Shown here: piece after piece, positions 1 to 64,000 of the stretch
Layout: each line of letters opens with the position of its first letter
Position numbering within the stretch: position 1 is the stretch's first letter
Origin: Rebecca billardiae RCC1528
Taxonomy: Eukaryota > Protista > Haptophyta
NCBI GenBank assembly: GCA_965240325.2
Contig: OZ251224.1
Span: 1,116,001-1,180,000, forward strand
Length of the DNA: 64,000 bases
Direction of reading: 5' to 3'
Made by a program: the position numbers and the translations under genes
The notes under the pieces: model-generated
Seen by the model: the letters and a program-made list of their open reading frames with translations, nothing else
The model's database searches: none
Told to the model about the DNA's origin: nothing

Positions 1-292
1 CGATCGACTGCGCAGCGAGTCTGGCCACGCAGAGGCAGCGTCGTGAAAGGCGTCGCCATCGTCTTCATCCATGTCACCGTCACCGTCGCAAGAGCCGTGG
101 TGAGCGCCTATAGGAAGGCCGGCGACCCCAACCTGCGGCGCGACGCAAGCCCGGGGCCTGCCGTGTACAGACCAGTGGCCGGGCCCGCATCACAGAGCTG
201 CAGTGTTGGTCGGCTGGAGTTGAATACGATGCCTGGTCTTTCAGCCCATCTTCCAATCCCCAATCCCACTTGAGTTGCGACCATCGCCAGCC

Positions 293-1009
293 CAAGGGCC
301 GTAAGGGCACCCAACTCCCAGTGCGGAGGTTGGGGCGCCTCTGTTGTGCTCGCCGCCGTGAGTGCCCGCGGTGAGTGGCCCGTCGCCGAAGACGCGGGAG
401 GCGAGGGTGCGGGCATGACGGGGCGCCGCGGCGGGCGGCGCGCGGCGGGCGGCGCGCGGCGGGCGAGGCGGACAGTGCTGATGGCGAGGCGGAGGTGGAG
501 GCGGAGGTGGGGGCGAGCCGAGCGCAGCTCGGCTGAGGCCACCGGACGCGCGACGAGTCGAGCAGCCGACCGCCGGGAACGGAAGTGAGTCAGGCGGACA
601 TGGAGGCTGCCCGTAGGGGCCTACAAGCCAAAGTGCGGGCGGGCGCCCACGCTTGCCCCTGCGTGCCCGGTGCAAGCAGCCCGAGCGCTCCGTTTGCTGC
701 TGGCGCGCACGGCACGAGTGAGCTCGCGCGCCGCGTTGGCAACTGCCGATTGCACGGGCCGAGAGGCGAAAGAGGCGAGCCTGGCGGACTCACGCGCGTG
801 TCAGGAGAGCCTTGACCCGCGCCGCTCAGCGGCGAGCCGTCCGGGTTCGGCATCGCCGCCAGTCATCCAGGCAGAGCGCTCGACGTCGCGCCCTCGCGCA
901 GCGTTTGAAGCACGCCGGCCGGACGCGAGTCGCGAGGCCACGAGACAGACAGAGGCACCTCAACCTCCGAGCTGGCCGCACTGGGAGTTGGGTGCCCTTA
1001 CGGCCCTTG
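293..1009. mobile_element. Non-autonomous TIR DNA transposon, P-superfamily-like
   Basis: TIR CAAGGGCCGTAAGGGCACCCAACTCCCAGTGCGG at 293-343, inverted at 950-1009 with a 9-nt insertion. Perfect 7-bp TSD GCCAGCC at 286-292 and 1010-1016. CA-initiated ends with a 7-8 bp TSD are typical of P elements. Confidence 0.85.
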
Positions 1010-1435
1010 GCCAGCCGCCGTCTTCGCCATCAGCGTCGGCGGCTAGCTGCCTTGAACCTCACGGAGCCAGCGAGCCAGCGGCTCCCTCGCTTTGACGCGC
1101 TCTACTCGAGTCTCGACCCGAAGCCCTTCCGCTCGCAAGCGATCTCGTCCAGGCCTCGTGGAGGGTGGAGAAGGACACAAAAAAGGAGCGAAGATTGCTG
1201 AGATGCTAAGGAGATTGCGGCCAAGCCATCATGCCTTCCGGGACGACCATTGGCTCGTTTTCTTCCTGATTCCAGTCTTTCGCCTGATGGTATTGAGATA
1301 ATATGTCTCACTTTGGCGACCGCTCATTTTTCGATCCCCCCCCAACCGACCAATGGGAAGGCGGAGCCGCGACTCGCTCTGAAAATGCGTGAATTGTTTC
1401 GCGGTCTGGCGGACCGGCCCGTGGAAAAACGCAGC

Positions 1436-1925
1436 GGGCTAGTCCGGGCCAGTCCGGGCCATGGCCGCCGCGCTGCCGCCGCGCCAAGACCCCCCCCCAC
1501 CCGACCGCCCGACCCGACCCGACTGCCCGACTGCCAGTGCCACGCCGCGCCAAGACCCCCCCCCCCGACCCGACCGCCCGACCCGACCCGACTGCCCGAC
1601 TGCCACGCCAGTCCGGGGCTAGTCCGGGCCAGTCCGGGCCATGGCCGCCGCGCCGCCGCCGCGCCAACTGCCAAGACCCCCCCCCCACCCGACCGCCCGA
1701 CCCGACCCGACTGCCCGACTGCCAGTGCCGCGCCGCGCCAAGACCCCCCCCCACCCGACCGCCCGACCCGACCCGACTGCCCGACTGCCATGCCAGTCCG
1801 GGGCTGCCACGCCAGCCCGGGGCTAGTCCGGACCAGTCCGGGCCATGGCCGCCGCGCCGCGCCGCGCCAAGACCCCCCCCCCCCCCCACCCGACCGCCCG
1901 ACCCGACCCGACTGCCCGACTCGGG
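1436..1925 (+). repeat. Complex minisatellite, G4-forming on the minus strand
   Basis: Five copies of GCCAAGAC(C)n-ACCCGACCGCCCGACCCGACCCGACTGCCCGACT inside a ~180-200 bp higher-order unit starting GGGCTAGTCCGG (1436, 1616, 1820). Confidence 0.9.
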
Positions 1926-1954
1926 GCCACGCCCCGGCCGCCCGGCCGGGGCAC

Positions 1955-2490
1955 AACGCGCGCGCGCCGCGCTGGGTGGACAAATGGGGGCGTGGCGCGC
2001 GCGCGCGCGCCGTCGCGCGGCCGACGACCTCGGTCGCCAGCGCGCTCGCCGCGCGACCGCGGCGCGCGTGGCCGGGTGCGCACGCCGCGGGCGGCGCAGC
2101 GCGAGGACGGACGGGTCGCCGCGCCGCGCCGCGCGCGCGCCGCGCCGGGTGGACAAATGGGGGCGTGGCGCGCGCGCGCGCGCCGTCGCGCGGCTGACGA
2201 CCTTGGCCGCGCGCGCGGGCCCCCCGCGCACGCGCGCGCCGCGCCGGGTGGACAAATGGGGGCGCGGCGCGCGCGCGCGCGCCGTGCGGCCGACGACCTC
2301 GGTCGCCAGCGCGCTCGCCGCGCTACCGCGGCGCGCGTGGCCGGACGCGCACGCTGCAGGCGGCGCCGAGCGCGAGGAGACGGGTCGATGCGCCGCGCAC
2401 GAGCGGCCCGCCCGGCTGAGCCAACCGTGACTGCCCGCCGCGCCGTGCGCGCGCCTTGTCCGGGTGGACAAATGGGGGCGTGGGGGCGCC
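1955..2490 (+). repeat. Imperfect direct repeat array
   Basis: Four copies of GGGTGGACAAATGGGGGCG (~1974, 2146, 2246, 2462) with shared (GC)n-rich flanks. Confidence 0.85.
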
Positions 2491-2741
2491 GGCGCCGCAT
2501 CAGCGTGGGCACGTAAGCGTTCGACCGCTCAGCCGCGCAGCTTCCAACTCCGATATGTATAATTCTGAATATATAATAATGATGCTGACGTCGTCTGCCC
2601 GTCCGCACTGACCACTGTGTGCTGAGGATGCATTCTGACCGATATGCGACTGTTACAGTTATTGATTGCCGCGTCGTCGTCCTAACTCTAAACTCAGACT
2701 AACATTAACAAGTGGCGCGGCCGAGCAGCTAGCTGCAGCAG

Positions 2742-4526
2742 CTAAGTTCCGCCGAAGGCGTCGGAGCAGAGCGCCGCAAACGTCTGGCCAGGGGCGGGCA
2801 GCGCCGCGGCGGTGCCGCAGCCGGCCTCACGGGCGGGCTGCTGCGCGGGGCCGCAGCACCCGCGCGCGCACGCGCCGCTGGGCAGATGGCGGTACGGCAG
2901 CCCCCGGAGGCCAACGGCGCGCGCGCCGCCGCGCCGGCCGCCAGCAGCGGCGACGCACACAGGATCACCGCAGCACAGGTCCATGCCGTCGGCGTTGGCG
3001 ACGTAGTAGACGGTCCTGCTCGCATGCTCGCCGCGCTTGCGCTCGCACCACCTGCTCGTGGTCGAGCACGTCGCGATGCGGCCGTGCGGCGTGCTCCCTG
3101 CGTACACCCGCTGGACGCGCGGCCAGTGCCCGGCGGCGCCTGCGCCGGCCGCGTGCGCGACGAGCTGCGCGTTGAGCCACGCGACGAGCGCGCCGCGCCC
3201 CGCGGCGCGCGCGCAGAGCGGCGCCTGCGGGTGTGGCGGCGGGCACGGCGGCGCACGCCGCGCCGCCGCCGGCGCGCCGGGGCGGGCGCTGCCCGCCGCG
3301 GCGCTCGCGGCGAACTCGAAGCGCTCGGTGCGCAGCCGCGTCAGCGCGAGCCAACGCGCCGGCTCGCAGCGCTGCCGCAGGGCGTGCCCGGCCGGCAGCG
3401 CCGAGAGCCAGGCGCAGCGCACGACGCCCGAGCCGTCGGCAGCGACGACGGCGGCGGGCAGGTAGGGCGGGCCGCCGTCCGCCTTGGCCGTGAACGGCAA
3501 GCGCAAGCCGGAGCGGTAGATCGACCCATCGACCTCGGCCTTGGCAAAGAGGGCGCGCACAGGGCTCGCCTGCAGCCGCACGTCCAGCTCCCGCGCGACG
3601 CGCTGCGCCTCCGAAGAGCTCAGGACCGCACTGTCGCCCCAGGTGGCGTGCAGGCCCGCGCGGAACAGGCCGGCGTCGTCCGCGGCGACCCCGAGGCGCG
3701 AGGGCGTCGCCGCGCGCGCCGAGACGTGCACGGCGTGGCCGCGCGCGGGACGGGGCACGCTGTGGAACGCAGCGTCTGCCGCGTCGTAGAGGTCGACGAG
3801 CAGCGCGGCGAGGGCGTCGTACGAGGGCATGCGGGAGAAGCGCAGATCCACGTCGACGCCGAACCGCGCGCGCGCGCCGAACGTCTCGACGACCATGGGC
3901 GCGCGCGCGCCAAGCAGCGCGTACGACGACGCGACGAGCGCGTCCAGCCGCGGCAGAGAGGCGCTCGGCACGTGCAGCCGACCGCCCACCCTGTGGCCGT
4001 CGGCGTCGCGGAGGAACACAATCTCGTGGGTGCACGGCTCGTCGCCGCCGGCGCGCGCGCGATTTGCCCCGGCCGGTGGTAGCACGGGCGGTCGGGCGTG
4101 GCAGTCCGAGGCAGTCGGGCGGTCGGGTCGGGTCGGGCGGTCGGGTGGGGGGGTCTTGGCGCGGCGTGGCACTGGCAGTCGCCGTCGGGCAGTCGGGTCG
4201 GGTCGGGCGGTCAGGTGGCCCGCCAAGCACAGCGGCCGTGGTCGGGTGCCGCCCGCCAGCACGGCGGCCGTGGTCGGGTGGGCCCGACTGCACCGCTCAA
4301 CAGCTAGGGATGACGAGGAATCGGGCGTGTCACGTCGGCCAATCAGAGCGCGCGCGCGTGCGCGCCCAGTTACAGCTTCCCGCACTCTTCCTGGAAACTC
4401 CAGATTCCTGCAAAAATGGCAGGATAGACCAGCTCCTCCTGACTCCTGTGCATTGTTTTCACGAGTGACTTCATGAAGGAGCTCATGGTGCGCATGGATG
4501 CTGCCGCATAGCCCATCGCGGGCCAT
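2742..4526 (-). CDS. AEP-superfamily primase-polymerase (NCLDV/herpes-PrimPol clade) with C-terminal UL52-type zinc finger; true start uncertain
   Basis: Motif I FGVDVD (DxD at 3846-3854), motif II GLHATW (3639-3656), motif III VDGSIYRSGLRLPFTAK (3483-3533), Zn finger RWCERKRGEHAS...CCGDPVC (2955-3053), and an N-terminal GGRLHVP like NCLDV primases. The first ~160 codons run through repeats. Confidence 0.85.
   Translation of the reverse strand: MARDGLCGSIHAHHELLHEVTRENNAQESGGAGLSCHFCRNLEFPGRVREAVTGRARARALIGRRDTPDSSSSLAVERCSRAHPTTAAVLAGGTRPRPLCLAGHLTARPDPTARRRLPVPRRAKTPPPDRPTRPDRPTASDCHARPPVLPPAGANRARAGGDEPCTHEIVFLRDADGHRVGGRLHVPSASLPRLDALVASSYALLGARAPMVVETFGARARFGVDVDLRFSRMPSYDALAALLVDLYDAADAAFHSVPRPARGHAVHVSARAATPSRLGVAADDAGLFRAGLHATWGDSAVLSSSEAQRVARELDVRLQASPVRALFAKAEVDGSIYRSGLRLPFTAKADGGPPYLPAAVVAADGSGVVRCAWLSALPAGHALRQRCEPARWLALTRLRTERFEFAASAAAGSARPGAPAAARRAPPCPPPHPQAPLCARAAGRGALVAWLNAQLVAHAAGAGAAGHWPRVQRVYAGSTPHGRIATCSTTSRWCERKRGEHASRTVYYVANADGMDLCCGDPVCVAAAGGRRGGARAVGLRGLPYRHLPSGACARGCCGPAQQPAREAGCGTAAALPAPGQTFAALCSDAFGGT
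4088..4212 (-). repeat. Inverted copy of the 1436-1925 minisatellite unit
   Basis: GCAGTCGGGCGGTCGGGTCGGGTCGGGCGGTCGGGTGGGGGGGTCTTGGCGCGGCGTGGCACTGGCAGTC is essentially the reverse complement of the left-array unit. Confidence 0.9.
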
Positions 4527-5146
4527 CGCCCGCCCGGGGCGCCAAGTTTGAAGTTAAAACTATTATTAAAAGTACGCGACTCGACGTGCGTCGTAATCGT
4601 TATTCACTTATTCCTCAGATAAGAGGATGACGAGACCGCGACGTTTCGGTGAGCTGTTGCACCGCCACCGGGCCGGCCAGATACTAGATAGATAGGCGAG
4701 GTGAGCCGCGCGGACATACAAGTCCCTTGGTGCCGTTCAGCTCATTCAGCTCGTTCACGTTATTGGCCATTGGCCGATTGGGCGTTTCGGTTCAGCCGGA
4801 CTCACCTGACCCTGTCGATCACCGCGTGCGGCAAGCAGCCGACCGCGAATGGCCGCCATGCCGATGCGAGGCGGACGAGCTGCAGGGCGCGCGCAGCCTG
4901 AGCCCCGGGCAGTCCCGAACGAGACCGCACCCGAGGGTGCGGCCTTACCGCCGCATGCGGCGCTCGGCCGCAGCCATGAATGACTCCGCCTGCGCGGCGC
5001 CGCAGCAGCTTGCTCCTCGCGCCCTCGGCAGCGGCGCTGTGCAGGTCAGCGCGCGAGGCTGGTGAGATTGCGTTGAGAGGGGTGGGACCATCGCGCAGAG
5101 AGGCATCGGCGCCCCCCGGGCCGCCGCCCACTCCCCCGCGCGCGCA

Positions 5147-6329
5147 TCAGCGCACGCCGGCGACGTCGAGGGCCTCGAGCAGCGGCGTGTGGAACTCGGC
5201 CTCGAGCGGTGTGAGGGGCGGACGGATGCCCGGCCCCGCGCGCCCGAGCTGCTCGAGCGCCCACTTGACAGGGATGGGGTTGGACTGAATGAAGAGGCGG
5301 CGGTGCAGGAGCTCGAGCTGCGCGTTGAGCTCGCGCGCCCGCGCCGCGTCGCCCACGCGCGCGCAGGCCATCACCTCGTGCTGCTGCGCCGGCGCCACGT
5401 TGCTCGTGACTGAGATGGTGCCGTCGCCGCCCGCCAGCACAAAGTCGACGGCCGAGGCGTCGTCGCCGCTGTAGAGGAGGAAGTTGGGGCCGCACAGCTC
5501 GCGCAGCGGCGCCACGCGCATCACGTCGCCGGTGGCCTCCTGCCCGCGCGCCCGGCATCGCGCGGGGAGCCCCGGAGCGTGAGCGTCGCGGGCGGGGCGG
5601 CTTTGCGCGGGGCGGCTTTGCGCTGCTCGGCGCGCCGCGCGCCGGCGTCAGCACGCGGGGCTCGCGCGCGGCGCGTCGCACCTTCAGGCCGACGATGCGC
5701 GGGTGCGCGCTGAGCTGGCCGGCGGTGATGGGCGTCATGTCCACGCCCGACCGGCCGGGCACGTTGTACAGGATGATGGGCACGTCCGACTTGTCCGCCA
5801 CGCGCTCAAAGTGCTTGACCAGCCCCTTCTGCGTCGGCTTCACGTAGTACGGCGTCACGACCAGCACGCCGTCCGCACCAAACTCGGCCGCCTCGGCGTT
5901 CTGCTCGATCACTCGGTCGGGCGAGATGGTTCCGGTGCCGTAGATCACGGGGATCTTGCCGCTGGCCTCCTCCTGCGTGATGCGCATCACCTGCCGCTTC
6001 TCGTCGCGCGAGAGGACTGAGGCCTCGCCGGTCGTGCCGAGGACGACGAGGCCATCGCTCTGGCTCTCGATGTGCCATCGGATCATGGCGCGCAGCATCG
6101 CCTCGTCGACGCGGCCATCGCTGTCCATCGGCGTGACCATCGCCACCAGGCTCCCGCACGGCAGACCGTCGCCACGCTCGCTCAGGCTGATCGTGCAAGC
6201 GACGCTGCGCGTCGCTCGCCTCTTCGTCGCCAGCAGACGCGGCGACTCACGGGGGCCACTCTGCCAGCCAAGCGCACTTCCGGCCGCACACGCAAGTGCG
6301 AGCGCCACAGTCGTCCGGGCCGACCACAT
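5147..6329 (-). CDS. dapA: Dihydrodipicolinate synthase, probably plastid-targeted, 2 exons
   Basis: GTTGE, TPYY, YNVPGRS and IVGLK|EATGD motifs. Intron 5540-5681 (GT..AG). Signal-like N-terminus MWSARTTVALALACAAGSALG. Confidence 0.95.
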
Positions 6330-6531
6330 CGCCCCGCTGGACTTGCCTGCTGCCACCACCCCGGGGGATCGACCGTGGAGTCGTGCGTGGACCGCTGTTG
6401 AGCAGCCGCGCGCGCGGCGGCACACACGCCGTGCAGTTCTTGAGCGGCCTCCGGACTTGGCGACGTGGGCTACGGGGCTGTGGGCAAAAACCCCGGACAG
6501 CTTGCGATCGGTGCCAACCGCCGCGAGACAA

Positions 6532-7671
6532 ATGGCGACCACCTCCGCGGGGCTGCTCGGCAATGTGCGCACATTGCTCCGCGGGGCGCAGAGCAGCCCC
6601 GCAGGGTCGTCACCGCGTGCTGGCGTCGACGTGGGCAACCGGTCGCCGCCACAACTCTCGCCGGCGGAAAGAAGGCTGGACGCGAGCGCGACACGAGAGC
6701 CGGCACCTCCAGCCGCGCACGCCGCCGAGGTCACGCGTGTGCAGGCGCATGAGTGCCCGCGCGACACAGAGCAGATGCAAGCGCGGCTGCTGCAGGCGTG
6801 CCTGAGGCACATGCGCACGGCGCACGCGTCCCGCCACCTCCGCACCGTCTTCCTGGCCTGGCACGCCGCGTGCAAGCGACAGATCGCCGCGGTTGGCCCT
6901 GAGCAGCGAATACAGAAGCTCGAGGCGGAGGTCGCGCACTGGCGCAGATCAGTGGACGGTGCGCGAGAGGTGATCGACGAGCAGCAGCGCAAGATCGGCG
7001 AGCAGTCGCTCCGTATTGCCTCTCTCGAGAAGGATGTCGCCGCCCTCACCCACGGCGAGCGCGCCAGCGCGCTCGTGCGCGTCGTCGACGAGCAGACGCG
7101 CGCCATGAGCGACCTGCAGCTGCAGCTGGCGACGATGGCGCGCGCAGAGCTGGGCGCGCGCGAGGAGCACTCGCGCAAGCTCGCGCAGGTCTCGATGCAC
7201 CTTGCGGAGCAGGCGACGCGCCTCGCTGTCGCGGCCAAAGATCGCGACGTGCGCGAGCAGGCACTCGCGGCCGCGCGCGCAGCGTCGGCGAGCGCACTCT
7301 CGAGCGACGCGGATCAGACGTGCATCGATCTGGAGGAGATCGAAGTCCTCCTGCAGCGCACCCTCGCGGAGAAGGTGCAGGCGGAGGAGCAGCTGGTCGA
7401 GAGCAAGATGATGTCGGCGCAGCTGCTCGCCGAGCAGGCCGTGTTGCGCAAGGCCCTTCTCAAGGCGCAGCGCACCACGCACGAGGTCGCGCAGCATGCG
7501 GCGCGGTGCGAGGAGCGAAGGCTGCGCGGCATGCCGGGCAGCGCTGCGCTGTCCCCTGCCCGCGGGACTCGCTCGCCGCAGAGCGATCCCAGGCCGTGGG
7601 GAAGTAGGCACACCGCTGGCGATGGCCACGCTTCGAACTCGTCGCTGATGATGCTCCCGAGTAGTCCGTGA
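6532..7671 (+). CDS. Coiled-coil protein of unknown function
   Basis: Long ORF with E/Q/L/A heptads. ATG 6532 is in frame, ~200 bp from the divergent dapA start. Confidence 0.65.
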   Translation: MATTSAGLLGNVRTLLRGAQSSPAGSSPRAGVDVGNRSPPQLSPAERRLDASATREPAPPAAHAAEVTRVQAHECPRDTEQMQARLLQACLRHMRTAHASRHLRTVFLAWHAACKRQIAAVGPEQRIQKLEAEVAHWRRSVDGAREVIDEQQRKIGEQSLRIASLEKDVAALTHGERASALVRVVDEQTRAMSDLQLQLATMARAELGAREEHSRKLAQVSMHLAEQATRLAVAAKDRDVREQALAAARAASASALSSDADQTCIDLEEIEVLLQRTLAEKVQAEEQLVESKMMSAQLLAEQAVLRKALLKAQRTTHEVAQHAARCEERRLRGMPGSAALSPARGTRSPQSDPRPWGSRHTAGDGHASNSSLMMLPSSP

Positions 7672-7770
7672 GTTCCGATCAGAAAAATAGCTATCCCTAT
7701 CGAGTAACTATCGTCGTCACTATAATCGTCACTGTCACTGACTCACATCATCGATGTTTCTTACTATCGA

Positions 7771-7802
7771 ACGCCTTAACCAAGTGTGCACGTTAAAACA
7801 TA
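7771..7802 (+). repeat. Short remnant of the right end of the CAGTTTACTA TIR family
   Basis: ACGCCTTAACCAAGTGTGCACGTTAAAACATA is identical to the copies near 8950 and 18506. Confidence 0.8.
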
Positions 7803-8770
7803 TAGCGCTATATATATTTAACGACGTGGCAGCATCGGACAAGCGTCAGGCTCAGAGTGCAACAGACACATAGAATGCGTCCGCGCCTTCCGTCCAGGTC
7901 AGACAGTGCGCCACCCGCAGCCCTGCCCCCTACGGGAGCGGGGCCGGGATGGAGCACCGCCTCGGCCTGGGGCACGCGGCGGCGACGGCAGATGCCGCCG
8001 CGGCCGAGCGCCTTCCGAAGCACTTGGATGAGGGTGAGGTCGTAGTCGATGTCGCCGCCCGCCGACCTAGAGGCGAGCAGCTCCGGCAAGCGGCAGCCGC
8101 GGCTGTCGCCCCCGTGCCCGTGCGCTATATATATATAGTAAAATGTAGGCGCCTATATTCGTCATGCTCTACTGCTATGATATGTCGCGACCACCGCGCC
8201 ACCTCGGGCCTGGCAGACACCAACGAGTCATCCTCTGTGCGCGCGTTCGTCGGGGGCTCTCGAGGACTACGGGGGGGGGGGGGGGGGGGGGGGGCGAGGA
8301 GCGCTGATCACCACATCCTCACTCGAGGATACTGGTGATTGGCTGCGCCCGCGATGACACTGCGCCGCATCAATCTGAAACGATGCCCGCCGCGGCACCG
8401 AGTCCACACATGAACTCGGACGGATGCAAACGAGTGCTGAGCCAAATAACAGCGCAGAGCGTGCCATCATAATTTGGCATGGTAGTTTGGAACTCGACGT
8501 ATGTCAAACGCACGAACGTCTAGCAGTGATGGTCCACCATTCAGCGCGGGCGCTCCCGCGCTGGTAGTGGGCTAGTGGTAGTGGTACGTACCCATAATCT
8601 GAAATCGCCGCGTCGAGCGCGATCATCGCCGCCTCGTCACTCAAATGACGCGTTGCTGATGTCATGAGTCCATGGAATCCGTTGCATCCTCCTGACCTAC
8701 TGCCGGGGCCTGCTTTGATTCGACGTGAGCCCCACAGAGCCCCACGGCGACATCCGGCAAAACGCGGCAC

Positions 8771-8988
8771 AAGGTGCAGCACCCTCCCCGTGTGGTGTCA
8801 GAGCGCGCTCTCGAGCGCGTGCCTCCGAGCGCGGGGCGGCCGCTTGCTGCAATGGCCGCCTCGATGAGGTGCGGCAACGCGCCCCTCACCTGCCTGCGCC
8901 GGTCTGTTTTGTGGCGGTGTCTTTGTGCAGTGTTGGATGGCGTCAATCACGCCTTAACCAAGTGTGCACGTTAAAACATAGTAAACTG
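8771..8988 (+). mobile_element. Right end of a TA-flanked TIR family (CAGTTTACTA ends)
   Basis: ~220 bp shared with 62264-62488, and its 3' part with 18435-18545. Ends TAGTAAACTG|TA, the reverse complement of the left end TA|CAGTTTACTA at 18800. Confidence 0.75.
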
Positions 8989-9758
8989 TAATGAAACGGC
9001 GGATTGCCCGCTGGGCCTGGTGCGGGTGCCGGCGTAGTGCAGAGTAGTGGCGGCCCCGCGGCACGTCGTTGGCGCGTGCTGAACCGCAGAACCGCAGCAG
9101 CAACAGGCCCGCTGCAAGCTGCAAGGACCCTGCCCTGCCTTGGCTGCGTCGCGCCAGTGCCATGTGGCGACCCAGGCCAGTTGATAGAAAGATGCGAATG
9201 ATAGGCTGCAATCGCGGAAATCAGCCCTACACGCTCCGCCGCCACCACCTTGCTGTGTCGAGCGCTTGAGATGCTTCAGGTAAATCAGGTTGCGTGCGCT
9301 CGCATGCAGCCTGCAGCCTGCATTTGAACGAGAACGTGATCGCACAGACAGGTTAGTTGGGCGGATCGTCAGGCATCCTCGGCGTAGACTTCGACACGAT
9401 GCGTGCCACGCGCACCCATGCCACGCGGAAAGGCGTGCGCACGCGTCCTCGCGCATCTGGCACTCCAGCAGGCTGCAGTCTTGCCCAAGATGTGAGAACA
9501 AGCCTGCCAGGGACCTCGCCGCGCGAGCGCGAGCGCGAGCGCGCGGAGGGTTCGTGGACATGGGAGACGACCCCTGGTGCCTTGTTGGGGAGCACAACTC
9601 CTCCCTCCTCACGGCTGCGAGCAGCGACACCGGAGCTAGATCGCCGTATTCAGCACTCCTCGCTGAGTGCAGCGTGACCCTCGGAGGCGTGCGTCTCGGC
9701 TTCCGCGGAGCCTTTTGCGCCGGACCCCAACGGGGCGTGATGAACACCGATCCACGGC

Positions 9759-10871
9759 CAAGGGTAGTAAGGGTGAGCAACTCCGCTGGCGACAGCCGCG
9801 AAGGTCGGGAGCCCTCTGTTTGCCGCAAGCGGAGCGGAGCGAGTACTATCAGCGGCGGAGGGCGCTGAGGCCGCGCACGGCGTGAGGCGCGGCGTCGGAC
9901 GAGTCGGTCCGCGGAGGATGCGCGGCGATCGGCCTGCTGCGCAGCGGCAGTGTGCCTCACTTTGCCCCGAGCGCCGTCCTCCGCGTCGCCTCCTTCCCGC
10001 CTTGGAGCAGCACGCATGTGCGCGCCACCACCTTGAAGGCGGCACGGGCTTGCTCAGACGACCGCGCGCGTGTGGCGCGCGACTTGGTCGGCTGCGCGCG
10101 CGCGCTGCCGCGGTGCAAGGTAGCGCCGCCGCATGCGCGCGCCGTGCCAGCGCGAGAGCGTGTGCGCGGACCTGAGTGCGACCTCACACACATGTCGAAT
10201 GCTGCTTGGCATCCGACTTGCCGACCGTGACGGGAAGCTGGAAAAGACAGCGGCGTGAGTGTTGGTACCATCGATGCGGAGCCTTAGCGTCCACTTGTAT
10301 TCGTGCTGGGAAGGAATACACAAGACTAGGCCTTCGTCCTGGGTATCCAATGTCACTTAACACCTCGCTGATCGACCCGACGAGTGCCAGCGTGAGGCAC
10401 AGCGAATCATTCGTGAGAGCAGGCAGACAAGCGAGCACTACGCTCATGAGATGGCCGTGAGCAAAGGCTCGCGCGGGCACGGCGCGCGCATGCCGGCATG
10501 CGGCGGTGCTACCTTGCACCGCGGCAGCGCGCACGCGCAGCAAACCAAGTCGCCGTCCACTTGCTCAGTCGTCTGAGCAAGCCCGTGCCGCCTTCAAGGT
10601 GGTGGCGCGCACATGCGTGCTGCTCCAAGGCGGGAAGGAGGCGACGCGGAGGACGGCGCTCGGGGCAAAGTGAGGCGCACTGCCGCTGCGCAGCGGGCCG
10701 AGCGCCGCGCATCCTCCGCGGACCGACTCGGCCGACGCCGCGCCTCACGCCGTGCGCGGCCTCAGCGCCCTCCGCCGCTGATAGTACTCGCTCCGCTCCG
10801 CTCGCGGCAAACAGAGGGCTCCCGACCTTCGCGGCTGTCGCCAGCGGAGTTGCTCACCCTTACTACCCTTG
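9759..10871. mobile_element. P-like foldback element with ~400-bp TIRs
   Basis: Inverted arms ~9759-10157 and ~10466-10871 start CAAGGGTAGTAAGGG. 7-bp TSD CCACGGC at 9752-9758 and 10872-10878. Confidence 0.9.
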
Positions 10872-11303
10872 CCACGGCCCTTGATGCTGACCACCGGCGG
10901 ACGCTGGGAGAGTATCATATACTTGTATGGAACCGGGTAGAAATGAAACAGGCATATTAAAGCAGATAGATTATTGTAGCCTTGATCGGCACGCATGTTC
11001 TTTTGTCCGGCCGAAGATTCCTTCCGTTGAGACGCGATTGGCGGCTCTGTAGGTAGCAGTACTCTTTAGTGAGTACCAAAACTAGACATCTTTCGTCAAT
11101 TTCGTGAGCGATGCGATTTCAAACCGAGTATGTACCTATCGTAGTAGTGATGACGACGAGATATCATCTTGATGCGGGATTCAACTTTCGGTTCATGAGA
11201 AGACCCAAGAAAAGTCTTGATCCCCAGTCTGAGATCAGTTGTGGTGTTCATCCGATCGAAAAGCATTGGTGAGCAAGACGACGGTTCATTCACCATCCCC
11301 CAG

Positions 11304-12002
11304 ATGGCCAAGCGGGCGACGGAAGCGCCGACAGGCACGAAGCCGCCGAGGATCAAGTGGACCCGGGAACTCCACGCCACGTTTGAAGAGGCCGTGAATG
11401 CTCTTGGTGGCTATGGGACTGCCCAGCCGGCGCAGATCCTCGAGTGGATGTGCGTAAAAGGCTTGACGCGGACCCATGTGAAAAGCCATCTGCAGAACTG
11501 CACTTCCAAACTCGCGGAGAACGAAGCGCTCGTCGCCACGGCCGCCGCCCCCGTGTACCCCTCCCCCGCTTTCGCCGCGGCGGCCAATTTGACCCACGTT
11601 GGCGTTGGCCCACTTCCTGTCGGCCCGTGCTGTTCGAACTTTACCGACGCGCACGGGTGCGCGGCCGCTTCGCCGTGGACGGGCGTGCATCCTCCTGGAC
11701 CTGAGGCGCGGTGGTCTGAGCACACATACTGCTGCGGACCGGCCACCGCCGCGGCCCCCGTGGACACGGGCCCGCAACCACAGCCGCAACCACCGCTCCA
11801 GCCACAGCACATGAGCCAGCCAGCTCCGTCGTGGCAGGGCTACTACTACCTGCCACAGTGCGCGCCAACACATGACGGTGCAGCGCACCAGTCCTGGTCA
11901 GCGTGTGCTACTCCTCAGCAGCAGCTGCTGCCGTCGCCGCAGCAGCTGCAGCAGCCGCAACAGCAGCCATTGCCGCTTCCGCAGTACACCAACAACAGCA
12001 AT

Positions 12003-12046
<44 letters not shown>

Positions 12047-12515
12047 CTACCACTACTATGGACAGCAGCACAGCTGCTGGGTGTCGCACAGCGTCCACGG
12101 AGTGGGCATCCAGCCAGCGCAGCACGCTGGCAGCACTGGCGGCGGCGCGGCCGAGCACATGGCCGGCGGCTTCCCGCTGCCGCAGCTCACGCGTTTCCCG
12201 GGCGTGGGATCACAGGGATGTGGCTTGCCGGGCAGCCTCGACGGCCACGGTAGTTCCCGCCACGATTTCGACAACGACTCCTGGGAGGAGCAGGTCATGT
12301 TGATGTTTGGCGAGCAGGAGCGCCTGCAAGCTGAGCTCTCGCGCGTGATTGGCGAGTGCATCAATGCGGTGCGCGTGCGCAAGGCGGCAGGAACGCTCGA
12401 GGTGACGAAGGACGTGCGCACAGCCTCCACTAACATGCAGTTCGCCCTGCGTCTCCTGGTCAAGAAGTACGAGCAGCTCGTCTCTGTGCTCGAGGCGGAT
12501 GACCCGGCCTGCTGA
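11304..12515 (+). CDS. GARP/G2-like (SHAQKYF-class) Myb transcription factor
   Basis: PRIKWTRELHATFEEAVNALGG...AQPAQIL...GLTRTHVKSHLQ, followed by a Pro/Gln-rich region with (CCG)n at ~12005-12047. Confidence 0.88.
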
Positions 12516-13894
12516 CAGTGTCAGTCAGTGCCGTGAGTGGCCGGCGCAGAGCAGTGAGTCCTACATAGCTACAGTTCTGACTGCTGTACCAACCCGCAGC
12601 CTCCGACTCGCTGCTGGCAGCCTAACTAGCCATGCATCAACCTTGAAATGGTGAAATCGTTCGTCTGTCCCGTCCCGGCCGCGGGGCCCGGCAGCACGGT
12701 TTGGCCCGCGCCGCCTCGCGGAGGGCGCGCCGGGCCGGCCCAAGCTCTATCACTACTGCTATGCTACTGCATGCCGCGCTACAAATATAACTTTAATCAG
12801 AATAATGACCGCGTTCCGCGGTCCTTTCGTAGAACCAACGTAGTTAGGGGGCCGCGGTGCCGACTCTCTGTCGGCTTGCTAACCGAATAAGCCAGTATGT
12901 ATCGTCATACAGACGCTGGCTCTGGCTCCGGTTGACCCCTGCCAGTCCGGTCATAGAAACCGGGCGTACCGAAAATGATCTTCGCATTCCTGCGGCGCCG
13001 AATGAACGCCCGAACTCCGAAGTGTCCCACAGGGCTCCAAGTAGGGTTACTATGGATGGCCAATAAGTGCCCAGGGTGTGAAACTCAGTTTGTGACTACT
13101 TCAGACTCTATTTTTCATAGCTATTTACCCAGTCCGGTGACATATTTCCAATAGCTACGGGTGCATCCGGATCGCTCCCGGACCGTGTTCTGACCAGAGT
13201 CTGAAATGGGTAAATACATAGTAATGATCGGCTACGCCGATCTACATAGTAAAAATAGATCGAGTCTGAACTATAGAGGAAGTGCTTGTTGGCCCAATAT
13301 CGCTCTGAAGTCATCATCTAGGCATCCATTGAGGTCCTCCTGTGCAGTTTTCACGAGTGACTTCATGAAGGAGCTCACAGTGCCCGTCTCTGGCAGGGGT
13401 CAACCGAAGCCAGAGCCCGCTGTCTGTCATCTAATTATTATAGTCTGACCGTCGGTGCCAACCAACAGTTCGCCTGTGAGCAGTGCCACTACGGCTCACT
13501 GGCACTCAGAGTCACTCAGTTGCCCGCCCACTCTCCGGGCCCGGGCTGCGGCCCGGGGGCCGAGCGAGGACTCTGGATCGCCGATGGCGATACGGCCCGA
13601 GTCCGGCGACTAACTACTGCCGCATGGGCCATGCCACTCGTCAAGCCTCAAGAGTCAAGAGTCAAGGCTCCGGCTCGCAGCGGCACGTCGCCGTCGGCTT
13701 GCCTCGGCAACTCGGCCGGGGCCGATGGCGATGCCCGATGCCGATGGCGATGCCGATGGCAGCCCGGGGCCGCACGCCCCGCCACCGGATTCCGGAATGG
13801 CTGCGCGGCTACAGTAGTCCCGCGACCCGGGGCCGCCCGGCGCCAGCGGGGTGACGGCCAGCCCCGGAGGCGGTTGCGACCAGTCCCTCGAGTA

Positions 13895-14225
13895 GTCTCG
13901 GGGCAGCGCACGCGCAGGGTGCGTGAATAAATCTTGCAGCAGCTGCAGCAGTTGTGCGGCTCCGTCGCCAGCCCATCGTCGCGACGCGGAAGACGCGCGG
14001 TGGCGGCGGCGCGGTCTCGGGGCAGCGCACGCGCAGGGTGCGTGAATGAATGAATCTTGCAGCAGCTGCAGCAGTTGTGCGGCTCCGTCGCCAGCCCATC
14101 GTCGCGACGCGGAAGACGCGCGGTGGCGGCGGCGCGGTCTCGGGGCAGCGCACGCGCAGGGTGCGTGAATCTTGCAGCAGCTGCAGGTTGTGCGGCTCCG
14201 TCGAGCCCATCGTCGCGACGCGGAG
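13895..14225 (+). repeat. ~120-bp tandem repeat, ~2.7 copies
   Basis: Unit starts GTCTCGGGGCAGCGCACGCGCAGGGTGCGTGAAT at ~13895, 14014 and 14137. Confidence 0.9.
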
Positions 14226-14745
14226 GACAGTAGACGAAGACCAGCTTGAGTGAACACGGCCTGCGAAGTGCGAGCGAGTCGACCGGGAACAGTCACGGGT
14301 CGCGAGTGCCACTCGCCCAGAAGCGACGTCTGCGTGGGGTGCGCGTCGGGCAGGCCCAAGAAGATGCGCAGCATCATGTTCAGGCCCACTAGGCCCAGCG
14401 CCTCGATCACCACCTGCTTCTTCGCTGTGTTGATCATCTTCACTGCCGCGGTTCGCGCCGAGTTTGACTGGCGGCCGCACGCCCCGGCGGCGGGCACGGC
14501 CCGTGCGCTCGCCGTCCTGACGCGGCGGCGGTCCTGGATGCACTGCGGCACCTGGCCTGAACCCGCGTGCCACGCCACGCGCCGCCGCCGGGCGAGGCGT
14601 CGGCGGCGGCCGCCTCCGCCGCCAACGCGGCACGTCGCGCTGATCTGCGGTGCGAGCTGACCAGTCCTGAGCAACCGCTTCAAAATCAAATAGCCTGAGT
14701 AACCCCATAAATAAGGTAGTTGGCGCGTAAGATCGAATGGAGATA

Positions 14746-15539
14746 CAGTCCTCTCAACAATAAATTACCCTATGGAGAGCACACCTGCACATCACACCTT
14801 CTCCTGGCCGCCTAGGCTTGCATGACGGGCACCTGCGGCCCCAGCACTCTCCATTCGGTCGAGCTGCACCCACCCATCATGACTTCAGCCGGGTGAGTGA
14901 CAATTGGAGGACTCCTCTGGGCAGCACGTGAAGCCGGCCAGCTCGGACGTGACAGTGGCCGACAGGCTCTCGACTGGCTCCCACACCCCTTTCAGCCCAG
15001 CTTGTAGCACAGCGCGCCGCTGATTTTCGGCGGAGCCTCGTGTGCTGTGCTACAGGGCATACCCAATCAGCAGGTGGGCCGCTGGCAGGCTAGGTGCATC
15101 TGGTGCACTGTGGTGGCCATTCCCCGACCACCACCCGCAGAGACGTGGCCTGCACACTGAAACCGCACTGCTCACGCCAGGCTGTGCTGCTAGGCTGGCT
15201 GCTAGGCAGTATCAAAGGCCATCCAGCTGCAGCGCCAGGGCCCACTATACAGCTGCTACACTCCCAGCCAGCCAGCCCACAGCCTGCTCAGGGGGTGAAT
15301 TTCCATCCCTGCCTGCCCTCGTGGTGGTCCAGCACCCCCGCGCAGCACCCGTCAGCCGGTTGTGCACCTGCATTCAATTTATCTGACTGACTCAGCCCAC
15401 ACACCCGCCCAGCTCATACCCACCTGGTCTGTGAGGGTTATAGGTGCAGTAACAGATAGCATGCAGCAGTGGGCCTCAAACAGTGACTGAGCTGGTATAG
15501 ACAGCCAAACACAAGGGTAAGCAATTGTTGAGGGGACTG
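14746..15539. mobile_element. Tc1/mariner-type non-autonomous element
   Basis: Imperfect 25-bp TIRs CAGTCCTCTCAACAATAAATTACCC / GGGTAAGCAATTGTTGAGGGGACTG with a TA duplication. The empty site is visible in the neighbouring repeat unit. Confidence 0.88.
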
Positions 15540-15541
15540 TA

Positions 15542-15815
15542 GATAGCGACTACGGTTATCTTTGTTTTGGCAATAATCAGAACTACACGAGATAATCGCG
15601 TTTACGGCGATCTCCATTAGCGGTCGTAGCTCCCGTAGCTCCAATTAACGGTTTTGCTGGGATCCTTCGCGTAAGATCGAATGGAGATAGATAGTGATCA
15701 CGGTTATCTCTGCTTCGGCAAGAATCAAAACCAAACGAGATAATGGCGTTTACGGCGATCTCCATTAGGTCGTAGCTCCCGTAGCTCCAATTAAACGGTT
15801 TTGCTGGGATCCTTC
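15542..15815 (+). repeat. ~145-bp tandem repeat, ~2 copies
   Basis: GCGTTTACGGCGATCTCCATTAG..GTCGTAGCTCCCGTAGCTCCAATTAA..CGGTTTTGCTGGGATCCTTC occurs twice. Confidence 0.85.
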
Positions 15816-17216
15816 TCATAACAAGTTTTTGACTCGAAACAATCAAACGTCGCTCGGCAAACTCGTACTCCAGCATACAAGAATGACAAAAATACTCACT
15901 TGTTTCACCCCCGGGGTATCTGATCCCACGTCCGTCCATCGACTTATGCGGAATGGCGTGGGCGCGCTTATTTCGTCAAGCGCGTAGTTGCTAATGCAGA
16001 GCACTATGGGCCAACGTACCCCTCGAAAAAGCGAAAACTCACCCTCCAACACCCCTCAAAATCGTCCCCCGTCCCCTTTTCTTTGATCAAAAGATCTTTT
16101 TGACAACGTAGTGAGGGCCCCCGGCGGGGCTCCACGCTACGCGCTCCGCCCTACACCGCGGGCCATAAGAGACGCACACGACAGCTCAGGCAGGCGAGAT
16201 TGACGCCCGTGCAGTAGCGTCAGTGAGCCCCATATGATCCTATCATCTACTGTCTAGCTAAGTAGTTACTGTATACTCAACTCATTCATCATTGAGACTA
16301 TATCTATATCTATCTATATCTATCTATCTATATACATATATAGCAGCTATAGTCGTGTAATTCCACCTATATGTATAGCTAGTAACTAGCTGTCCGGTTC
16401 GGACTATAGTGAATGACGACAGTATCAAAAAACACATCTCAGGCACCCCATGGCCATAGACGGTGCGCATCATTAAGATTAATAAGCAGGGCAGACTGAG
16501 AGGAAGAAAGCCCTGCCTGGCAGCTGATAAGTACAACTAGGGCAACGATTAATTTACATTCGACGATGCGCGTCTTTAATGCGTTCATTCACTTTCAGCA
16601 GCAGCGCTCTTTCTGCTGAATGGAGATTCCTGGACGCCGCTCGGGGCACTCAGGGTGCGAGCAGTGATGCCGGGCGGCGCGCCTGACCATGATCGAGTGG
16701 ATAGTAGTTACGACTACAGTATATTTACGTCAGCTGCGCAGGCAGTCGCGGACACTACTGCGCTAGCTTATAATGAGCAGATGAAACTGGAGCCACCCCC
16801 GCCCCCCCTCCAGTCAATGGAGCCTGGTTGCTTAATTAAGTTTTAAAATGTTGACACGGACATCGGGCGGGCACATCGGCTGGATCAGCCAGCCTTTGAT
16901 TATGACCTCCGAATATATGCTCCTACTCCTCTAAGTCTAGACCACCCCACTCCCCAGGCGATCCCTTGGACGATACGACGGCCAGATCGGGAATATCATT
17001 ATCAGCCGTGGACACAGTCTGACAATAGGTTCAGATTCGTCTATTTTCTTTAACTAACTACCCAGCCCGGGTGACATTTTCGCAGAGAGAGCTGAGAGAC
17101 TGACTCAGACACAGGCAGAGAGAGAGCTGAGACTCAGTGAGTTTACAATTACAAAGAATAAGCAGAGACGCACATAGCTCAGGCAGGCGGGATTGTGAGC
17201 TAGACTGACTCAGGCT

Positions 17217-17248
<32 letters not shown>

Positions 17249-17827
17249 CGAGAGAGAGACGAGAGAGAGAGAGCTAGCAGAGCAGAGAGATTTCACTTGA
17301 CTTCGCGACTGCGGGCCATCGCGGACGTAACGGAGTCGGAGGCCGTGCTGCGGGCCCGTGGGCCCTGGCCGCCGGCGCCCGGCGGCTGGCTGCGGGTTCA
17401 GTTAACTGTAACGGGGCGGTGGCGGGTGCCGCCGACCCGGACTCCGGAGTGCCGCGCCGACTCTGCTCCGCGGGCCCGAGCCGATTTAGGGTCGCTCGAT
17501 CCAAGCCACTTCTATGGAGTCACGCGAAAAGTCTAGCTATTATTTTGGTGGCAGGCCGGACCAGTACGCCGAAATGTCTCCTGGTACTGTCAGTGACAGT
17601 GCGCCTGGGCCCGTCATTCACGACTAGCGGAGTAGCGGGCTGACCGCCGAGAACTCGGGCCAACTTGGCCATACGTGCCACTCCCACGAATGAGCGCAGG
17701 AGTAGCGTGAGGATGTGACGAGCTGTGATCGTCTCGGATAATTGCCTTGCCCGCGATCGTCACTCGCCGAGCCATGCAGTTCTGTTCGGCGAGATAGACC
17801 ACAGCGCCGGCGCTCGACACACGCACA

Positions 17828-18370
17828 TCACTCGCCTGCGTTGCCCCGGGCACGGCGTGCCGCGAGCATCTTGCGGCTACGTGCGACGCGGAAGTGGGCA
17901 AGGTTCTTGCCGAACTCACGCCAATTTGTGAACATCCCTCGCATCCACGGCACCGTCAGCGCGTGTACTTGCCGGCTCTCCGCGACCAGGCTGTTCAGCT
18001 CGCGGAGCGCGACGTCGTCTTGTGGGTTGCCAACGACCAGCACGTGACCCCCATCGGCGATCACCTCTTTGATGGCAAGTGCCGCGCGCCTGAGGGCAGG
18101 GTGGGTCTCCTCCGCGTCGAGCAGGTACACGCCGTGTCGGATGCCGCGAGCATACTGGATTGCTCGCGGGTGTTGCTTGTCCGTCCCCGAGAATGCGTAG
18201 CGCCCGCGCGTGCTGCCGATGTGGCCGCGATCACTGACAAGGTGCTGCGGGAGATCGCGCAAGAAGTCTGCGTCATGACGCTCACGCCGGATCGAGGCAG
18301 CGAGACCCGGCAGCGCGCGTGTGGCAGCATGCTTGGAGGAGTGGGTGATGGCCATGCCCGTGCGGAGCAT
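17828..18370 (-). pseudogene. rps2: Ribosomal protein uS2 (mitochondrial type), N-terminal half only
   Basis: GHIG...HPRAIQYARGIRHGVYLLDAEET...GGHVLVVG...WMRGMFTNW matches the uS2 N-half. I saw no C-terminal VDTN/PIPGNDD motifs downstream. Confidence 0.7.
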
Positions 18371-18434
18371 GATGGCGACCGCTCGCTATGCGAGAGTTTG
18401 CGTCTTTGCGAGTTGCGACGCAGCGCGGTCTATT

Positions 18435-18545
18435 CGCGCCCCTCACCTGCCTGCGCCGGTCTGTTTTGTGGCGGTGTCTTTGTGCAGTGTTGGATGGCGT
18501 CAATCACGCCTTAACCAAGTGTGCACGTTAAAACATAGTAAACTG
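18435..18545 (+). mobile_element. Right end of the CAGTTTACTA TIR family
   Basis: Identical to ~8878-8988 and followed by TA. Confidence 0.75.
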
Positions 18546-18801
18546 TAGACGACCCGGGACCAAGGCCAACGCGCTCCAGCGACATCCTCCATTAACTCCA
18601 TTCAGTACTTCGACAGACGAATCAGGAGAGCTGCGCCCTCGTGCCTGTGTCTTTAAATCATAGAATTAGTCTGGGCTGGCTCTTGGCTGGCTGGTCCGGA
18701 TCCAGATCTGTGTCCGGGTGCGCAGTCCTACGGGTGAGAACAAAGGAATACAGGGTGGGGGAGCCCCGGACTGCAGTCTGAAAGCGGCCCCTTCAACTTT
18801 A

Positions 18802-18850
18802 CAGTTTACTAAGAATAAGAGACGCACACAGCTCAGGCAGGCGAGATTGA
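18802..18850 (+). mobile_element. Solo left end of the CAGTTTACTA TIR family
   Basis: TA|CAGTTTACTAAGAATAAGAGACGCACACAGCTCAGGCAGGCGAGATTGA. Related copies at ~16166-16208 and ~17144-17195. Confidence 0.7.
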
Positions 18851-18856
18851 ACAGTA

Positions 18857-19450
18857 CAGGTGGATACGGGCTAACTGGACACAGGGGCTATCTGGACACT
18901 CAGCGGGCGGCGGGCCTCGTGGCGAGGGCTCGTGGGCGAACGAGCACGAGCGCCCACTGGCGGGTCGCCACGACGGCGCACGATGTTCGCTGAACTCACC
19001 TGGTCGTGAGACGTCGTCTGCGCACGCGCCAGGTCGCGCTTCTCGCCGCCTTCGCCTTGTTTCGTGAGTCCCGCGCACAAGGGCGAACGCCAGCGTTTCA
19101 AGCCGCAAGGCGCGTGCGCGGACTCAGGAAGGGCGGACTCCGAGGCAAGGCGCGGTTGCGCTGGCGTGGGTAGGTCCCAGAGCAACCGTCCGAGCCGCTG
19201 CACACGCTTTTCCTCCGCGCGCGCGTCTCTGAGCTCGATTCCCATGCCTCAGCCAGTGCCAGGGGCTAATTGGACAGTGCCATTGCGGCCGCCACGCGCG
19301 GAGACGGGCCCGCAGCGCAGAAAGCGCGCTGTGGCGGAACTCCAGGGACCCCCTGAAGTCCGTCCCTGGCGCCCCTTCGACCCCAATGCTCCCAGGGAGG
19401 CCTCCGCGTGAGTTGGGTCGGCCACTGTCCAGATCACCCGTATCCACCTG
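18857..19450. mobile_element. TA-flanked MITE-like element (Tc1/mariner type)
   Basis: TIR CAGGTGGATACGGG-nnnn-CTGGACA at both ends (21/25 identical). TA at 18855-18856 and 19451-19452. Confidence 0.85.
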
Positions 19451-19452
19451 TA

Positions 19453-20470
19453 GTGGGCACGCTGCGGCCGCATGGCGGCCGGCCGCCCGCCGCCCACGCG
19501 AACAAAAGTCCGTGCGCGGGCGTGGTGGGCACGCACGTGTCGATGGCGTAGGGCTGGCAGGTCCGTATGTGTCATGGCCGATCCCCCGGCGCGTTTGAGA
19601 CCCCATCCCCGGCGCCTGAGGCACCACACATGCTGGCGATGACAGATGTCGTGTTCAGCACGGGTTGCTGTGCACGCGCCGGTACGGCGGGGTGGTGCAC
19701 ACGGAGAGAGGGCCTAGAAAGGGGTGGCGTGAGTTCTCACAGGTCTGGTCTCTACTGACGTCGCCCGGCGCGCGCATCGTGTGTCCCAGTAGGCTTGGAA
19801 GCTTCTTAAACACCGCTTGTTCCACTATACCACGAACACTCTTCCTTTCGGCCTTTCCAAACAAACATTACGCAACTCGGCAACTGAGAGGTTTGTGTGT
19901 GGCAGGTGGCGATGGGGCAGAGCCATGGCATGAGCTCAATTCCAGGGCGCAAGTAGCCGTCAAGTAGCCGGTTGAGCTGTTAGACTGCCCACGCAGGACA
20001 CACAAGACCTAATGGGCTCCCTCTCTGCGAACTCTTCAGCCTGAACGCCTCGCTGGGGTACACGCCCAAGTGGTGCGTGTGTGAGCAGTGAGCATGCTTT
20101 ACCGTCAGCCAACAAGAAGCACTGAACAGGCCGCCCATCCTTATGACGCGCCGCGCCGGGCGACGTCAGTGGAGACCAGACCTGTGAGAACGCACGCCAC
20201 CCCTTTCTAGGCCCTCTCTCCGTGTGCACCACCCCGCCGTACCGCGCGTGCACAGCAACCCGTGCTGAACACGACATCTGTCATCGCCAGCATGTGTGGT
20301 GCCTCAGGCGCCGGGGATGGGGTCTCAAACGCGCCGGGGGATCGGCCATGACACATACGGACCTGCCAGCCCTACGCCATCGACACGTGCGTGCCCACCA
20401 CGCCCGCGCACGGACTTTTGTTCGCGTGGGCGGCGGGCGGCCGGCCGCCATGCGGCCGCAGCGTGCCCAC
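19453..20470. mobile_element. Foldback element with ~320-bp near-perfect TIRs
   Basis: Arms 19453-19772 and 20152-20470 differ at ~3 positions. TA on both sides. Confidence 0.88.
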
Positions 20471-20590
20471 TAAAGTTGAAGGGGCAGCTCCCGGACTCGG
20501 CCCCCGAACCTTACTATGAATGTGAGAAAGCGGCCTCCGCCAACTCGCGGCCGGCCTCGCTCGCGACCTTCGCCGATCACCTGCCTGCGG

Positions 20591-21712
20591 ATGAAGAAGG
20601 ACGCGAGACGTGCGTGCTCGCTACTCCTCGCGCTCATGCTCGCCGGCGGGGGAGCAGAAAACGACCGAAATACGGCAGCTCCTTCTGTTGTGCGTTGGGG
20701 CATCATGGGTACCGGCCGGATTGCCAGCGACTTCACGCGCGTGCTCACAACCCTCGCCGGCTGCGAGGTCTGTGCAATCGCATCGCGCTCAGCGGCGAGC
20801 GCTGACACGTTTGCAGCATCGCACGCACCCGCTGCGACGAGGCACGGGAGCTACGAGGCGCTCGCTGCGGACGAAGATATCGACATCGTTTACGTGGCGA
20901 CCCCCAGCTCGCGCCACGTGCAGGACGCCGCGCTCTGTCTCACCCGCGGCAAGCACGTACTCGTGGAGAAGTGCATGGCACCCACCGAGGCTGACGCGCG
21001 CGCACTCCTGCGCGAGGCACGCCTTGCGGACCGCTTCCTCCTGCACGGCGTGTGGTCGCGCTTCTTTCCAGCCATGCGCAGGGTGCGCGAGCTCGTGCGG
21101 GCGGGCGCGATCGGCCGTGTCACCTCGGTGTCCGCCTCCTTCTGCCAGGCGGAGGGCGCAGGCTCGTGCAGCGCACTGCTGGAGACAGGCATCTACGCGA
21201 TCCAGCTCGCTCTGTGGGCCTTTGAGGGCGAAGAGCCGGCCGGCGTGGACGGCGTGGCGGCCACCGTGAACCCGAACGGGATGGATGAGCACGTCGTCGC
21301 GCTCATACGCTTTCCGAGCGGGATTGCGACCGTGGAGTGCTCGCTCCGGCACGCGAGCAAGCGCGCGGCGTACGTGTGTGGGACTGAGGGCGTGATCGAG
21401 CTGCCGTACCCGTTCTGGTGCCCCACGCAGCTCCTCGTCACGCGCATGACCGGAACAGCGAGTCAGGACTGGGACGGGCCCCATCAGGAGACATTTGCAC
21501 TGCCAGCTCCCCCCGAGGGCACGGCAGAGCGTCCACTCAACTACGTGAACAGTGAGGGCCTCCTGTACGAGGCTGCTGAGGCCACCAGGTGCGTGCGCGA
21601 CGGCGTGCGGGCTGCGCCCGACTTCGACGATGACGAGTGCATGCGCGTCATGCACCTTCTCGAGCTCATTCGGGCAGAGGTGCAGCGCCAGCATGTGCCA
21701 GCTAAAGCTTGA
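20591..21712 (+). CDS. Gfo/Idh/MocA oxidoreductase (dihydrodiol dehydrogenase-like)
   Basis: VRWGIMGTGRIA, DIDIVYVATPSSRH, GKHVLVEKCM, WSRFFP. Confidence 0.92.
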   Translation: MKKDARRACSLLLALMLAGGGAENDRNTAAPSVVRWGIMGTGRIASDFTRVLTTLAGCEVCAIASRSAASADTFAASHAPAATRHGSYEALAADEDIDIVYVATPSSRHVQDAALCLTRGKHVLVEKCMAPTEADARALLREARLADRFLLHGVWSRFFPAMRRVRELVRAGAIGRVTSVSASFCQAEGAGSCSALLETGIYAIQLALWAFEGEEPAGVDGVAATVNPNGMDEHVVALIRFPSGIATVECSLRHASKRAAYVCGTEGVIELPYPFWCPTQLLVTRMTGTASQDWDGPHQETFALPAPPEGTAERPLNYVNSEGLLYEAAEATRCVRDGVRAAPDFDDDECMRVMHLLELIRAEVQRQHVPAKA

Positions 21713-22012
21713 GGCACGATGACCTAACCTGGGTCACGGTGCGACGCTCAGGCCCGCTCGCGTTGCGACGAGGCCGGAGGTTCGTCACAAAGCCTACGAC
21801 GAGTCATGTTTAGCTATGCGGGCCTCAGGCGGCCGGAGCATTCCAACTACGAACGCCGAGCGGTGAGGTGCGGAAGCGCCGCGGTTCAAGCGCCGCAACT
21901 CGCAAGGCCGCCGGCAAGGCCAAGCGTGAAGCGGCCGCGCACGCGGCCTGCGCCGGCACGCGGTGAGCCGCGGCGTGAGCCCGACGGGCACGAGCCGCCG
22001 GCTTATAGTCAG

Positions 22013-22145
<133 letters not shown>

Positions 22146-22759
22146 TACCGCCGGAAATTCTACTAGTACTTAGTTACTGGCCACCGTCATTGTTATCGGC
22201 TCGAAGTATAATACTCATCATAAATATTATTAAATAAATAATTAGTATTATTATGATAATTCTAACTGTGTGGGTCTAGTCACACTCATCACATTCTCCA
22301 ATGACGAGCCTGTTAGTGTACTAGTTACTTACGGTTTTAATCCCGAGGGTGCCAGGCTGGGTCTGGGAAAAGTCCGAGGCAATTCTGCCGCCCCCTGCAC
22401 CTGCAACGGCGGACCAAGTCTGTAACTCGTCCTGAGCCAAGTATTCCACCAGCGCAGCGGCGCAGCTGCGCGTTCGTCGGGCGTACATGTAATCACCGGT
22501 CGACGAGGCTGCACCGCTGCACGACTTCCGCTCGGTCACCATGGACGACCCGCGTCGCGGAGGTAAAAGTGGCAGTAGCTTGGCGTCGCCGCCAGCCTCC
22601 ATCCACGCTACAAACTGTGTCCCGGATGGGACGCCCGAAAGTGCGCGAAGGTGTCTGCCCCAGCTCTTGCTGTGCATCCCACCGTGAGTCGCGGGAAGAG
22701 CCTCTGCCCGCGCCGACGCAGGGCCCGCGCGCCCGAGCGCCGGCGGGCAGATGGGACGA

Positions 22760-23899
22760 TCACGACTGCTTGCTGCCATTACCAAAGGGGTTGAAGCTGA
22801 AGGCTGACCTGTATAGGCTCGGCGAGTCGGTGCCAGCGCCACCAGACCTCGACGTGCCGAGCGGCGGGGCGTTTGGTGGCGGGCGGGGCGAGTTCGAGCC
22901 GGAGCCATTGCTCGTCTTCGCCTTGACCCGCTGCGGCACCCACGCAGCATCCCACACGAATGTGCCCCCCAGGAACGTGGGCACGCGGTCTCCTTGCAGG
23001 CCTGCGTACTGCGCGCGTGGGTGGGCGCGCGTGGTCGGGGGGTGGTGCGAGGCATCAGCGCGCGTGCATGTGCGCGCTCGCGGCGTTTGCACAAAGAGGC
23101 TCGTGCGCTGCGCTCGCGCTGCGGCGCCCCTCGAGGGCGTGGCCGGCCTGGCCCGGCTGTAGGGGGCGCGCGTGCGAGCCGCCGCGCGCACCTTGATGAG
23201 CTTGTCCACATTCTCCGCCATCTTGACCTTCTTTATCAGCCGCTCCGAGAGCAGCGGGCTGAAGCCCTTGTACAGCGTCGCGATGAAGGAGGGCGGGTGC
23301 GTGACGACAACGGTTTGGATCAGCTGCGGGAAGAGGAACTCGGACAGCTTGCTCAGCTTGCCCTGGTTTTGCACGAGCTTGGAGTTTTGCATCGCAAACT
23401 GGAAGTTGAGGCCCGTCAGGTCCTGGATGATGACGAGCTTGATCAGCCGGCCCGACTCGCGCGTGAGCTGGTCGCAGATGCGGTAGGCCACCTCGCGGTT
23501 CGAGATGCCTGCCTCGTGGTGCCACTGCTCCGACTTGGTGGCCCACGTCGTCACGTCGACGGCGAACGGGATGGCCACCTGAATCGGTTGGCCCTGGTTG
23601 GTGCGCCACGGCAGCATCCCAGTCGGGATGATCGTCTTCACCTCCGCCTGCAGGTCGTCGATCCGTGAGAGGATGTCTGTGTTCTCTCGCCGCCACTCGA
23701 TGGCCTGCTTGATCGCAACAGCTGCTTTTCCCACCTCCCGGAAGGAGATGACGTAGCGCAGCACAAAGAGCTCGTCGTGCTCCGGGCCAAGGATGGGCGC
23801 GACCTCCGGCTGGGCGCGGACTGCGGCGATGGCGTCTTTGTGCTCCTGTAGCAAGTCCGCGACGCGCGGGAGCTCGGCAAGCGCCTCTGCGTCACTCAT
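22760..23899 (-). CDS. CRAL-TRIO (Sec14-like) lipid-binding protein, 2 exons
   Basis: DELFVLRY..A..AIEWRRE, IIQDLTGL, FPQLIQTVVVTHPP, VPTFLGG. Intron 23009-23191. Confidence 0.88.
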   Translation of the reverse strand: MSDAEALAELPRVADLLQEHKDAIAAVRAQPEVAPILGPEHDELFVLRYVISFREVGKAAVAIKQAIEWRRENTDILSRIDDLQAEVKTIIPTGMLPWRTNQGQPIQVAIPFAVDVTTWATKSEQWHHEAGISNREVAYRICDQLTRESGRLIKLVIIQDLTGLNFQFAMQNSKLVQNQGKLSKLSEFLFPQLIQTVVVTHPPSFIATLYKGFSPLLSERLIKKVKMAENVDKLIKVRAAARTRAPYSRARPATPSRGAAARAQRTSLFVQTPRARTCTRADASHHPPTTRAHPRAQYAGLQGDRVPTFLGGTFVWDAAWVPQRVKAKTSNGSGSNSPRPPPNAPPLGTSRSGGAGTDSPSLYRSAFSFNPFGNGSKQS

Positions 23900-24172
23900 C
23901 GCCTTCCGCCTCCGTCAGCGCGCGCCCCCAGGGGATGAAGGAAAGGGCTGACAGGGGCGGCGCGCCAGCAAGGTGGGCGCCTGCCGCATCTTATTATTTT
24001 ACCCGTTCGAGCGGTCGCGCGGCCGCGAACTCTGAAATTGCTACTACTCGTCAGAATAAATTCGGGCAGTCCGGACCCAGCCTTTTTCTTTTGCTGAAGC
24101 TGGCGAGTTTTCCGCCGCGGAAGCGATAAAAACGGGTTCCGGTCCCGTAAAAGCGCGGGCGGGCGTTGGACG

Positions 24173-25800
24173 ATGGCTCCACCCCGACGACAGCGGGCTT
24201 TTAAGGCGCTAGTCGCATGCTTGTCGCTCGGCCCATGGGCGGCGGCAGCCGTGCGCGAGCACGGCGTAATATTCGACGCCGGCTCGAGTGGTAGCCGCAT
24301 CCACGTGTACACCTGGGAGAATGCCGGCGCCAGCAATCCGTTTGAGCTCGTGAGCGACGACCTGCTCAAGAAGAAGCCAGGTGCGCGCACGGGGCGCGCG
24401 AGCGCGCACGCGCGCGAGAGGGCGCCCGCCCCGCTGTGCGCGTTGTATCGGTCGGTCGAGACGCAATCCCGCTCCCGCCCCGATCCACCCCTCCCCGCCT
24501 GGCAGGGCTCTCGGCGTACAAGGACGAGACAGAGAAGGCGGGCTCCTCGCTCGAGCCGCTGCTCGAGTATGCGTACGAGAAGATTCCCGAGCAGGAGCGC
24601 AAGAAGGCGCCCGTCTACCTGATGGCGACGGCAGGCCTGCGGCTTGTGGGCGAGCAGAAGAAGGACGAGATCCTGCAGTCCGTGTGCAAGACGCTCGAGG
24701 CGTCGCCCTTCACTTTCAAGTGCCCGTGGGCGACGCTGCTGTCGGGGTTTGACGAAGGCCTGTACGGCTGGGTCACGGTCAACTACCTGATGGACGCGCT
24801 GCAAGCCTCCGCGCCCAAGTCGTACGGCATCATCGACCTCGGCGGCGGCTCGGTTCAGATCGTCTTCGAGCCGAAGGGCAAGATCCCCGCGGCCGAGAGG
24901 CACACGCTCCCGCTCTCGCACGGCACAAAGACGCTGTATGTGAAGAGCCACCTCGGGTACGGCCTCGACCAGAGCAGAGGCTCCATCGCCGCCGTCGCGG
25001 CCAAGGACGGGCGGCACGTGCACCCGTGCCTGCCGACAGGTGCGGCGTCTGCGCGCCCGCGCCACAGCGCACGCCGCGCACCCGTCGGCGCGCGCGCGCT
25101 CGTCGGCCCGGCTGACTCGCTCCTCCGCTGTGCGCGCGCGCGCGCGCCGCGCCGCGCTGCGCGCGCAGGGTACGCGGGCAAGGTGCGCACGAGCGACGGC
25201 GCTGAGGTCAAGTTCGAAGGGAGCAGCGACTACAAGGGCTGCGTCGCGCTCGTGGAGTCGATCTTCCCGACGGCCGAGTGCCCCGTCAAGCCGTGCTCCA
25301 TCCAGGGCGCGTACCAGCCGCCGATCAGCACCGACGCCGAGTTTGTCGGCTTCTCGTACATGTACGACCGCACGGGCGCGATCGGACTGCTCGACGGCAA
25401 GGCGGCGGTGTACGGTGAGCAGTCGGCGACGATCTCGCAGATCAAGGAGGCGGCGGCGCGGCTGTGCGCGACGAACTGGCACGCGGTCACGCGCCGCTTC
25501 GAGAGCAACCCCGAGGCGGACAAGGCGCACCAGTTCTGCGGCGACGCCGTCTACCTGCACGTCCTGCTCGAGCGCGGGCTCGGCTTTGCTCCCGACACGC
25601 GCTTCAGAATGACCAACAAGATCAAGGGCATCGAGCTCGTCTGGACGCTGGGCGCGATGCTGGCGAAGGTGCACGAGATGCACTCGGGCTCGTCCACCAC
25701 CACGGTCGTGATCGGCTCCATCGCCGCGGTCATCCTGCTGCTGCTCTACGTCTTCCGACAGTCCCTCTTCCGCGGGTACGGGCTGCTCCCTTTCCGGTGA
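24173..25800 (+). CDS. Apyrase/NTPDase (GDA1/CD39 family), 3 exons
   Basis: ACR motifs DAGSSGSR, ATAGLR, EGLYGWVTVNY, DLGGGSVQ, WTLGA. C-terminal TM segment. Introns 24381-24505 and 25040-25168. Confidence 0.95.
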
Positions 25801-26703
25801 GCGCACACACTGGCTGCGCGTGGGCCGGCGCGCCCGGCGGCTGATCGTGTGGGGCCTCGCCCCTTCCCTCCGCGCGCACCTCGCAGTTCTGACTATTGAC
25901 TGCTGGTACTCCCTCCGCGCCCGTGGCCCAGATAGGCGTCACCCACACGCGCACGGGGCGTACAGGAAGGTGTGAGACCCCGGTCCCAGCCGTGCCAGCT
26001 GGCCTGACGGGAGCACTTTCCGCAGGAGCCCTGCGCCGGCTGCGGCTTCGGCCTCGGGGGAGCTGCAGAGACCAGAGTGGCTGCGGCCAGCCGGGACGGG
26101 CTGAGTACGGCCCGCCGTGGGAGTTGGGCCGGCTGGCCGGCACGCGCAGCTTTGGCGCCGCCGCCTTTCGGGCTTTCGGCGGACAAATAAGTTTATTTAT
26201 TATAATAAGTTTATTTTTTAAAAGCTATAGCCTTTAATCGCGCAGGCGACACTGAGTACTGACACGGTCACGGGCGTCGTCCGCCATTGACCATTTACAA
26301 TTATTCAGTTGACGCCGTCCGCCCGTCCGACTCCGTCCCGCGTCGGAGACCGGTCCCAGACCCAGTCCCGGGCCGGCCACCGCCGGGGCCACGAGCGGCG
26401 AGGCGTCAATGCTCAGACTCAATGTCACTCCGCAGCCTCACTCGTAAGTTACTGCGCCCGTCTGCGCCGCAGCGCCAGCAGCCGACGCTCGACTGTCGAC
26501 CGATCTGACGTCATGTCACATGTGTCATGTGATGCCACATCGACGTCCGATCGTGTTCGTGAGTCGTGAGAGGCCTGTGGCCGTGTCCACGTGGCAGTGA
26601 TGCGTGAGCAGCGAAAGCCGGCCAGAACCGGCCAGGTCTCAGCCCTGACCACTCTCATTGGCTGCAGAAGGCCCGGCGCTGCGGGCCTTGTGAGCCAGGT
26701 CGG

Positions 26704-27611
26704 TCATGGCCCGTAGTCGCCATCGTCACCCTCGTCAAAGAAGACCTCGTTCATCTCCACGAATGCCCTCTCCAGCTCCGGCTTGACGCTGCTGACCTCA
26801 TCGTCGTCGAGGAGCGAGAAGCGCGTTCCGTCCACTTGCCTAGCGAGGATGAAGGTCGGCTCGAGAGGCTCGGCCACGTAGTACTGCTGGCCGGCGTGGA
26901 AGAACTTGCTCAGCACCTCCCACGTCGAGGGCAGCGCGCACACGCGCGGCGCGCGGTGGGGGAGCAGCACTCGTTGGATGCCAGGATCCGCGCACGCGGG
27001 CACGATGCGGCGCGTCTACGTGCGCTCGCAGGGTGCGCGGGCGCACTCACTTCGGCCCCGTCAGAGAGCTCGTCGAAGTCGAGCTCCTCGTCCTCGTCCT
27101 CGTCCTCATCAAAGTCGTCCGCTGCGTCGCCCTCGTTGTCAATGTCGTCCAGGTCGAACTCCTCGCTGTCCTCCTCCACGGTGAGCATGAATGGCGTCCG
27201 CTTGAGCTCGAAGCCCTCCTCAGCCAACGCCCCCTTCGCAATGTCGAAGAGCGCGTCTATTTCGTCGTCGGCCTCGATGGCGTGCAACCCCTCCGCCTCG
27301 TCCTCGGTGGTCGCGATGATCACAGGGATGTCCACCGGGTGTGCGAGCGCGTATCTATTGCCATTGAGCTCGGCTGAGCTCTCCATGTAGCATCGAATCG
27401 AGCGCTTTGTATTTGGACATTCGATCCAAATCATGATATCGAGATCGCCGCCGTCGACAATGTCGTCATCCGCCATGCACACCACGCGGGACCGCGCGCT
27501 CGGCACTGCACGAGCGTGCGCAACCACGCGTGATAAGCTCGGGGCGCGCGCTCCGGCGCTGAGCGCCGTCGCCAGCGGCAGAACAAGCGCCACAAAGCCA
27601 CCGGCGATCAT
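26704..27611 (-). CDS. DUF3727-like, probably plastid-targeted acidic protein, 2 exons
   Basis: Signal-plus-transit-like leader. YALAHPVDIPV, LKRTPFMLTV and YYVAEPLEPTFILAR resemble cyanobacterial/plastid DUF3727. Intron ~26917-27050. Confidence 0.75.
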
Positions 27612-27985
27612 GTGGAGAGACAGCGTACGGCACAGCCGTGGAAACGGAAGCTCGGCGTGCGGCGCACTCGCCGGCGACGACGCCGCGCCACACTCGCCCG
27701 CGACTCGATGTGTCCGGCCGCAGCGGCTGCCGCTCGACGCGAGGAGAGGCTGCCGCGACGTCGCCGCCCGCCAACTTGAAAATCGTCGTCGCTGATGATG
27801 ATGAAATGCGCTCAAATTGAAAATGCCAGCGAGAAAGCGCGCGGGCACGCGTGCCGCCGCCGGTCGTCGGCACGGTGCGATGTCATTGATCCGGGCCCAA
27901 TTTCAGGCCAAAGGCGAATTAAAAGGGCCTGAACATTAATCACTGAATAACTCGCTGAAAGCCAAGCTCTGAAGGCCCGAAGCAG

Positions 27986-29694
27986 CTACGACGACGCGCC
28001 TACCGCCATCTCGGCGGCCAGCTGTGGATGGCGCTCGACGGCACGCAGGACGATCTTCTCCGTCTTATGGCACACTCGCGCGATCGCCGCGTCCCAGTTG
28101 GTGATGGACTCCGACTCGGTCTGGAAGTCGATCATGGCGTCCACCTGGTCGATGGTGGCAGACATCCGTCCGTCCGATACCATCTTGGCGGCGATCTGCT
28201 CAGCCTGCGCTCCGACGCGCGTGTCGCAGGGTGGCAGGTGGCGCGGCGATGTGGTGTGAGCACCGCGCCCGCGCGACGGTGTGCCGCCGTCGTAGCCGTG
28301 CACTGGAGGGGCGCCTCATGCAGTACGAATACAGTTGGTGGCGCTCGAGCGCACTCGTCAAGCGGCGCACGCGTGGTGCGCGTCGGTGCCAGCATGTAAT
28401 CCTCGGCAGCCACGCACGCTGAGCGCCGCGGCACGGCCCACGCACCTGCTCCGAAGTGATCCCGACCAGCGCGCCCAGCTGGTCGAAGGAGATGTTGGTG
28501 TAGATCTTGCTCGCGCTCAGCATGTTGTGCTCGATCACCGCGCGGTCTAGCACCGTGCTCCCTGCGCGCCCGCGCGGCCGGCGGGGCAGGCATGGGAGCG
28601 GCTCGGTTGCGGCGCGCGGATGCACCACGCGCGCGGCAGTGCGCGCGGCCGGGCGCGCGCGCCGCGATCCGCTGCGCGCCGCACCGTCCTCCAGCCTCGC
28701 CATCTGGTGCGGCTGCAGAGTCTGCGCAAACCGCTCCACCTCCGCCTTCTCGAGCACCTGCTCGAGGAACGTCTTCTCGAGCACCGAGAAGGTGGGCAGC
28801 TTAGCGCAGCGCTCGTCCTTGTGCAGCGTGGCGAGGAAGCGCGAGCGCTGCGGGCCCGCCGGGGCGAGCATCGCGCACGTCACGGCGCAGCGCAGCGCCT
28901 GCATCAGCTCGGCCTCGTCCACCTTCTTGCCGCCGAGCTCGGTCGTGTCGATCTGCGAGAGCTGGTAGTACCGCAGCGCCGCCTCGAGGAACTTGCGCTT
29001 CGAGTCGAGGATGCGCGCGTAGCACACCTTGTGGCGCAGGCGCAGCCCCGAGTCCGTCTCGTTCGTCATGAGCAGCGACGCGCGGTTGATGTACGCCTCC
29101 GCCTGCACGGGCTCGTCGTCCTCGAGGTACAGCTGCGCGATGTGCACGTACTTCTCCACCTTGTAGTCGTCGTCGAGCACGCGGTTGCCCGTGTCGAGCG
29201 GGATCATGGAGAGCGTCTTCGCCGCGTCGGCCCAGTTCTCCTCCGCCTCGTAGATCGCCGCGAGCCGCTCGCGGATCACCGTCACCTGCTCCTCGAACGA
29301 GACGACGCGCGGCTGCAGCTTGTCGAGCGCATACACGGCGACCTGCTTGATCAGCGCGGTGTCGAGAGAGGGCAGCAGGCCGACGAACTCAGAGATCACT
29401 TGCCGCGACACGATCACGCTCGTGTCCTCCGACACCACTGCGCGCGTCGCGGCGAAGGCGTCGCGTTCCATCGTCACGCGCCCGCGCATGCGCCGCGCCG
29501 GACCCGCCGCGGCCGCGCCAATGCGCGCACGCCCGCGCACGCGGCGCACGCTGCCGCGGCGGCGCACTGTGATCGACGAGCCCATTCAGCTCTGCGACAC
29601 GGCCCTGCTGGAACAGCGACGCCTGCAGCTCCTTGTACCGGTCGATCCGCGTCTTCTGGTCCGCGATGGCCGTGATCGCCTCGAGCGACGCCAT
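27986..29694 (-). CDS. CSN4: COP9 signalosome subunit 4, 4 exons
   Basis: [69 protein letters not shown]. Introns 29438-29567, 28562-28684 and 28205-28445. Confidence 0.96.
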
Positions 29695-29872
29695 GGCCGT
29701 CGCCGCGCGCGCGCGTCAAAGCGCCCGCCAAAGCGCTCGCGCGCGCCTCCCGCCCGAGTGCGCAGGAGCAGTGCCAACGCCCAGCTGCGAGGGCAGGGGA
29801 TCTGCCGCCGCTCAGCCGCCTCCATCGCGCTCTCGCGTGGCGCGCTCTCGCGTGGCGCGCGGGGTTTTGACC

Positions 29873-31138
29873 ATGAGGCTCACGGAGCGAGCCCGCCACT
29901 ACGTGATGAAGCACGCCGCGTCGAGCCGCGAGGAGCAGGCCGTGATCGCCGCCACGAGCTATTCGCGCAAGTCGCCGAGCCCCGACGCGATCGCGTGTGT
30001 CGTCGCCGGGACGCGAAGCGACTCATCCCGCATCATCGACCTGATGCTCAACCGCGTCGACTTGGAGCCGGGATGGCAGCCCGTCCTCAAGGTGCTGCTC
30101 CTCGTGCACCGCTGCTTACAAGACGGCTCGATGCACTTCCTCTCCGAGCTCGACCTGGACCCCTCCCTCCTCCGCCTGGCTGGCTTTGAGGACAACTCGA
30201 ACGGCGAGTCTGTGCACATGTCAAAGCACGTGAGGCGCTACTCGGAGTACCTGGAGGGGGTGGTCATGGTGCACGGCGAGCTGCGTCGCATCGCTCCAAT
30301 CCTGAACCTCCACGTCGCCGCCCGGCGCGACACGCGCACCGAGGGCCTGGGCGACCTCGCGAGCGCGCCCGGCGCGCTGCTGCGGCTGATCGCGTGCCTG
30401 CACATGCACCTCTGCCGGCTGCTGCACTGCGAGCGCTGTGGCCGGCCGCGCGACCTGCCCGGCGAGGAGGACTGCCCCGTCGCGCTTTCGATCCTCGTGC
30501 TGCTGCTACGCGACGGGCTGCACGTGTACCGCCTGCTGTCGGAGGCCGTGATGCAGCTGCTGAGCGACGTCACCCGGCTGTCCGCGGAGCACTCGGTGCG
30601 CGCGCTTGACGCCTACCGCCACTTTGTGGAGGTGACGCACGAGTTCAACTCGATGTGCGGCAATATGCGCCGCTTGAGGGCCCGCGGGCTGCTCCACACC
30701 ACCGACATTCCCACGCTCAAGCCAGTGGATCACGAGCGCGTGCTCCGCGCTCTGAGCGCGCACTGCGCCCGCGTCGACCCTGATGGCGAGATCAGCAGGC
30801 GCATCGCCCGCGACGCGAAGAAGCAGGGCGTGAACGAGCGGAGGATGACGGAGGAGGTGGACGAGCTCGACCAGCTGCACCAGCTGCGCACGTGGTCCCA
30901 GCGTCAGTTCGGCGGGCCGCCCGGCCCCGCGGCGCAGCACGCGGACCCTGTCGAGGGCGGGGTGCTGCTTGTAGACCTCTCCGATGCATCCACAGACCGG
31001 CAGGGGGAGCGCGGCACGGCGCGGTCCAGAGAGCGCGGGGACTGGGACGGGCGCAGCGGTGCGACGGAGCCGGGGCATGCTGAACGAGCGGGCACGACGG
31101 CCGCCGATCCCACGATTGGCGACCTCATACAGCTCTGA
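29873..31138 (+). CDS. ANTH-domain (AP180/PICALM-like) clathrin assembly protein
   Basis: AVIAATS, W..VLKVLLLVHRCLQDG, MSKHVRRYSEYLE, ALDAYRHF. Confidence 0.82.
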   Translation: MRLTERARHYVMKHAASSREEQAVIAATSYSRKSPSPDAIACVVAGTRSDSSRIIDLMLNRVDLEPGWQPVLKVLLLVHRCLQDGSMHFLSELDLDPSLLRLAGFEDNSNGESVHMSKHVRRYSEYLEGVVMVHGELRRIAPILNLHVAARRDTRTEGLGDLASAPGALLRLIACLHMHLCRLLHCERCGRPRDLPGEEDCPVALSILVLLLRDGLHVYRLLSEAVMQLLSDVTRLSAEHSVRALDAYRHFVEVTHEFNSMCGNMRRLRARGLLHTTDIPTLKPVDHERVLRALSAHCARVDPDGEISRRIARDAKKQGVNERRMTEEVDELDQLHQLRTWSQRQFGGPPGPAAQHADPVEGGVLLVDLSDASTDRQGERGTARSRERGDWDGRSGATEPGHAERAGTTAADPTIGDLIQL

Positions 31139-31557
31139 TGGCGGCTATTTCTAATAGGCGGGCGGAGCCGCGGAGGCCGGTCCGACGAGGCGGCGCGAGT
31201 CTAGATGCTGACAAATCGAAAATATCGTAGTCTTAGACATTAGAGACTACAGTCGACATACAGAAGTCACACTCACAGACATCTGACATGCTCAATGCTG
31301 CAGTCTAACTCTAAGCTGACGACCGTAGCCACGGGGCCCGCGCTGGCCATGCTTGATGAAGCCTTGAAATTTATTAGCCCTTTAAGAATATATCTCAGAG
31401 TGATGCAGTCTCGTCATCAGCATTAGACTTATTAGTCCAGTCGTCGATGATGATGATATGCGCGCCGCCCGGATGATGGATTCACCAGCTAGCGCATGTC
31501 GACGAATCATGAGATGCTGTTAAACTAAACTCCTAATCAACTTCGCGTTCATCATCG

Positions 31558-33521
31558 TCAGTGTTGTGCTGCCGTGCCACTCGACGGGCCGTGTGCACCT
31601 GTCACGCCCACATCTGCGTCTGCTGCAGACGTGCCGCCCGACAGCTTGCCCTTTCGTCGCTTCGTCTTTGTGTGCCGCATGATGAGCCGCTCGGCCTGCT
31701 CCTTGACGTCGTGCGCCGAGAGCACGTTGTCCTTCGGCAGCTCGGGGTCGTCCTCGTCCTCGTCGTCGTCGTCATCCCCGTCGAGGTCGTCTTCGTTGAT
31801 GCGCACGTTGTTCTCCTTGCTCGTGAGCAGCAGCACGCGCTCGTCGGGCACGGTGGACATGATCGTGGCGGTGATCGTGGCGCGGGAGGCGACTGTGGGC
31901 GCCGTGTCCTCGGTCTTCGAGTCTCGCGTCGCCACCGCCGCCGCATCCTGCGTGCTCTGCAGCAGGCGCTGGATGTTGCGCACGCAGTACTCCAGGCCCT
32001 GCGGGAGGGAGGGAGGGAGGGAGGGAGGGAGGGAGGGAGGGAGGGAGGGAGGGAGGGAGGGAGGGAGGGAGGGAGGGAGGGAGGGAGGGAGGGAGGGAGG
32101 GAGGGAGGGAGGGAGGGAGGGAGGGAGGGAGGGAGGGAGGGAGGGCGGGAGGGAGCGCGCACGCGAGCGCGGGCCGAGTGAGCGCCCGAAGCGGGCGCGG
32201 GTTGCGCGACGCATGGCGCCTGGGCGGAGGCGCGCTCGTGCGCGCACCTCGAGCGTGCTCTCGTCCGTGTCCAGCGTCCCGCCAAAGCTGTCCAGGTCGA
32301 CGGGCGCCTTGGCGAGCAGGTCGATCATGTGCTGCACGCCCGCACGCGCGTCGACGAGCGTGCGTGTCGTGCGCTTGAGCCGCGCGTCGTGCTGCGCGTT
32401 CCAGCCCGAGTGCGCCGTGCCCGTGCGCTCGCCCGCGAGCAGCGCGTCGACGGGGCTCTCGCCATCGGCCCCGTCCCCGCCGTCCGCCGCCTCGGTCGGC
32501 GTCGACGGCCCGGCCTCGTCGATGCCGACGCCCTCGTACCGAAAGCGCTCGACCGCCTCGTGCGCCTCGAGCTTGGCCTGCTTCGTCGCGTTGATGCGCT
32601 TCTGCGAGTCCTTGGTCATCAGGTTGAGCATGTTGTACGTGTCCTCCTGCCGGAGGAACTTGCTGATGATGTCCTGCACGTCCGACGCGCCGGCCACGTG
32701 CTGGATCTGCTTGAACTGCTCGTCGTAGAAGGCGATCTGCTCGAGCTCCTCCTCGACGGTCGTCGGGTTGCGGATCGTGCGCTCGATCGAGGCCTGCGCG
32801 GCGTCGCGCGTGGCCTGGATCTCCTCGCGCCGCTGCGCCATGCGCTTCTCGTGGTCGACAGACTGCTCTCGTCGCTTCGCGAGGTTGCGCTCCCGCCGCA
32901 GCAGCTCGCGCTTCAGCTGCCGTTGCTCGTTGTGCGCGCTCGCCTCCGCCTCCAGCCGGCTGTGGTTGGCCTCGTCCTTCACGTGCGTCGCGTCGCGCAG
33001 CATGAGCTGAAGCTCCACCTCGTCCTGCTCCTTGGCGTTCGCGGCCGCCGTGACGCGCGAGAGGTCCCGCGTGAAGTACGCCCCCTCGCGCTTGAGCCGC
33101 TCGATCATCTGCAGGTACGTGAGGCGCGTCTCGTCCACCTCCTCAATCTTCTGCTCCATCTCGCTGATCTTGTCCTTGAGCTCGTCGAGCTCGTTGGTCT
33201 GCGGGAGGCCGGAGGCGGCGAACTTCTCCTGGTGCTGTATGGCCTCGAGATGCTGCTGCAGGGCGCGAATGCGCTGCCTCTTGTCCTCGCAGGCTGCGCG
33301 GTGCGCGCGCGTCGAGGGCAGCGCGCAGATCGGAAGCGTGAGCGCCAAATGCGCCATGGGCGAGGGCCAGGGTAGCTTTGGGCCGCGCGCGCGCACGAGC
33401 GCGTTTGGGCGCGCACACACGCACAGTGCCTCGTCTCGTCGTGCTTCCGACGGAGCGCCGACACCTCGTGCCGCAAACTCTCCTCATCGTCCCCACTCCC
33501 CACGTGAGACTTGCCCGCCAT
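31558..33521 (-). CDS. Outer dynein arm docking complex coiled-coil subunit (CCDC151/ODA-DC-like), 3 exons
   Basis: Coiled coil with TYLQMIERLKRE and YDEQFKQIQHVAGASDVQDIISKFLRQEDT. Introns 33294-33424 and 31999-32247. Confidence 0.7.
32003..32155 (+). repeat. (GGGA)n tetranucleotide repeat in an intron
   Basis: ~38 GGGA units with one interruption. Confidence 0.97.
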
Positions 33522-33786
33522 CGTGTGGAAACGATCGCGATCGGCAAGCTGAAACAGTCGCGCGCGCGGTCTTTCAGTGCGGCGCAGGTTGAAGAAACTC
33601 GTCGCGTCAAAATTCGACGACGAAGAAATCGGCAGCAAGGAACGCGGAATAAACGGCCCGCCATACCCAGAGCATTTCTTTTCCCGCATCGACAAACAAA
33701 CTCAAGTCGTTTGGCCGCCAGGGCCGCCGGGGCGTAGCGAGCGCTAACGGGCCCCTGCTCGTCGTCAAGCTGCGCGCGCGGCCGCC

Positions 33787-36700
33787 ATGGCGCAGGACGC
33801 GAGGAAGACGTACCTCGCGCAGTGCGCCGTCAACATCCTTGGCGTGGAGCTTCCCGTGGAGAACGGCGTCTCCTGGGCCGACAGCCCCGCCGCCCTCCGC
33901 GCGCAGATAGAGAACGCGCCCGAGCTCGCGCGGTACCTCGAAGAGTCCACGGTGCCCGTCATGCAGGTGGCGTGCGTGGTGGACTCGGGGCGGTACGTCC
34001 TCCGCGTGTCGGACAGCTCGATCCTGCCTTCCAACTGCGAGCGCGCCGCCCTCTTCACCAAGTGCAGCGTCGAGCCGATCACCGCGTCGAACGTGTACCG
34101 CTCCGTGCTCGTCAACCACGTGCAGGGCTCACCCGTCACCGGCCTGCACTCGCTGCTGCACCACGTGTACAGCCCGCTGCTCTGCGACGAGGGCAGCCAG
34201 TGGTCGTCCAAGCTCGACTCCAAGTCTCGCGGCCTGATGCTGCAGGTCGAGCACGCGCTGAGCGCCGTCGCGAATGGCGGCGACGCGCCCGCGCACAGCG
34301 CAGGCACCGAGGGCGACGACGCGTCCGGCATCCTGACGCCCGCGGACGAGTGCCGGCACTGGCAGCAGGTGGCCAACCGCGCCGTGGGGGTGGGCATCGA
34401 CGCGACCGCCGTCGCCCGCGCGCAGGACTTCTGGCAGGCCCTCGAGCCCGTCGCGGAGCAGCTGGAGGGCTTCCACGAGCTGAGCGCGGCCGAGGCGCTC
34501 GAGGTGCTCGACTCGCTGCAGGACACGGTGGACAGCCTGTGGCGCAAGGGGTACCCGGAGCGGCGGATGGAGCACTTCATGCGCGTCATCGGCTCCGCCG
34601 TCGACGGCTACGTCAAGCGCAAGCTCTCGGCCGTCGACCTGTGGCGCGCGCCGTACCTGCGCATCACGCGCGCGCTCAAGGACGCGAGCGCGCTCGCCGA
34701 GCGCTGGGCGACCGTGTGCCACGAGCAGACGACGCTGTACTGGCCGAAGGACGAGCACCCGTGGTTCGGCGGGCCGTTCCGCGACCCGACCCTCGAGTCG
34801 CTCGCTGCGCGGCTCGACGACCTCCTCGGGCTGCGCGTCGTGCACCAGCAGCTGACCGCGCTGCTCGACGAGCCCGAGGTGCGCGAGCTGCGCGTACACG
34901 CCGTCTTCGACGCGTTCGCCGGGATCAACCCGCTGCACCACTCGGAGTTCTCGCGGCCGAAGTGGGCGGCGGCGATGGCCGCGTACCAGCGCGCGATGGA
35001 CGACATCGAGCTCCGCGTCGCCGACAAGCTGCGGCCGTCGCTCTCGGCGGCGGGCGCGCGGCCGCAGGCGCTGCTGCGCGAGTTCCTCCACTACCGCGAG
35101 CTGATCGCGCGGCCCAACCTGTCGCGCGCGCTCGCGCCGGAGCGCGAGATGCTGCTCGGCCAGCTCGAGGGGCACCTCTCCTCGCTGCGCGACGACTTCG
35201 ACGCGCGCACCGGCGCGCTGCTCGAGGGCAGCGGCGCCGGCTCCGGACGCGGCGCGCAGGTTGGCAAGAACCTCTCGGGCGTCGTGCACCGCGCGGTGCT
35301 CACGCGCCAGCTGCTCGCCAAGGTGGACGAGATGGTGCAGGCGACGGACGCGCTGATGGCGGACCTGCAGGGCGCCGAGCGCTTCCGCGCGAAGGCGGAG
35401 GACCTCAAGTCGTACCTCACCGACTACGGCGACCAGCAGTTCCACGAGTGGGCGGAGGAGGTGGAGCGCGCGCTGATCGACGACGCGCAGGGCATGCAGC
35501 TCAAGGGGCGGCTGATGGTGATCAACCAGGAGGACGCGTCGCTCGTGGTGAACTTCTCGGACCGGCTGGTGCAGTTCCTGCGCGAGGTGCGCCAGCTCTC
35601 CGCCGTCGGGTACACCATCCCCAAGAGCATCGCCTCCGAGGCGGAGGTGGCGAAGGTGTTCTACGCGCGCGCGGTCGCGCTGAGGCAGGTGACGAACACG
35701 TACAACAAGCTCGACGCCGAGGTGATCCGCTCGCAGAAGCCGCTGCTGCTGAACGAGGTGCTGCGCTTCGAGAAGATCGCGACGAACCCCACCTCCGGCT
35801 CCAAGGCGCCGATCACCTGGTCCGACAAGGAGCAGGTCGAGCGGTACACGCGCGACCTGCACGAGGCGCGCGAGCGGCTGCAGGAGCAGATCCGCAAGCT
35901 GCGGCGCACGCACCAGTCGTTCGGCGACGAGGTGCAGCGGCTGATGGCGACGTCGCTGCTGCACCAGCAGGAGGCGTGGAAGCGCGCGGTCGACGACCTC
36001 CGCCGCCGCGCGAACAACATGGAGGCGCACTACCCCGGCATGAAGTCGTGGCGCAACCACTGGGACGTGCAGCTGTACAAGGCGCTCGAGGTGCAGTACA
36101 AGGAGGGGCTCGAGACGCTCCACTCGACGCTGCCGCCGATCGAGGCGGAGCTGCAGTTCAAGAGCCGGCAGCTCGCGTTCAAGCCGCCGATCGAGGAGCT
36201 GCGCACCGCGTACTACAAGAAGGTCAAGGAGTTCATCTCCGTCCCCACCAAGTTCAAGGGGCTGCAGTACTACGACGACGGCAGCAAGGGCGGCGGCGGC
36301 GGCGGCGGCGCGGGCGAGGGCGGCGCCGCCGCGGGGCAGAAGCTGATGACGCTCTCGGTGTTCCGCGAGATGCCCGACCGGAACGTCGAGTCGCTGCTCG
36401 CCGTGTACCGCCAGGCCGCGCAGGTCTTCCGCAAGCTCGACGAGCTCGCCGCGTCGCTCGAGCCGTGGGTGGCGCTCGGGCGGCTCGAGTCGCTCGACGA
36501 GTTTGTGCAGAAGAACTGCGTGGAGGTCGCGCAGTGGGAGGCAAACTACGCGGCGCTCAAGGCGAAGCGGCGCGAGTCGGAGAAGCTGCCCAACTTCCAC
36601 AAGGTGGACTGCGTCACCGTCTCGCTCATCCCGTTCAAGGCCGCGCTCGAGGACCAGTACGCGCGCATGAGCGGCGCGCTCGCCGGCTCGATGAAGTCTG

Positions 36701-39700
36701 CGTTCGAGGCGCAGCGCGCAGAGGTCGAGGCGTTCATCTCCGAGTCGCGCGAGGCGCTCAAGCTGCCGCCGAGCCCGACGTACGAGGAGATCTTCCAGGC
36801 GCGCGCGGCGCGCGCCGAGATCCGCGACAAGATGCGCGAGGCCGAGGCCACCTTCCGCCAGCTCTCCGAGAAGTCGAAGATGCTCTCGTCCGCGGGCGCG
36901 TCGACCGCGGGCGCCGTGCCCGACCTGAGCGCGCTGCGCGCCGAGTGGGACGAGCTCGAGGTGGGGATCGAGGCGTTCGACGGCGTGGTGGACGAGCTGA
37001 TGCAGCAGCGCCGCGCGGGGATCGGCGAGCGCATCGCCGACGGCGAGAAGGCCGTGACCAACTTCGCCGCGCGCTGGGCGGAGCTCAAGCCGAAGACGAT
37101 CCCGGTCGGCGACGCGGGCGCGCTGCGCGACGTGACCGCGCGGCTCGAGGACCTGCAGAAGGAGTTCGAGGCGGTGGAGCTGGTGTGCGCGCAGGTGACG
37201 GACGAGTGCGAGCACTTCGGCGAGCCCACGCCCGAGTTCGAGCGCAAGGCCGAGATCAAGGCCGACGTCGAGTCCTTCACCGGCGCGATCGGGATGATCA
37301 CCGAGTTCTCGGCCGAGCTCGAGAAGCTCTCGGCCGAGGACTGGATCTCCTTCCGCGGCCGGCTGTGGGAGTTCGAGGACTTCGTCGCGGCGTGGCTGGA
37401 GAAGGCGAAGGGCTGCCCGGCGGGGCCGGTCGCCGACCACCTGCGCGACGCGCTCTCCACGCTGCGCGACGTCGCGCCCAACCTCAAGCTCGTGCGCGGC
37501 GACGGGTTCGAGGCGGTGCACTGGAACGACCTCTTCAAGCGGCTGCGCGTCGACAAGGTCGAGCTCTCGCGGCTGACGCTCGGCCACTTCGTGAAGGCGA
37601 GCGCGGCGATCGTGGAGCACGCGGAGGAGCTGAAGCAGCTCAACGCGCGCGCGACGGGCGAGGTCTCCATCCGCGAGGCCCTCGCCGAGGTGCACGCGTG
37701 GTCGCAGGACACGTCGTTCACGCTCACCGAGCACGCGGAGCGCGAGCGCAAGACGCCGCTCATCAAGGAGTGGAAGGACCTCACCACGCAGGTGTCGGAC
37801 ATGCAGTCGCTGCTCGGCTCGCTGAAGGAGTCGGCGTGGTTCGCGCCCTTCGCCGACGAGGTGAGCGCGCACGAGCGCAAGCTCACCGCCCTCGACGACT
37901 GCCTCGCCAACCTGAACGTGATCCAGCGCAAGTGGGTGTACCTCGAGCCCATCTTTGGGCGCGGCGCGATGCCGCACGAGGCCGCGCGCTTCGAGCGCGT
38001 CGACACGGAGTTCCGCTCGCTGATGCTGCAGGTGGGCGACGACCCGCGCGTGATGTCGATCCTGCGCACGCCCAACCTCGCCGAGACGCTCTCCACCATG
38101 CTCGACCAGCTCGAGCGCTGCCAGAAGGCGCTGGCCGACTTCCTCGAGGAGAAGCGGCAGCGCTTCCCGCGCTTCTACTTCATCGGCGACGACGACCTGC
38201 TCGAGATCCTCGGGCAGGCGAAGAACCCCGAGGTGATCCAGGCGCACCTGAAGAAGCTGTTCGCCGGGATCAACAAGGTCGCCTTCGGCGAGGACAACAA
38301 GACCATCGCCGCGATGCGCTCGCTCGACGGCGAGCTGGTGCCGCTGATCTCGGCGGTGGGCGTGACCGACCAGGTCGAGGGCTGGCTCTCGTCGCTCTCC
38401 GAGCTGATGCGCTCGACGCTGTCGGACGAGCTGGCGGGCACGCTGCGCTCGCGCGAGACGAACCTGCAGAAGACCTCGCAGCAGGTGCTGCTCGTCTCCG
38501 AGATGATCAACTTCACCGCCGACTGCGAGGCGGCGCTGAGCGGCGGCGGGCGCGCGCTGTCCAAGCTGCGCGCCGACCTGCTCGCGCGGCTCAACGAGTA
38601 CACGCAGCTCGAGACCGACTCGGCCCTGCTGCAGACGAAGCTCAAGGCGGTGCTGCTCGACCTGATCCACAACATGGACGTGGTCGACCAGCTCCTCCGC
38701 GCGAACACCGGCTCGCCCGCCGAGTGGCAGTGGCGCAAGCAGCTGCGGTACTACGCGCCCGAGCAGGCGCGCGGCTCGGGCGCGTGCACGCTCACGATGG
38801 TCGACGCGTCGTTCGACTACACGTTCGAGTACCAGGGCAACGCGGCGAAGCTGGTGCACACGCCGCTGACGGACAAGTGCTACCTCACGCTCACGCAGGC
38901 GATGCACATGGGCTACGGCGGCAACCCGTACGGCCCGGCGGGCACGGGCAAGACCGAGTCGGTGAAGGCGCTCGGCCAGGCATTCGGCCGGCAGGTGCTC
39001 GTCTTCAACTGCGACGAGGGCATCGACTCGCAGTCGATGGGGCGGATCTTCGTCGGCCTCGTCAAGTGCGGCGCGTGGGGCTGCTTCGACGAGTTCAACC
39101 GCCTGCTGCCCGACCAGCTCTCCGAGATCTCGCAGCAGATCCAGCTGATCCAGCACGCGATCAAGACGCGCCAGCCGCAGGTCGAGCTGCTCGGCGCGCC
39201 CGCGACCGTCGACCTCAACGCGGCGATCTTCGTCACGATGAACCCGGCGGGCAAGGGGTACGGCGGGCGGTCGAAGCTGCCGGACAACCTGAAGGCGCTC
39301 TTCCGCGCGATCGCCATGTCCGCGCCGGACAACGAGCTGATCGCCGAGGTGATGATGTACTCGGAGGGGTTCAACCACGCCAAGGAGCTCGGCTCCAAGC
39401 TCGTCGCCATCTTCAAGCTCTCCAAGCAGCTGCTCTCGCCGCAGCAGCACTACGACTGGGGGCTGCGCGCGCTCAAGACGGTGCTGCGCGTCGCGGGGCA
39501 GCTCGTCGCCTCCGAGAAGAAGCGCACGGGCGGGCAGCCGCTCTCGCGCGCGGTCGAGGAGTCGGCTGTGATCAAGGCGCTGCGCATCAACACGCTCTCC
39601 AAGCTCACGTACGGCGACACCGAGGCGTTCAACGCGCTGATCGGCGACGTGTTCCCCGGCGCGGCGGTGCAGGACATCGCGTACGACGAGATCGAGGCGG

Positions 39701-42700
39701 CGATCCGCGCGGTGCTCGAGAAGCAGGGGCTGCAGCCGCTCGAGCTGCAGATCAAGAAGATGCTGCAGTTCTACGAGGCGACGCAGCAGCGGATGGGCGT
39801 CGTGATCGTCGGCCCGTCCGGCTCGGGCAAGACGACGATCTGCCGCACGCTGCGCGCGGCGCTCGAGTCGCTGGGGCGCAAGATCCCGATGTACACGATG
39901 AACCCCAAGGCGATGCCGCGCGAGCAGCTCCTCGGCAAGATGGACCTCGACACGCGCGAGTGGTTCGACGGCGTGCTCACCGCCTCGTCGCGCAAGGTCG
40001 TCAAGGAGCCGGCCGAGGTGCGCTCGTGGATCTTCTGCGACGGCGACATCGACCCGGAGTGGATCGAGTCGCTCAACTCGGTGCTCGACGACAACCACCT
40101 GCTCACCATGCCCTCGGGCGAGCGCATCCAGTTCGGGCCGAACGTCAACTTCATCTTCGAGACGCACGACCTCAAGTTCGCCTCGCCCGCGACCATCTCG
40201 CGCATGGGCATGATCTTCCTCTCGGAGGAGTCGACCGACGTGGAGTGCATCGTGCAGTCGTGGATCCGCACGCTCGAGCCCGACGTGCAGTCGAAGATGG
40301 ACGGCTGGATCTCCGACTACTTCTACCACGCGCTCAAGTGGGTGCTGGGCGCGGACGCGGCGGGCGTCGCGCTCGCGACGACCAAGGCGGGCGTCGTCAA
40401 GGGCGGGCTCTCGCACCTCGAGGGCGCGCGGACGAAGGGCGCGTTCATCGCGGGGATCGTGCGCGGGCTCGGCTCGAACCTGCTCCCCGAGAAGCGCACC
40501 GAGTTCGCCAAGGCCGTGTACACGTGGGCCAACGAGAACCCGGCGGACCGCAACCGGCCGCTCAACTCGTTCTGGGACGAGCGCAGCGGCGGCCACGCGC
40601 AGTACGAGCTCGACCTCTCGGCGCCGCCGACGATCGAGGACCTGAACAGCGTGGCCGGGCCGATGGTGAGCACGCCCGACGTGCAGCGCGACATGGCGAT
40701 GGTCACGCCGTGGCTCGAGCGCATGGAGCCGTTCATCCTCGTCGGGCCGGAGGGGTGCGGCAAGAACATGCTGCTGCAGCACGCGTTTGGCCGGCTGCGC
40801 GGCGCGCAGGTCGCGGTCGTGCACTGCTCGGCGCAGACCAAGTCGTCGCAGGTGATCCAGAAGCTGACGCAGGCGTGCGTCTCCTCGGCCACGCAGTCCG
40901 GCCGCGTCTTCCGCCCGAAGGAGGGCTCGCGCCTCATCCTGTACCTCAAGGACATCAACCTGCCCAAGCCGGACAAGTACGAGACGTCCGAGCTGGTCGA
41001 GTTCCTGCAGCAGCTCGTCACGTACCGCGGCTTCTACGACAAGCAGCTCGAGTGGGTGGGGCTGGACAAGGTGCAGATCGTGTGCTCGATCAACCCGGCC
41101 TCGACGCTCGGGCGCTACGCCCTCTCCACGCGCTTCACAGCCAACGTGCGCATCGCGTGCATCGACTACCCCGACCGCGACGCGCTCACGACCGTGTACG
41201 GCTCGCTCTGCGGCGCGATGCTGCACTCGTGCTGCGAGGGCTCGTCGCAGTGGGACAACGCGGGCGCGGCGCGCAAGCTCGCCGCGTGCATGGTCGAGGT
41301 GTACGAGTCGGTGCGGCGCAAGTTCTCGCCCGACGAGCACCGGCACTACCAGTACTCGCCGCGCGAGCTCACGCGCTGGGTGCGCGGGCTGCTGCGGTAC
41401 GACATGACGCTCAACGGCGCGAGCCTGCTGGACACGTGGGCGAACGAGGGCGCGCGGCTGCTGCGCGACCGGCTGGTCGACACGCAGGCGCAGTCGCGCT
41501 TCGACGCGCTCCTCGCCGCCGCCGTGCGCTCGCACTTCTCGCAGGCCATCGACGAGGCGGGCGAGTGCAAGTACACGACGTGGACCGCGCCGCCCGGCGA
41601 GGCGGTGCCCAAGGCGGGCGCGGCGCCGCGGCTGCTGCCGCTGCGCCGCGCGGCGCGGAAGGAGCTCAAGGCGCACGTCGAGCGTGGGCTGCAGATGTTC
41701 GGCCGCGAGGTGAAGGAGCTGCACATCCAGCTCTTCCCCGAGGCGCTCGACCACATCATCCACTTCGAGCGCGTGCTCTCGCAGGATGCCGGCCACCTGC
41801 TGCTCATCGGCCGCTCGGGCGTGGGCCGGCGCTCGCTCGTCGCGCTCGCGAGCTACATGCACGAGATGGAGCTGTTCACGCCGTGCATCACGCGCGACTA
41901 CGAGCTCAAGCACTTCCGCATCGACCTGAAGGCCGCGCTGACCGCGGCGGGCGTGCAGGGGCGGCACGTGTGCCTGCTGATCGAGGACTACCAGCTCACC
42001 AAGCCCGAGTTCATCGAGATGGTGAACTCGCTGCTCTCGGCGGGCGAGATCTCGGGGCTGTACACGCCCGAGGAGCTCGAGCCGCTGCTCGCGCCGCTGA
42101 AGGAGGAGATGGGCGCGGCGGGCACGCACCGCTCGCTGTACGACTTCTTTGTGGCGCGGTGCGCGGTGTACTGCCACGTCGTGCTCTCGATGGACCCGAC
42201 CAACGAGCAGTTCGCGATGCGGTGCGAGTCGAACCCGGCGCTGTTCACGCGCTGCTCGATCCTGTGGATGGGCTCGTGGGGGCCCGACGCGATGAGCGCG
42301 CTGCCCGGCCCGACGATCAAGGAGTCCGAGCTGCCCGCCGAGCTCGTCGAGCCGATCACCAAGGCGTTTGTCACTCTGCACGGCTCGCAGGCCAAGCGCG
42401 GCCACCTCGACCGCGGCGCGGTGCCGCGCAACTACGTCTCGCTCGTGGGCACGTGGAGCAAGATCTACACCGCCAAGCGCGCCGAGGTGACCGAGCGCGT
42501 GGAGCACCTCAACGGCGGGCTGCGCAAGCTGAACGACGCGGCGAAGGCGGTGGACACGCTCTCGCGCCGCGCGAACGAGCAGCGCACGCTGCTCGCCGAG
42601 GCGCAGAAGCTGGCGGACTCGGCGATGGTCGAGATCCAGAAGGCGATGGAGCAGGCGCTCGAGCGCAAGAAGGAGGTGGAGGAGCTGCAGGGCCGGCTCG

Positions 42701-45700
42701 GCGTGGAGGAGCAGGAGATGACGGTGCGCAAGGCGGGCATCGAGACCGAGCTCTCCAAGGCGATCCCGGTGCTCGAGGCGGCGCGCCAGGCGGTCGGCGG
42801 CATCCGCTCCGACAACCTCAACGAGATCCGGAGCCTCAAGCTGCCGCCCGAGGCGATCCGCGACGTGCTCGAGGGGGTGCTGCGCATCATGGGCAACTTC
42901 GACACGTCGTGGATCTCGATGAAGCGCTTCCTCGGCTCGAAGGCCGTCAAGGACGAGATCCTCGACTTCGACCCGCGCAAGATCACGCCCGACGTGCGCG
43001 AGGCGGTGATGCAGATCATGCGGCAGAAGGCGTCCTCGTTCGAGGAGGCGACGATCCGGCGCGTCTCGGTCGCGGCCGCGCCGCTCGCGGCGTGGGTGCG
43101 CGCCAACATCGAGTTCTCCACCGTGCTCCACCGCGTCGCGCCGCTCGAGGCGCAGAACGCCGAGCTCGAGCTCAAGCTGCGCGCGTCCAAGCAGCGGCTG
43201 ATCGAGTGCCAGGAGCAGCTCGCGCACCTCGACTCGCGCGTGGCGATGCTCAAGAACGACTTCGCCAAGAAGACCTCCGAGGCCGAGCAGCTCAAGTTCT
43301 CGCTCGAGAAGGCGGAGACCACGCTCGCGGCGGCGCAGAAGCTGATCGAGAAGCTCGGCGGCGAGCGCAAGCGCTGGGACGCGCAGCTGCAGACGCTCAG
43401 CGCCGACCTGCGGCGCGTGCCCACCAAGGCGCTGCTCGCGGCCGCGTTCATCACGTACCTGGCGGACGAGGAGGAGGCGGCGCGGCACCGCACGGTCGGG
43501 CAGTGGGCCGAGCTGCTCGGCGCGCCCGACGCGGGCTTTGGCGGCGGCGGCGGCGCGGCGCACGCCGACTTTGTGCTCCAGCGCTTCCTCTCGACCGAGG
43601 GCGAGCTGCTCTCGTGGAAGGCGCAGGGGCTGCCCGGCGACGTGCTCTCGATGGACAACGCGCTCGTGATCAAGTACTCGGTCGACGTGCCGTTCGTGAT
43701 CGACCCGTCGTCGCAGGCGACCAACTGGCTCGTCTCGCACGTGCAGGCGCAGGGCACGGTCGAGTGCGTCACGCCGCACGAGCAGCGCTTCTCAAACGCG
43801 CTCGAGCTCGCCGTCCGGTTCGGCAAGACCCTGGTCGTGCAGGAGGTGGACACGGTCGAGCCGGTGCTCGTGCCGATCCTGCGGCGCGACCTCGTGCACC
43901 AGGGCCCGCGCTGGGTCGTGCAGGTGGGCGAGAAGCAGATCGACTACAACGAGTCGTTCAAGCTGCTGCTCACCACGCGCAACCAGACGCCCGACCTGCC
44001 GCCCGACGCGGCCGCGCTCGTCACCGTCGTCAACTTCTCGGTCACGCGCGGCGGGCTCGAGGGGCAGCTGCTCGGCCTGACCATCCAGCACGAGCAGCCG
44101 GAGCTCGAGTCGCAGAAGTCGCAGCTGCTGCAGTCCGAGGAGGAGCTCAAGGTGCAGCTCGAGAACCTCGAGCGCAAGCTGCTCGACGAGCTCGCGACCT
44201 CGACGGGCAACATCCTCGAGAACACCGCGCTCATCGAGTCGCTCAACGAGACCAAGGCCAAGTCGAACACGATCTCGGAGAAGCTGAAGCAGTCGACCGA
44301 GCTGCAGGTCTCGCTCGACGAGCAGCGCGACGTGTACCGCGCCGTCGCCGCGCGCGGCTCGGCGATCTACTTTGCGCTGAACGACCTGCGCCGGCTGAAC
44401 CACATGTACCAGTTCTCGCTGCCGCAGTTCCTCGCGCTCTTCCGCCAGTCGCTGCAGTCGAACGCGGGCGGCGGCGGCGGCGCGCAGGAGCGCATCCAGG
44501 GGCTGTGCGTCGACCTGCAGATGCGCACGTTCCAGCACGTCTCGCGCTCGCTCTTCAAGGCGGACCGGCTCACGTTCGCGCTGCACCTCGCGCACGCGCT
44601 CGCGCCGGACCGCTTTGGCGACGACGAGTGGCGTGTCTTCACGCGCCGCTCGGTGCGCAGCGGCGGCATGGGCTCGTCGATCCAGGTGCCGTCGTGGGTG
44701 CCGGCCGACCGGCAGCCGGACACGATGCTGCTCTCGGCGGCGATGCCGCAGCTCATCACCACCTGCGGCCTCGCGACGAACAACGCGGAGTGGGCGGCGT
44801 GGACGTCGTCGGCCGCGCCCGAGAGCAACCCGCCTCGCTCGATGCCGTCGAGCGTCACGCGCTTCCAGTTCCTGCTGCTGCTGCAGGCGCTGCGGCCCGA
44901 GCGGCTCGAGCCGGCGCTGCGCGACTTTGTGTGCGACATCCTCAAGATGCCCTCGCTCTCCACCGCCTCGGGCTCGCTGCACCACGTGCGCGACGAGGGC
45001 GCGGACCCGTCGCAGCCGATCCTGCTGATCACGACCGCCGGCGCCGACCCGAGCGCCGAGCTCGAGGAGCTCGCCGCGCGCGTGATGCCCGGCCGCTTCC
45101 GCCAGCTGGCGATGGGCGGGCAGCAGATGGGCGCGGCGCTGCAGCTCGTGCGCGACGGCGCCGCGCGCGGCGACTGGGTCTGCCTCAAGAACCTGCACCT
45201 CGTCGTGCACTGGGTGCCGCAGCTGGCCAAGGAGCTGTCGGCGACCACGCCGCACGCCGAGTTCCGGCTGTGGCTCACCACGGAGGCGCACCCGCTCTTC
45301 TCGCCCATCGTGCTGCAGCAGAGCCTCAAGGTGACGTTCGAGGCGCCGCCCGGGCTGCAGTCCAACCTGCAGCGCACGTACGAGACCTGGACGCCCGAGT
45401 ACATCGAGGGCGGCTCGCTGCAGCGCGCGCAGCTCCTGTTTGTTCTCGCGTGGTTCCACGCGGTGCTGCAGGAGCGCCGCACGTACATCCCGCAGGGCTG
45501 GACCAAGTTCTACGAGTTCTCGCCCGCCGACCTGCGCTCCGCCGCGGACATGATGGCGCCGCTCGGCGCGTCCGGCCCGCCCGACGTGGACACCGTGCAC
45601 GGCCTGCTCAACACGAGCGTGTACGGCGGCCGGCTCGAGACGCCGACCGACCAGCGGGTGCTCGAGTCGTACATGCGGCAGTACTTCTCGCCCGAGCTGC

Positions 45701-47083
45701 TGAGCGGCCGCGGCATGCAGCGCAAGCTGGGCAACTTCCTCACGCCGCCGCAGTCGGGGCGGCACGCGGATTACGTGCGCGCGATCCAGTCCCTCCCCTC
45801 GCAGGACTCGCCCGCGCTCTTCGGCCTCGCGCACAACGCGAACCGCGCGATCGCCGCGCGCTCGTCCACGTACGTGATGACCAGCCTGCGCACGCTCGCC
45901 ACGCCCGCCGAGGCGCACGCGTCCTTCGACCGCGAGCAGTGGTCGCTCGAGCTCTCGCCGCTGCTCAACCTGTGGCAGAAGCTGCTGCGCAGGGACAACC
46001 TGCTCGAGCTCAGCGCGCAGGGCAGCGCGCGCTCCGCCGCGGCGGGCGCCGACTCGCCGGTCAACCGGTTTGTGTCGCTCGAGCAGGAGAAGGTGGCGGC
46101 GCTGATCGCGCTCGTCGACCTCACGCTCTCCTCGATCGCGCGCGTCGTGCGCGGCGCCGAGCTGCTCACGGGGAGCGTGCAGAAGAACGGCGCGCTGCTG
46201 ATCGCCTCGTCCGTGCCGCCCGCCTGGGCCGAGCTGTGGGAGGGGCCGGCCGAGCCGGGCGCGTGGATCCGCGCGGTCGCGGCGCGCGCGGTCGGGATCG
46301 CGAGCTGGTGGCAGCGTGTGGACGCGGGCTCGCTGCTGCAGTCGCCGCTCAAGCTGTCCGAGCTGCTCAACCCGGGCAACCTGCTCAACGCGCTGCGGCA
46401 ACAGGCGGCGCGCGCCGCGCGCACCTCGATCGACGCGCTGCGCCTCACGTGCGCCCTCGACCGCGGCGCGCTCAAGAACTTGCCGGCCGAGCCCGTGCAG
46501 GTGAGCGCGCGCGCGCCCCGCAGTCGCGCCTCCCCGCGCGCGCCCTCGTCGGCCCCGTCTCACCGCCGCCGACGAGCGCCGGCCGCACCGCCGCCCCCGC
46601 TCTGCTCTCCCTCGCGCGCCACGCCCCGCTCGTGTGCGCAGCTTGTCTCGCTCATCGTGCAGGGCGCGGTCATCTCAGAGGCGGACGGGCGCGGGCTGGT
46701 CGAGGCCCCGCCCGATGCGGCGCTGTTCCACGTGATGCCGCCGCTCTGGCTCGCGTGGACCCCTCAGGACGCGCCCGAGCCGTACCCGGCCGACCGCAGC
46801 GTGACGCTCCCGGTGTATCTCGACACGGAGCGGGCGAGCATGTGCGCGCACGCGCCCCGGACGACAGCGGCCTCGCTCGCGCGCGACAGCTCGGCAGCCT
46901 GCGTGCGCCGCGCGAAGACGGCCTGCTGACCTGTCCGCGCGCGCTCGATTGCGCGGCGACCCCGCGTGATGCCCTGTCTGCGCCTCGCCGCGCGTCAGGT
47001 TGGCCGAGCTGCGCATGCCGTGCGAAGGCACGGAGACGACGTGGGTGCAGGCAGGAGCCGCCATCTTCGTCTCCGCCGAATAG
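33787..47083 (+). CDS. DYNC2H1: Cytoplasmic dynein 2 (retrograde IFT) heavy chain
   Basis: P1 GPAGTGKTESVKALG..GRQVLVFNCDEGID..GLVKCGAWGCFDEFNRL, P2 GPSGSGKT, P3 GPEGCGK, P4 GRSGVGRR. Introns 46501-46641 and 46842-46998 give the C-terminus WVQAGAAIFVSAE*. Confidence 0.97.
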
Positions 47084-47521
47084 CAGTATGAGTAGCACTA
47101 GCAGTCGCGCGGCATGGCCCATGCCGCATGCGCTCAGAATATATTCGCGTCTGCTATTTATATTACGCGCGCTAGTAGTACTGCTGACGATGATGATATG
47201 TCTGATGATGGCGGTATAGTCGTAAGACGTAACGCGGGGCGTTTTTATAATGACCGCGTTCCGCGGTCCTTTTCTGCTGCTGCTCGAATCAACGCAGAAT
47301 AACTTGGGGCGGGCCCGCGGTGGCCGTGCAATCGCGTCAGCTCACTCCGCCGTGGCAGATCGCCAGTTGAGCAGTGAAGTACGGTGATGAGTCCCGGACC
47401 GTCGCCTGCCTGCGACTGCTTGCGAGATCGACTCACTCACTCATACACTTCACAGCAGCGCGAGACTCACTCACACTTCGTTCACACAATCACAGCAGCA
47501 GCGGACCTGAGACCGCACCGG

Positions 47522-48733
47522 TCAAATCGGACGTGACGTCCGTCTGACAACTAGCTGCCAAATGTCCAACTGGCTGATCAGCTCGGATCCGACCCGCGTC
47601 CGCCGATCGTGCCGAGTGAGTCGTGCCGCGGAGCTCGGAGTATTGAAGGAGTCGGGTGTGACAGCAGGGTGCTTAGCGCTGCGGCCCGTGCCAGCCAACG
47701 CGACTAGACGTACTCTGGCCACTTGACCCGTTGCACGGGTGAGTGACCGTACGCCACTCGGGCTCAGCTGGCAGGCCTCGATGTCGACGAGCGGATTGGA
47801 GCTGTACCGAGCCACCAGCGCGGCCCCCACGTCGTCGAAGTCATGGCCGACTGAGATCGTCGGCACGCGCTGCTGCTGCGAGATTGTCGGCGTCGGCACG
47901 CGCTGCTGCTGCGAGGGCTGCTCGCTCGCCAACTGACCGAGGCACTCGAGCAAGCCAAGGTACGAGCACGCCTCGTCGCAGCCAGCCAGGGCCTCCATGA
48001 TTTTGTACAGCACCTCGCACGCGTCCTGCTGCTGCTGCACAAACGCCGTTGTCCACCGACAGACCTCCGCGATCGCGTCGTGGAGCGGCTCGAGCAAGCT
48101 ACGCGTCGGCCCCACCTCGCTGGGCCACTCGCAGTTGACATGCGCGAGCGTCAGCGAGCGCATGCTGGACACGATGGGGTTGGTGCACTGCTCCGCCGCG
48201 GCAGATGTGGCGAGCGAGACGATGGAAGGGCACGCGAGCAGCGCGGCCAGCAGCGAGCCGAGGTAGCACGTGACGCCTAGGTTGAGCGTGCCCAGCAAGC
48301 TGAGCGAGCCGGCCGGGCGCCCCCGCTGTGGTTGTGCTTGCTCTGCAGCGGGCATTTCCCCGTCGAGCGCGGCGAGTGCCTCGAAGCGGCTGCCAGCTGT
48401 TGGGCCGGGTGAGGACGAGGGAGGGAGCTGGCCTGCGGGGCGCGTGGTGAAGTCGGTGACCAACCGCGCAGCGCCACCGCTGCCGAGTGCGCCCTCCGCC
48501 GCCAGCACCTCGCGGACCTGGCCAAGGAGCTTCTTGATCGCTTTTGTTGACACGCCGTACTCGCTCGCGGCGCCGGGGATGGTCTGCTTGTGCCTGGCGA
48601 CGGAGATGGGGGCAGCGGTGCTCTGGAACGTGGTGTTGTTCACCCGCGTCACCGTCCTCGAGTCGAGCAGCGCGTTCAATACGCGGCGAACGTAGTCCTG
48701 GTCGGCGTCGCCGGTCGAGGTGCTGCTTGCCAT
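47522..48733 (-). pseudogene. Truncated ubiquitin-specific protease (peptidase C19)-like ORF
   Basis: Cys box GTLNLGVTCYLGSLLAALLACP and QQQQDACEVL are present. No His box recognised. Confidence 0.7.
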
Positions 48734-48803
48734 CGCCCCCCACGTGCGATCGGGCCCACCTCTGTTGTTTTGCGTGTGACGGGGCCGCGACGACTCGACG
48801 CGA

Positions 48804-49370
48804 GCATCTTCAATAGTCTATGATCATCATCAGGGTTACTACGTGAAGCGGTAGAATAGAATTTAATTTACGAGCATTGATACGACGCGGTCCAACGTGA
48901 AGCGGTTTTTTTAAGATACGACGCGGTCTAATGACCCATTGTTCATACATGTACACGAATGGGTCGTCATAAACGGCGGGCTCATTTATGACCAGACCGG
49001 GCCCTGGGTGATTGATCAGAACCCGCCACTAAGCGGCAGTCCAGCACACAAGTAATGCTGTGCCGGCTGGCTATCTAGATACGTCGGCATCTTCAATAGT
49101 CTATATGATCATCATCAGGGTTACTACGTGAAGCGGTAGAATAGAATTTAATTTACGAGCATTGATACGACGCGGTCCAACGTGAAGCGGTTTTTAAAGA
49201 TACGACGCTGTCTAATGACCCATTGTTCATACATGTACATGAATGGGTCGTCATAAACGGCGGGCTCATTTATGACCAGACCGGGCCCTGGGTGATTGAT
49301 CAGAACCCGCCACTAAGCGGCAGTCCAGCACACAAGTAATGCTGTGCCGGCTGGCTATCTAGATACGTCG
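48804..49370 (+). repeat. 283-bp near-perfect tandem duplication with multiple hairpins
   Basis: Units start GCATCTTCAATAGTCTAT at 48804 and 49087. Confidence 0.95.
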
Positions 49371-50008
49371 TCGTCGCTCCTTGACCTTGCGGCAATCTCA
49401 TTGGCTGGGAAAAATCGCTTGTAACGGTTCGTTACGTTAGGGGTCCTAAAGGGCGTGAAGTTTTTTGGACGGGCGTCACTCCCGCTTTGCTTATCTGAAG
49501 TCGTGGGCGCGTCCTTTTGTCGCCGAATGGATACCTCTGTGCGGTCTCAAAATTCGAAACTCGGTCTCTTCCAGCCTTGAAAATCGTCCCCCGTCCCTTT
49601 TTTCTTGATCAAAGATGTTTTATTTGAAACGTGGTTAGGGCCCACGGAGCGGGCGCTCCACGCTGCGCGCTCCGCCCTGCACGGCTGCACCGCGGGCCAT
49701 AAACCGTATATAACCGTTTATTCACGCGCGCCTGCTATATATATATATATATCCGAATAATATATATGTATGTTACTTTATCGTCAGCAGATATAACTAC
49801 GACATGCACTGATGCCGTGACGATGAGCAGATGATGATGACGACGAAGCAGCGCAGTATTGACATAGAGAGGGAGAAAGAGAGAGAAAGAGAGACGATAT
49901 ATGCTACTACTATTGAAGTTGATGATGATGAAGACGCGCGCGAGCCGATGATGAGCATCAGGCCAACCGGTCACGGGTCAACGGTCGTCGTCAGCGGACG
50001 AGCGGTCG

Positions 50009-53000
50009 TCAGGCCGGCGCACTCGCGGCTGACGCGTCAGGCTCGCGTCCCGAACCGGCCGCCGAGCCTTGTGCCTCGCGCTCCTTGTATCGCCGCTTCT
50101 GGATGCGGCGGTATTCGTTGTCCGCCTCCTTCGCCGCGAGCCGCTCGAGCTGGCGGTCGATGGTCCGGAGGTCCGTGTCCGCCATGTCGGGCGCGTGCCG
50201 CACGGCCCACGCCTGCTGCACCTCGCGCAGCGCGCCAGGGGTGCCGTCCGGCCCGGGCGGCTGGAGCGTGTACGGGGCCGAGCTGCTATCCACCTCGTAC
50301 TCGACGCGCTGGCCCGGGCGCATCGCCACCCAGTCGTCCACCGCCCACTGCACGCACACCAGCAGCGGGCCGCGGTCGTCGGGTGTGATGAACACATGGC
50401 CGGCGCCGACGTCCACCCACGCCACCACGCCCGAGCGCGCCTTGGGCGGCCCGGCTGCCTCCTCCTCCTCCTCGCTGCTCTCCTCCTCGGGGATGCCGTC
50501 GGCTGCGGGCGCGTTGGGCACCAGGCCGCGGAACGTCTTCTCCACCAGTTTCTGCTCGCGCGCGCGGGACGTCCGTCGCGCGGGCAGCACGCTCGCGGGG
50601 CGTGGTGAGTGATGAGCGGAAGGCGCGCCGCGCGTCCGCTGCCGCCGCGCGTGCCGCCGCGCGTGCCGCCGCGCGTGCCGCCGCGCGTGCCGCCGCGTGT
50701 GCGGGCCGCGCGCGCACGTTCTGCCGCTTGAGCTCGGTGCGCAGGAAGTCTCGGAGCATGGCGGACGCGCGGTTCATCTTGCCAAAGATCTCCTCCTCCT
50801 CCTGCTCGCGCGCCAGCTGCTCCGGGTCGAGCTCGGGCGCCGCCTCGGGCGCGGCCGCGGGCGGCGCGGCCATCGCGGCCTCAAGCTCACGCAGCGCGAT
50901 CGCCCTCGTTGTGTTCTCGTCGTCGTCGTCGTCGTCCTCCTCGCCCTGCTGCGGCTCGCGCAGAGGGCCGACGGTGCGGTGCGGCCGGTCGCCGCGCGTC
51001 GCACCCTTGGTCGGGCTCGCCTGCAGCTCGGCCGCGGCGAGGCTGTTCGCCTGCACGATCAGCGGCGCGAGCAGGGAGCCGTACAGCGTGCCCGCGTCCT
51101 CCTCCCCATCCGGCGCGGGCGCGCGCGCGTGCTCCGCGCCGCCGGCGCTCGCGAGGTCGAGCACCAGCTGGCGGCGCAGCACGCCGAGCTGGCCAGTCTG
51201 CAGCTCCTCCGCGCGCGTGCGCGCGCTCTCCACCGCCGCGCGCGCGCTGGGCGGGCCGCGCTGCATCATGCTCAGCTTGTTGCGGCTCTTGCGCTGCGCC
51301 TTGGCGCTCATGCTCACCATCTCCTGCTCCAGCCTCTGCAGCCGAATGGCGGAGCGCGGCTGCGCGAGCCCGAGCCGATGCTCGGTGCCCTCGCGCTCGT
51401 TGCGGCCTGCGCGCGCGGGCGGCGCGGGGCGGGCTCAGCGCACGCCCTGCGCGCGCGACGTGCGCGAGAAGAGCGGCCGATACCGCAACGCGCGCGCGCG
51501 GCCGCACCTGGCTGGCTCAGCCCGAACTCGCCGCGCAGCATGTGTGCGTGGTACTCCCGCACAGGGGCGGGCGCGCCGTGCGCCGGCTGCGCGCCCGGCT
51601 GCAGGATGAAGCGCTGCTCGAGCCGCTGGCGCGCGGACTCCGTGAGCTCGGCGGATTCGGGCGCGGCCGCGGGCGCGTGCGGCAGGCGCTTCAACCCCAT
51701 CTTGGCCTTGGAGCGGCGCTTTCGGTGCTCGCGCCTCGGCTGCTGCAGCAGCTGCGAGCCCCCTGCCGAGCTCGCGAGGCTGGGCCCGCGGCGGTTGGCG
51801 GGGGCGGGCGAGGCGGAGGGCGAGGCGGAGGGCCTGCCGCTCGACGACGGCGGCCTGCCGCTCGACGAGGCGGAGGGGCGACGATCCCCGGCGCCCGCTG
51901 GAGCGGCCGCGACCGAGACCCCCGCGGGGGCGGCTGCGAGCGAGCCGGCCGCGAGGGCGTGGGCGCCGACGCTCGCGGAGCGGCGGGGCAACGGCGGCGC
52001 GTCGTGCGCAGAGCCCGGGCGCGCGACGAGGTAGGAGAAGCCGCGCACGAGAGACGGCCGGCCGCTCGGCTCGTCGGAGCCCTCGGGCGACGGGGCTGAC
52101 GGGCCAGCGGAGAGCAAAAGCCGCACGCGCACGCGCACCTCGCCCTCGGCCGCCGGCGCGGCAGCCGGCGCGGCAGCCGGCGCGGCGGCGGCTGCGGGCG
52201 AGACCAAGCCGTCAGCGGCCAGCGGGGGCGCCGCCGGCGCCGCGCGGACTGCCGGCGCCGACGCCGGAGGCATGTCGCCATGCGCGGCTGCAGGCGGTGG
52301 CGCAGTACCGTCGACGGCCGCCACCGCCGGCGGGGCCCCGCCGTCCGCTGCCGCGGCTGCCGGCACGGCGCCGTCCGCTCCCTTGGCTGCGGGCGGCGCT
52401 GCGCCCTCCGCCCCCGCTGCCGGTGCGGCGACACGCCCTCCTGCCGTCACAGCTGCCGGGGCTGCCATCACAGCTGCTGGGGCTGCCGTCACAGCTGCCG
52501 GGGCGGCGGCGGCCGCGGCTGCGACTGGCGGCGGCGCCGCGCCGTCCACTGCCACCGCCGCAGACGGTGCGCCGTCCGCAGGGGCTGCCGCAGGTGGCAG
52601 GGCGCCATCTCCCGCCACAGCCGCCGGCGCGAGCGCGCCCGTGGCGGGCGGCTCGGCCGAGGCGGGCGGCGGCGCGGCGGCAGGCAGCGCGCCTGCCGAG
52701 CCGGTCGCGCCGCGCACGCGCACGAGGGCGAGCTCGAGCCTGACGGGCCGAGTGGCCGACGCCTCGCCGACCCTCGCGTCGATCGAGAGCGGCGTCTGCG
52801 CGGCCGCCGACGGCGCGCCGGCTGGCTCCACCGCCGGGCGCAGCCTGCTCCCAGCCTGCGGCGTCTGCAGCCGACTCCCGTCGGGCGCCGCGAGCCGATT
52901 GCCCGCCTGGGGCGTGCGCGCGCGGCTGCCGGCGTGCGGCGAGCCGAGCCTGCTGCCCGGCGTCGGCGAGCTCATGTGCGACTCCGCGTCCATGTCGTCC

Positions 53001-55021
53001 TCCGACCACGCGGACTCGCTGCACGCGCTCGCCTCGCTCCGCAGCGTGCCCGGGGGCGGCCGCGGGCCGAGCCCGGCCCAGCCGTAGCCAGAGTCGTCGG
53101 AGTCGGAGGAGTCGCCCGCGGCCTCGCGCTCGATGCGCACGCGCGCGCGCGAGCTGGTGGGCAGCTGCATCGCCAGGTCGACCAGCAGCTCGTGCCGGTT
53201 CCACTCGCGCACGCTCGCCTTTGGCGCGATCGGGTTGCCTTCCGACACGAGCGTGCCGCGCGAGAGCTGCGCGGGCCACGCGCCAAGCGCGACCGCCGCG
53301 CCCGCCGCTCGCGCCGAGGACGCGGCATCGGCGGCTGAGACGCGGCGCGTGAGCCCCGCGCGCCGCGCCGCCGCGCCGGTCGCCGTCGACGGCCCCCGGT
53401 GCGCGTAGCGCGTCGCGTGCTCGATGCGCGCGCGCGACGCGCTCATCGGCGCCGCGCGCCCCAGCCGCTCCGCGGGCGCGGACGGCGAGCGCAGGCCGAG
53501 CGCGGTGCGCGCGACGGGCCGCACGTCTGAGCCGGGGCGCAGCCGGGCGCCCTGCCCGAGCGGGAGCATGGGCAGCCGGAGGAAGTCCGCGCGGGCCTCC
53601 TCCTCGCGCAGCCGCGCCTCGTCCTCCGCCGTGAACGGCGTGCGCCGCCCGAGCGCGCCGAGCTGCGTGGGCGTGCCGAAGAAGGACGAGCGCGCGCTCA
53701 TCTCCGAGTCGAGCGCGAGCTCGGCCGCGGGCGCGCCGTCGCGCCAGTCGCGCTCCTTCGGCTTGGGCTTGGGCTTGGCGGCCCAGCCGCTGCCGCCGTC
53801 GATGATCAGCGCGTCGAGGAAGATCTGCTTCATCTGCTGCACCCACTGCGCCTCGAACCGCCGGCGCGCCCGGTCCTTGAGCAGCGCGCCGCGCACGATC
53901 CGCCGCTCCTCCGCGTGCTGCAGCAGCGTGAGCAGCATCGGACGGCCCGCGTGCCGCAGCAGTTGCTCGGTGGGCACAAAGAGGAGGCGCGCGGCGCCCT
54001 GCGCCTCGACCGACGCCGTGCTTGTCGGCTCGGGCAGCTCCTTCTTGAACCGCTTCTTCCTGCTCGCCGCGCGCCGCGCCTCCGCCACCAGCGGCAGGAA
54101 GACGTCGATCACCGAGATCACCTGCGCGGGGCCGACATACGCCAGCCGGAACGACTCGAGGGGCAGGTCGGCGTTCTGCCCGCTCAGGGCGGGCTGCAGC
54201 GGCTGCGCGTCGGTGAGCGGCACGACGCGGTCGGACTGCTTCTTCTCCGCCTCCGCCGGGTCCGCCTCGAGCGTCATCGTCGCGCTCAGCGTGCCCTGCA
54301 TCACGACGGTCACGCCGTTGCACCGCTCGCCCTGCCAGATCACCGTCTCGCCCGAGCGCGCGCGCCGCGTGCGCGAGCCCATGACGAGCGGCTTGAGGTG
54401 CGGGCACGCGTCGAAGAGCGGCACCGTCGTGAGGAACGCGTGGTTGTCGTGCAGCATGCCCATGTACCGCAGCTTGAACACGCCCGCAAAGTCGAGCGCG
54501 TTCGGGATGGAGAAGAGCTCGAGGTCCTCGATCGCCTTCACGCCCGCGGTCAGCGGGTGCAGCCAGAGCATCGACACGTCGGCGATCACGGCGCCCGGCC
54601 CGAGCACGCCCATGTGCGGCATCTCCATCACCTGGAACCCTTCCCTGTTCGTGTACACCTGCGGCTTCTGGTAGATGGCGGCAAAGCCGTTGAGGATGAT
54701 GTAGTACGCCGTGCCGAGGTCGCGCAGGTTGGCCACGAGCCACTCGCCAGCCGGGACGCGGTGCGGCCGCGCGACGGTGCAGAGATTGCGGTGCATCTCG
54801 GGCCAGTCCTTCGGCGCGCGGGTGCGCACCTCGGCGAATGCACCGAGGGACGCGGTCGCCTTCATGAGCAGCGCCGTGTCGTGCTCGGTGTGGCGCGCGG
54901 CAAGCTGGTTGCCGATGCGCTCGATCACGTGCATCCCGACCTGGAACGCGTGCCCGCCGCCCTTCTGCGGGACGACCGACACCCGCCAGTCGTTCGCCCG
55001 CCTGTTGCTATTCCAGGACAT
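50009..55021 (-). CDS. Cyclic-nucleotide-binding domain protein with a long low-complexity middle and a C-terminal cold-shock-like OB fold, 3 exons
   Basis: Two cNMP-like folds (GEWLV..YYIILNG..LGPGAVI; FLTTVPLF..SGETVIWQGE..VVMQG). Introns 51407-51507 and 50552-50717 join three ORFs in frame. Confidence 0.75.
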
Positions 55022-55233
55022 CCTACTCGGACCTCGTGCAGCCCCTCGCCCTGGGCTCGGAAGCGGGGCACCGCGTCACAGGCCCCTAAGCCACCGGTCG
55101 CCGAGCGATGTCGAAGGCCACCATCGCCTCGCTTGGTGATCACACTGCAGCTGGGCCGAAGTGTAACGTTTCTGGCTGCGCGGCACCCGTCCGGGCGGCC
55201 GGAGGGCGGCAATCCGCGAATTCGAATTTGACG

Positions 55234-56994
55234 ATGCCTGCTCAACAACGTCCGCAAGCGTACTCGCGGCGACGTCTGCGCGCGCCGCCCGGCGCCGAGT
55301 GGCCGCACTTCGCGCCGCCGCGCGAATGCTTGCGCCTCGTGTGGGCATCCGTGCCCTCTCAGCGGCACGTGCTGTCGGAGCGCCACAATCTACCCGCTCG
55401 AGACCAAACCCAAGGGACGCCGCCGAAGCGGACACCGCCACAGCATCGTCCAGATGTGCAATGGACGGCAGCCTCGGGTTGGGCCGCGAGTGTTTCGCCC
55501 CCGCGACACTCAACCTCGCCACGACACTCACCCTCGCCACGACGCACATCCTCGAGCCCAGCCGCTCGCTCTCCAGCTGCGCCACCGACGGCGCGGACGG
55601 CAACAGGCCGGGCGGGGCAGCCCTCGGCAGGAGCGACCGCCGCGGCTGCGAGCCCAGATCCACGCTCCGGGGCGGTAGGCCCTACGGCGATGACGCCGAC
55701 AGGGCGTGTACAGCCTGCACCAGGCGTGAGACAGGCAGCCGCCGACACGACGTCCGCTGCCACCGTCACGGCCGTGAGCTCGACCACTTCCTCCGCCGCT
55801 GCGCATGTTGCGCACCCGACGGCGCTGACGGCAGCAGCTGCCGGAGGGAGTCCAACCGCTCGCGTCGCGGCTACTGGCCAAGAATCAGCGGCTCCCGGGG
55901 CGCCTCCCGGCAGCGTGGCATCGGATCTCGCACCCACTGCTGCTCCCACGACCGCTCCAGCCGCCACGACACCGGACGCGCGCACTCCTGCGTCGGTCGC
56001 CACCGCCGCCGGGCTTGATGCCGTCCAGACCGCTCCGGACGTCGGAGGCGACGGCGCGGACGCAACGGCCTCCGCCGTCTTGGTCGCTGACTCCGCGACT
56101 GCCGCGGCTGCCCTCGAGCCCGCCAGCCATGCCGAGGGCGTTGCCGCGGCTCGCACCCCGCCGCATGCCGATGCGCTCCGGTTGAGAACGCCGCACGTTG
56201 CCGACGCTGCGTGCGGCAGCAGTCCGTCCGCGGCCGACGCGGGCACGCTGGCCGAGCAGGTGCAGCGCGCGATGGGCGCGTCAGCGGGCGTGCAGGTGGG
56301 CTCGCCAGCGGCGCGGCGTGAGCCGGCGCTGCTCGCTGCGCCCGCGACCACCATCGACGCCCGCGAGCAGCACTTGCAGCGCGAGCGTGTCGCGCAGATG
56401 GTGGGCGGCGCTGTACTGCTCAAGTACCAGCGGGGCGAGGGCATGCTGCGCGCCGCGGGACGGCTCTCGCTCCGCCCGGGGGAGAAGCGCCGAGAGCAGC
56501 GGCTCGTCACGCTCTCGGCGGACCTGAGCGAGCTGCGGTGGGCAAAGCCGAGCGCGAGCGCCGCTGGGGGCAGCGGCGCGGGCGCGAGCAAGCTCCGCCT
56601 CGCAGATGTGCGCGCGGTGCGGTACGGCCACACTGCCGACCTCTTTGCGGCGATGGCAGTCGTGCCGGATGCGGCGGAGCTGTGCTTTGGCGTCGAGACG
56701 GCCAAGCGGACGTACTGCTTCGCCGTGCGCACTGCGTCGCAGGCGGAGACCTGGGTGGTCGGCCTGTCTGCCCTGTGCGGCCTCGAGCCGCTGGGGCGGC
56801 GCGGGCGCTTCCTGTGGAGCCAGCTGCAGCTGCGCGCGCGGCACGAGGCGCAGCACGCGCACAGCTTCGCGGCGCTGCTGCCTCGCATCGCAAACGAGCT
56901 GGATGAGGAGCGGCACTCTGCGCTCACGCGTGGGGGCGAGTCCACCCGAGCCTCGACGCGTGCGCCCAGCGTGAGCGACTTTAGCCTCGACTGA
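55234..56994 (+). CDS. PH-domain protein (PLC-type PH) with a disordered N-terminus
   Basis: GAVLLKY..QRLVTLSADLSELRW..LADVRAVRYGHT..F..CFGV..RTYCF..AETWVVGLSAL. Confidence 0.82.
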   Translation: MPAQQRPQAYSRRRLRAPPGAEWPHFAPPRECLRLVWASVPSQRHVLSERHNLPARDQTQGTPPKRTPPQHRPDVQWTAASGWAASVSPPRHSTSPRHSPSPRRTSSSPAARSPAAPPTARTATGRAGQPSAGATAAAASPDPRSGAVGPTAMTPTGRVQPAPGVRQAAADTTSAATVTAVSSTTSSAAAHVAHPTALTAAAAGGSPTARVAATGQESAAPGAPPGSVASDLAPTAAPTTAPAATTPDARTPASVATAAGLDAVQTAPDVGGDGADATASAVLVADSATAAAALEPASHAEGVAAARTPPHADALRLRTPHVADAACGSSPSAADAGTLAEQVQRAMGASAGVQVGSPAARREPALLAAPATTIDAREQHLQRERVAQMVGGAVLLKYQRGEGMLRAAGRLSLRPGEKRREQRLVTLSADLSELRWAKPSASAAGGSGAGASKLRLADVRAVRYGHTADLFAAMAVVPDAAELCFGVETAKRTYCFAVRTASQAETWVVGLSALCGLEPLGRRGRFLWSQLQLRARHEAQHAHSFAALLPRIANELDEERHSALTRGGESTRASTRAPSVSDFSLD

Positions 56995-57431
56995 GCCGTT
57001 ATTATGTCGTAGTATTCATGACGATTCACATTGTCACTCCGCCGACTCGGAGTCGGACTCGTCAATGAATCATCAATGTAATTGATAATGTAAATATGTT
57101 GACATTGTCAGTCGTCGACTCATCGTGGACTAGCAGCTAGTCCTCCACTCTCCATGATGATTGATGGGGGGCATGGGCCAGTCCGCAGTCGCGCGGGTAA
57201 GACTCAGACTGAGCTGACGACTGTGGACTGGACTAAGCTGTAAGCGCAGTCGTAGATAGTATACGGCAGCGGTCGATTCAGATCGGTCCGTCCGTCCGCC
57301 GTCGGCGCGCCGCCGGCGCAGCTTGGCAACGATCAGGACTTCAGTCCGGCGATGCGATCATCGAGCAGCAGCAACGAACTACTACCACGATGACACTCTT
57401 GTCGGGATTCGGCCACGCGTGCCGTCGCGGC

Positions 57432-59521
57432 TCAACCTGAAGGTGCAGGTGGCACGAGGTTATGCGCTGGCAGCTCGTGGCTGCCGACCGGCATCGGGCC
57501 GTGCGCGTGCAGCCTGTGTGCGTGTTGCAGCCCCCGTCGGCCGCCAGGTGCCATGTGCATGAGCACGACCATGACCCAGAGGTGCAGCAGCAGCACGTAG
57601 CACGCGAAGAAGAGCCGGACGTACGGATGGTGCGACAGGAAGCGGGTTGTCTGGATGCTGCCGCGGTCAATGATGGCGGCCGCCTCGTCAACCACCGTCA
57701 TCACCTTGGCCACGTTCGGCCTGTGCGCCCAGCGGCGCGTGAGCTGCATCTTGGCGGGCGAGTAGGAGCCCACCTCGTCTGCGCGCGGTGCGCCGGGGCG
57801 GCGCGAGGTGCACGAGCGCGCGTGGGCGCGCGCGGGCGATGTGCGCCGCGCGCCTGTCGAGGCCAGCCGCAGCCCGGGCGCCGGCACGCGCGCGCACCGG
57901 CTGCCTCCAAGTCGTAACTGCTGCCGGCGCGCGCCTTGCGCTGATAGCGCTCCGTCGGCGGCTGCTCCGCCATTCGCCTCCGCTGCGCGCGACGGCGCCA
58001 TCGCGCAGGGCCGCGGCGCGCTGCGTGAGCCGCGCCGCGCGCACCGTCGCGCACGCGGCGCACCGCCCGGCGGCGCGCGCGCAGAGGCGCAGGCGCACGT
58101 TTGTCTCCGCCTCGAGCTCGAGCCTGAGCGCGGCGCACTCGGAGCGCAGCTGCTGCACGAGCGTGCTCTGGCTGCTGAGCTCGGCGGCGGTGCGCTCGAG
58201 CTGCGCGCGCAGCTCGCGCTCGCGCTCTGCGCTGGCGGGCTCGCCCGCGCCGCCGCTGCCGGGCTCGCTGTCCGCATCGCGCCGCTGCTGCTGCTCTGCG
58301 CGCGCCGCCTCGAGCTCAGCGCTGAGCGCGCGCACCTGCTCATCGCGCGCGCCCAGCTCGGCGCGCGTCGAGTCGAGCTGCGCGGCGAGCGCGGCGGGAT
58401 CCGGGGCGGATCGAGACGCGGGCGGCATCGAGTCTGCCGCCTCGAGCGCGGCGCGCAGCTCCTTCGCGCTCGCCTCCGCCGCCTCGCGCGCCGCGTTGGC
58501 GCGCGAGGCCTCGGTGAGCGCGCCCGCGAGCTGCGCGGACAGCCTGCTCGCCTCCGCGCCCTTTGCCTCCGCGCTGCGCACGCTCTGGGAGAGCGCCTCG
58601 GAGAGCTCGGCGACGCGCGAGTCGAGCGCGGCCTCGCGCGCGCCGAACTGCCGCTCCCGCTCCGCGCGCGCCGCCTGCAGCGCCGCGAGCTCGCGCTCGG
58701 TCGCGTCCGCCTCGTCCCGCAGCGCGCTGAGGGCGCTCGTGTGCTGGCCGATGGTCTGCCGGAGACGCTCCACCTCCGCGCCAGCGGCCGCGGCGCTCGC
58801 CGCGTGCTCGGCGACGCGCGACTCGAGCGCCTTGACCTCCTCCCCCTGCACGCGCCGCTGGTTATCGTCGCGCCCGGCCTGCTCGCGCACGCTGGCGACG
58901 TGCGCCTCGAGCTCGGCGATCTGCGCCAGCAGCTGCTCCTCGCGGTCGGCGCGCGCGTTGGCCGCGTCGTCGAGCGCGCGCTCGAGGTCGCGCACCTGCA
59001 GGGCGAGGGCCTGCCGGGACATGCCCTCGCGCTGAAGGCGCGCCTGCATCGCCTTGCCGTGCTGCAGCACCACCTGCAGGTCGCGCATCAGCAGCGCCAG
59101 CTGCTCCTGCCGCTGCCCGGGCCCAGTGTCCTCTCCCTGCTCGCCCGCGTGGGCGCGCGGGAGGGAGGTCGCCGGTGTCGCTGACGCCGTCGACCGATCG
59201 CCAGGTCGGATCGGAGTCTTCAAGTACGCACTACCCTCGCCCTCTTCACCCGCCGCGGCGGGGGCCTGCATCGCTGCCATCAGGCTGCCGCCTGTTGGGC
59301 GGGGGTGGGCGGTCGCAAGCGATGAGCCTCATCGTATCGCGTATCGCGTATCGTGCGCGTGGGGGTGGGGCAGGGCGCTGGGCGCCAGTGCGCGCACCGA
59401 GCAGAGAGCTGGCATCGTGGCCTTGCGTGCGCGACTCACTGATCTTCACGCTCGCCCTCTCATCCAGGCTCTCGAGCAGCTTGCTCGTGCGCTGCTCGAG
59501 TTGGCGAACGAGACCCGCCAT
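57432..59521 (-). CDS. Golgin-84 (GOLGA5)-like tail-anchored coiled-coil protein, multi-exon
   Basis: N-terminal LLESLDERA, long coiled coil, C-terminal ID..S....RFL...P.VRLFFACYVLLLHLWVMVVL. First intron 59292-59439; the 3' introns were not mapped exactly. Confidence 0.82.
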
Positions 59522-59672
59522 CTTACCGTGCCGGGCTTGGACGGCCGCCGCGGCGCTCGCTCGCCTTCTTTTCCACCGTTCCATTCCTTTGGTTCCACCT
59601 TTGTTATTTCCCTGGCAGGGTTGATTTCTGCCGGTCGGCTTTGCTGCTCGGGAACCCGCCCTCGGAGCCACC

Positions 59673-60647
59673 TCAGCCGTGCGTTGCCAAGCCGTCAGCG
59701 CGCGCAGCGCCTGCCCCGACCGCGGGGTGGACGCGATGGCTGAAGGCAGGCGGCTCGCATTGCGGCCTCTCGTCTCGCTGCAGCAGCTGCAAGTAGTGCT
59801 TGAGCGTGTGCGCCTCCAGGATGCACTCGCTGCAGGCCGGGGTGCGCGAGTGACGGACGTAGTCGCATTTCTCGCACGCTGGTGGCAGCGGCTGCGCAGC
59901 GCCCCACACGCACGGCTCGCCGACAAAGCCCTCGGCCACGGCGGCGCGGTGCACGGGGTCGGCCGAATATGCTAGAATAAAGGCCGTGTCTGGCGGCATG
60001 CTCTCGATGTGCACGCGCGAGCGCAGCGCAGCAGAGGTGGGCGGCTCAGCGATGGCGACAACTGGCACGGGCTTGTGTTGCGCCTTACCGACGGCAGCCG
60101 CCACCAGCACCGCCAGTCCGGCACCGAGAGAATGCCCCGTGCAGAGCAGATCGGCGTCAGGATACTCCCTCATCACGGTCAGCGTGAATTCCAGCGCCCT
60201 CGCGTAGTAGTCGAGCACGTGCGCCGAGAACTCGTCGCAGAATGGCGGGAGCTCGTGCGCTGCGCGGCCTCGGAAGAGCAAGGCGCCCGCGCACTCATCC
60301 GCCTGGCCCCCCACCGTGGAGTTATCCAAGTCGGTGCCGCGGAAAGCGACGAGTACGCGCTGGGTACGCTCGTCGACGAACACGAGCGCTCTCATCCCTC
60401 CCGTCCGTGGATCGTGCTTCAGAGCCGAGCGCGTGAAGCCCTCCACTGTCGCATTGAGATCCTCAGGCTTGTAGTAGGAGGAGCCCTCCGTGCTGGTGTA
60501 AGTCAGCCGCGCGGCGGTGGCCATCGGCGCGGCGAGCTTGCGGAACTCGCCTGCGTCGCACGACCGGATGCGCGCGATCGACTCCCACCCACTTCCTGCC
60601 ACACTCAGCAACGTGAGCACAGCTGGCGCGAACGATGAGGCCGCCAT
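59673..60647 (-). CDS. Class 3 lipase (Atg15-like motif spacing)
   Basis: VLVAFRGT and nucleophile elbow TGHSLG. Hydrophobic N-terminus. Confidence 0.87.
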   Translation of the reverse strand: MAASSFAPAVLTLLSVAGSGWESIARIRSCDAGEFRKLAAPMATAARLTYTSTEGSSYYKPEDLNATVEGFTRSALKHDPRTGGMRALVFVDERTQRVLVAFRGTDLDNSTVGGQADECAGALLFRGRAAHELPPFCDEFSAHVLDYYARALEFTLTVMREYPDADLLCTGHSLGAGLAVLVAAAVGKAQHKPVPVVAIAEPPTSAALRSRVHIESMPPDTAFILAYSADPVHRAAVAEGFVGEPCVWGAAQPLPPACEKCDYVRHSRTPACSECILEAHTLKHYLQLLQRDERPQCEPPAFSHRVHPAVGAGAARADGLATHG

Positions 60648-60739
60648 CGTAGCTCGGGCCCGCACGCGCCGGACCGCGCGGCTTGGCGGGGGCGCGCGGA
60701 GCAACCGGGGTGTCCAGTGACTTCGTTCGAGACCGCGCG

Positions 60740-61642
60740 ATGCGCGCGGTCCTTCCCTTCGTGCTGGCGTTCGCGCGGGGCGCAGGGCGCTACCCAGCGG
60801 CTTATTCGGCCCACGTCTGCCCTTCGGCATTGCCTGCACGCGTACCTGCACGGGGCCGCGCCGTGTGCTCGGCCGTGGCCGTGCCCACGAACGCCACCGC
60901 GCCCGAGCCCCTGGAGGAGACGGCCTTTATGCTCCTTATGACTGCCGCCTTCCGCGTGGCCATGGGCTCGATGGCAGGGTGGCAATCCCCGCGCCCATTC
61001 TTCGGCGCTGAGTCGGGGGAGTCGTACCGCGGACTGGTCGACGTCAGCAAGCGCCTCTTCTCCGAGACCACCGAGGAGACATCGGAGCTCGTGATGGGCG
61101 TGCTGCGCCAGTTCCCAGTGCAGCCGCAGCTGCTGCAAAACAATCGCGTGAGCTGCGAGCTGCTCGGGGCACTGACGCCCGTTCTCTTCCCATTCCTCGT
61201 CGGCAGGTGCACGACCGAGGCGTGGGAGCACTCGTCGGGGCGAATGTGGAAGTCACGCGTGGTGATTGAGAAGTGCAGGTTCCTCGAGACTGCTGAGTGC
61301 AAGGGCATGTGCGTTGGGCTGTGCAAGCATCCCACAGAGCGCTTTTTCACGGAGGAGCTCGGGCTCCCGCTGAGTATGGTGCCAAACTTCGAGAATGGCT
61401 CGTGCGTGATGACCTGGGGCGAGTCCCCGCGCGCCGACGACATGGACGAACAGGACATGTCTTGCCTCGATGAGTGCAGCATGCCCCGCGCGGTGCGTGG
61501 GAGGGGCGGCAGGGGAGGCGCGTGCGGGATCGCGGAGCGGGCGAACGTCGCTGCGTACGCCGTGGACACTGCTACTCAGCCAGGGGACCCCCCACTGGTC
61601 GGCCCCGTCTCGTCGAACCCTGCTCCGGGCGGCATTCTGTGA
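60740..61642 (+). CDS. Beta-carotene isomerase D27-like protein (DUF4033)
   Basis: FPFLVGRC, IEKCRFLE..CKGMCVGLCKHPTERFF..LGLPLSMVPNFE..SC. Signal-like leader. Confidence 0.92.
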   Translation: MRAVLPFVLAFARGAGRYPAAYSAHVCPSALPARVPARGRAVCSAVAVPTNATAPEPLEETAFMLLMTAAFRVAMGSMAGWQSPRPFFGAESGESYRGLVDVSKRLFSETTEETSELVMGVLRQFPVQPQLLQNNRVSCELLGALTPVLFPFLVGRCTTEAWEHSSGRMWKSRVVIEKCRFLETAECKGMCVGLCKHPTERFFTEELGLPLSMVPNFENGSCVMTWGESPRADDMDEQDMSCLDECSMPRAVRGRGGRGGACGIAERANVAAYAVDTATQPGDPPLVGPVSSNPAPGGIL

Positions 61643-62263
61643 GCAGGGACTCCGAAGGATGGCTCATCATGCTTCCGTGGCAACCTGCGCTCCGTGACCG
61701 TAAGTCACAGAGTCAGACGAGACTCATCATGACGATGAATGCTGACTCTGACATCCGCGAAGACATAACCATACATAACGTCGCGCAGCTTGACACAGCC
61801 AGCAGGCGGTAGACGGGTAGTAGCAGGCGCATATATATATATATAGCCGCCGTATATTGCACTGAGACTACTTGCAGCTCGGCCTCGTCGCGGATCGTCC
61901 CGGATCTAAAATGCCTCCGCCTCAGGACTGGTATAAGTAATCGAGTCACCGCGGCGCAGCATAGATTACAGACAAACGACAGCAGATCCGGCGAGTACGT
62001 CACCGTAGTACCGGAATTCCGACACGATGTCATCGCTTCACGTCATCGACGACTCAACGATACTGTATGAATGGTGCGCTGCTTGCCTCCGCAGGCGAGC
62101 AGCGCGCAGTTTACGCCGGGCATGTGGACCTGCTGCCCACCCTTTGACATCAGATTCCAGTTCTTCCCTTCGGCTGGGGCTCGATCAGTCGACGCGGCGT
62201 CGCTCACAGCGCAGGCAGGTGTTTGGCGCGGCTGCACTCTCTAGGTGGCTGGGATACAACATC

Positions 62264-62488
62264 CAGGTGCAGCACCCTCCCCGTGTGGTGTCAGAGCGCG
62301 CGCTCGAGCGCGTGCCTCCGAGCGCGGGGCGGCCGCTTGCTGCAATGGCCGCCTCGACGAGATGCGGCAACGCGCCCCTCACCTGCCTGCGCCGGTCTGT
62401 TTTGTGGCGGTGTCTTTGTGCAGCACTTGTTGGATGTCATCAACCACGCCTCGCGTCATCCAAGTCTGCATCACGTTTTTTCGTTGTA
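62264..62488 (+). repeat. Diverged copy of the CAGTTTACTA-family right end
   Basis: High similarity to 8771-8990 with a decayed terminus. Confidence 0.8.
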
Positions 62489-62638
62489 GGACTACTATAG
62501 CTACTATAACTAGCAGGACTTCTGACGACATATATTGTCATCATCAGCATCAGACTCAGCTAGGGGACCGTGTCAGGAGCGATCTTCGCGCGTGATCGTG
62601 GCTGATGATGAGCTCAGAATGCGTTCATCATCAATTCA

Positions 62639-64000
62639 TCACCCCTGCGGCGGCGAGCAAACGAGACGGCGACTCGGGTGCAATGGCGCGCCCGGTGCAT
62701 CACGCGATGCCGCGGTAGTGCGAGCCACCGAGGCCGATGCACTCGAGCTGAGATCGGCCACGGGCACAATCGTCGGCCGCCCATGCGCACACTGGAATGG
62801 AAACTTGGTCGCACCGAGCGCGGTAAGCAAGTCCAAGCACTGCTGCCGAGTGAGTGCGGTGCCGAACATGATGGCGCTGCGGCACGCCTTGGAGATGACC
62901 GCGCGCAGCACTGCTCGTGGCGGTGCCTGCGCGCCGCCTCCCATCTCATCGAGCAGCGTCACGTACTCGAGCAGTGCGCGCGATCGCAGCGTGTGAGAGC
63001 ACACGACGGGAGCCTGGACCATCCACACCTCTGGCGCGGCCGCTCCACTCATGCGCACCTGCCAGCCCCAGCTGTGCACTTCGCGCGTGTGGTGCCGCAG
63101 GAGCGCCACCTCGTGCGCCGACGGCCGCATGCGCTCGGGCGGATCGAGGCGCACCGTCTCGATGTGCGCGGGCGCGCCGTCCGGCTGCACGTGCAGCTCG
63201 AGCAGCGCCTCGAGCTGCACGCGCTCGTCGGCGGCATGCTGGTCGATCAAGGCGAGCGTCGGGCCGATCCGGACGGCGAGCCACTTGCGATCGACCTGCC
63301 CCACCAGCCGCGCCTCGTACAGCATGCGCTTTGTGATGGTCATCGTGCCGTCCGAAGGGTCGGACGTCCCGGCGTGCAGAGGCTGCGCGGGCGTGGGCGG
63401 CTCGGGCGCGCGCGCACGGCTGCGGTCTGCTTCGGCCATGCCGACCGGCAGGCTGTCAAACATGCTGTTCTGCTCTCCCCCTCGGAGAGCCGAAGCGTCG
63501 GCGAGCACGGCCTTGAGCTCTGGCGCCGAGTCCAGAGTGCGACGCTTCCGCCGATCTGGCTGCGCCGTCGGCTCTGCGGCGAGGGCGACGACGGATTCGA
63601 GAGCAGGCCGCAGCGTCCACTCTGGCGCATGCGCGCGCGCCACATCGCTCGCCGCGTCGTCACCCGGGCGCTCGCGGTGTGCCTCGAACGACGGGTTGGC
63701 CGAGGCGCGGTCGCGCTGCTCATCGAGCCAGCTCCGAGCGCGCTTCGCGCCCGTGAGCCCTGGCGAAGGACGAGCCGCGACCCGCGGCCTCTCGACGAGT
63801 GGCGCCCTGGGAGGCGCCGCGGGCGAGTGCGGCACACCGGCGGGCGACTGCGTCAAGTCGCGTCCCGGCGTGCGTGCGAGCTCGCCGCGCGCGAGCTCGT
63901 CATCCACCGAGTACCCACGGATGTTCAGCTCCTGCGCGCCACGCGGGGGCGCGCCGCGCCATTCCGACCACGTGGGCTCGGGCGTGATCGGCGCATCCGC
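62639..64000 (-). CDS. MLH3: MutL homolog MLH3, C-terminal part (5' end outside the window)
   Basis: GQVDRK, endonuclease motif DQHAADERVQLE, SKACRSAIMFG, FPFQCAHGRPT. Confidence 0.93.
   Translation of the reverse strand, partial: ADAPITPEPTWSEWRGAPPRGAQELNIRGYSVDDELARGELARTPGRDLTQSPAGVPHSPAAPPRAPLVERPRVAARPSPGLTGAKRARSWLDEQRDRASANPSFEAHRERPGDDAASDVARAHAPEWTLRPALESVVALAAEPTAQPDRRKRRTLDSAPELKAVLADASALRGGEQNSMFDSLPVGMAEADRSRARAPEPPTPAQPLHAGTSDPSDGTMTITKRMLYEARLVGQVDRKWLAVRIGPTLALIDQHAADERVQLEALLELHVQPDGAPAHIETVRLDPPERMRPSAHEVALLRHHTREVHSWGWQVRMSGAAAPEVWMVQAPVVCSHTLRSRALLEYVTLLDEMGGGAQAPPRAVLRAVISKACRSAIMFGTALTRQQCLDLLTALGATKFPFQCAHGRPTIVPVADLSSSASASVARTTAASRDAPGAPLHPSRRLVCSPPQG

Follow-up and report, generated by a model that had tools for sequence, protein, structure and literature searches.

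Organization of the locus

The locus lies near the left end of the window, the whole 64-kb stretch of DNA that was analysed, on a chromosome of a flagellate eukaryote that is rich in GC and poor in introns. Its features are as follows, with domain assignments based on the evidence given in each line.

1420..1953, + strand: tandem array A, in which a 188-bp unit with 66-69-bp sub-units is present in about 2.6 copies, C-rich on the + strand
1945..2480, + strand: tandem array B, with periods of 99/173/269 and four copies of a 19-nt motif
2520..2741, no strand: AT-richer island, GC ~0.5, directly 3' of the stop codon
2742..4526, - strand: uninterrupted open reading frame (ORF) of 594 codons plus stop
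2745..4070, - strand: probable endogenous viral-type primase-polymerase gene proper, ~440 codons, delimited by coding signal and homology
2892..3119, - strand: UL52-like zinc-finger domain, C-x6-H-x17-C-x4-C (conserved columns; pLDDT 70-88)
3327..4046, - strand: AEP (primase-polymerase) catalytic domain with motifs I-III (alignments, AlphaFold model, fold matches, hhalign)
4100..4290, - strand: array A', which repeats array A in inverted form with two sub-units and a 32-bp duplication
4291..5045, no strand: AT-richer spacer between the gene and DHDPS, holding a 49-nt block repeated at 13337-13383
5049..7238, - strand: dihydrodipicolinate synthase (DHDPS) gene, an exon-bearing ORF (Pfam PF00701, E 3.7e-55)

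DHDPS begins about 520 bp upstream of the long ORF, and the other host genes of the window include those for ribosomal protein S2, GFO/IDH/MocA, PSMD12, ANTH, dynein-2, UCH and MutL. Host genes flank the locus on the side covered by the window. The window starts 1.4 kb left of array A, and the composition of positions 1-1400 is host-like, with no coding periodicity and no family match. A first-pass annotation had placed the ORF in a nest of transposons. The gene is indeed bordered by local tandem and inverted arrays, yet with DHDPS so close and further host genes beyond it the description goes too far. The same annotation saw no capsid, polB, helicase or integrase nearby, and this agrees with the present search, in which neither these nor a transposase or protein-primed polymerase was found, either in the ORFs of 1-20 kb or in the window's large ORFs. 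Viral Pfam families were likewise absent from the large ORFs, and when a related viral contig of 28 genes (L001) was compared with the 64-kb window, its AEP gene alone was matched and the 27 others were not.

Units of array A occur five times on the + strand to the left of the gene and twice, inverted, to its right, where array A', through which the long ORF runs, lies right against the conserved N-terminus; none occurs elsewhere in the 64 kb. The 19-nt motif of array B is not found elsewhere in the window. Its 12-nt core occurs four times here, once beside the truncated closest relative (L006) and at none of nine other loci, although the rarity of this shared 12-mer is not an unbiased test because it was defined after both loci had been viewed. 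The AT-richer island at 2520-2741 resembles intergenic islands elsewhere in the window. The outer ends of the inverted arrays are not placeable to the base, and a local rearrangement (inversion) of a tandem array, which would explain the arrays equally well, is their simplest reading, ahead of transposon ends.

The coding part of the open reading frame

While the ORF is uninterrupted over 594 codons, as first annotated, only part of it appears to be coding. The coding signal and all homology are confined to codons 161-594 (approximately nucleotides 2745-4070), in a single frame throughout, with a GC content at codon positions 1/2/3 of 0.77/0.64/0.93. Third-position GC (GC3) in this part compares with 0.78-0.99 in the host genes of the window and 0.58-0.60 in the viral homologues, so that the composition of the gene is fully matched to the host and the GC-rich, host-like codon usage noted earlier is confirmed. 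Codons 1-160 (nucleotides 4047-4526) have a GC3 of 0.65 and lack both coding periodicity and any detected homologue, and approximately 190 nucleotides within them repeat the tandem array at 1420-1953 in inverted orientation. For these reasons, the 594-residue protein is probably not the real product.

The upstream limit of the gene is less sharply drawn. Matches obtained with phmmer span residues 2-414 of the 434-residue conserved piece, and the N-terminus of one paralogue can be aligned up to about nucleotide 4091. The sole ATG of the ORF (4524-4526) lies inside the AT-richer spacer; the stretch from array A' to the conserved N-terminus contains none, and no intron that would carry an upstream ATG across array A' was predicted or found in common with the relatives. 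An exact look-up among proteins returned no match for the 594-residue ORF or for the dynein ORF. The length of the ORF by itself proves nothing here since two more frames, of 398 and 442 codons, are open over the same DNA. What rises above chance is the homology (E-values of 2e-37 and 6e-32 among 1.84 billion proteins) together with the codon periodicity. The protein is also unusual in its content of Gly, Ala, Arg and Pro, which amounts to 49.5 % vs 30-38 % in host proteins and 27-29 % in the viral homologues.

Sequence relatives and family assignment

An exhaustive HMMER scan of the 1.84 billion representatives yielded seven relatives at E <= 1e-3, headed by the two matches just given. No direct match was obtained to Pfam, PHROG, NCBIfam or PDB sequences with the whole protein, with the AEP and finger domains taken apart or with profiles; in Pfam, which includes PF23162, the whole protein had no match at E <= 1 and the separate domains none at E <= 10. 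The family assignment is therefore transitive and structural. Two of the seven relatives (P0004 and P0006) exceed the cut-off of PF23162 (AEP_C962R), giving a chain that runs from the query to P0004 (2e-10) and from there to PF23162 (27.8 bits vs a cut-off of 23). P0006 is also matched to the window protein by BLASTP (1e-13 over 358 amino acids), and a profile-profile comparison with the viral family by hhalign gives a probability of 98.8 % and an E-value of 1e-16. The viral homologues are only 23-28 % identical to the window protein. Among at most 8000 candidates, a set that GC-rich low-complexity words may have filled, a word-index protein search found nothing with the single protein and only the viral group with a profile.

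The genomic setting of the nearest named relatives is viral. P0006 and P0017 lie on contigs of 70-113 kb that carry NCLDV capsid genes, PCNA and prasinovirus-type DUFs, and on which the gene order MCP-NUDIX-small ORF-AEP is kept. Capsid_NCLDV, PCNA and other viral genes are found on loci L001 and L009. In IMG/VR the viral-type family comprises at least 434 loci on contigs of up to 178 kb. No close relative of the window gene was found in IMG/VR or in JGI metagenome contigs. Taken at the level of sequence comparison and structural modelling, these results support placement of the protein as a giant-virus-type AEP with a UL52-like finger, in the stand-alone form of the NCLDV-herpesvirus clade. 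The first-pass annotation had reached the giant-virus-type assignment by motif and had suggested an HMM and structure search as a check; the search led to the viral AEP family and to UL52/C962R folds, by way of transitive homology as opposed to a direct Pfam match.

Diverged relatives at 28-47 % identity come from the sequencing run of this genome and from two adjacently numbered runs, in the series ERR14847149-151. Frameshifts occur among these relatives, as in L005 and L007, and one more relative, a truncated one, comes from an unrelated run. Run ERR14847151, which carries the paralogue P0004, also contains the exact PSMD12 protein of the host. At about 40 % amino-acid identity, synonymous sites are saturated. 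The first-pass annotation had also called for a count of copies and a comparison of their flanks, and the outcome speaks against a mobile element. The window holds one copy of the gene, and no copy above 47 % identity was found among 15 billion proteins that include the assembly of the run from this genome. All clusters of relatives have one or two members, though short-read assemblies may have missed copies. No termini are common to the window locus and the flanks of its relatives, those of L004 and L005 sharing nothing with it.

Catalytic domain, zinc finger and predicted structure

In the numbering of the 434-residue piece, motif I is D-V-D (a DxD motif formed by D65 and D67), motif II is H133 and motif III is D173, and each of these columns is invariant or at least 90 % conserved across the relatives. 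Of the finger residues, C334, H341 and C359 show no variation, and at least 90 % of the sequences have C364. The motifs and the C-H-C-C finger reported in the first annotation are confirmed. Thirty columns that do not vary in the viral group are also kept in all three full-length cellular-side sequences, and these thirty include D65, D67, H133, D173, C334, H341 and C359. Judged from the alignment, the residues predicted to bind metal (DxD and D), nucleotide (H) and zinc (C-H-C-C) are shown to be intact.

An AlphaFold (AF2) model built from a 16-row alignment has a core pLDDT of 75-88, a mean pLDDT of 66 and a pTM of 0.49, with low confidence in the inserts of the window protein. All of its matches in the PDB at E < 0.01 are to HSV-1 UL52 or to the AEP domain of ASFV C962R, which together occupy ranks 1-48 of the top 50; no cellular PrimPol is among those 50. 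The best matches in BFVD are C962R-like AEP proteins of NCLDVs, and alloherpesvirus primases are present too. The AEP fold is thus supported by a model of moderate confidence.

By analogy with its structural relatives, the enzyme is predicted to act like UL52 or PrimPol. A pair of divalent metals would be bound at the two acidic motifs and the incoming nucleotide at the histidine, while the finger may hold the template and the initiating nucleotide. The predicted outcome is that short primers would be started and extended on single-stranded DNA.

Comparison with known primases

The closest counterparts are the stand-alone AEP plus zinc-finger proteins of prasinovirus-like and other algal giant viruses, which combine PF23162 ('C962R N-terminal AEP domain') with PF18188 in the identical domain order. 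Their cores of 346-363 amino acids are about as long as that of the window protein, and the DxD, H and D motifs, the C-H-C-C finger and a C-terminal L-L-P motif all align. In the literature the stand-alone form is named 'A468R-like proteins of phycodnaviruses' (PMC4538821); the term 'A468R-like' serves here as a label for that form, the comparisons having been made with viral members other than PBCV-1 A468R. Unlike these viral proteins, the window gene lies in a host chromosome without capsid or NUDIX neighbours and has a GC3 of 0.93 vs ~0.6, and its product has low-confidence inserts and the high G/A/R/P share given above.

The best matches among solved structures are large viral replication proteins with several domains or subunits. 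For UL52, the match extends over about 490 columns with an E-value of 5e-6, and for the AEP domain of ASFV C962R (AsfvPrimPol) the TM-score normalised to the target reaches 0.64. Both are chains of 766-965 amino acids that have a helicase partner or an SF3 helicase domain, whereas the window protein has no helicase and is 13-17 % identical to them.

In cellular PrimPol (CCDC111), too, the AEP domain precedes a UL52-like C-H-C-C finger that has the C-x6-H and C-x4-C spacing seen here. The finger of human PrimPol consists of C419/H426/C446/C451, so that the spacing at both ends matches that of the window finger (PMC4027207). [quoted passage not shown] The window protein differs in its DxD motif I and in having no sequence match or top-50 fold match to PrimPol, and the copies of the window gene are, unlike PrimPol, diverged and partly degraded.

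A further parallel is found in endogenous elements of Nucleocytoviricota (EVEs and GEVEs) in algal and protist genomes, where a viral-type gene likewise sits amid host genes along with diverged and degraded copies. Compared to a multi-gene GEVE, the window offers a single gene with no compositional contrast to the host and with all of its catalytic residues intact.

Alternative explanations

The suggestion that came with the first annotation was of a virus-derived primase carried by a small mobile element. Such a mobile or self-priming element would measure about 2.9 kb (1420-4290), with arrays A and A' as its ends and array B as an iteron-like origin. The confinement of array A to the two sides of the gene is compatible with this, as are the recurrence of the array B core beside L006 and its absence from nine other loci, and the composition of the family as several diverged copies, some of them broken, is what mobile-element families look like. 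Nevertheless, the element would be without transposase, integrase, polB or helicase, it has no copy above 47 % identity in the protein collection and falls in clusters of one or two members, and its flanks share nothing with those of L004 and L005. Since the ends are not fixable to the base, no target-site duplication is claimed, and the same pattern would result if a segment were inverted with one of its breaks in a tandem array; the 12-mer itself was chosen with both loci in view. The mobile element has accordingly been set aside as improbable. The stricter proposal that the gene, the inverted G-rich arrays and the 3' motif array make up a minimal primase-only replicon or mobile element, of a kind not known to have been described in eukaryotes, is held to be about as improbable. 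Another explanation would make the gene one survivor of a larger giant-virus insertion (GEVE), at whose edge it would sit and which would extend beyond the left end of the window. The window starts just 1.4 kb left of array A and, as positions 1-1400 lack periodicity and family matches, nothing anchors that side to the host. However, the composition of those positions is host-like, no other gene of the related viral contig was matched anywhere in the 64 kb and, as amelioration of the gene is complete, an insertion of this sort would have to be old, with erosion probable. We consider this an unlikely explanation.

The gene might instead be the ordinary PrimPol orthologue of the host, situated by accident beside repeats, and here the order of AEP and C-H-C-C finger, the C-x6-H and C-x4-C spacing shared with human PrimPol and the host-like codon usage have to be set against several observations. 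Motif I is DxD where PrimPol has DxE (PMC5295015), no cellular PrimPol-like protein came out of the exhaustive HMMER scan, which covered 1.84 billion representatives, and UL52 and C962R fill ranks 1-48 of a top 50 of PDB fold matches from which PrimPol is absent. The nearest named relatives lie on capsid-bearing viral contigs, and the same or sister genomes harbor diverged and frameshifted relatives. The earlier distinction from cellular PRIMPOL is upheld by the DxD motif, the fold matches and the diverged or degraded relatives, and an orthologue is very improbable. Finally, in DNA so rich in GC that three overlapping frames stay open for about 400-600 codons, a chance open frame with motif look-alikes could be envisaged, the more so as no database family is matched directly. 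This candidate is refuted by the homologues (E 2e-37 and 6e-32), the hhalign probability of 98.8 % and fold matches limited to viral primases, and the frame-specific GC3 of 0.93 also argues against it; its likelihood is negligible.

Origin and present state of the gene

The reading that we prefer, with a probability of about 0.65, is that the locus holds an old, solo endogenous copy of a viral stand-alone primase, with an AEP domain and UL52-type finger, in a host chromosome. The gene would have entered from a virus, as suggested by its distribution, since viral contigs hold the family in abundance and in synteny, and cellular data contain it very rarely. The capture may have taken place long ago or the donor may have been a virus lineage of matching GC content. 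The original start was apparently displaced by the repeat array.

For the present state of this endogenous copy, the evidence points in two directions. A decaying relic, open only since stop codons are rare in DNA of 77 % GC, is the somewhat favored state; the G/A/R/P share of 49.5 % and the missing ATG before the conserved N-terminus fit decay. The strong codon periodicity and the full set of catalytic residues fit continued constraint, and leave a lesser chance that the gene is expressed and constrained as a second, independent capture, an analogue of PrimPol that is still in use.

If such a second capture is still in use, it would run parallel to the proposed viral origin of cellular PrimPol. 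The locus probably represents a later capture of the PrimPol kind, one that has taken on host composition and kept its catalytic and zinc residues while sister copies decay. Should transcript and population data show constraint, the gene could serve as a natural example of a viral primase turning cellular. A new type of transposon is not established by this locus. The known sequence range of the family is extended, because the cellular-side clade to which the gene belongs is rare and divergent. This clade amounts to six clusters at 90 % identity; five of these are representatives at the 50 % level in the library of 1.84 billion, and four of the five are missed by current Pfam models.

Genomic Setting of the Primase Gene

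The primase-polymerase gene on the reverse strand at 2742-4526 is best read as an endogenous copy, old and solo, of the stand-alone primase-polymerase of giant viruses, and as one member of a small, diverged family in the host lineage, in which several copies have decayed; we put this reading as a whole at about 0.65. The window is nuclear DNA of a eukaryote with few introns and 55-80 % GC, and its main features are as follows.

1420-1953, tandem array A, about 2.6 units of 188 bp
1945-2480, tandem array B, a 19-nt motif present four times and, within the window, confined to this array
2520-2741 and 4291-4800, AT-richer islands similar to other intergenic islands (e.g. 7560-7920)
2742-4526 (-), the primase ORF, 594 codons without interruption
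5049-7238 (-), DHDPS, its 3' end about 520 bp from the ATG of the primase ORF
about 17.8-18.4 kb, ribosomal protein S2
33787-46929, dynein-2 heavy chain, 4380 codons, no introns

Further genes encode a GFO/IDH/MocA oxidoreductase, PSMD12, an ANTH protein, UCH, a cNMP-binding protein, a lipase and MutL. In line with the first-pass annotation, which saw none nearby, capsid, polB, helicase and integrase domains were not found in the large ORFs of the window or in the ORFs of 1-20 kb; the same search found no transposase domain. Since, in addition, only the AEP (archaeo-eukaryotic primase-polymerase) among the 28 genes of one viral contig (L001) found a match here, the primase gene is solo within the 64-kb window. 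At 55836-55914 (-), a tRNA-Lys(CTT) call falls within the span of an opposite-strand ORF of 628 codons with a PH domain.

Coding Signal

The length of the ORF is weak evidence for coding, because the stretch has 76 % GC and is also open in two other frames, for 398 and 442 codons. Across the intronless dynein gene, two non-coding frames are open for as many as 4465 and 3216 codons, so ORF length means little in this genome. The evidence for coding is instead specific to one frame. Codons 161-594 have GC of 0.77/0.64/0.93 at positions 1/2/3, with GC at the third position (GC3) of 0.78-0.99 in the host genes of the window, while codons 1-160 give 0.76/0.67/0.65 and contain, at 4100-4290, an inverted copy of array A. 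In a sliding profile the periodicity begins at about nt 4080. Since codons 1-160 lack the GC3 signal and include the array copy, the coding part is really about 2745-4070. The sole upstream in-frame ATG is at 4524-4526, and none occurs in frame between the inverted array copy and the conserved N-terminus.

Family Assignment

Queried as the whole protein, as each domain separately and as a profile, the product had no direct match in Pfam, PHROGs, NCBIfam or the PDB sequences. An exhaustive phmmer search with codons 161-594, run over the representatives of 1.84 billion clusters, returned seven relatives: P0001 (2e-37), P0002 (6e-32, residues 2-392), P0003, P0004 (2e-10), P0005, P0006 (4e-4) and P0007. 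Two of the seven, P0004 and P0006, pass the curated cut-off of Pfam PF23162 (N-terminal AEP domain of C962R); P0006 has a second match, to PF18188. By BLASTP the window protein aligns with P0006, a viral protein, over 358 residues at 24 % identity (1e-13), and a profile-profile comparison of the cellular-side sequences with 15 viral sequences gives 98.8 % probability (E 1e-16, 275 columns). The window protein retains 54 of the 152 columns that are invariant in twelve viral sequences. All three full-length cellular-side sequences retain 30 of the 152, among which are the following (numbering of the 434-aa piece, codons 161-594).

Motif I: D65 and D67
Motif II: H133
Motif III: D173
Zinc finger: C334, H341 and C359 (at least 90 % of sequences also have the fourth finger residue, C364)

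The spacing of the finger is C-x6-H-x17-C-x4-C, whereas that of human PrimPol (C419, H426, C446, C451) is C-x6-H-x19-C-x4-C, differing in the middle spacing (PMC4027207). A finger of three cysteines and one histidine is known for PrimPol, to which the DxE variant of motif I is peculiar (PMC5295015); the clade by definition takes in D5-like, UL52, A468R-like and PrimPol proteins (PMC4538821).

An AlphaFold2 model made from a 16-row alignment averages pLDDT 66 and reaches 75-88 in its AEP core and finger. When its fold was searched against the PDB, all 48 matches at E <= ~0.01 fell on one of two proteins, either HSV-1 UL52, the primase subunit, with about 490 columns aligned, or ASFV C962R, in its AEP domain, with TM reaching 0.64 when normalised to the target; cellular PrimPol was absent from the best 50. 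The best matches in BFVD were C962R-like AEP proteins of medusavirus, pandoravirus and Feldmannia virus, together with a clandestinovirus primase/polymerase and primases of pithoviruses and alloherpesviruses. Viral-family homology, conserved motif and finger columns and fold matches thus uphold the initial description of a giant-virus-type AEP with a UL52 finger and DxD rather than DxE.

Viral and Cellular-Side Relatives

Contigs of 70 kb and 113 kb hold P0006 and its relative P0017, in company with genes for the NCLDV major capsid protein, PCNA and an mRNA-capping methyltransferase and with DUF families of prasinovirus type; the gene order MCP-NUDIX-small ORF-AEP is kept between the two. At least 434 loci of the viral-type family are in IMG/VR, and the contigs that bear them are as long as 178 kb and have 0.41-0.57 GC. 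In three viral contigs the genes around AEP are constant, running from the major capsid protein through a NUDIX hydrolase and an ORF of 75-78 aa to AEP itself (L001 6600-11077, L009 1877-5068, L010 675-3866), which suggests that this virus lineage conserves them as a core block.

Six clusters at 90 % identity (P0001/P0008, P0002, P0003/P0009, P0004, P0005 and P0007), each with one or two members, make up the cellular side across the whole collection. These copies share 28-47 % identity with the window copy, and all have GC3 of 0.88-0.93. Run ERR14847151 yielded P0004 (locus L005) and also a 9.9-kb contig on which the PSMD12 protein of the window recurs, identical at every residue and adjoined by ANTH as in the window. 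Runs ERR14847149 and ERR14847150 supply P0003 (L007) and P0009 (L093), whose contigs are 99.85 % identical; the relatives from these three runs thus belong to the host's own genome or to sister genomes. Measured against the window protein, locus L004 keeps one frame, with homology to residues 2-392, while L005 occupies two frames (at least one frameshift) and L007 and L093 three (at least two frameshifts); the last are real because they are common to two independent assemblies. L006, from the unrelated run SRR22250839, retains residues 169-385 alone, and its called N-terminus is unrelated repeat sequence. Viral contigs hold the family in abundance and in synteny, the cellular side only very rarely, from which we infer that transfer ran from virus to host.

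Present State of the Window Copy

Judging from the family, the two acidic motifs would hold two divalent metals, the histidine would touch the nucleotide and the finger would be needed for de novo priming (PMC5295015, PMC4027207, PMC10516667). The full set of these catalytic residues and zinc ligands, one frame throughout the homologous span and strong codon periodicity point to a copy that may still be expressed and under constraint, a view we hold only tentatively. Periodicity and retention of conserved columns do not separate constraint from decay, because the broken copies score much alike in both. The start appears displaced or missing, and Gly, Ala, Arg and Pro make up 49.5 % of the window protein versus 30-38 % of host proteins and 27-29 % of viral homologues. 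The window copy is somewhat more probably a decaying relic.

Repeats around the Gene and in the Window

A 34-nt core of array A has five forward-strand copies in that array and two inverted ones at 4114-4217, which are all of its occurrences in the window; the primase gene is thus bracketed by inverted arrays. The same arrangement would arise from an inversion with one break within the tandem array. The gene had been proposed to travel on a small mobile element; apart from these ambiguous arrays, all testable defining features of one are absent. Outside GC-rich low complexity, the flanks of the relatives show no similarity to the window except for a 12-nt core of the array B motif, CCCATTTNTCCA, which has four copies 3' of the gene (1977-2476, -) and one beside the truncated gene of L006 (486-497, +), the closest relative. 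It was found nowhere in the remaining window or in nine other loci searched. It might be a cis element common to both loci; the pattern was defined after both had been seen, and is a lead rather than a test.

In the unit of array A (1498-1920, +; 4114-4217, -), the G-rich strand has at least five runs of at least three G, spaced by 1-4 bases, and so could form G-quadruplexes. Repriming beyond such structures is a known trait of PrimPol-type enzymes (PMC4712188). The juxtaposition with the primase gene may be coincidence.

A 49-nt block with 92 % identity is common to the upstream spacer (4443-4491) and a site 9 kb off (13337-13383), and the surroundings do not align. A dispersed repeat at 8772-8990, 18435-18547 and 62265-62483, with copies 94.7-100 % identical, is probably a young transposable element in fragmentary form; ORFs near the three copies matched no protein family. 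Two foldback-like palindromes of about 1 kb, mutually dissimilar, lie at 9759-10871 and 19445-20478, with arms of 314+65 nt and 235+93 nt that are 89-99 % complementary and loops of about 360-380 nt. Just beyond the UCH gene, a 284-bp unit is duplicated in tandem (48804-49370, 97 %) within the island where AT content peaks in the window (GC 0.57 per 2 kb). Perfect long microsatellites are found at 22017-22142, (AG)63, and 32003-32155, (GGGA)38.
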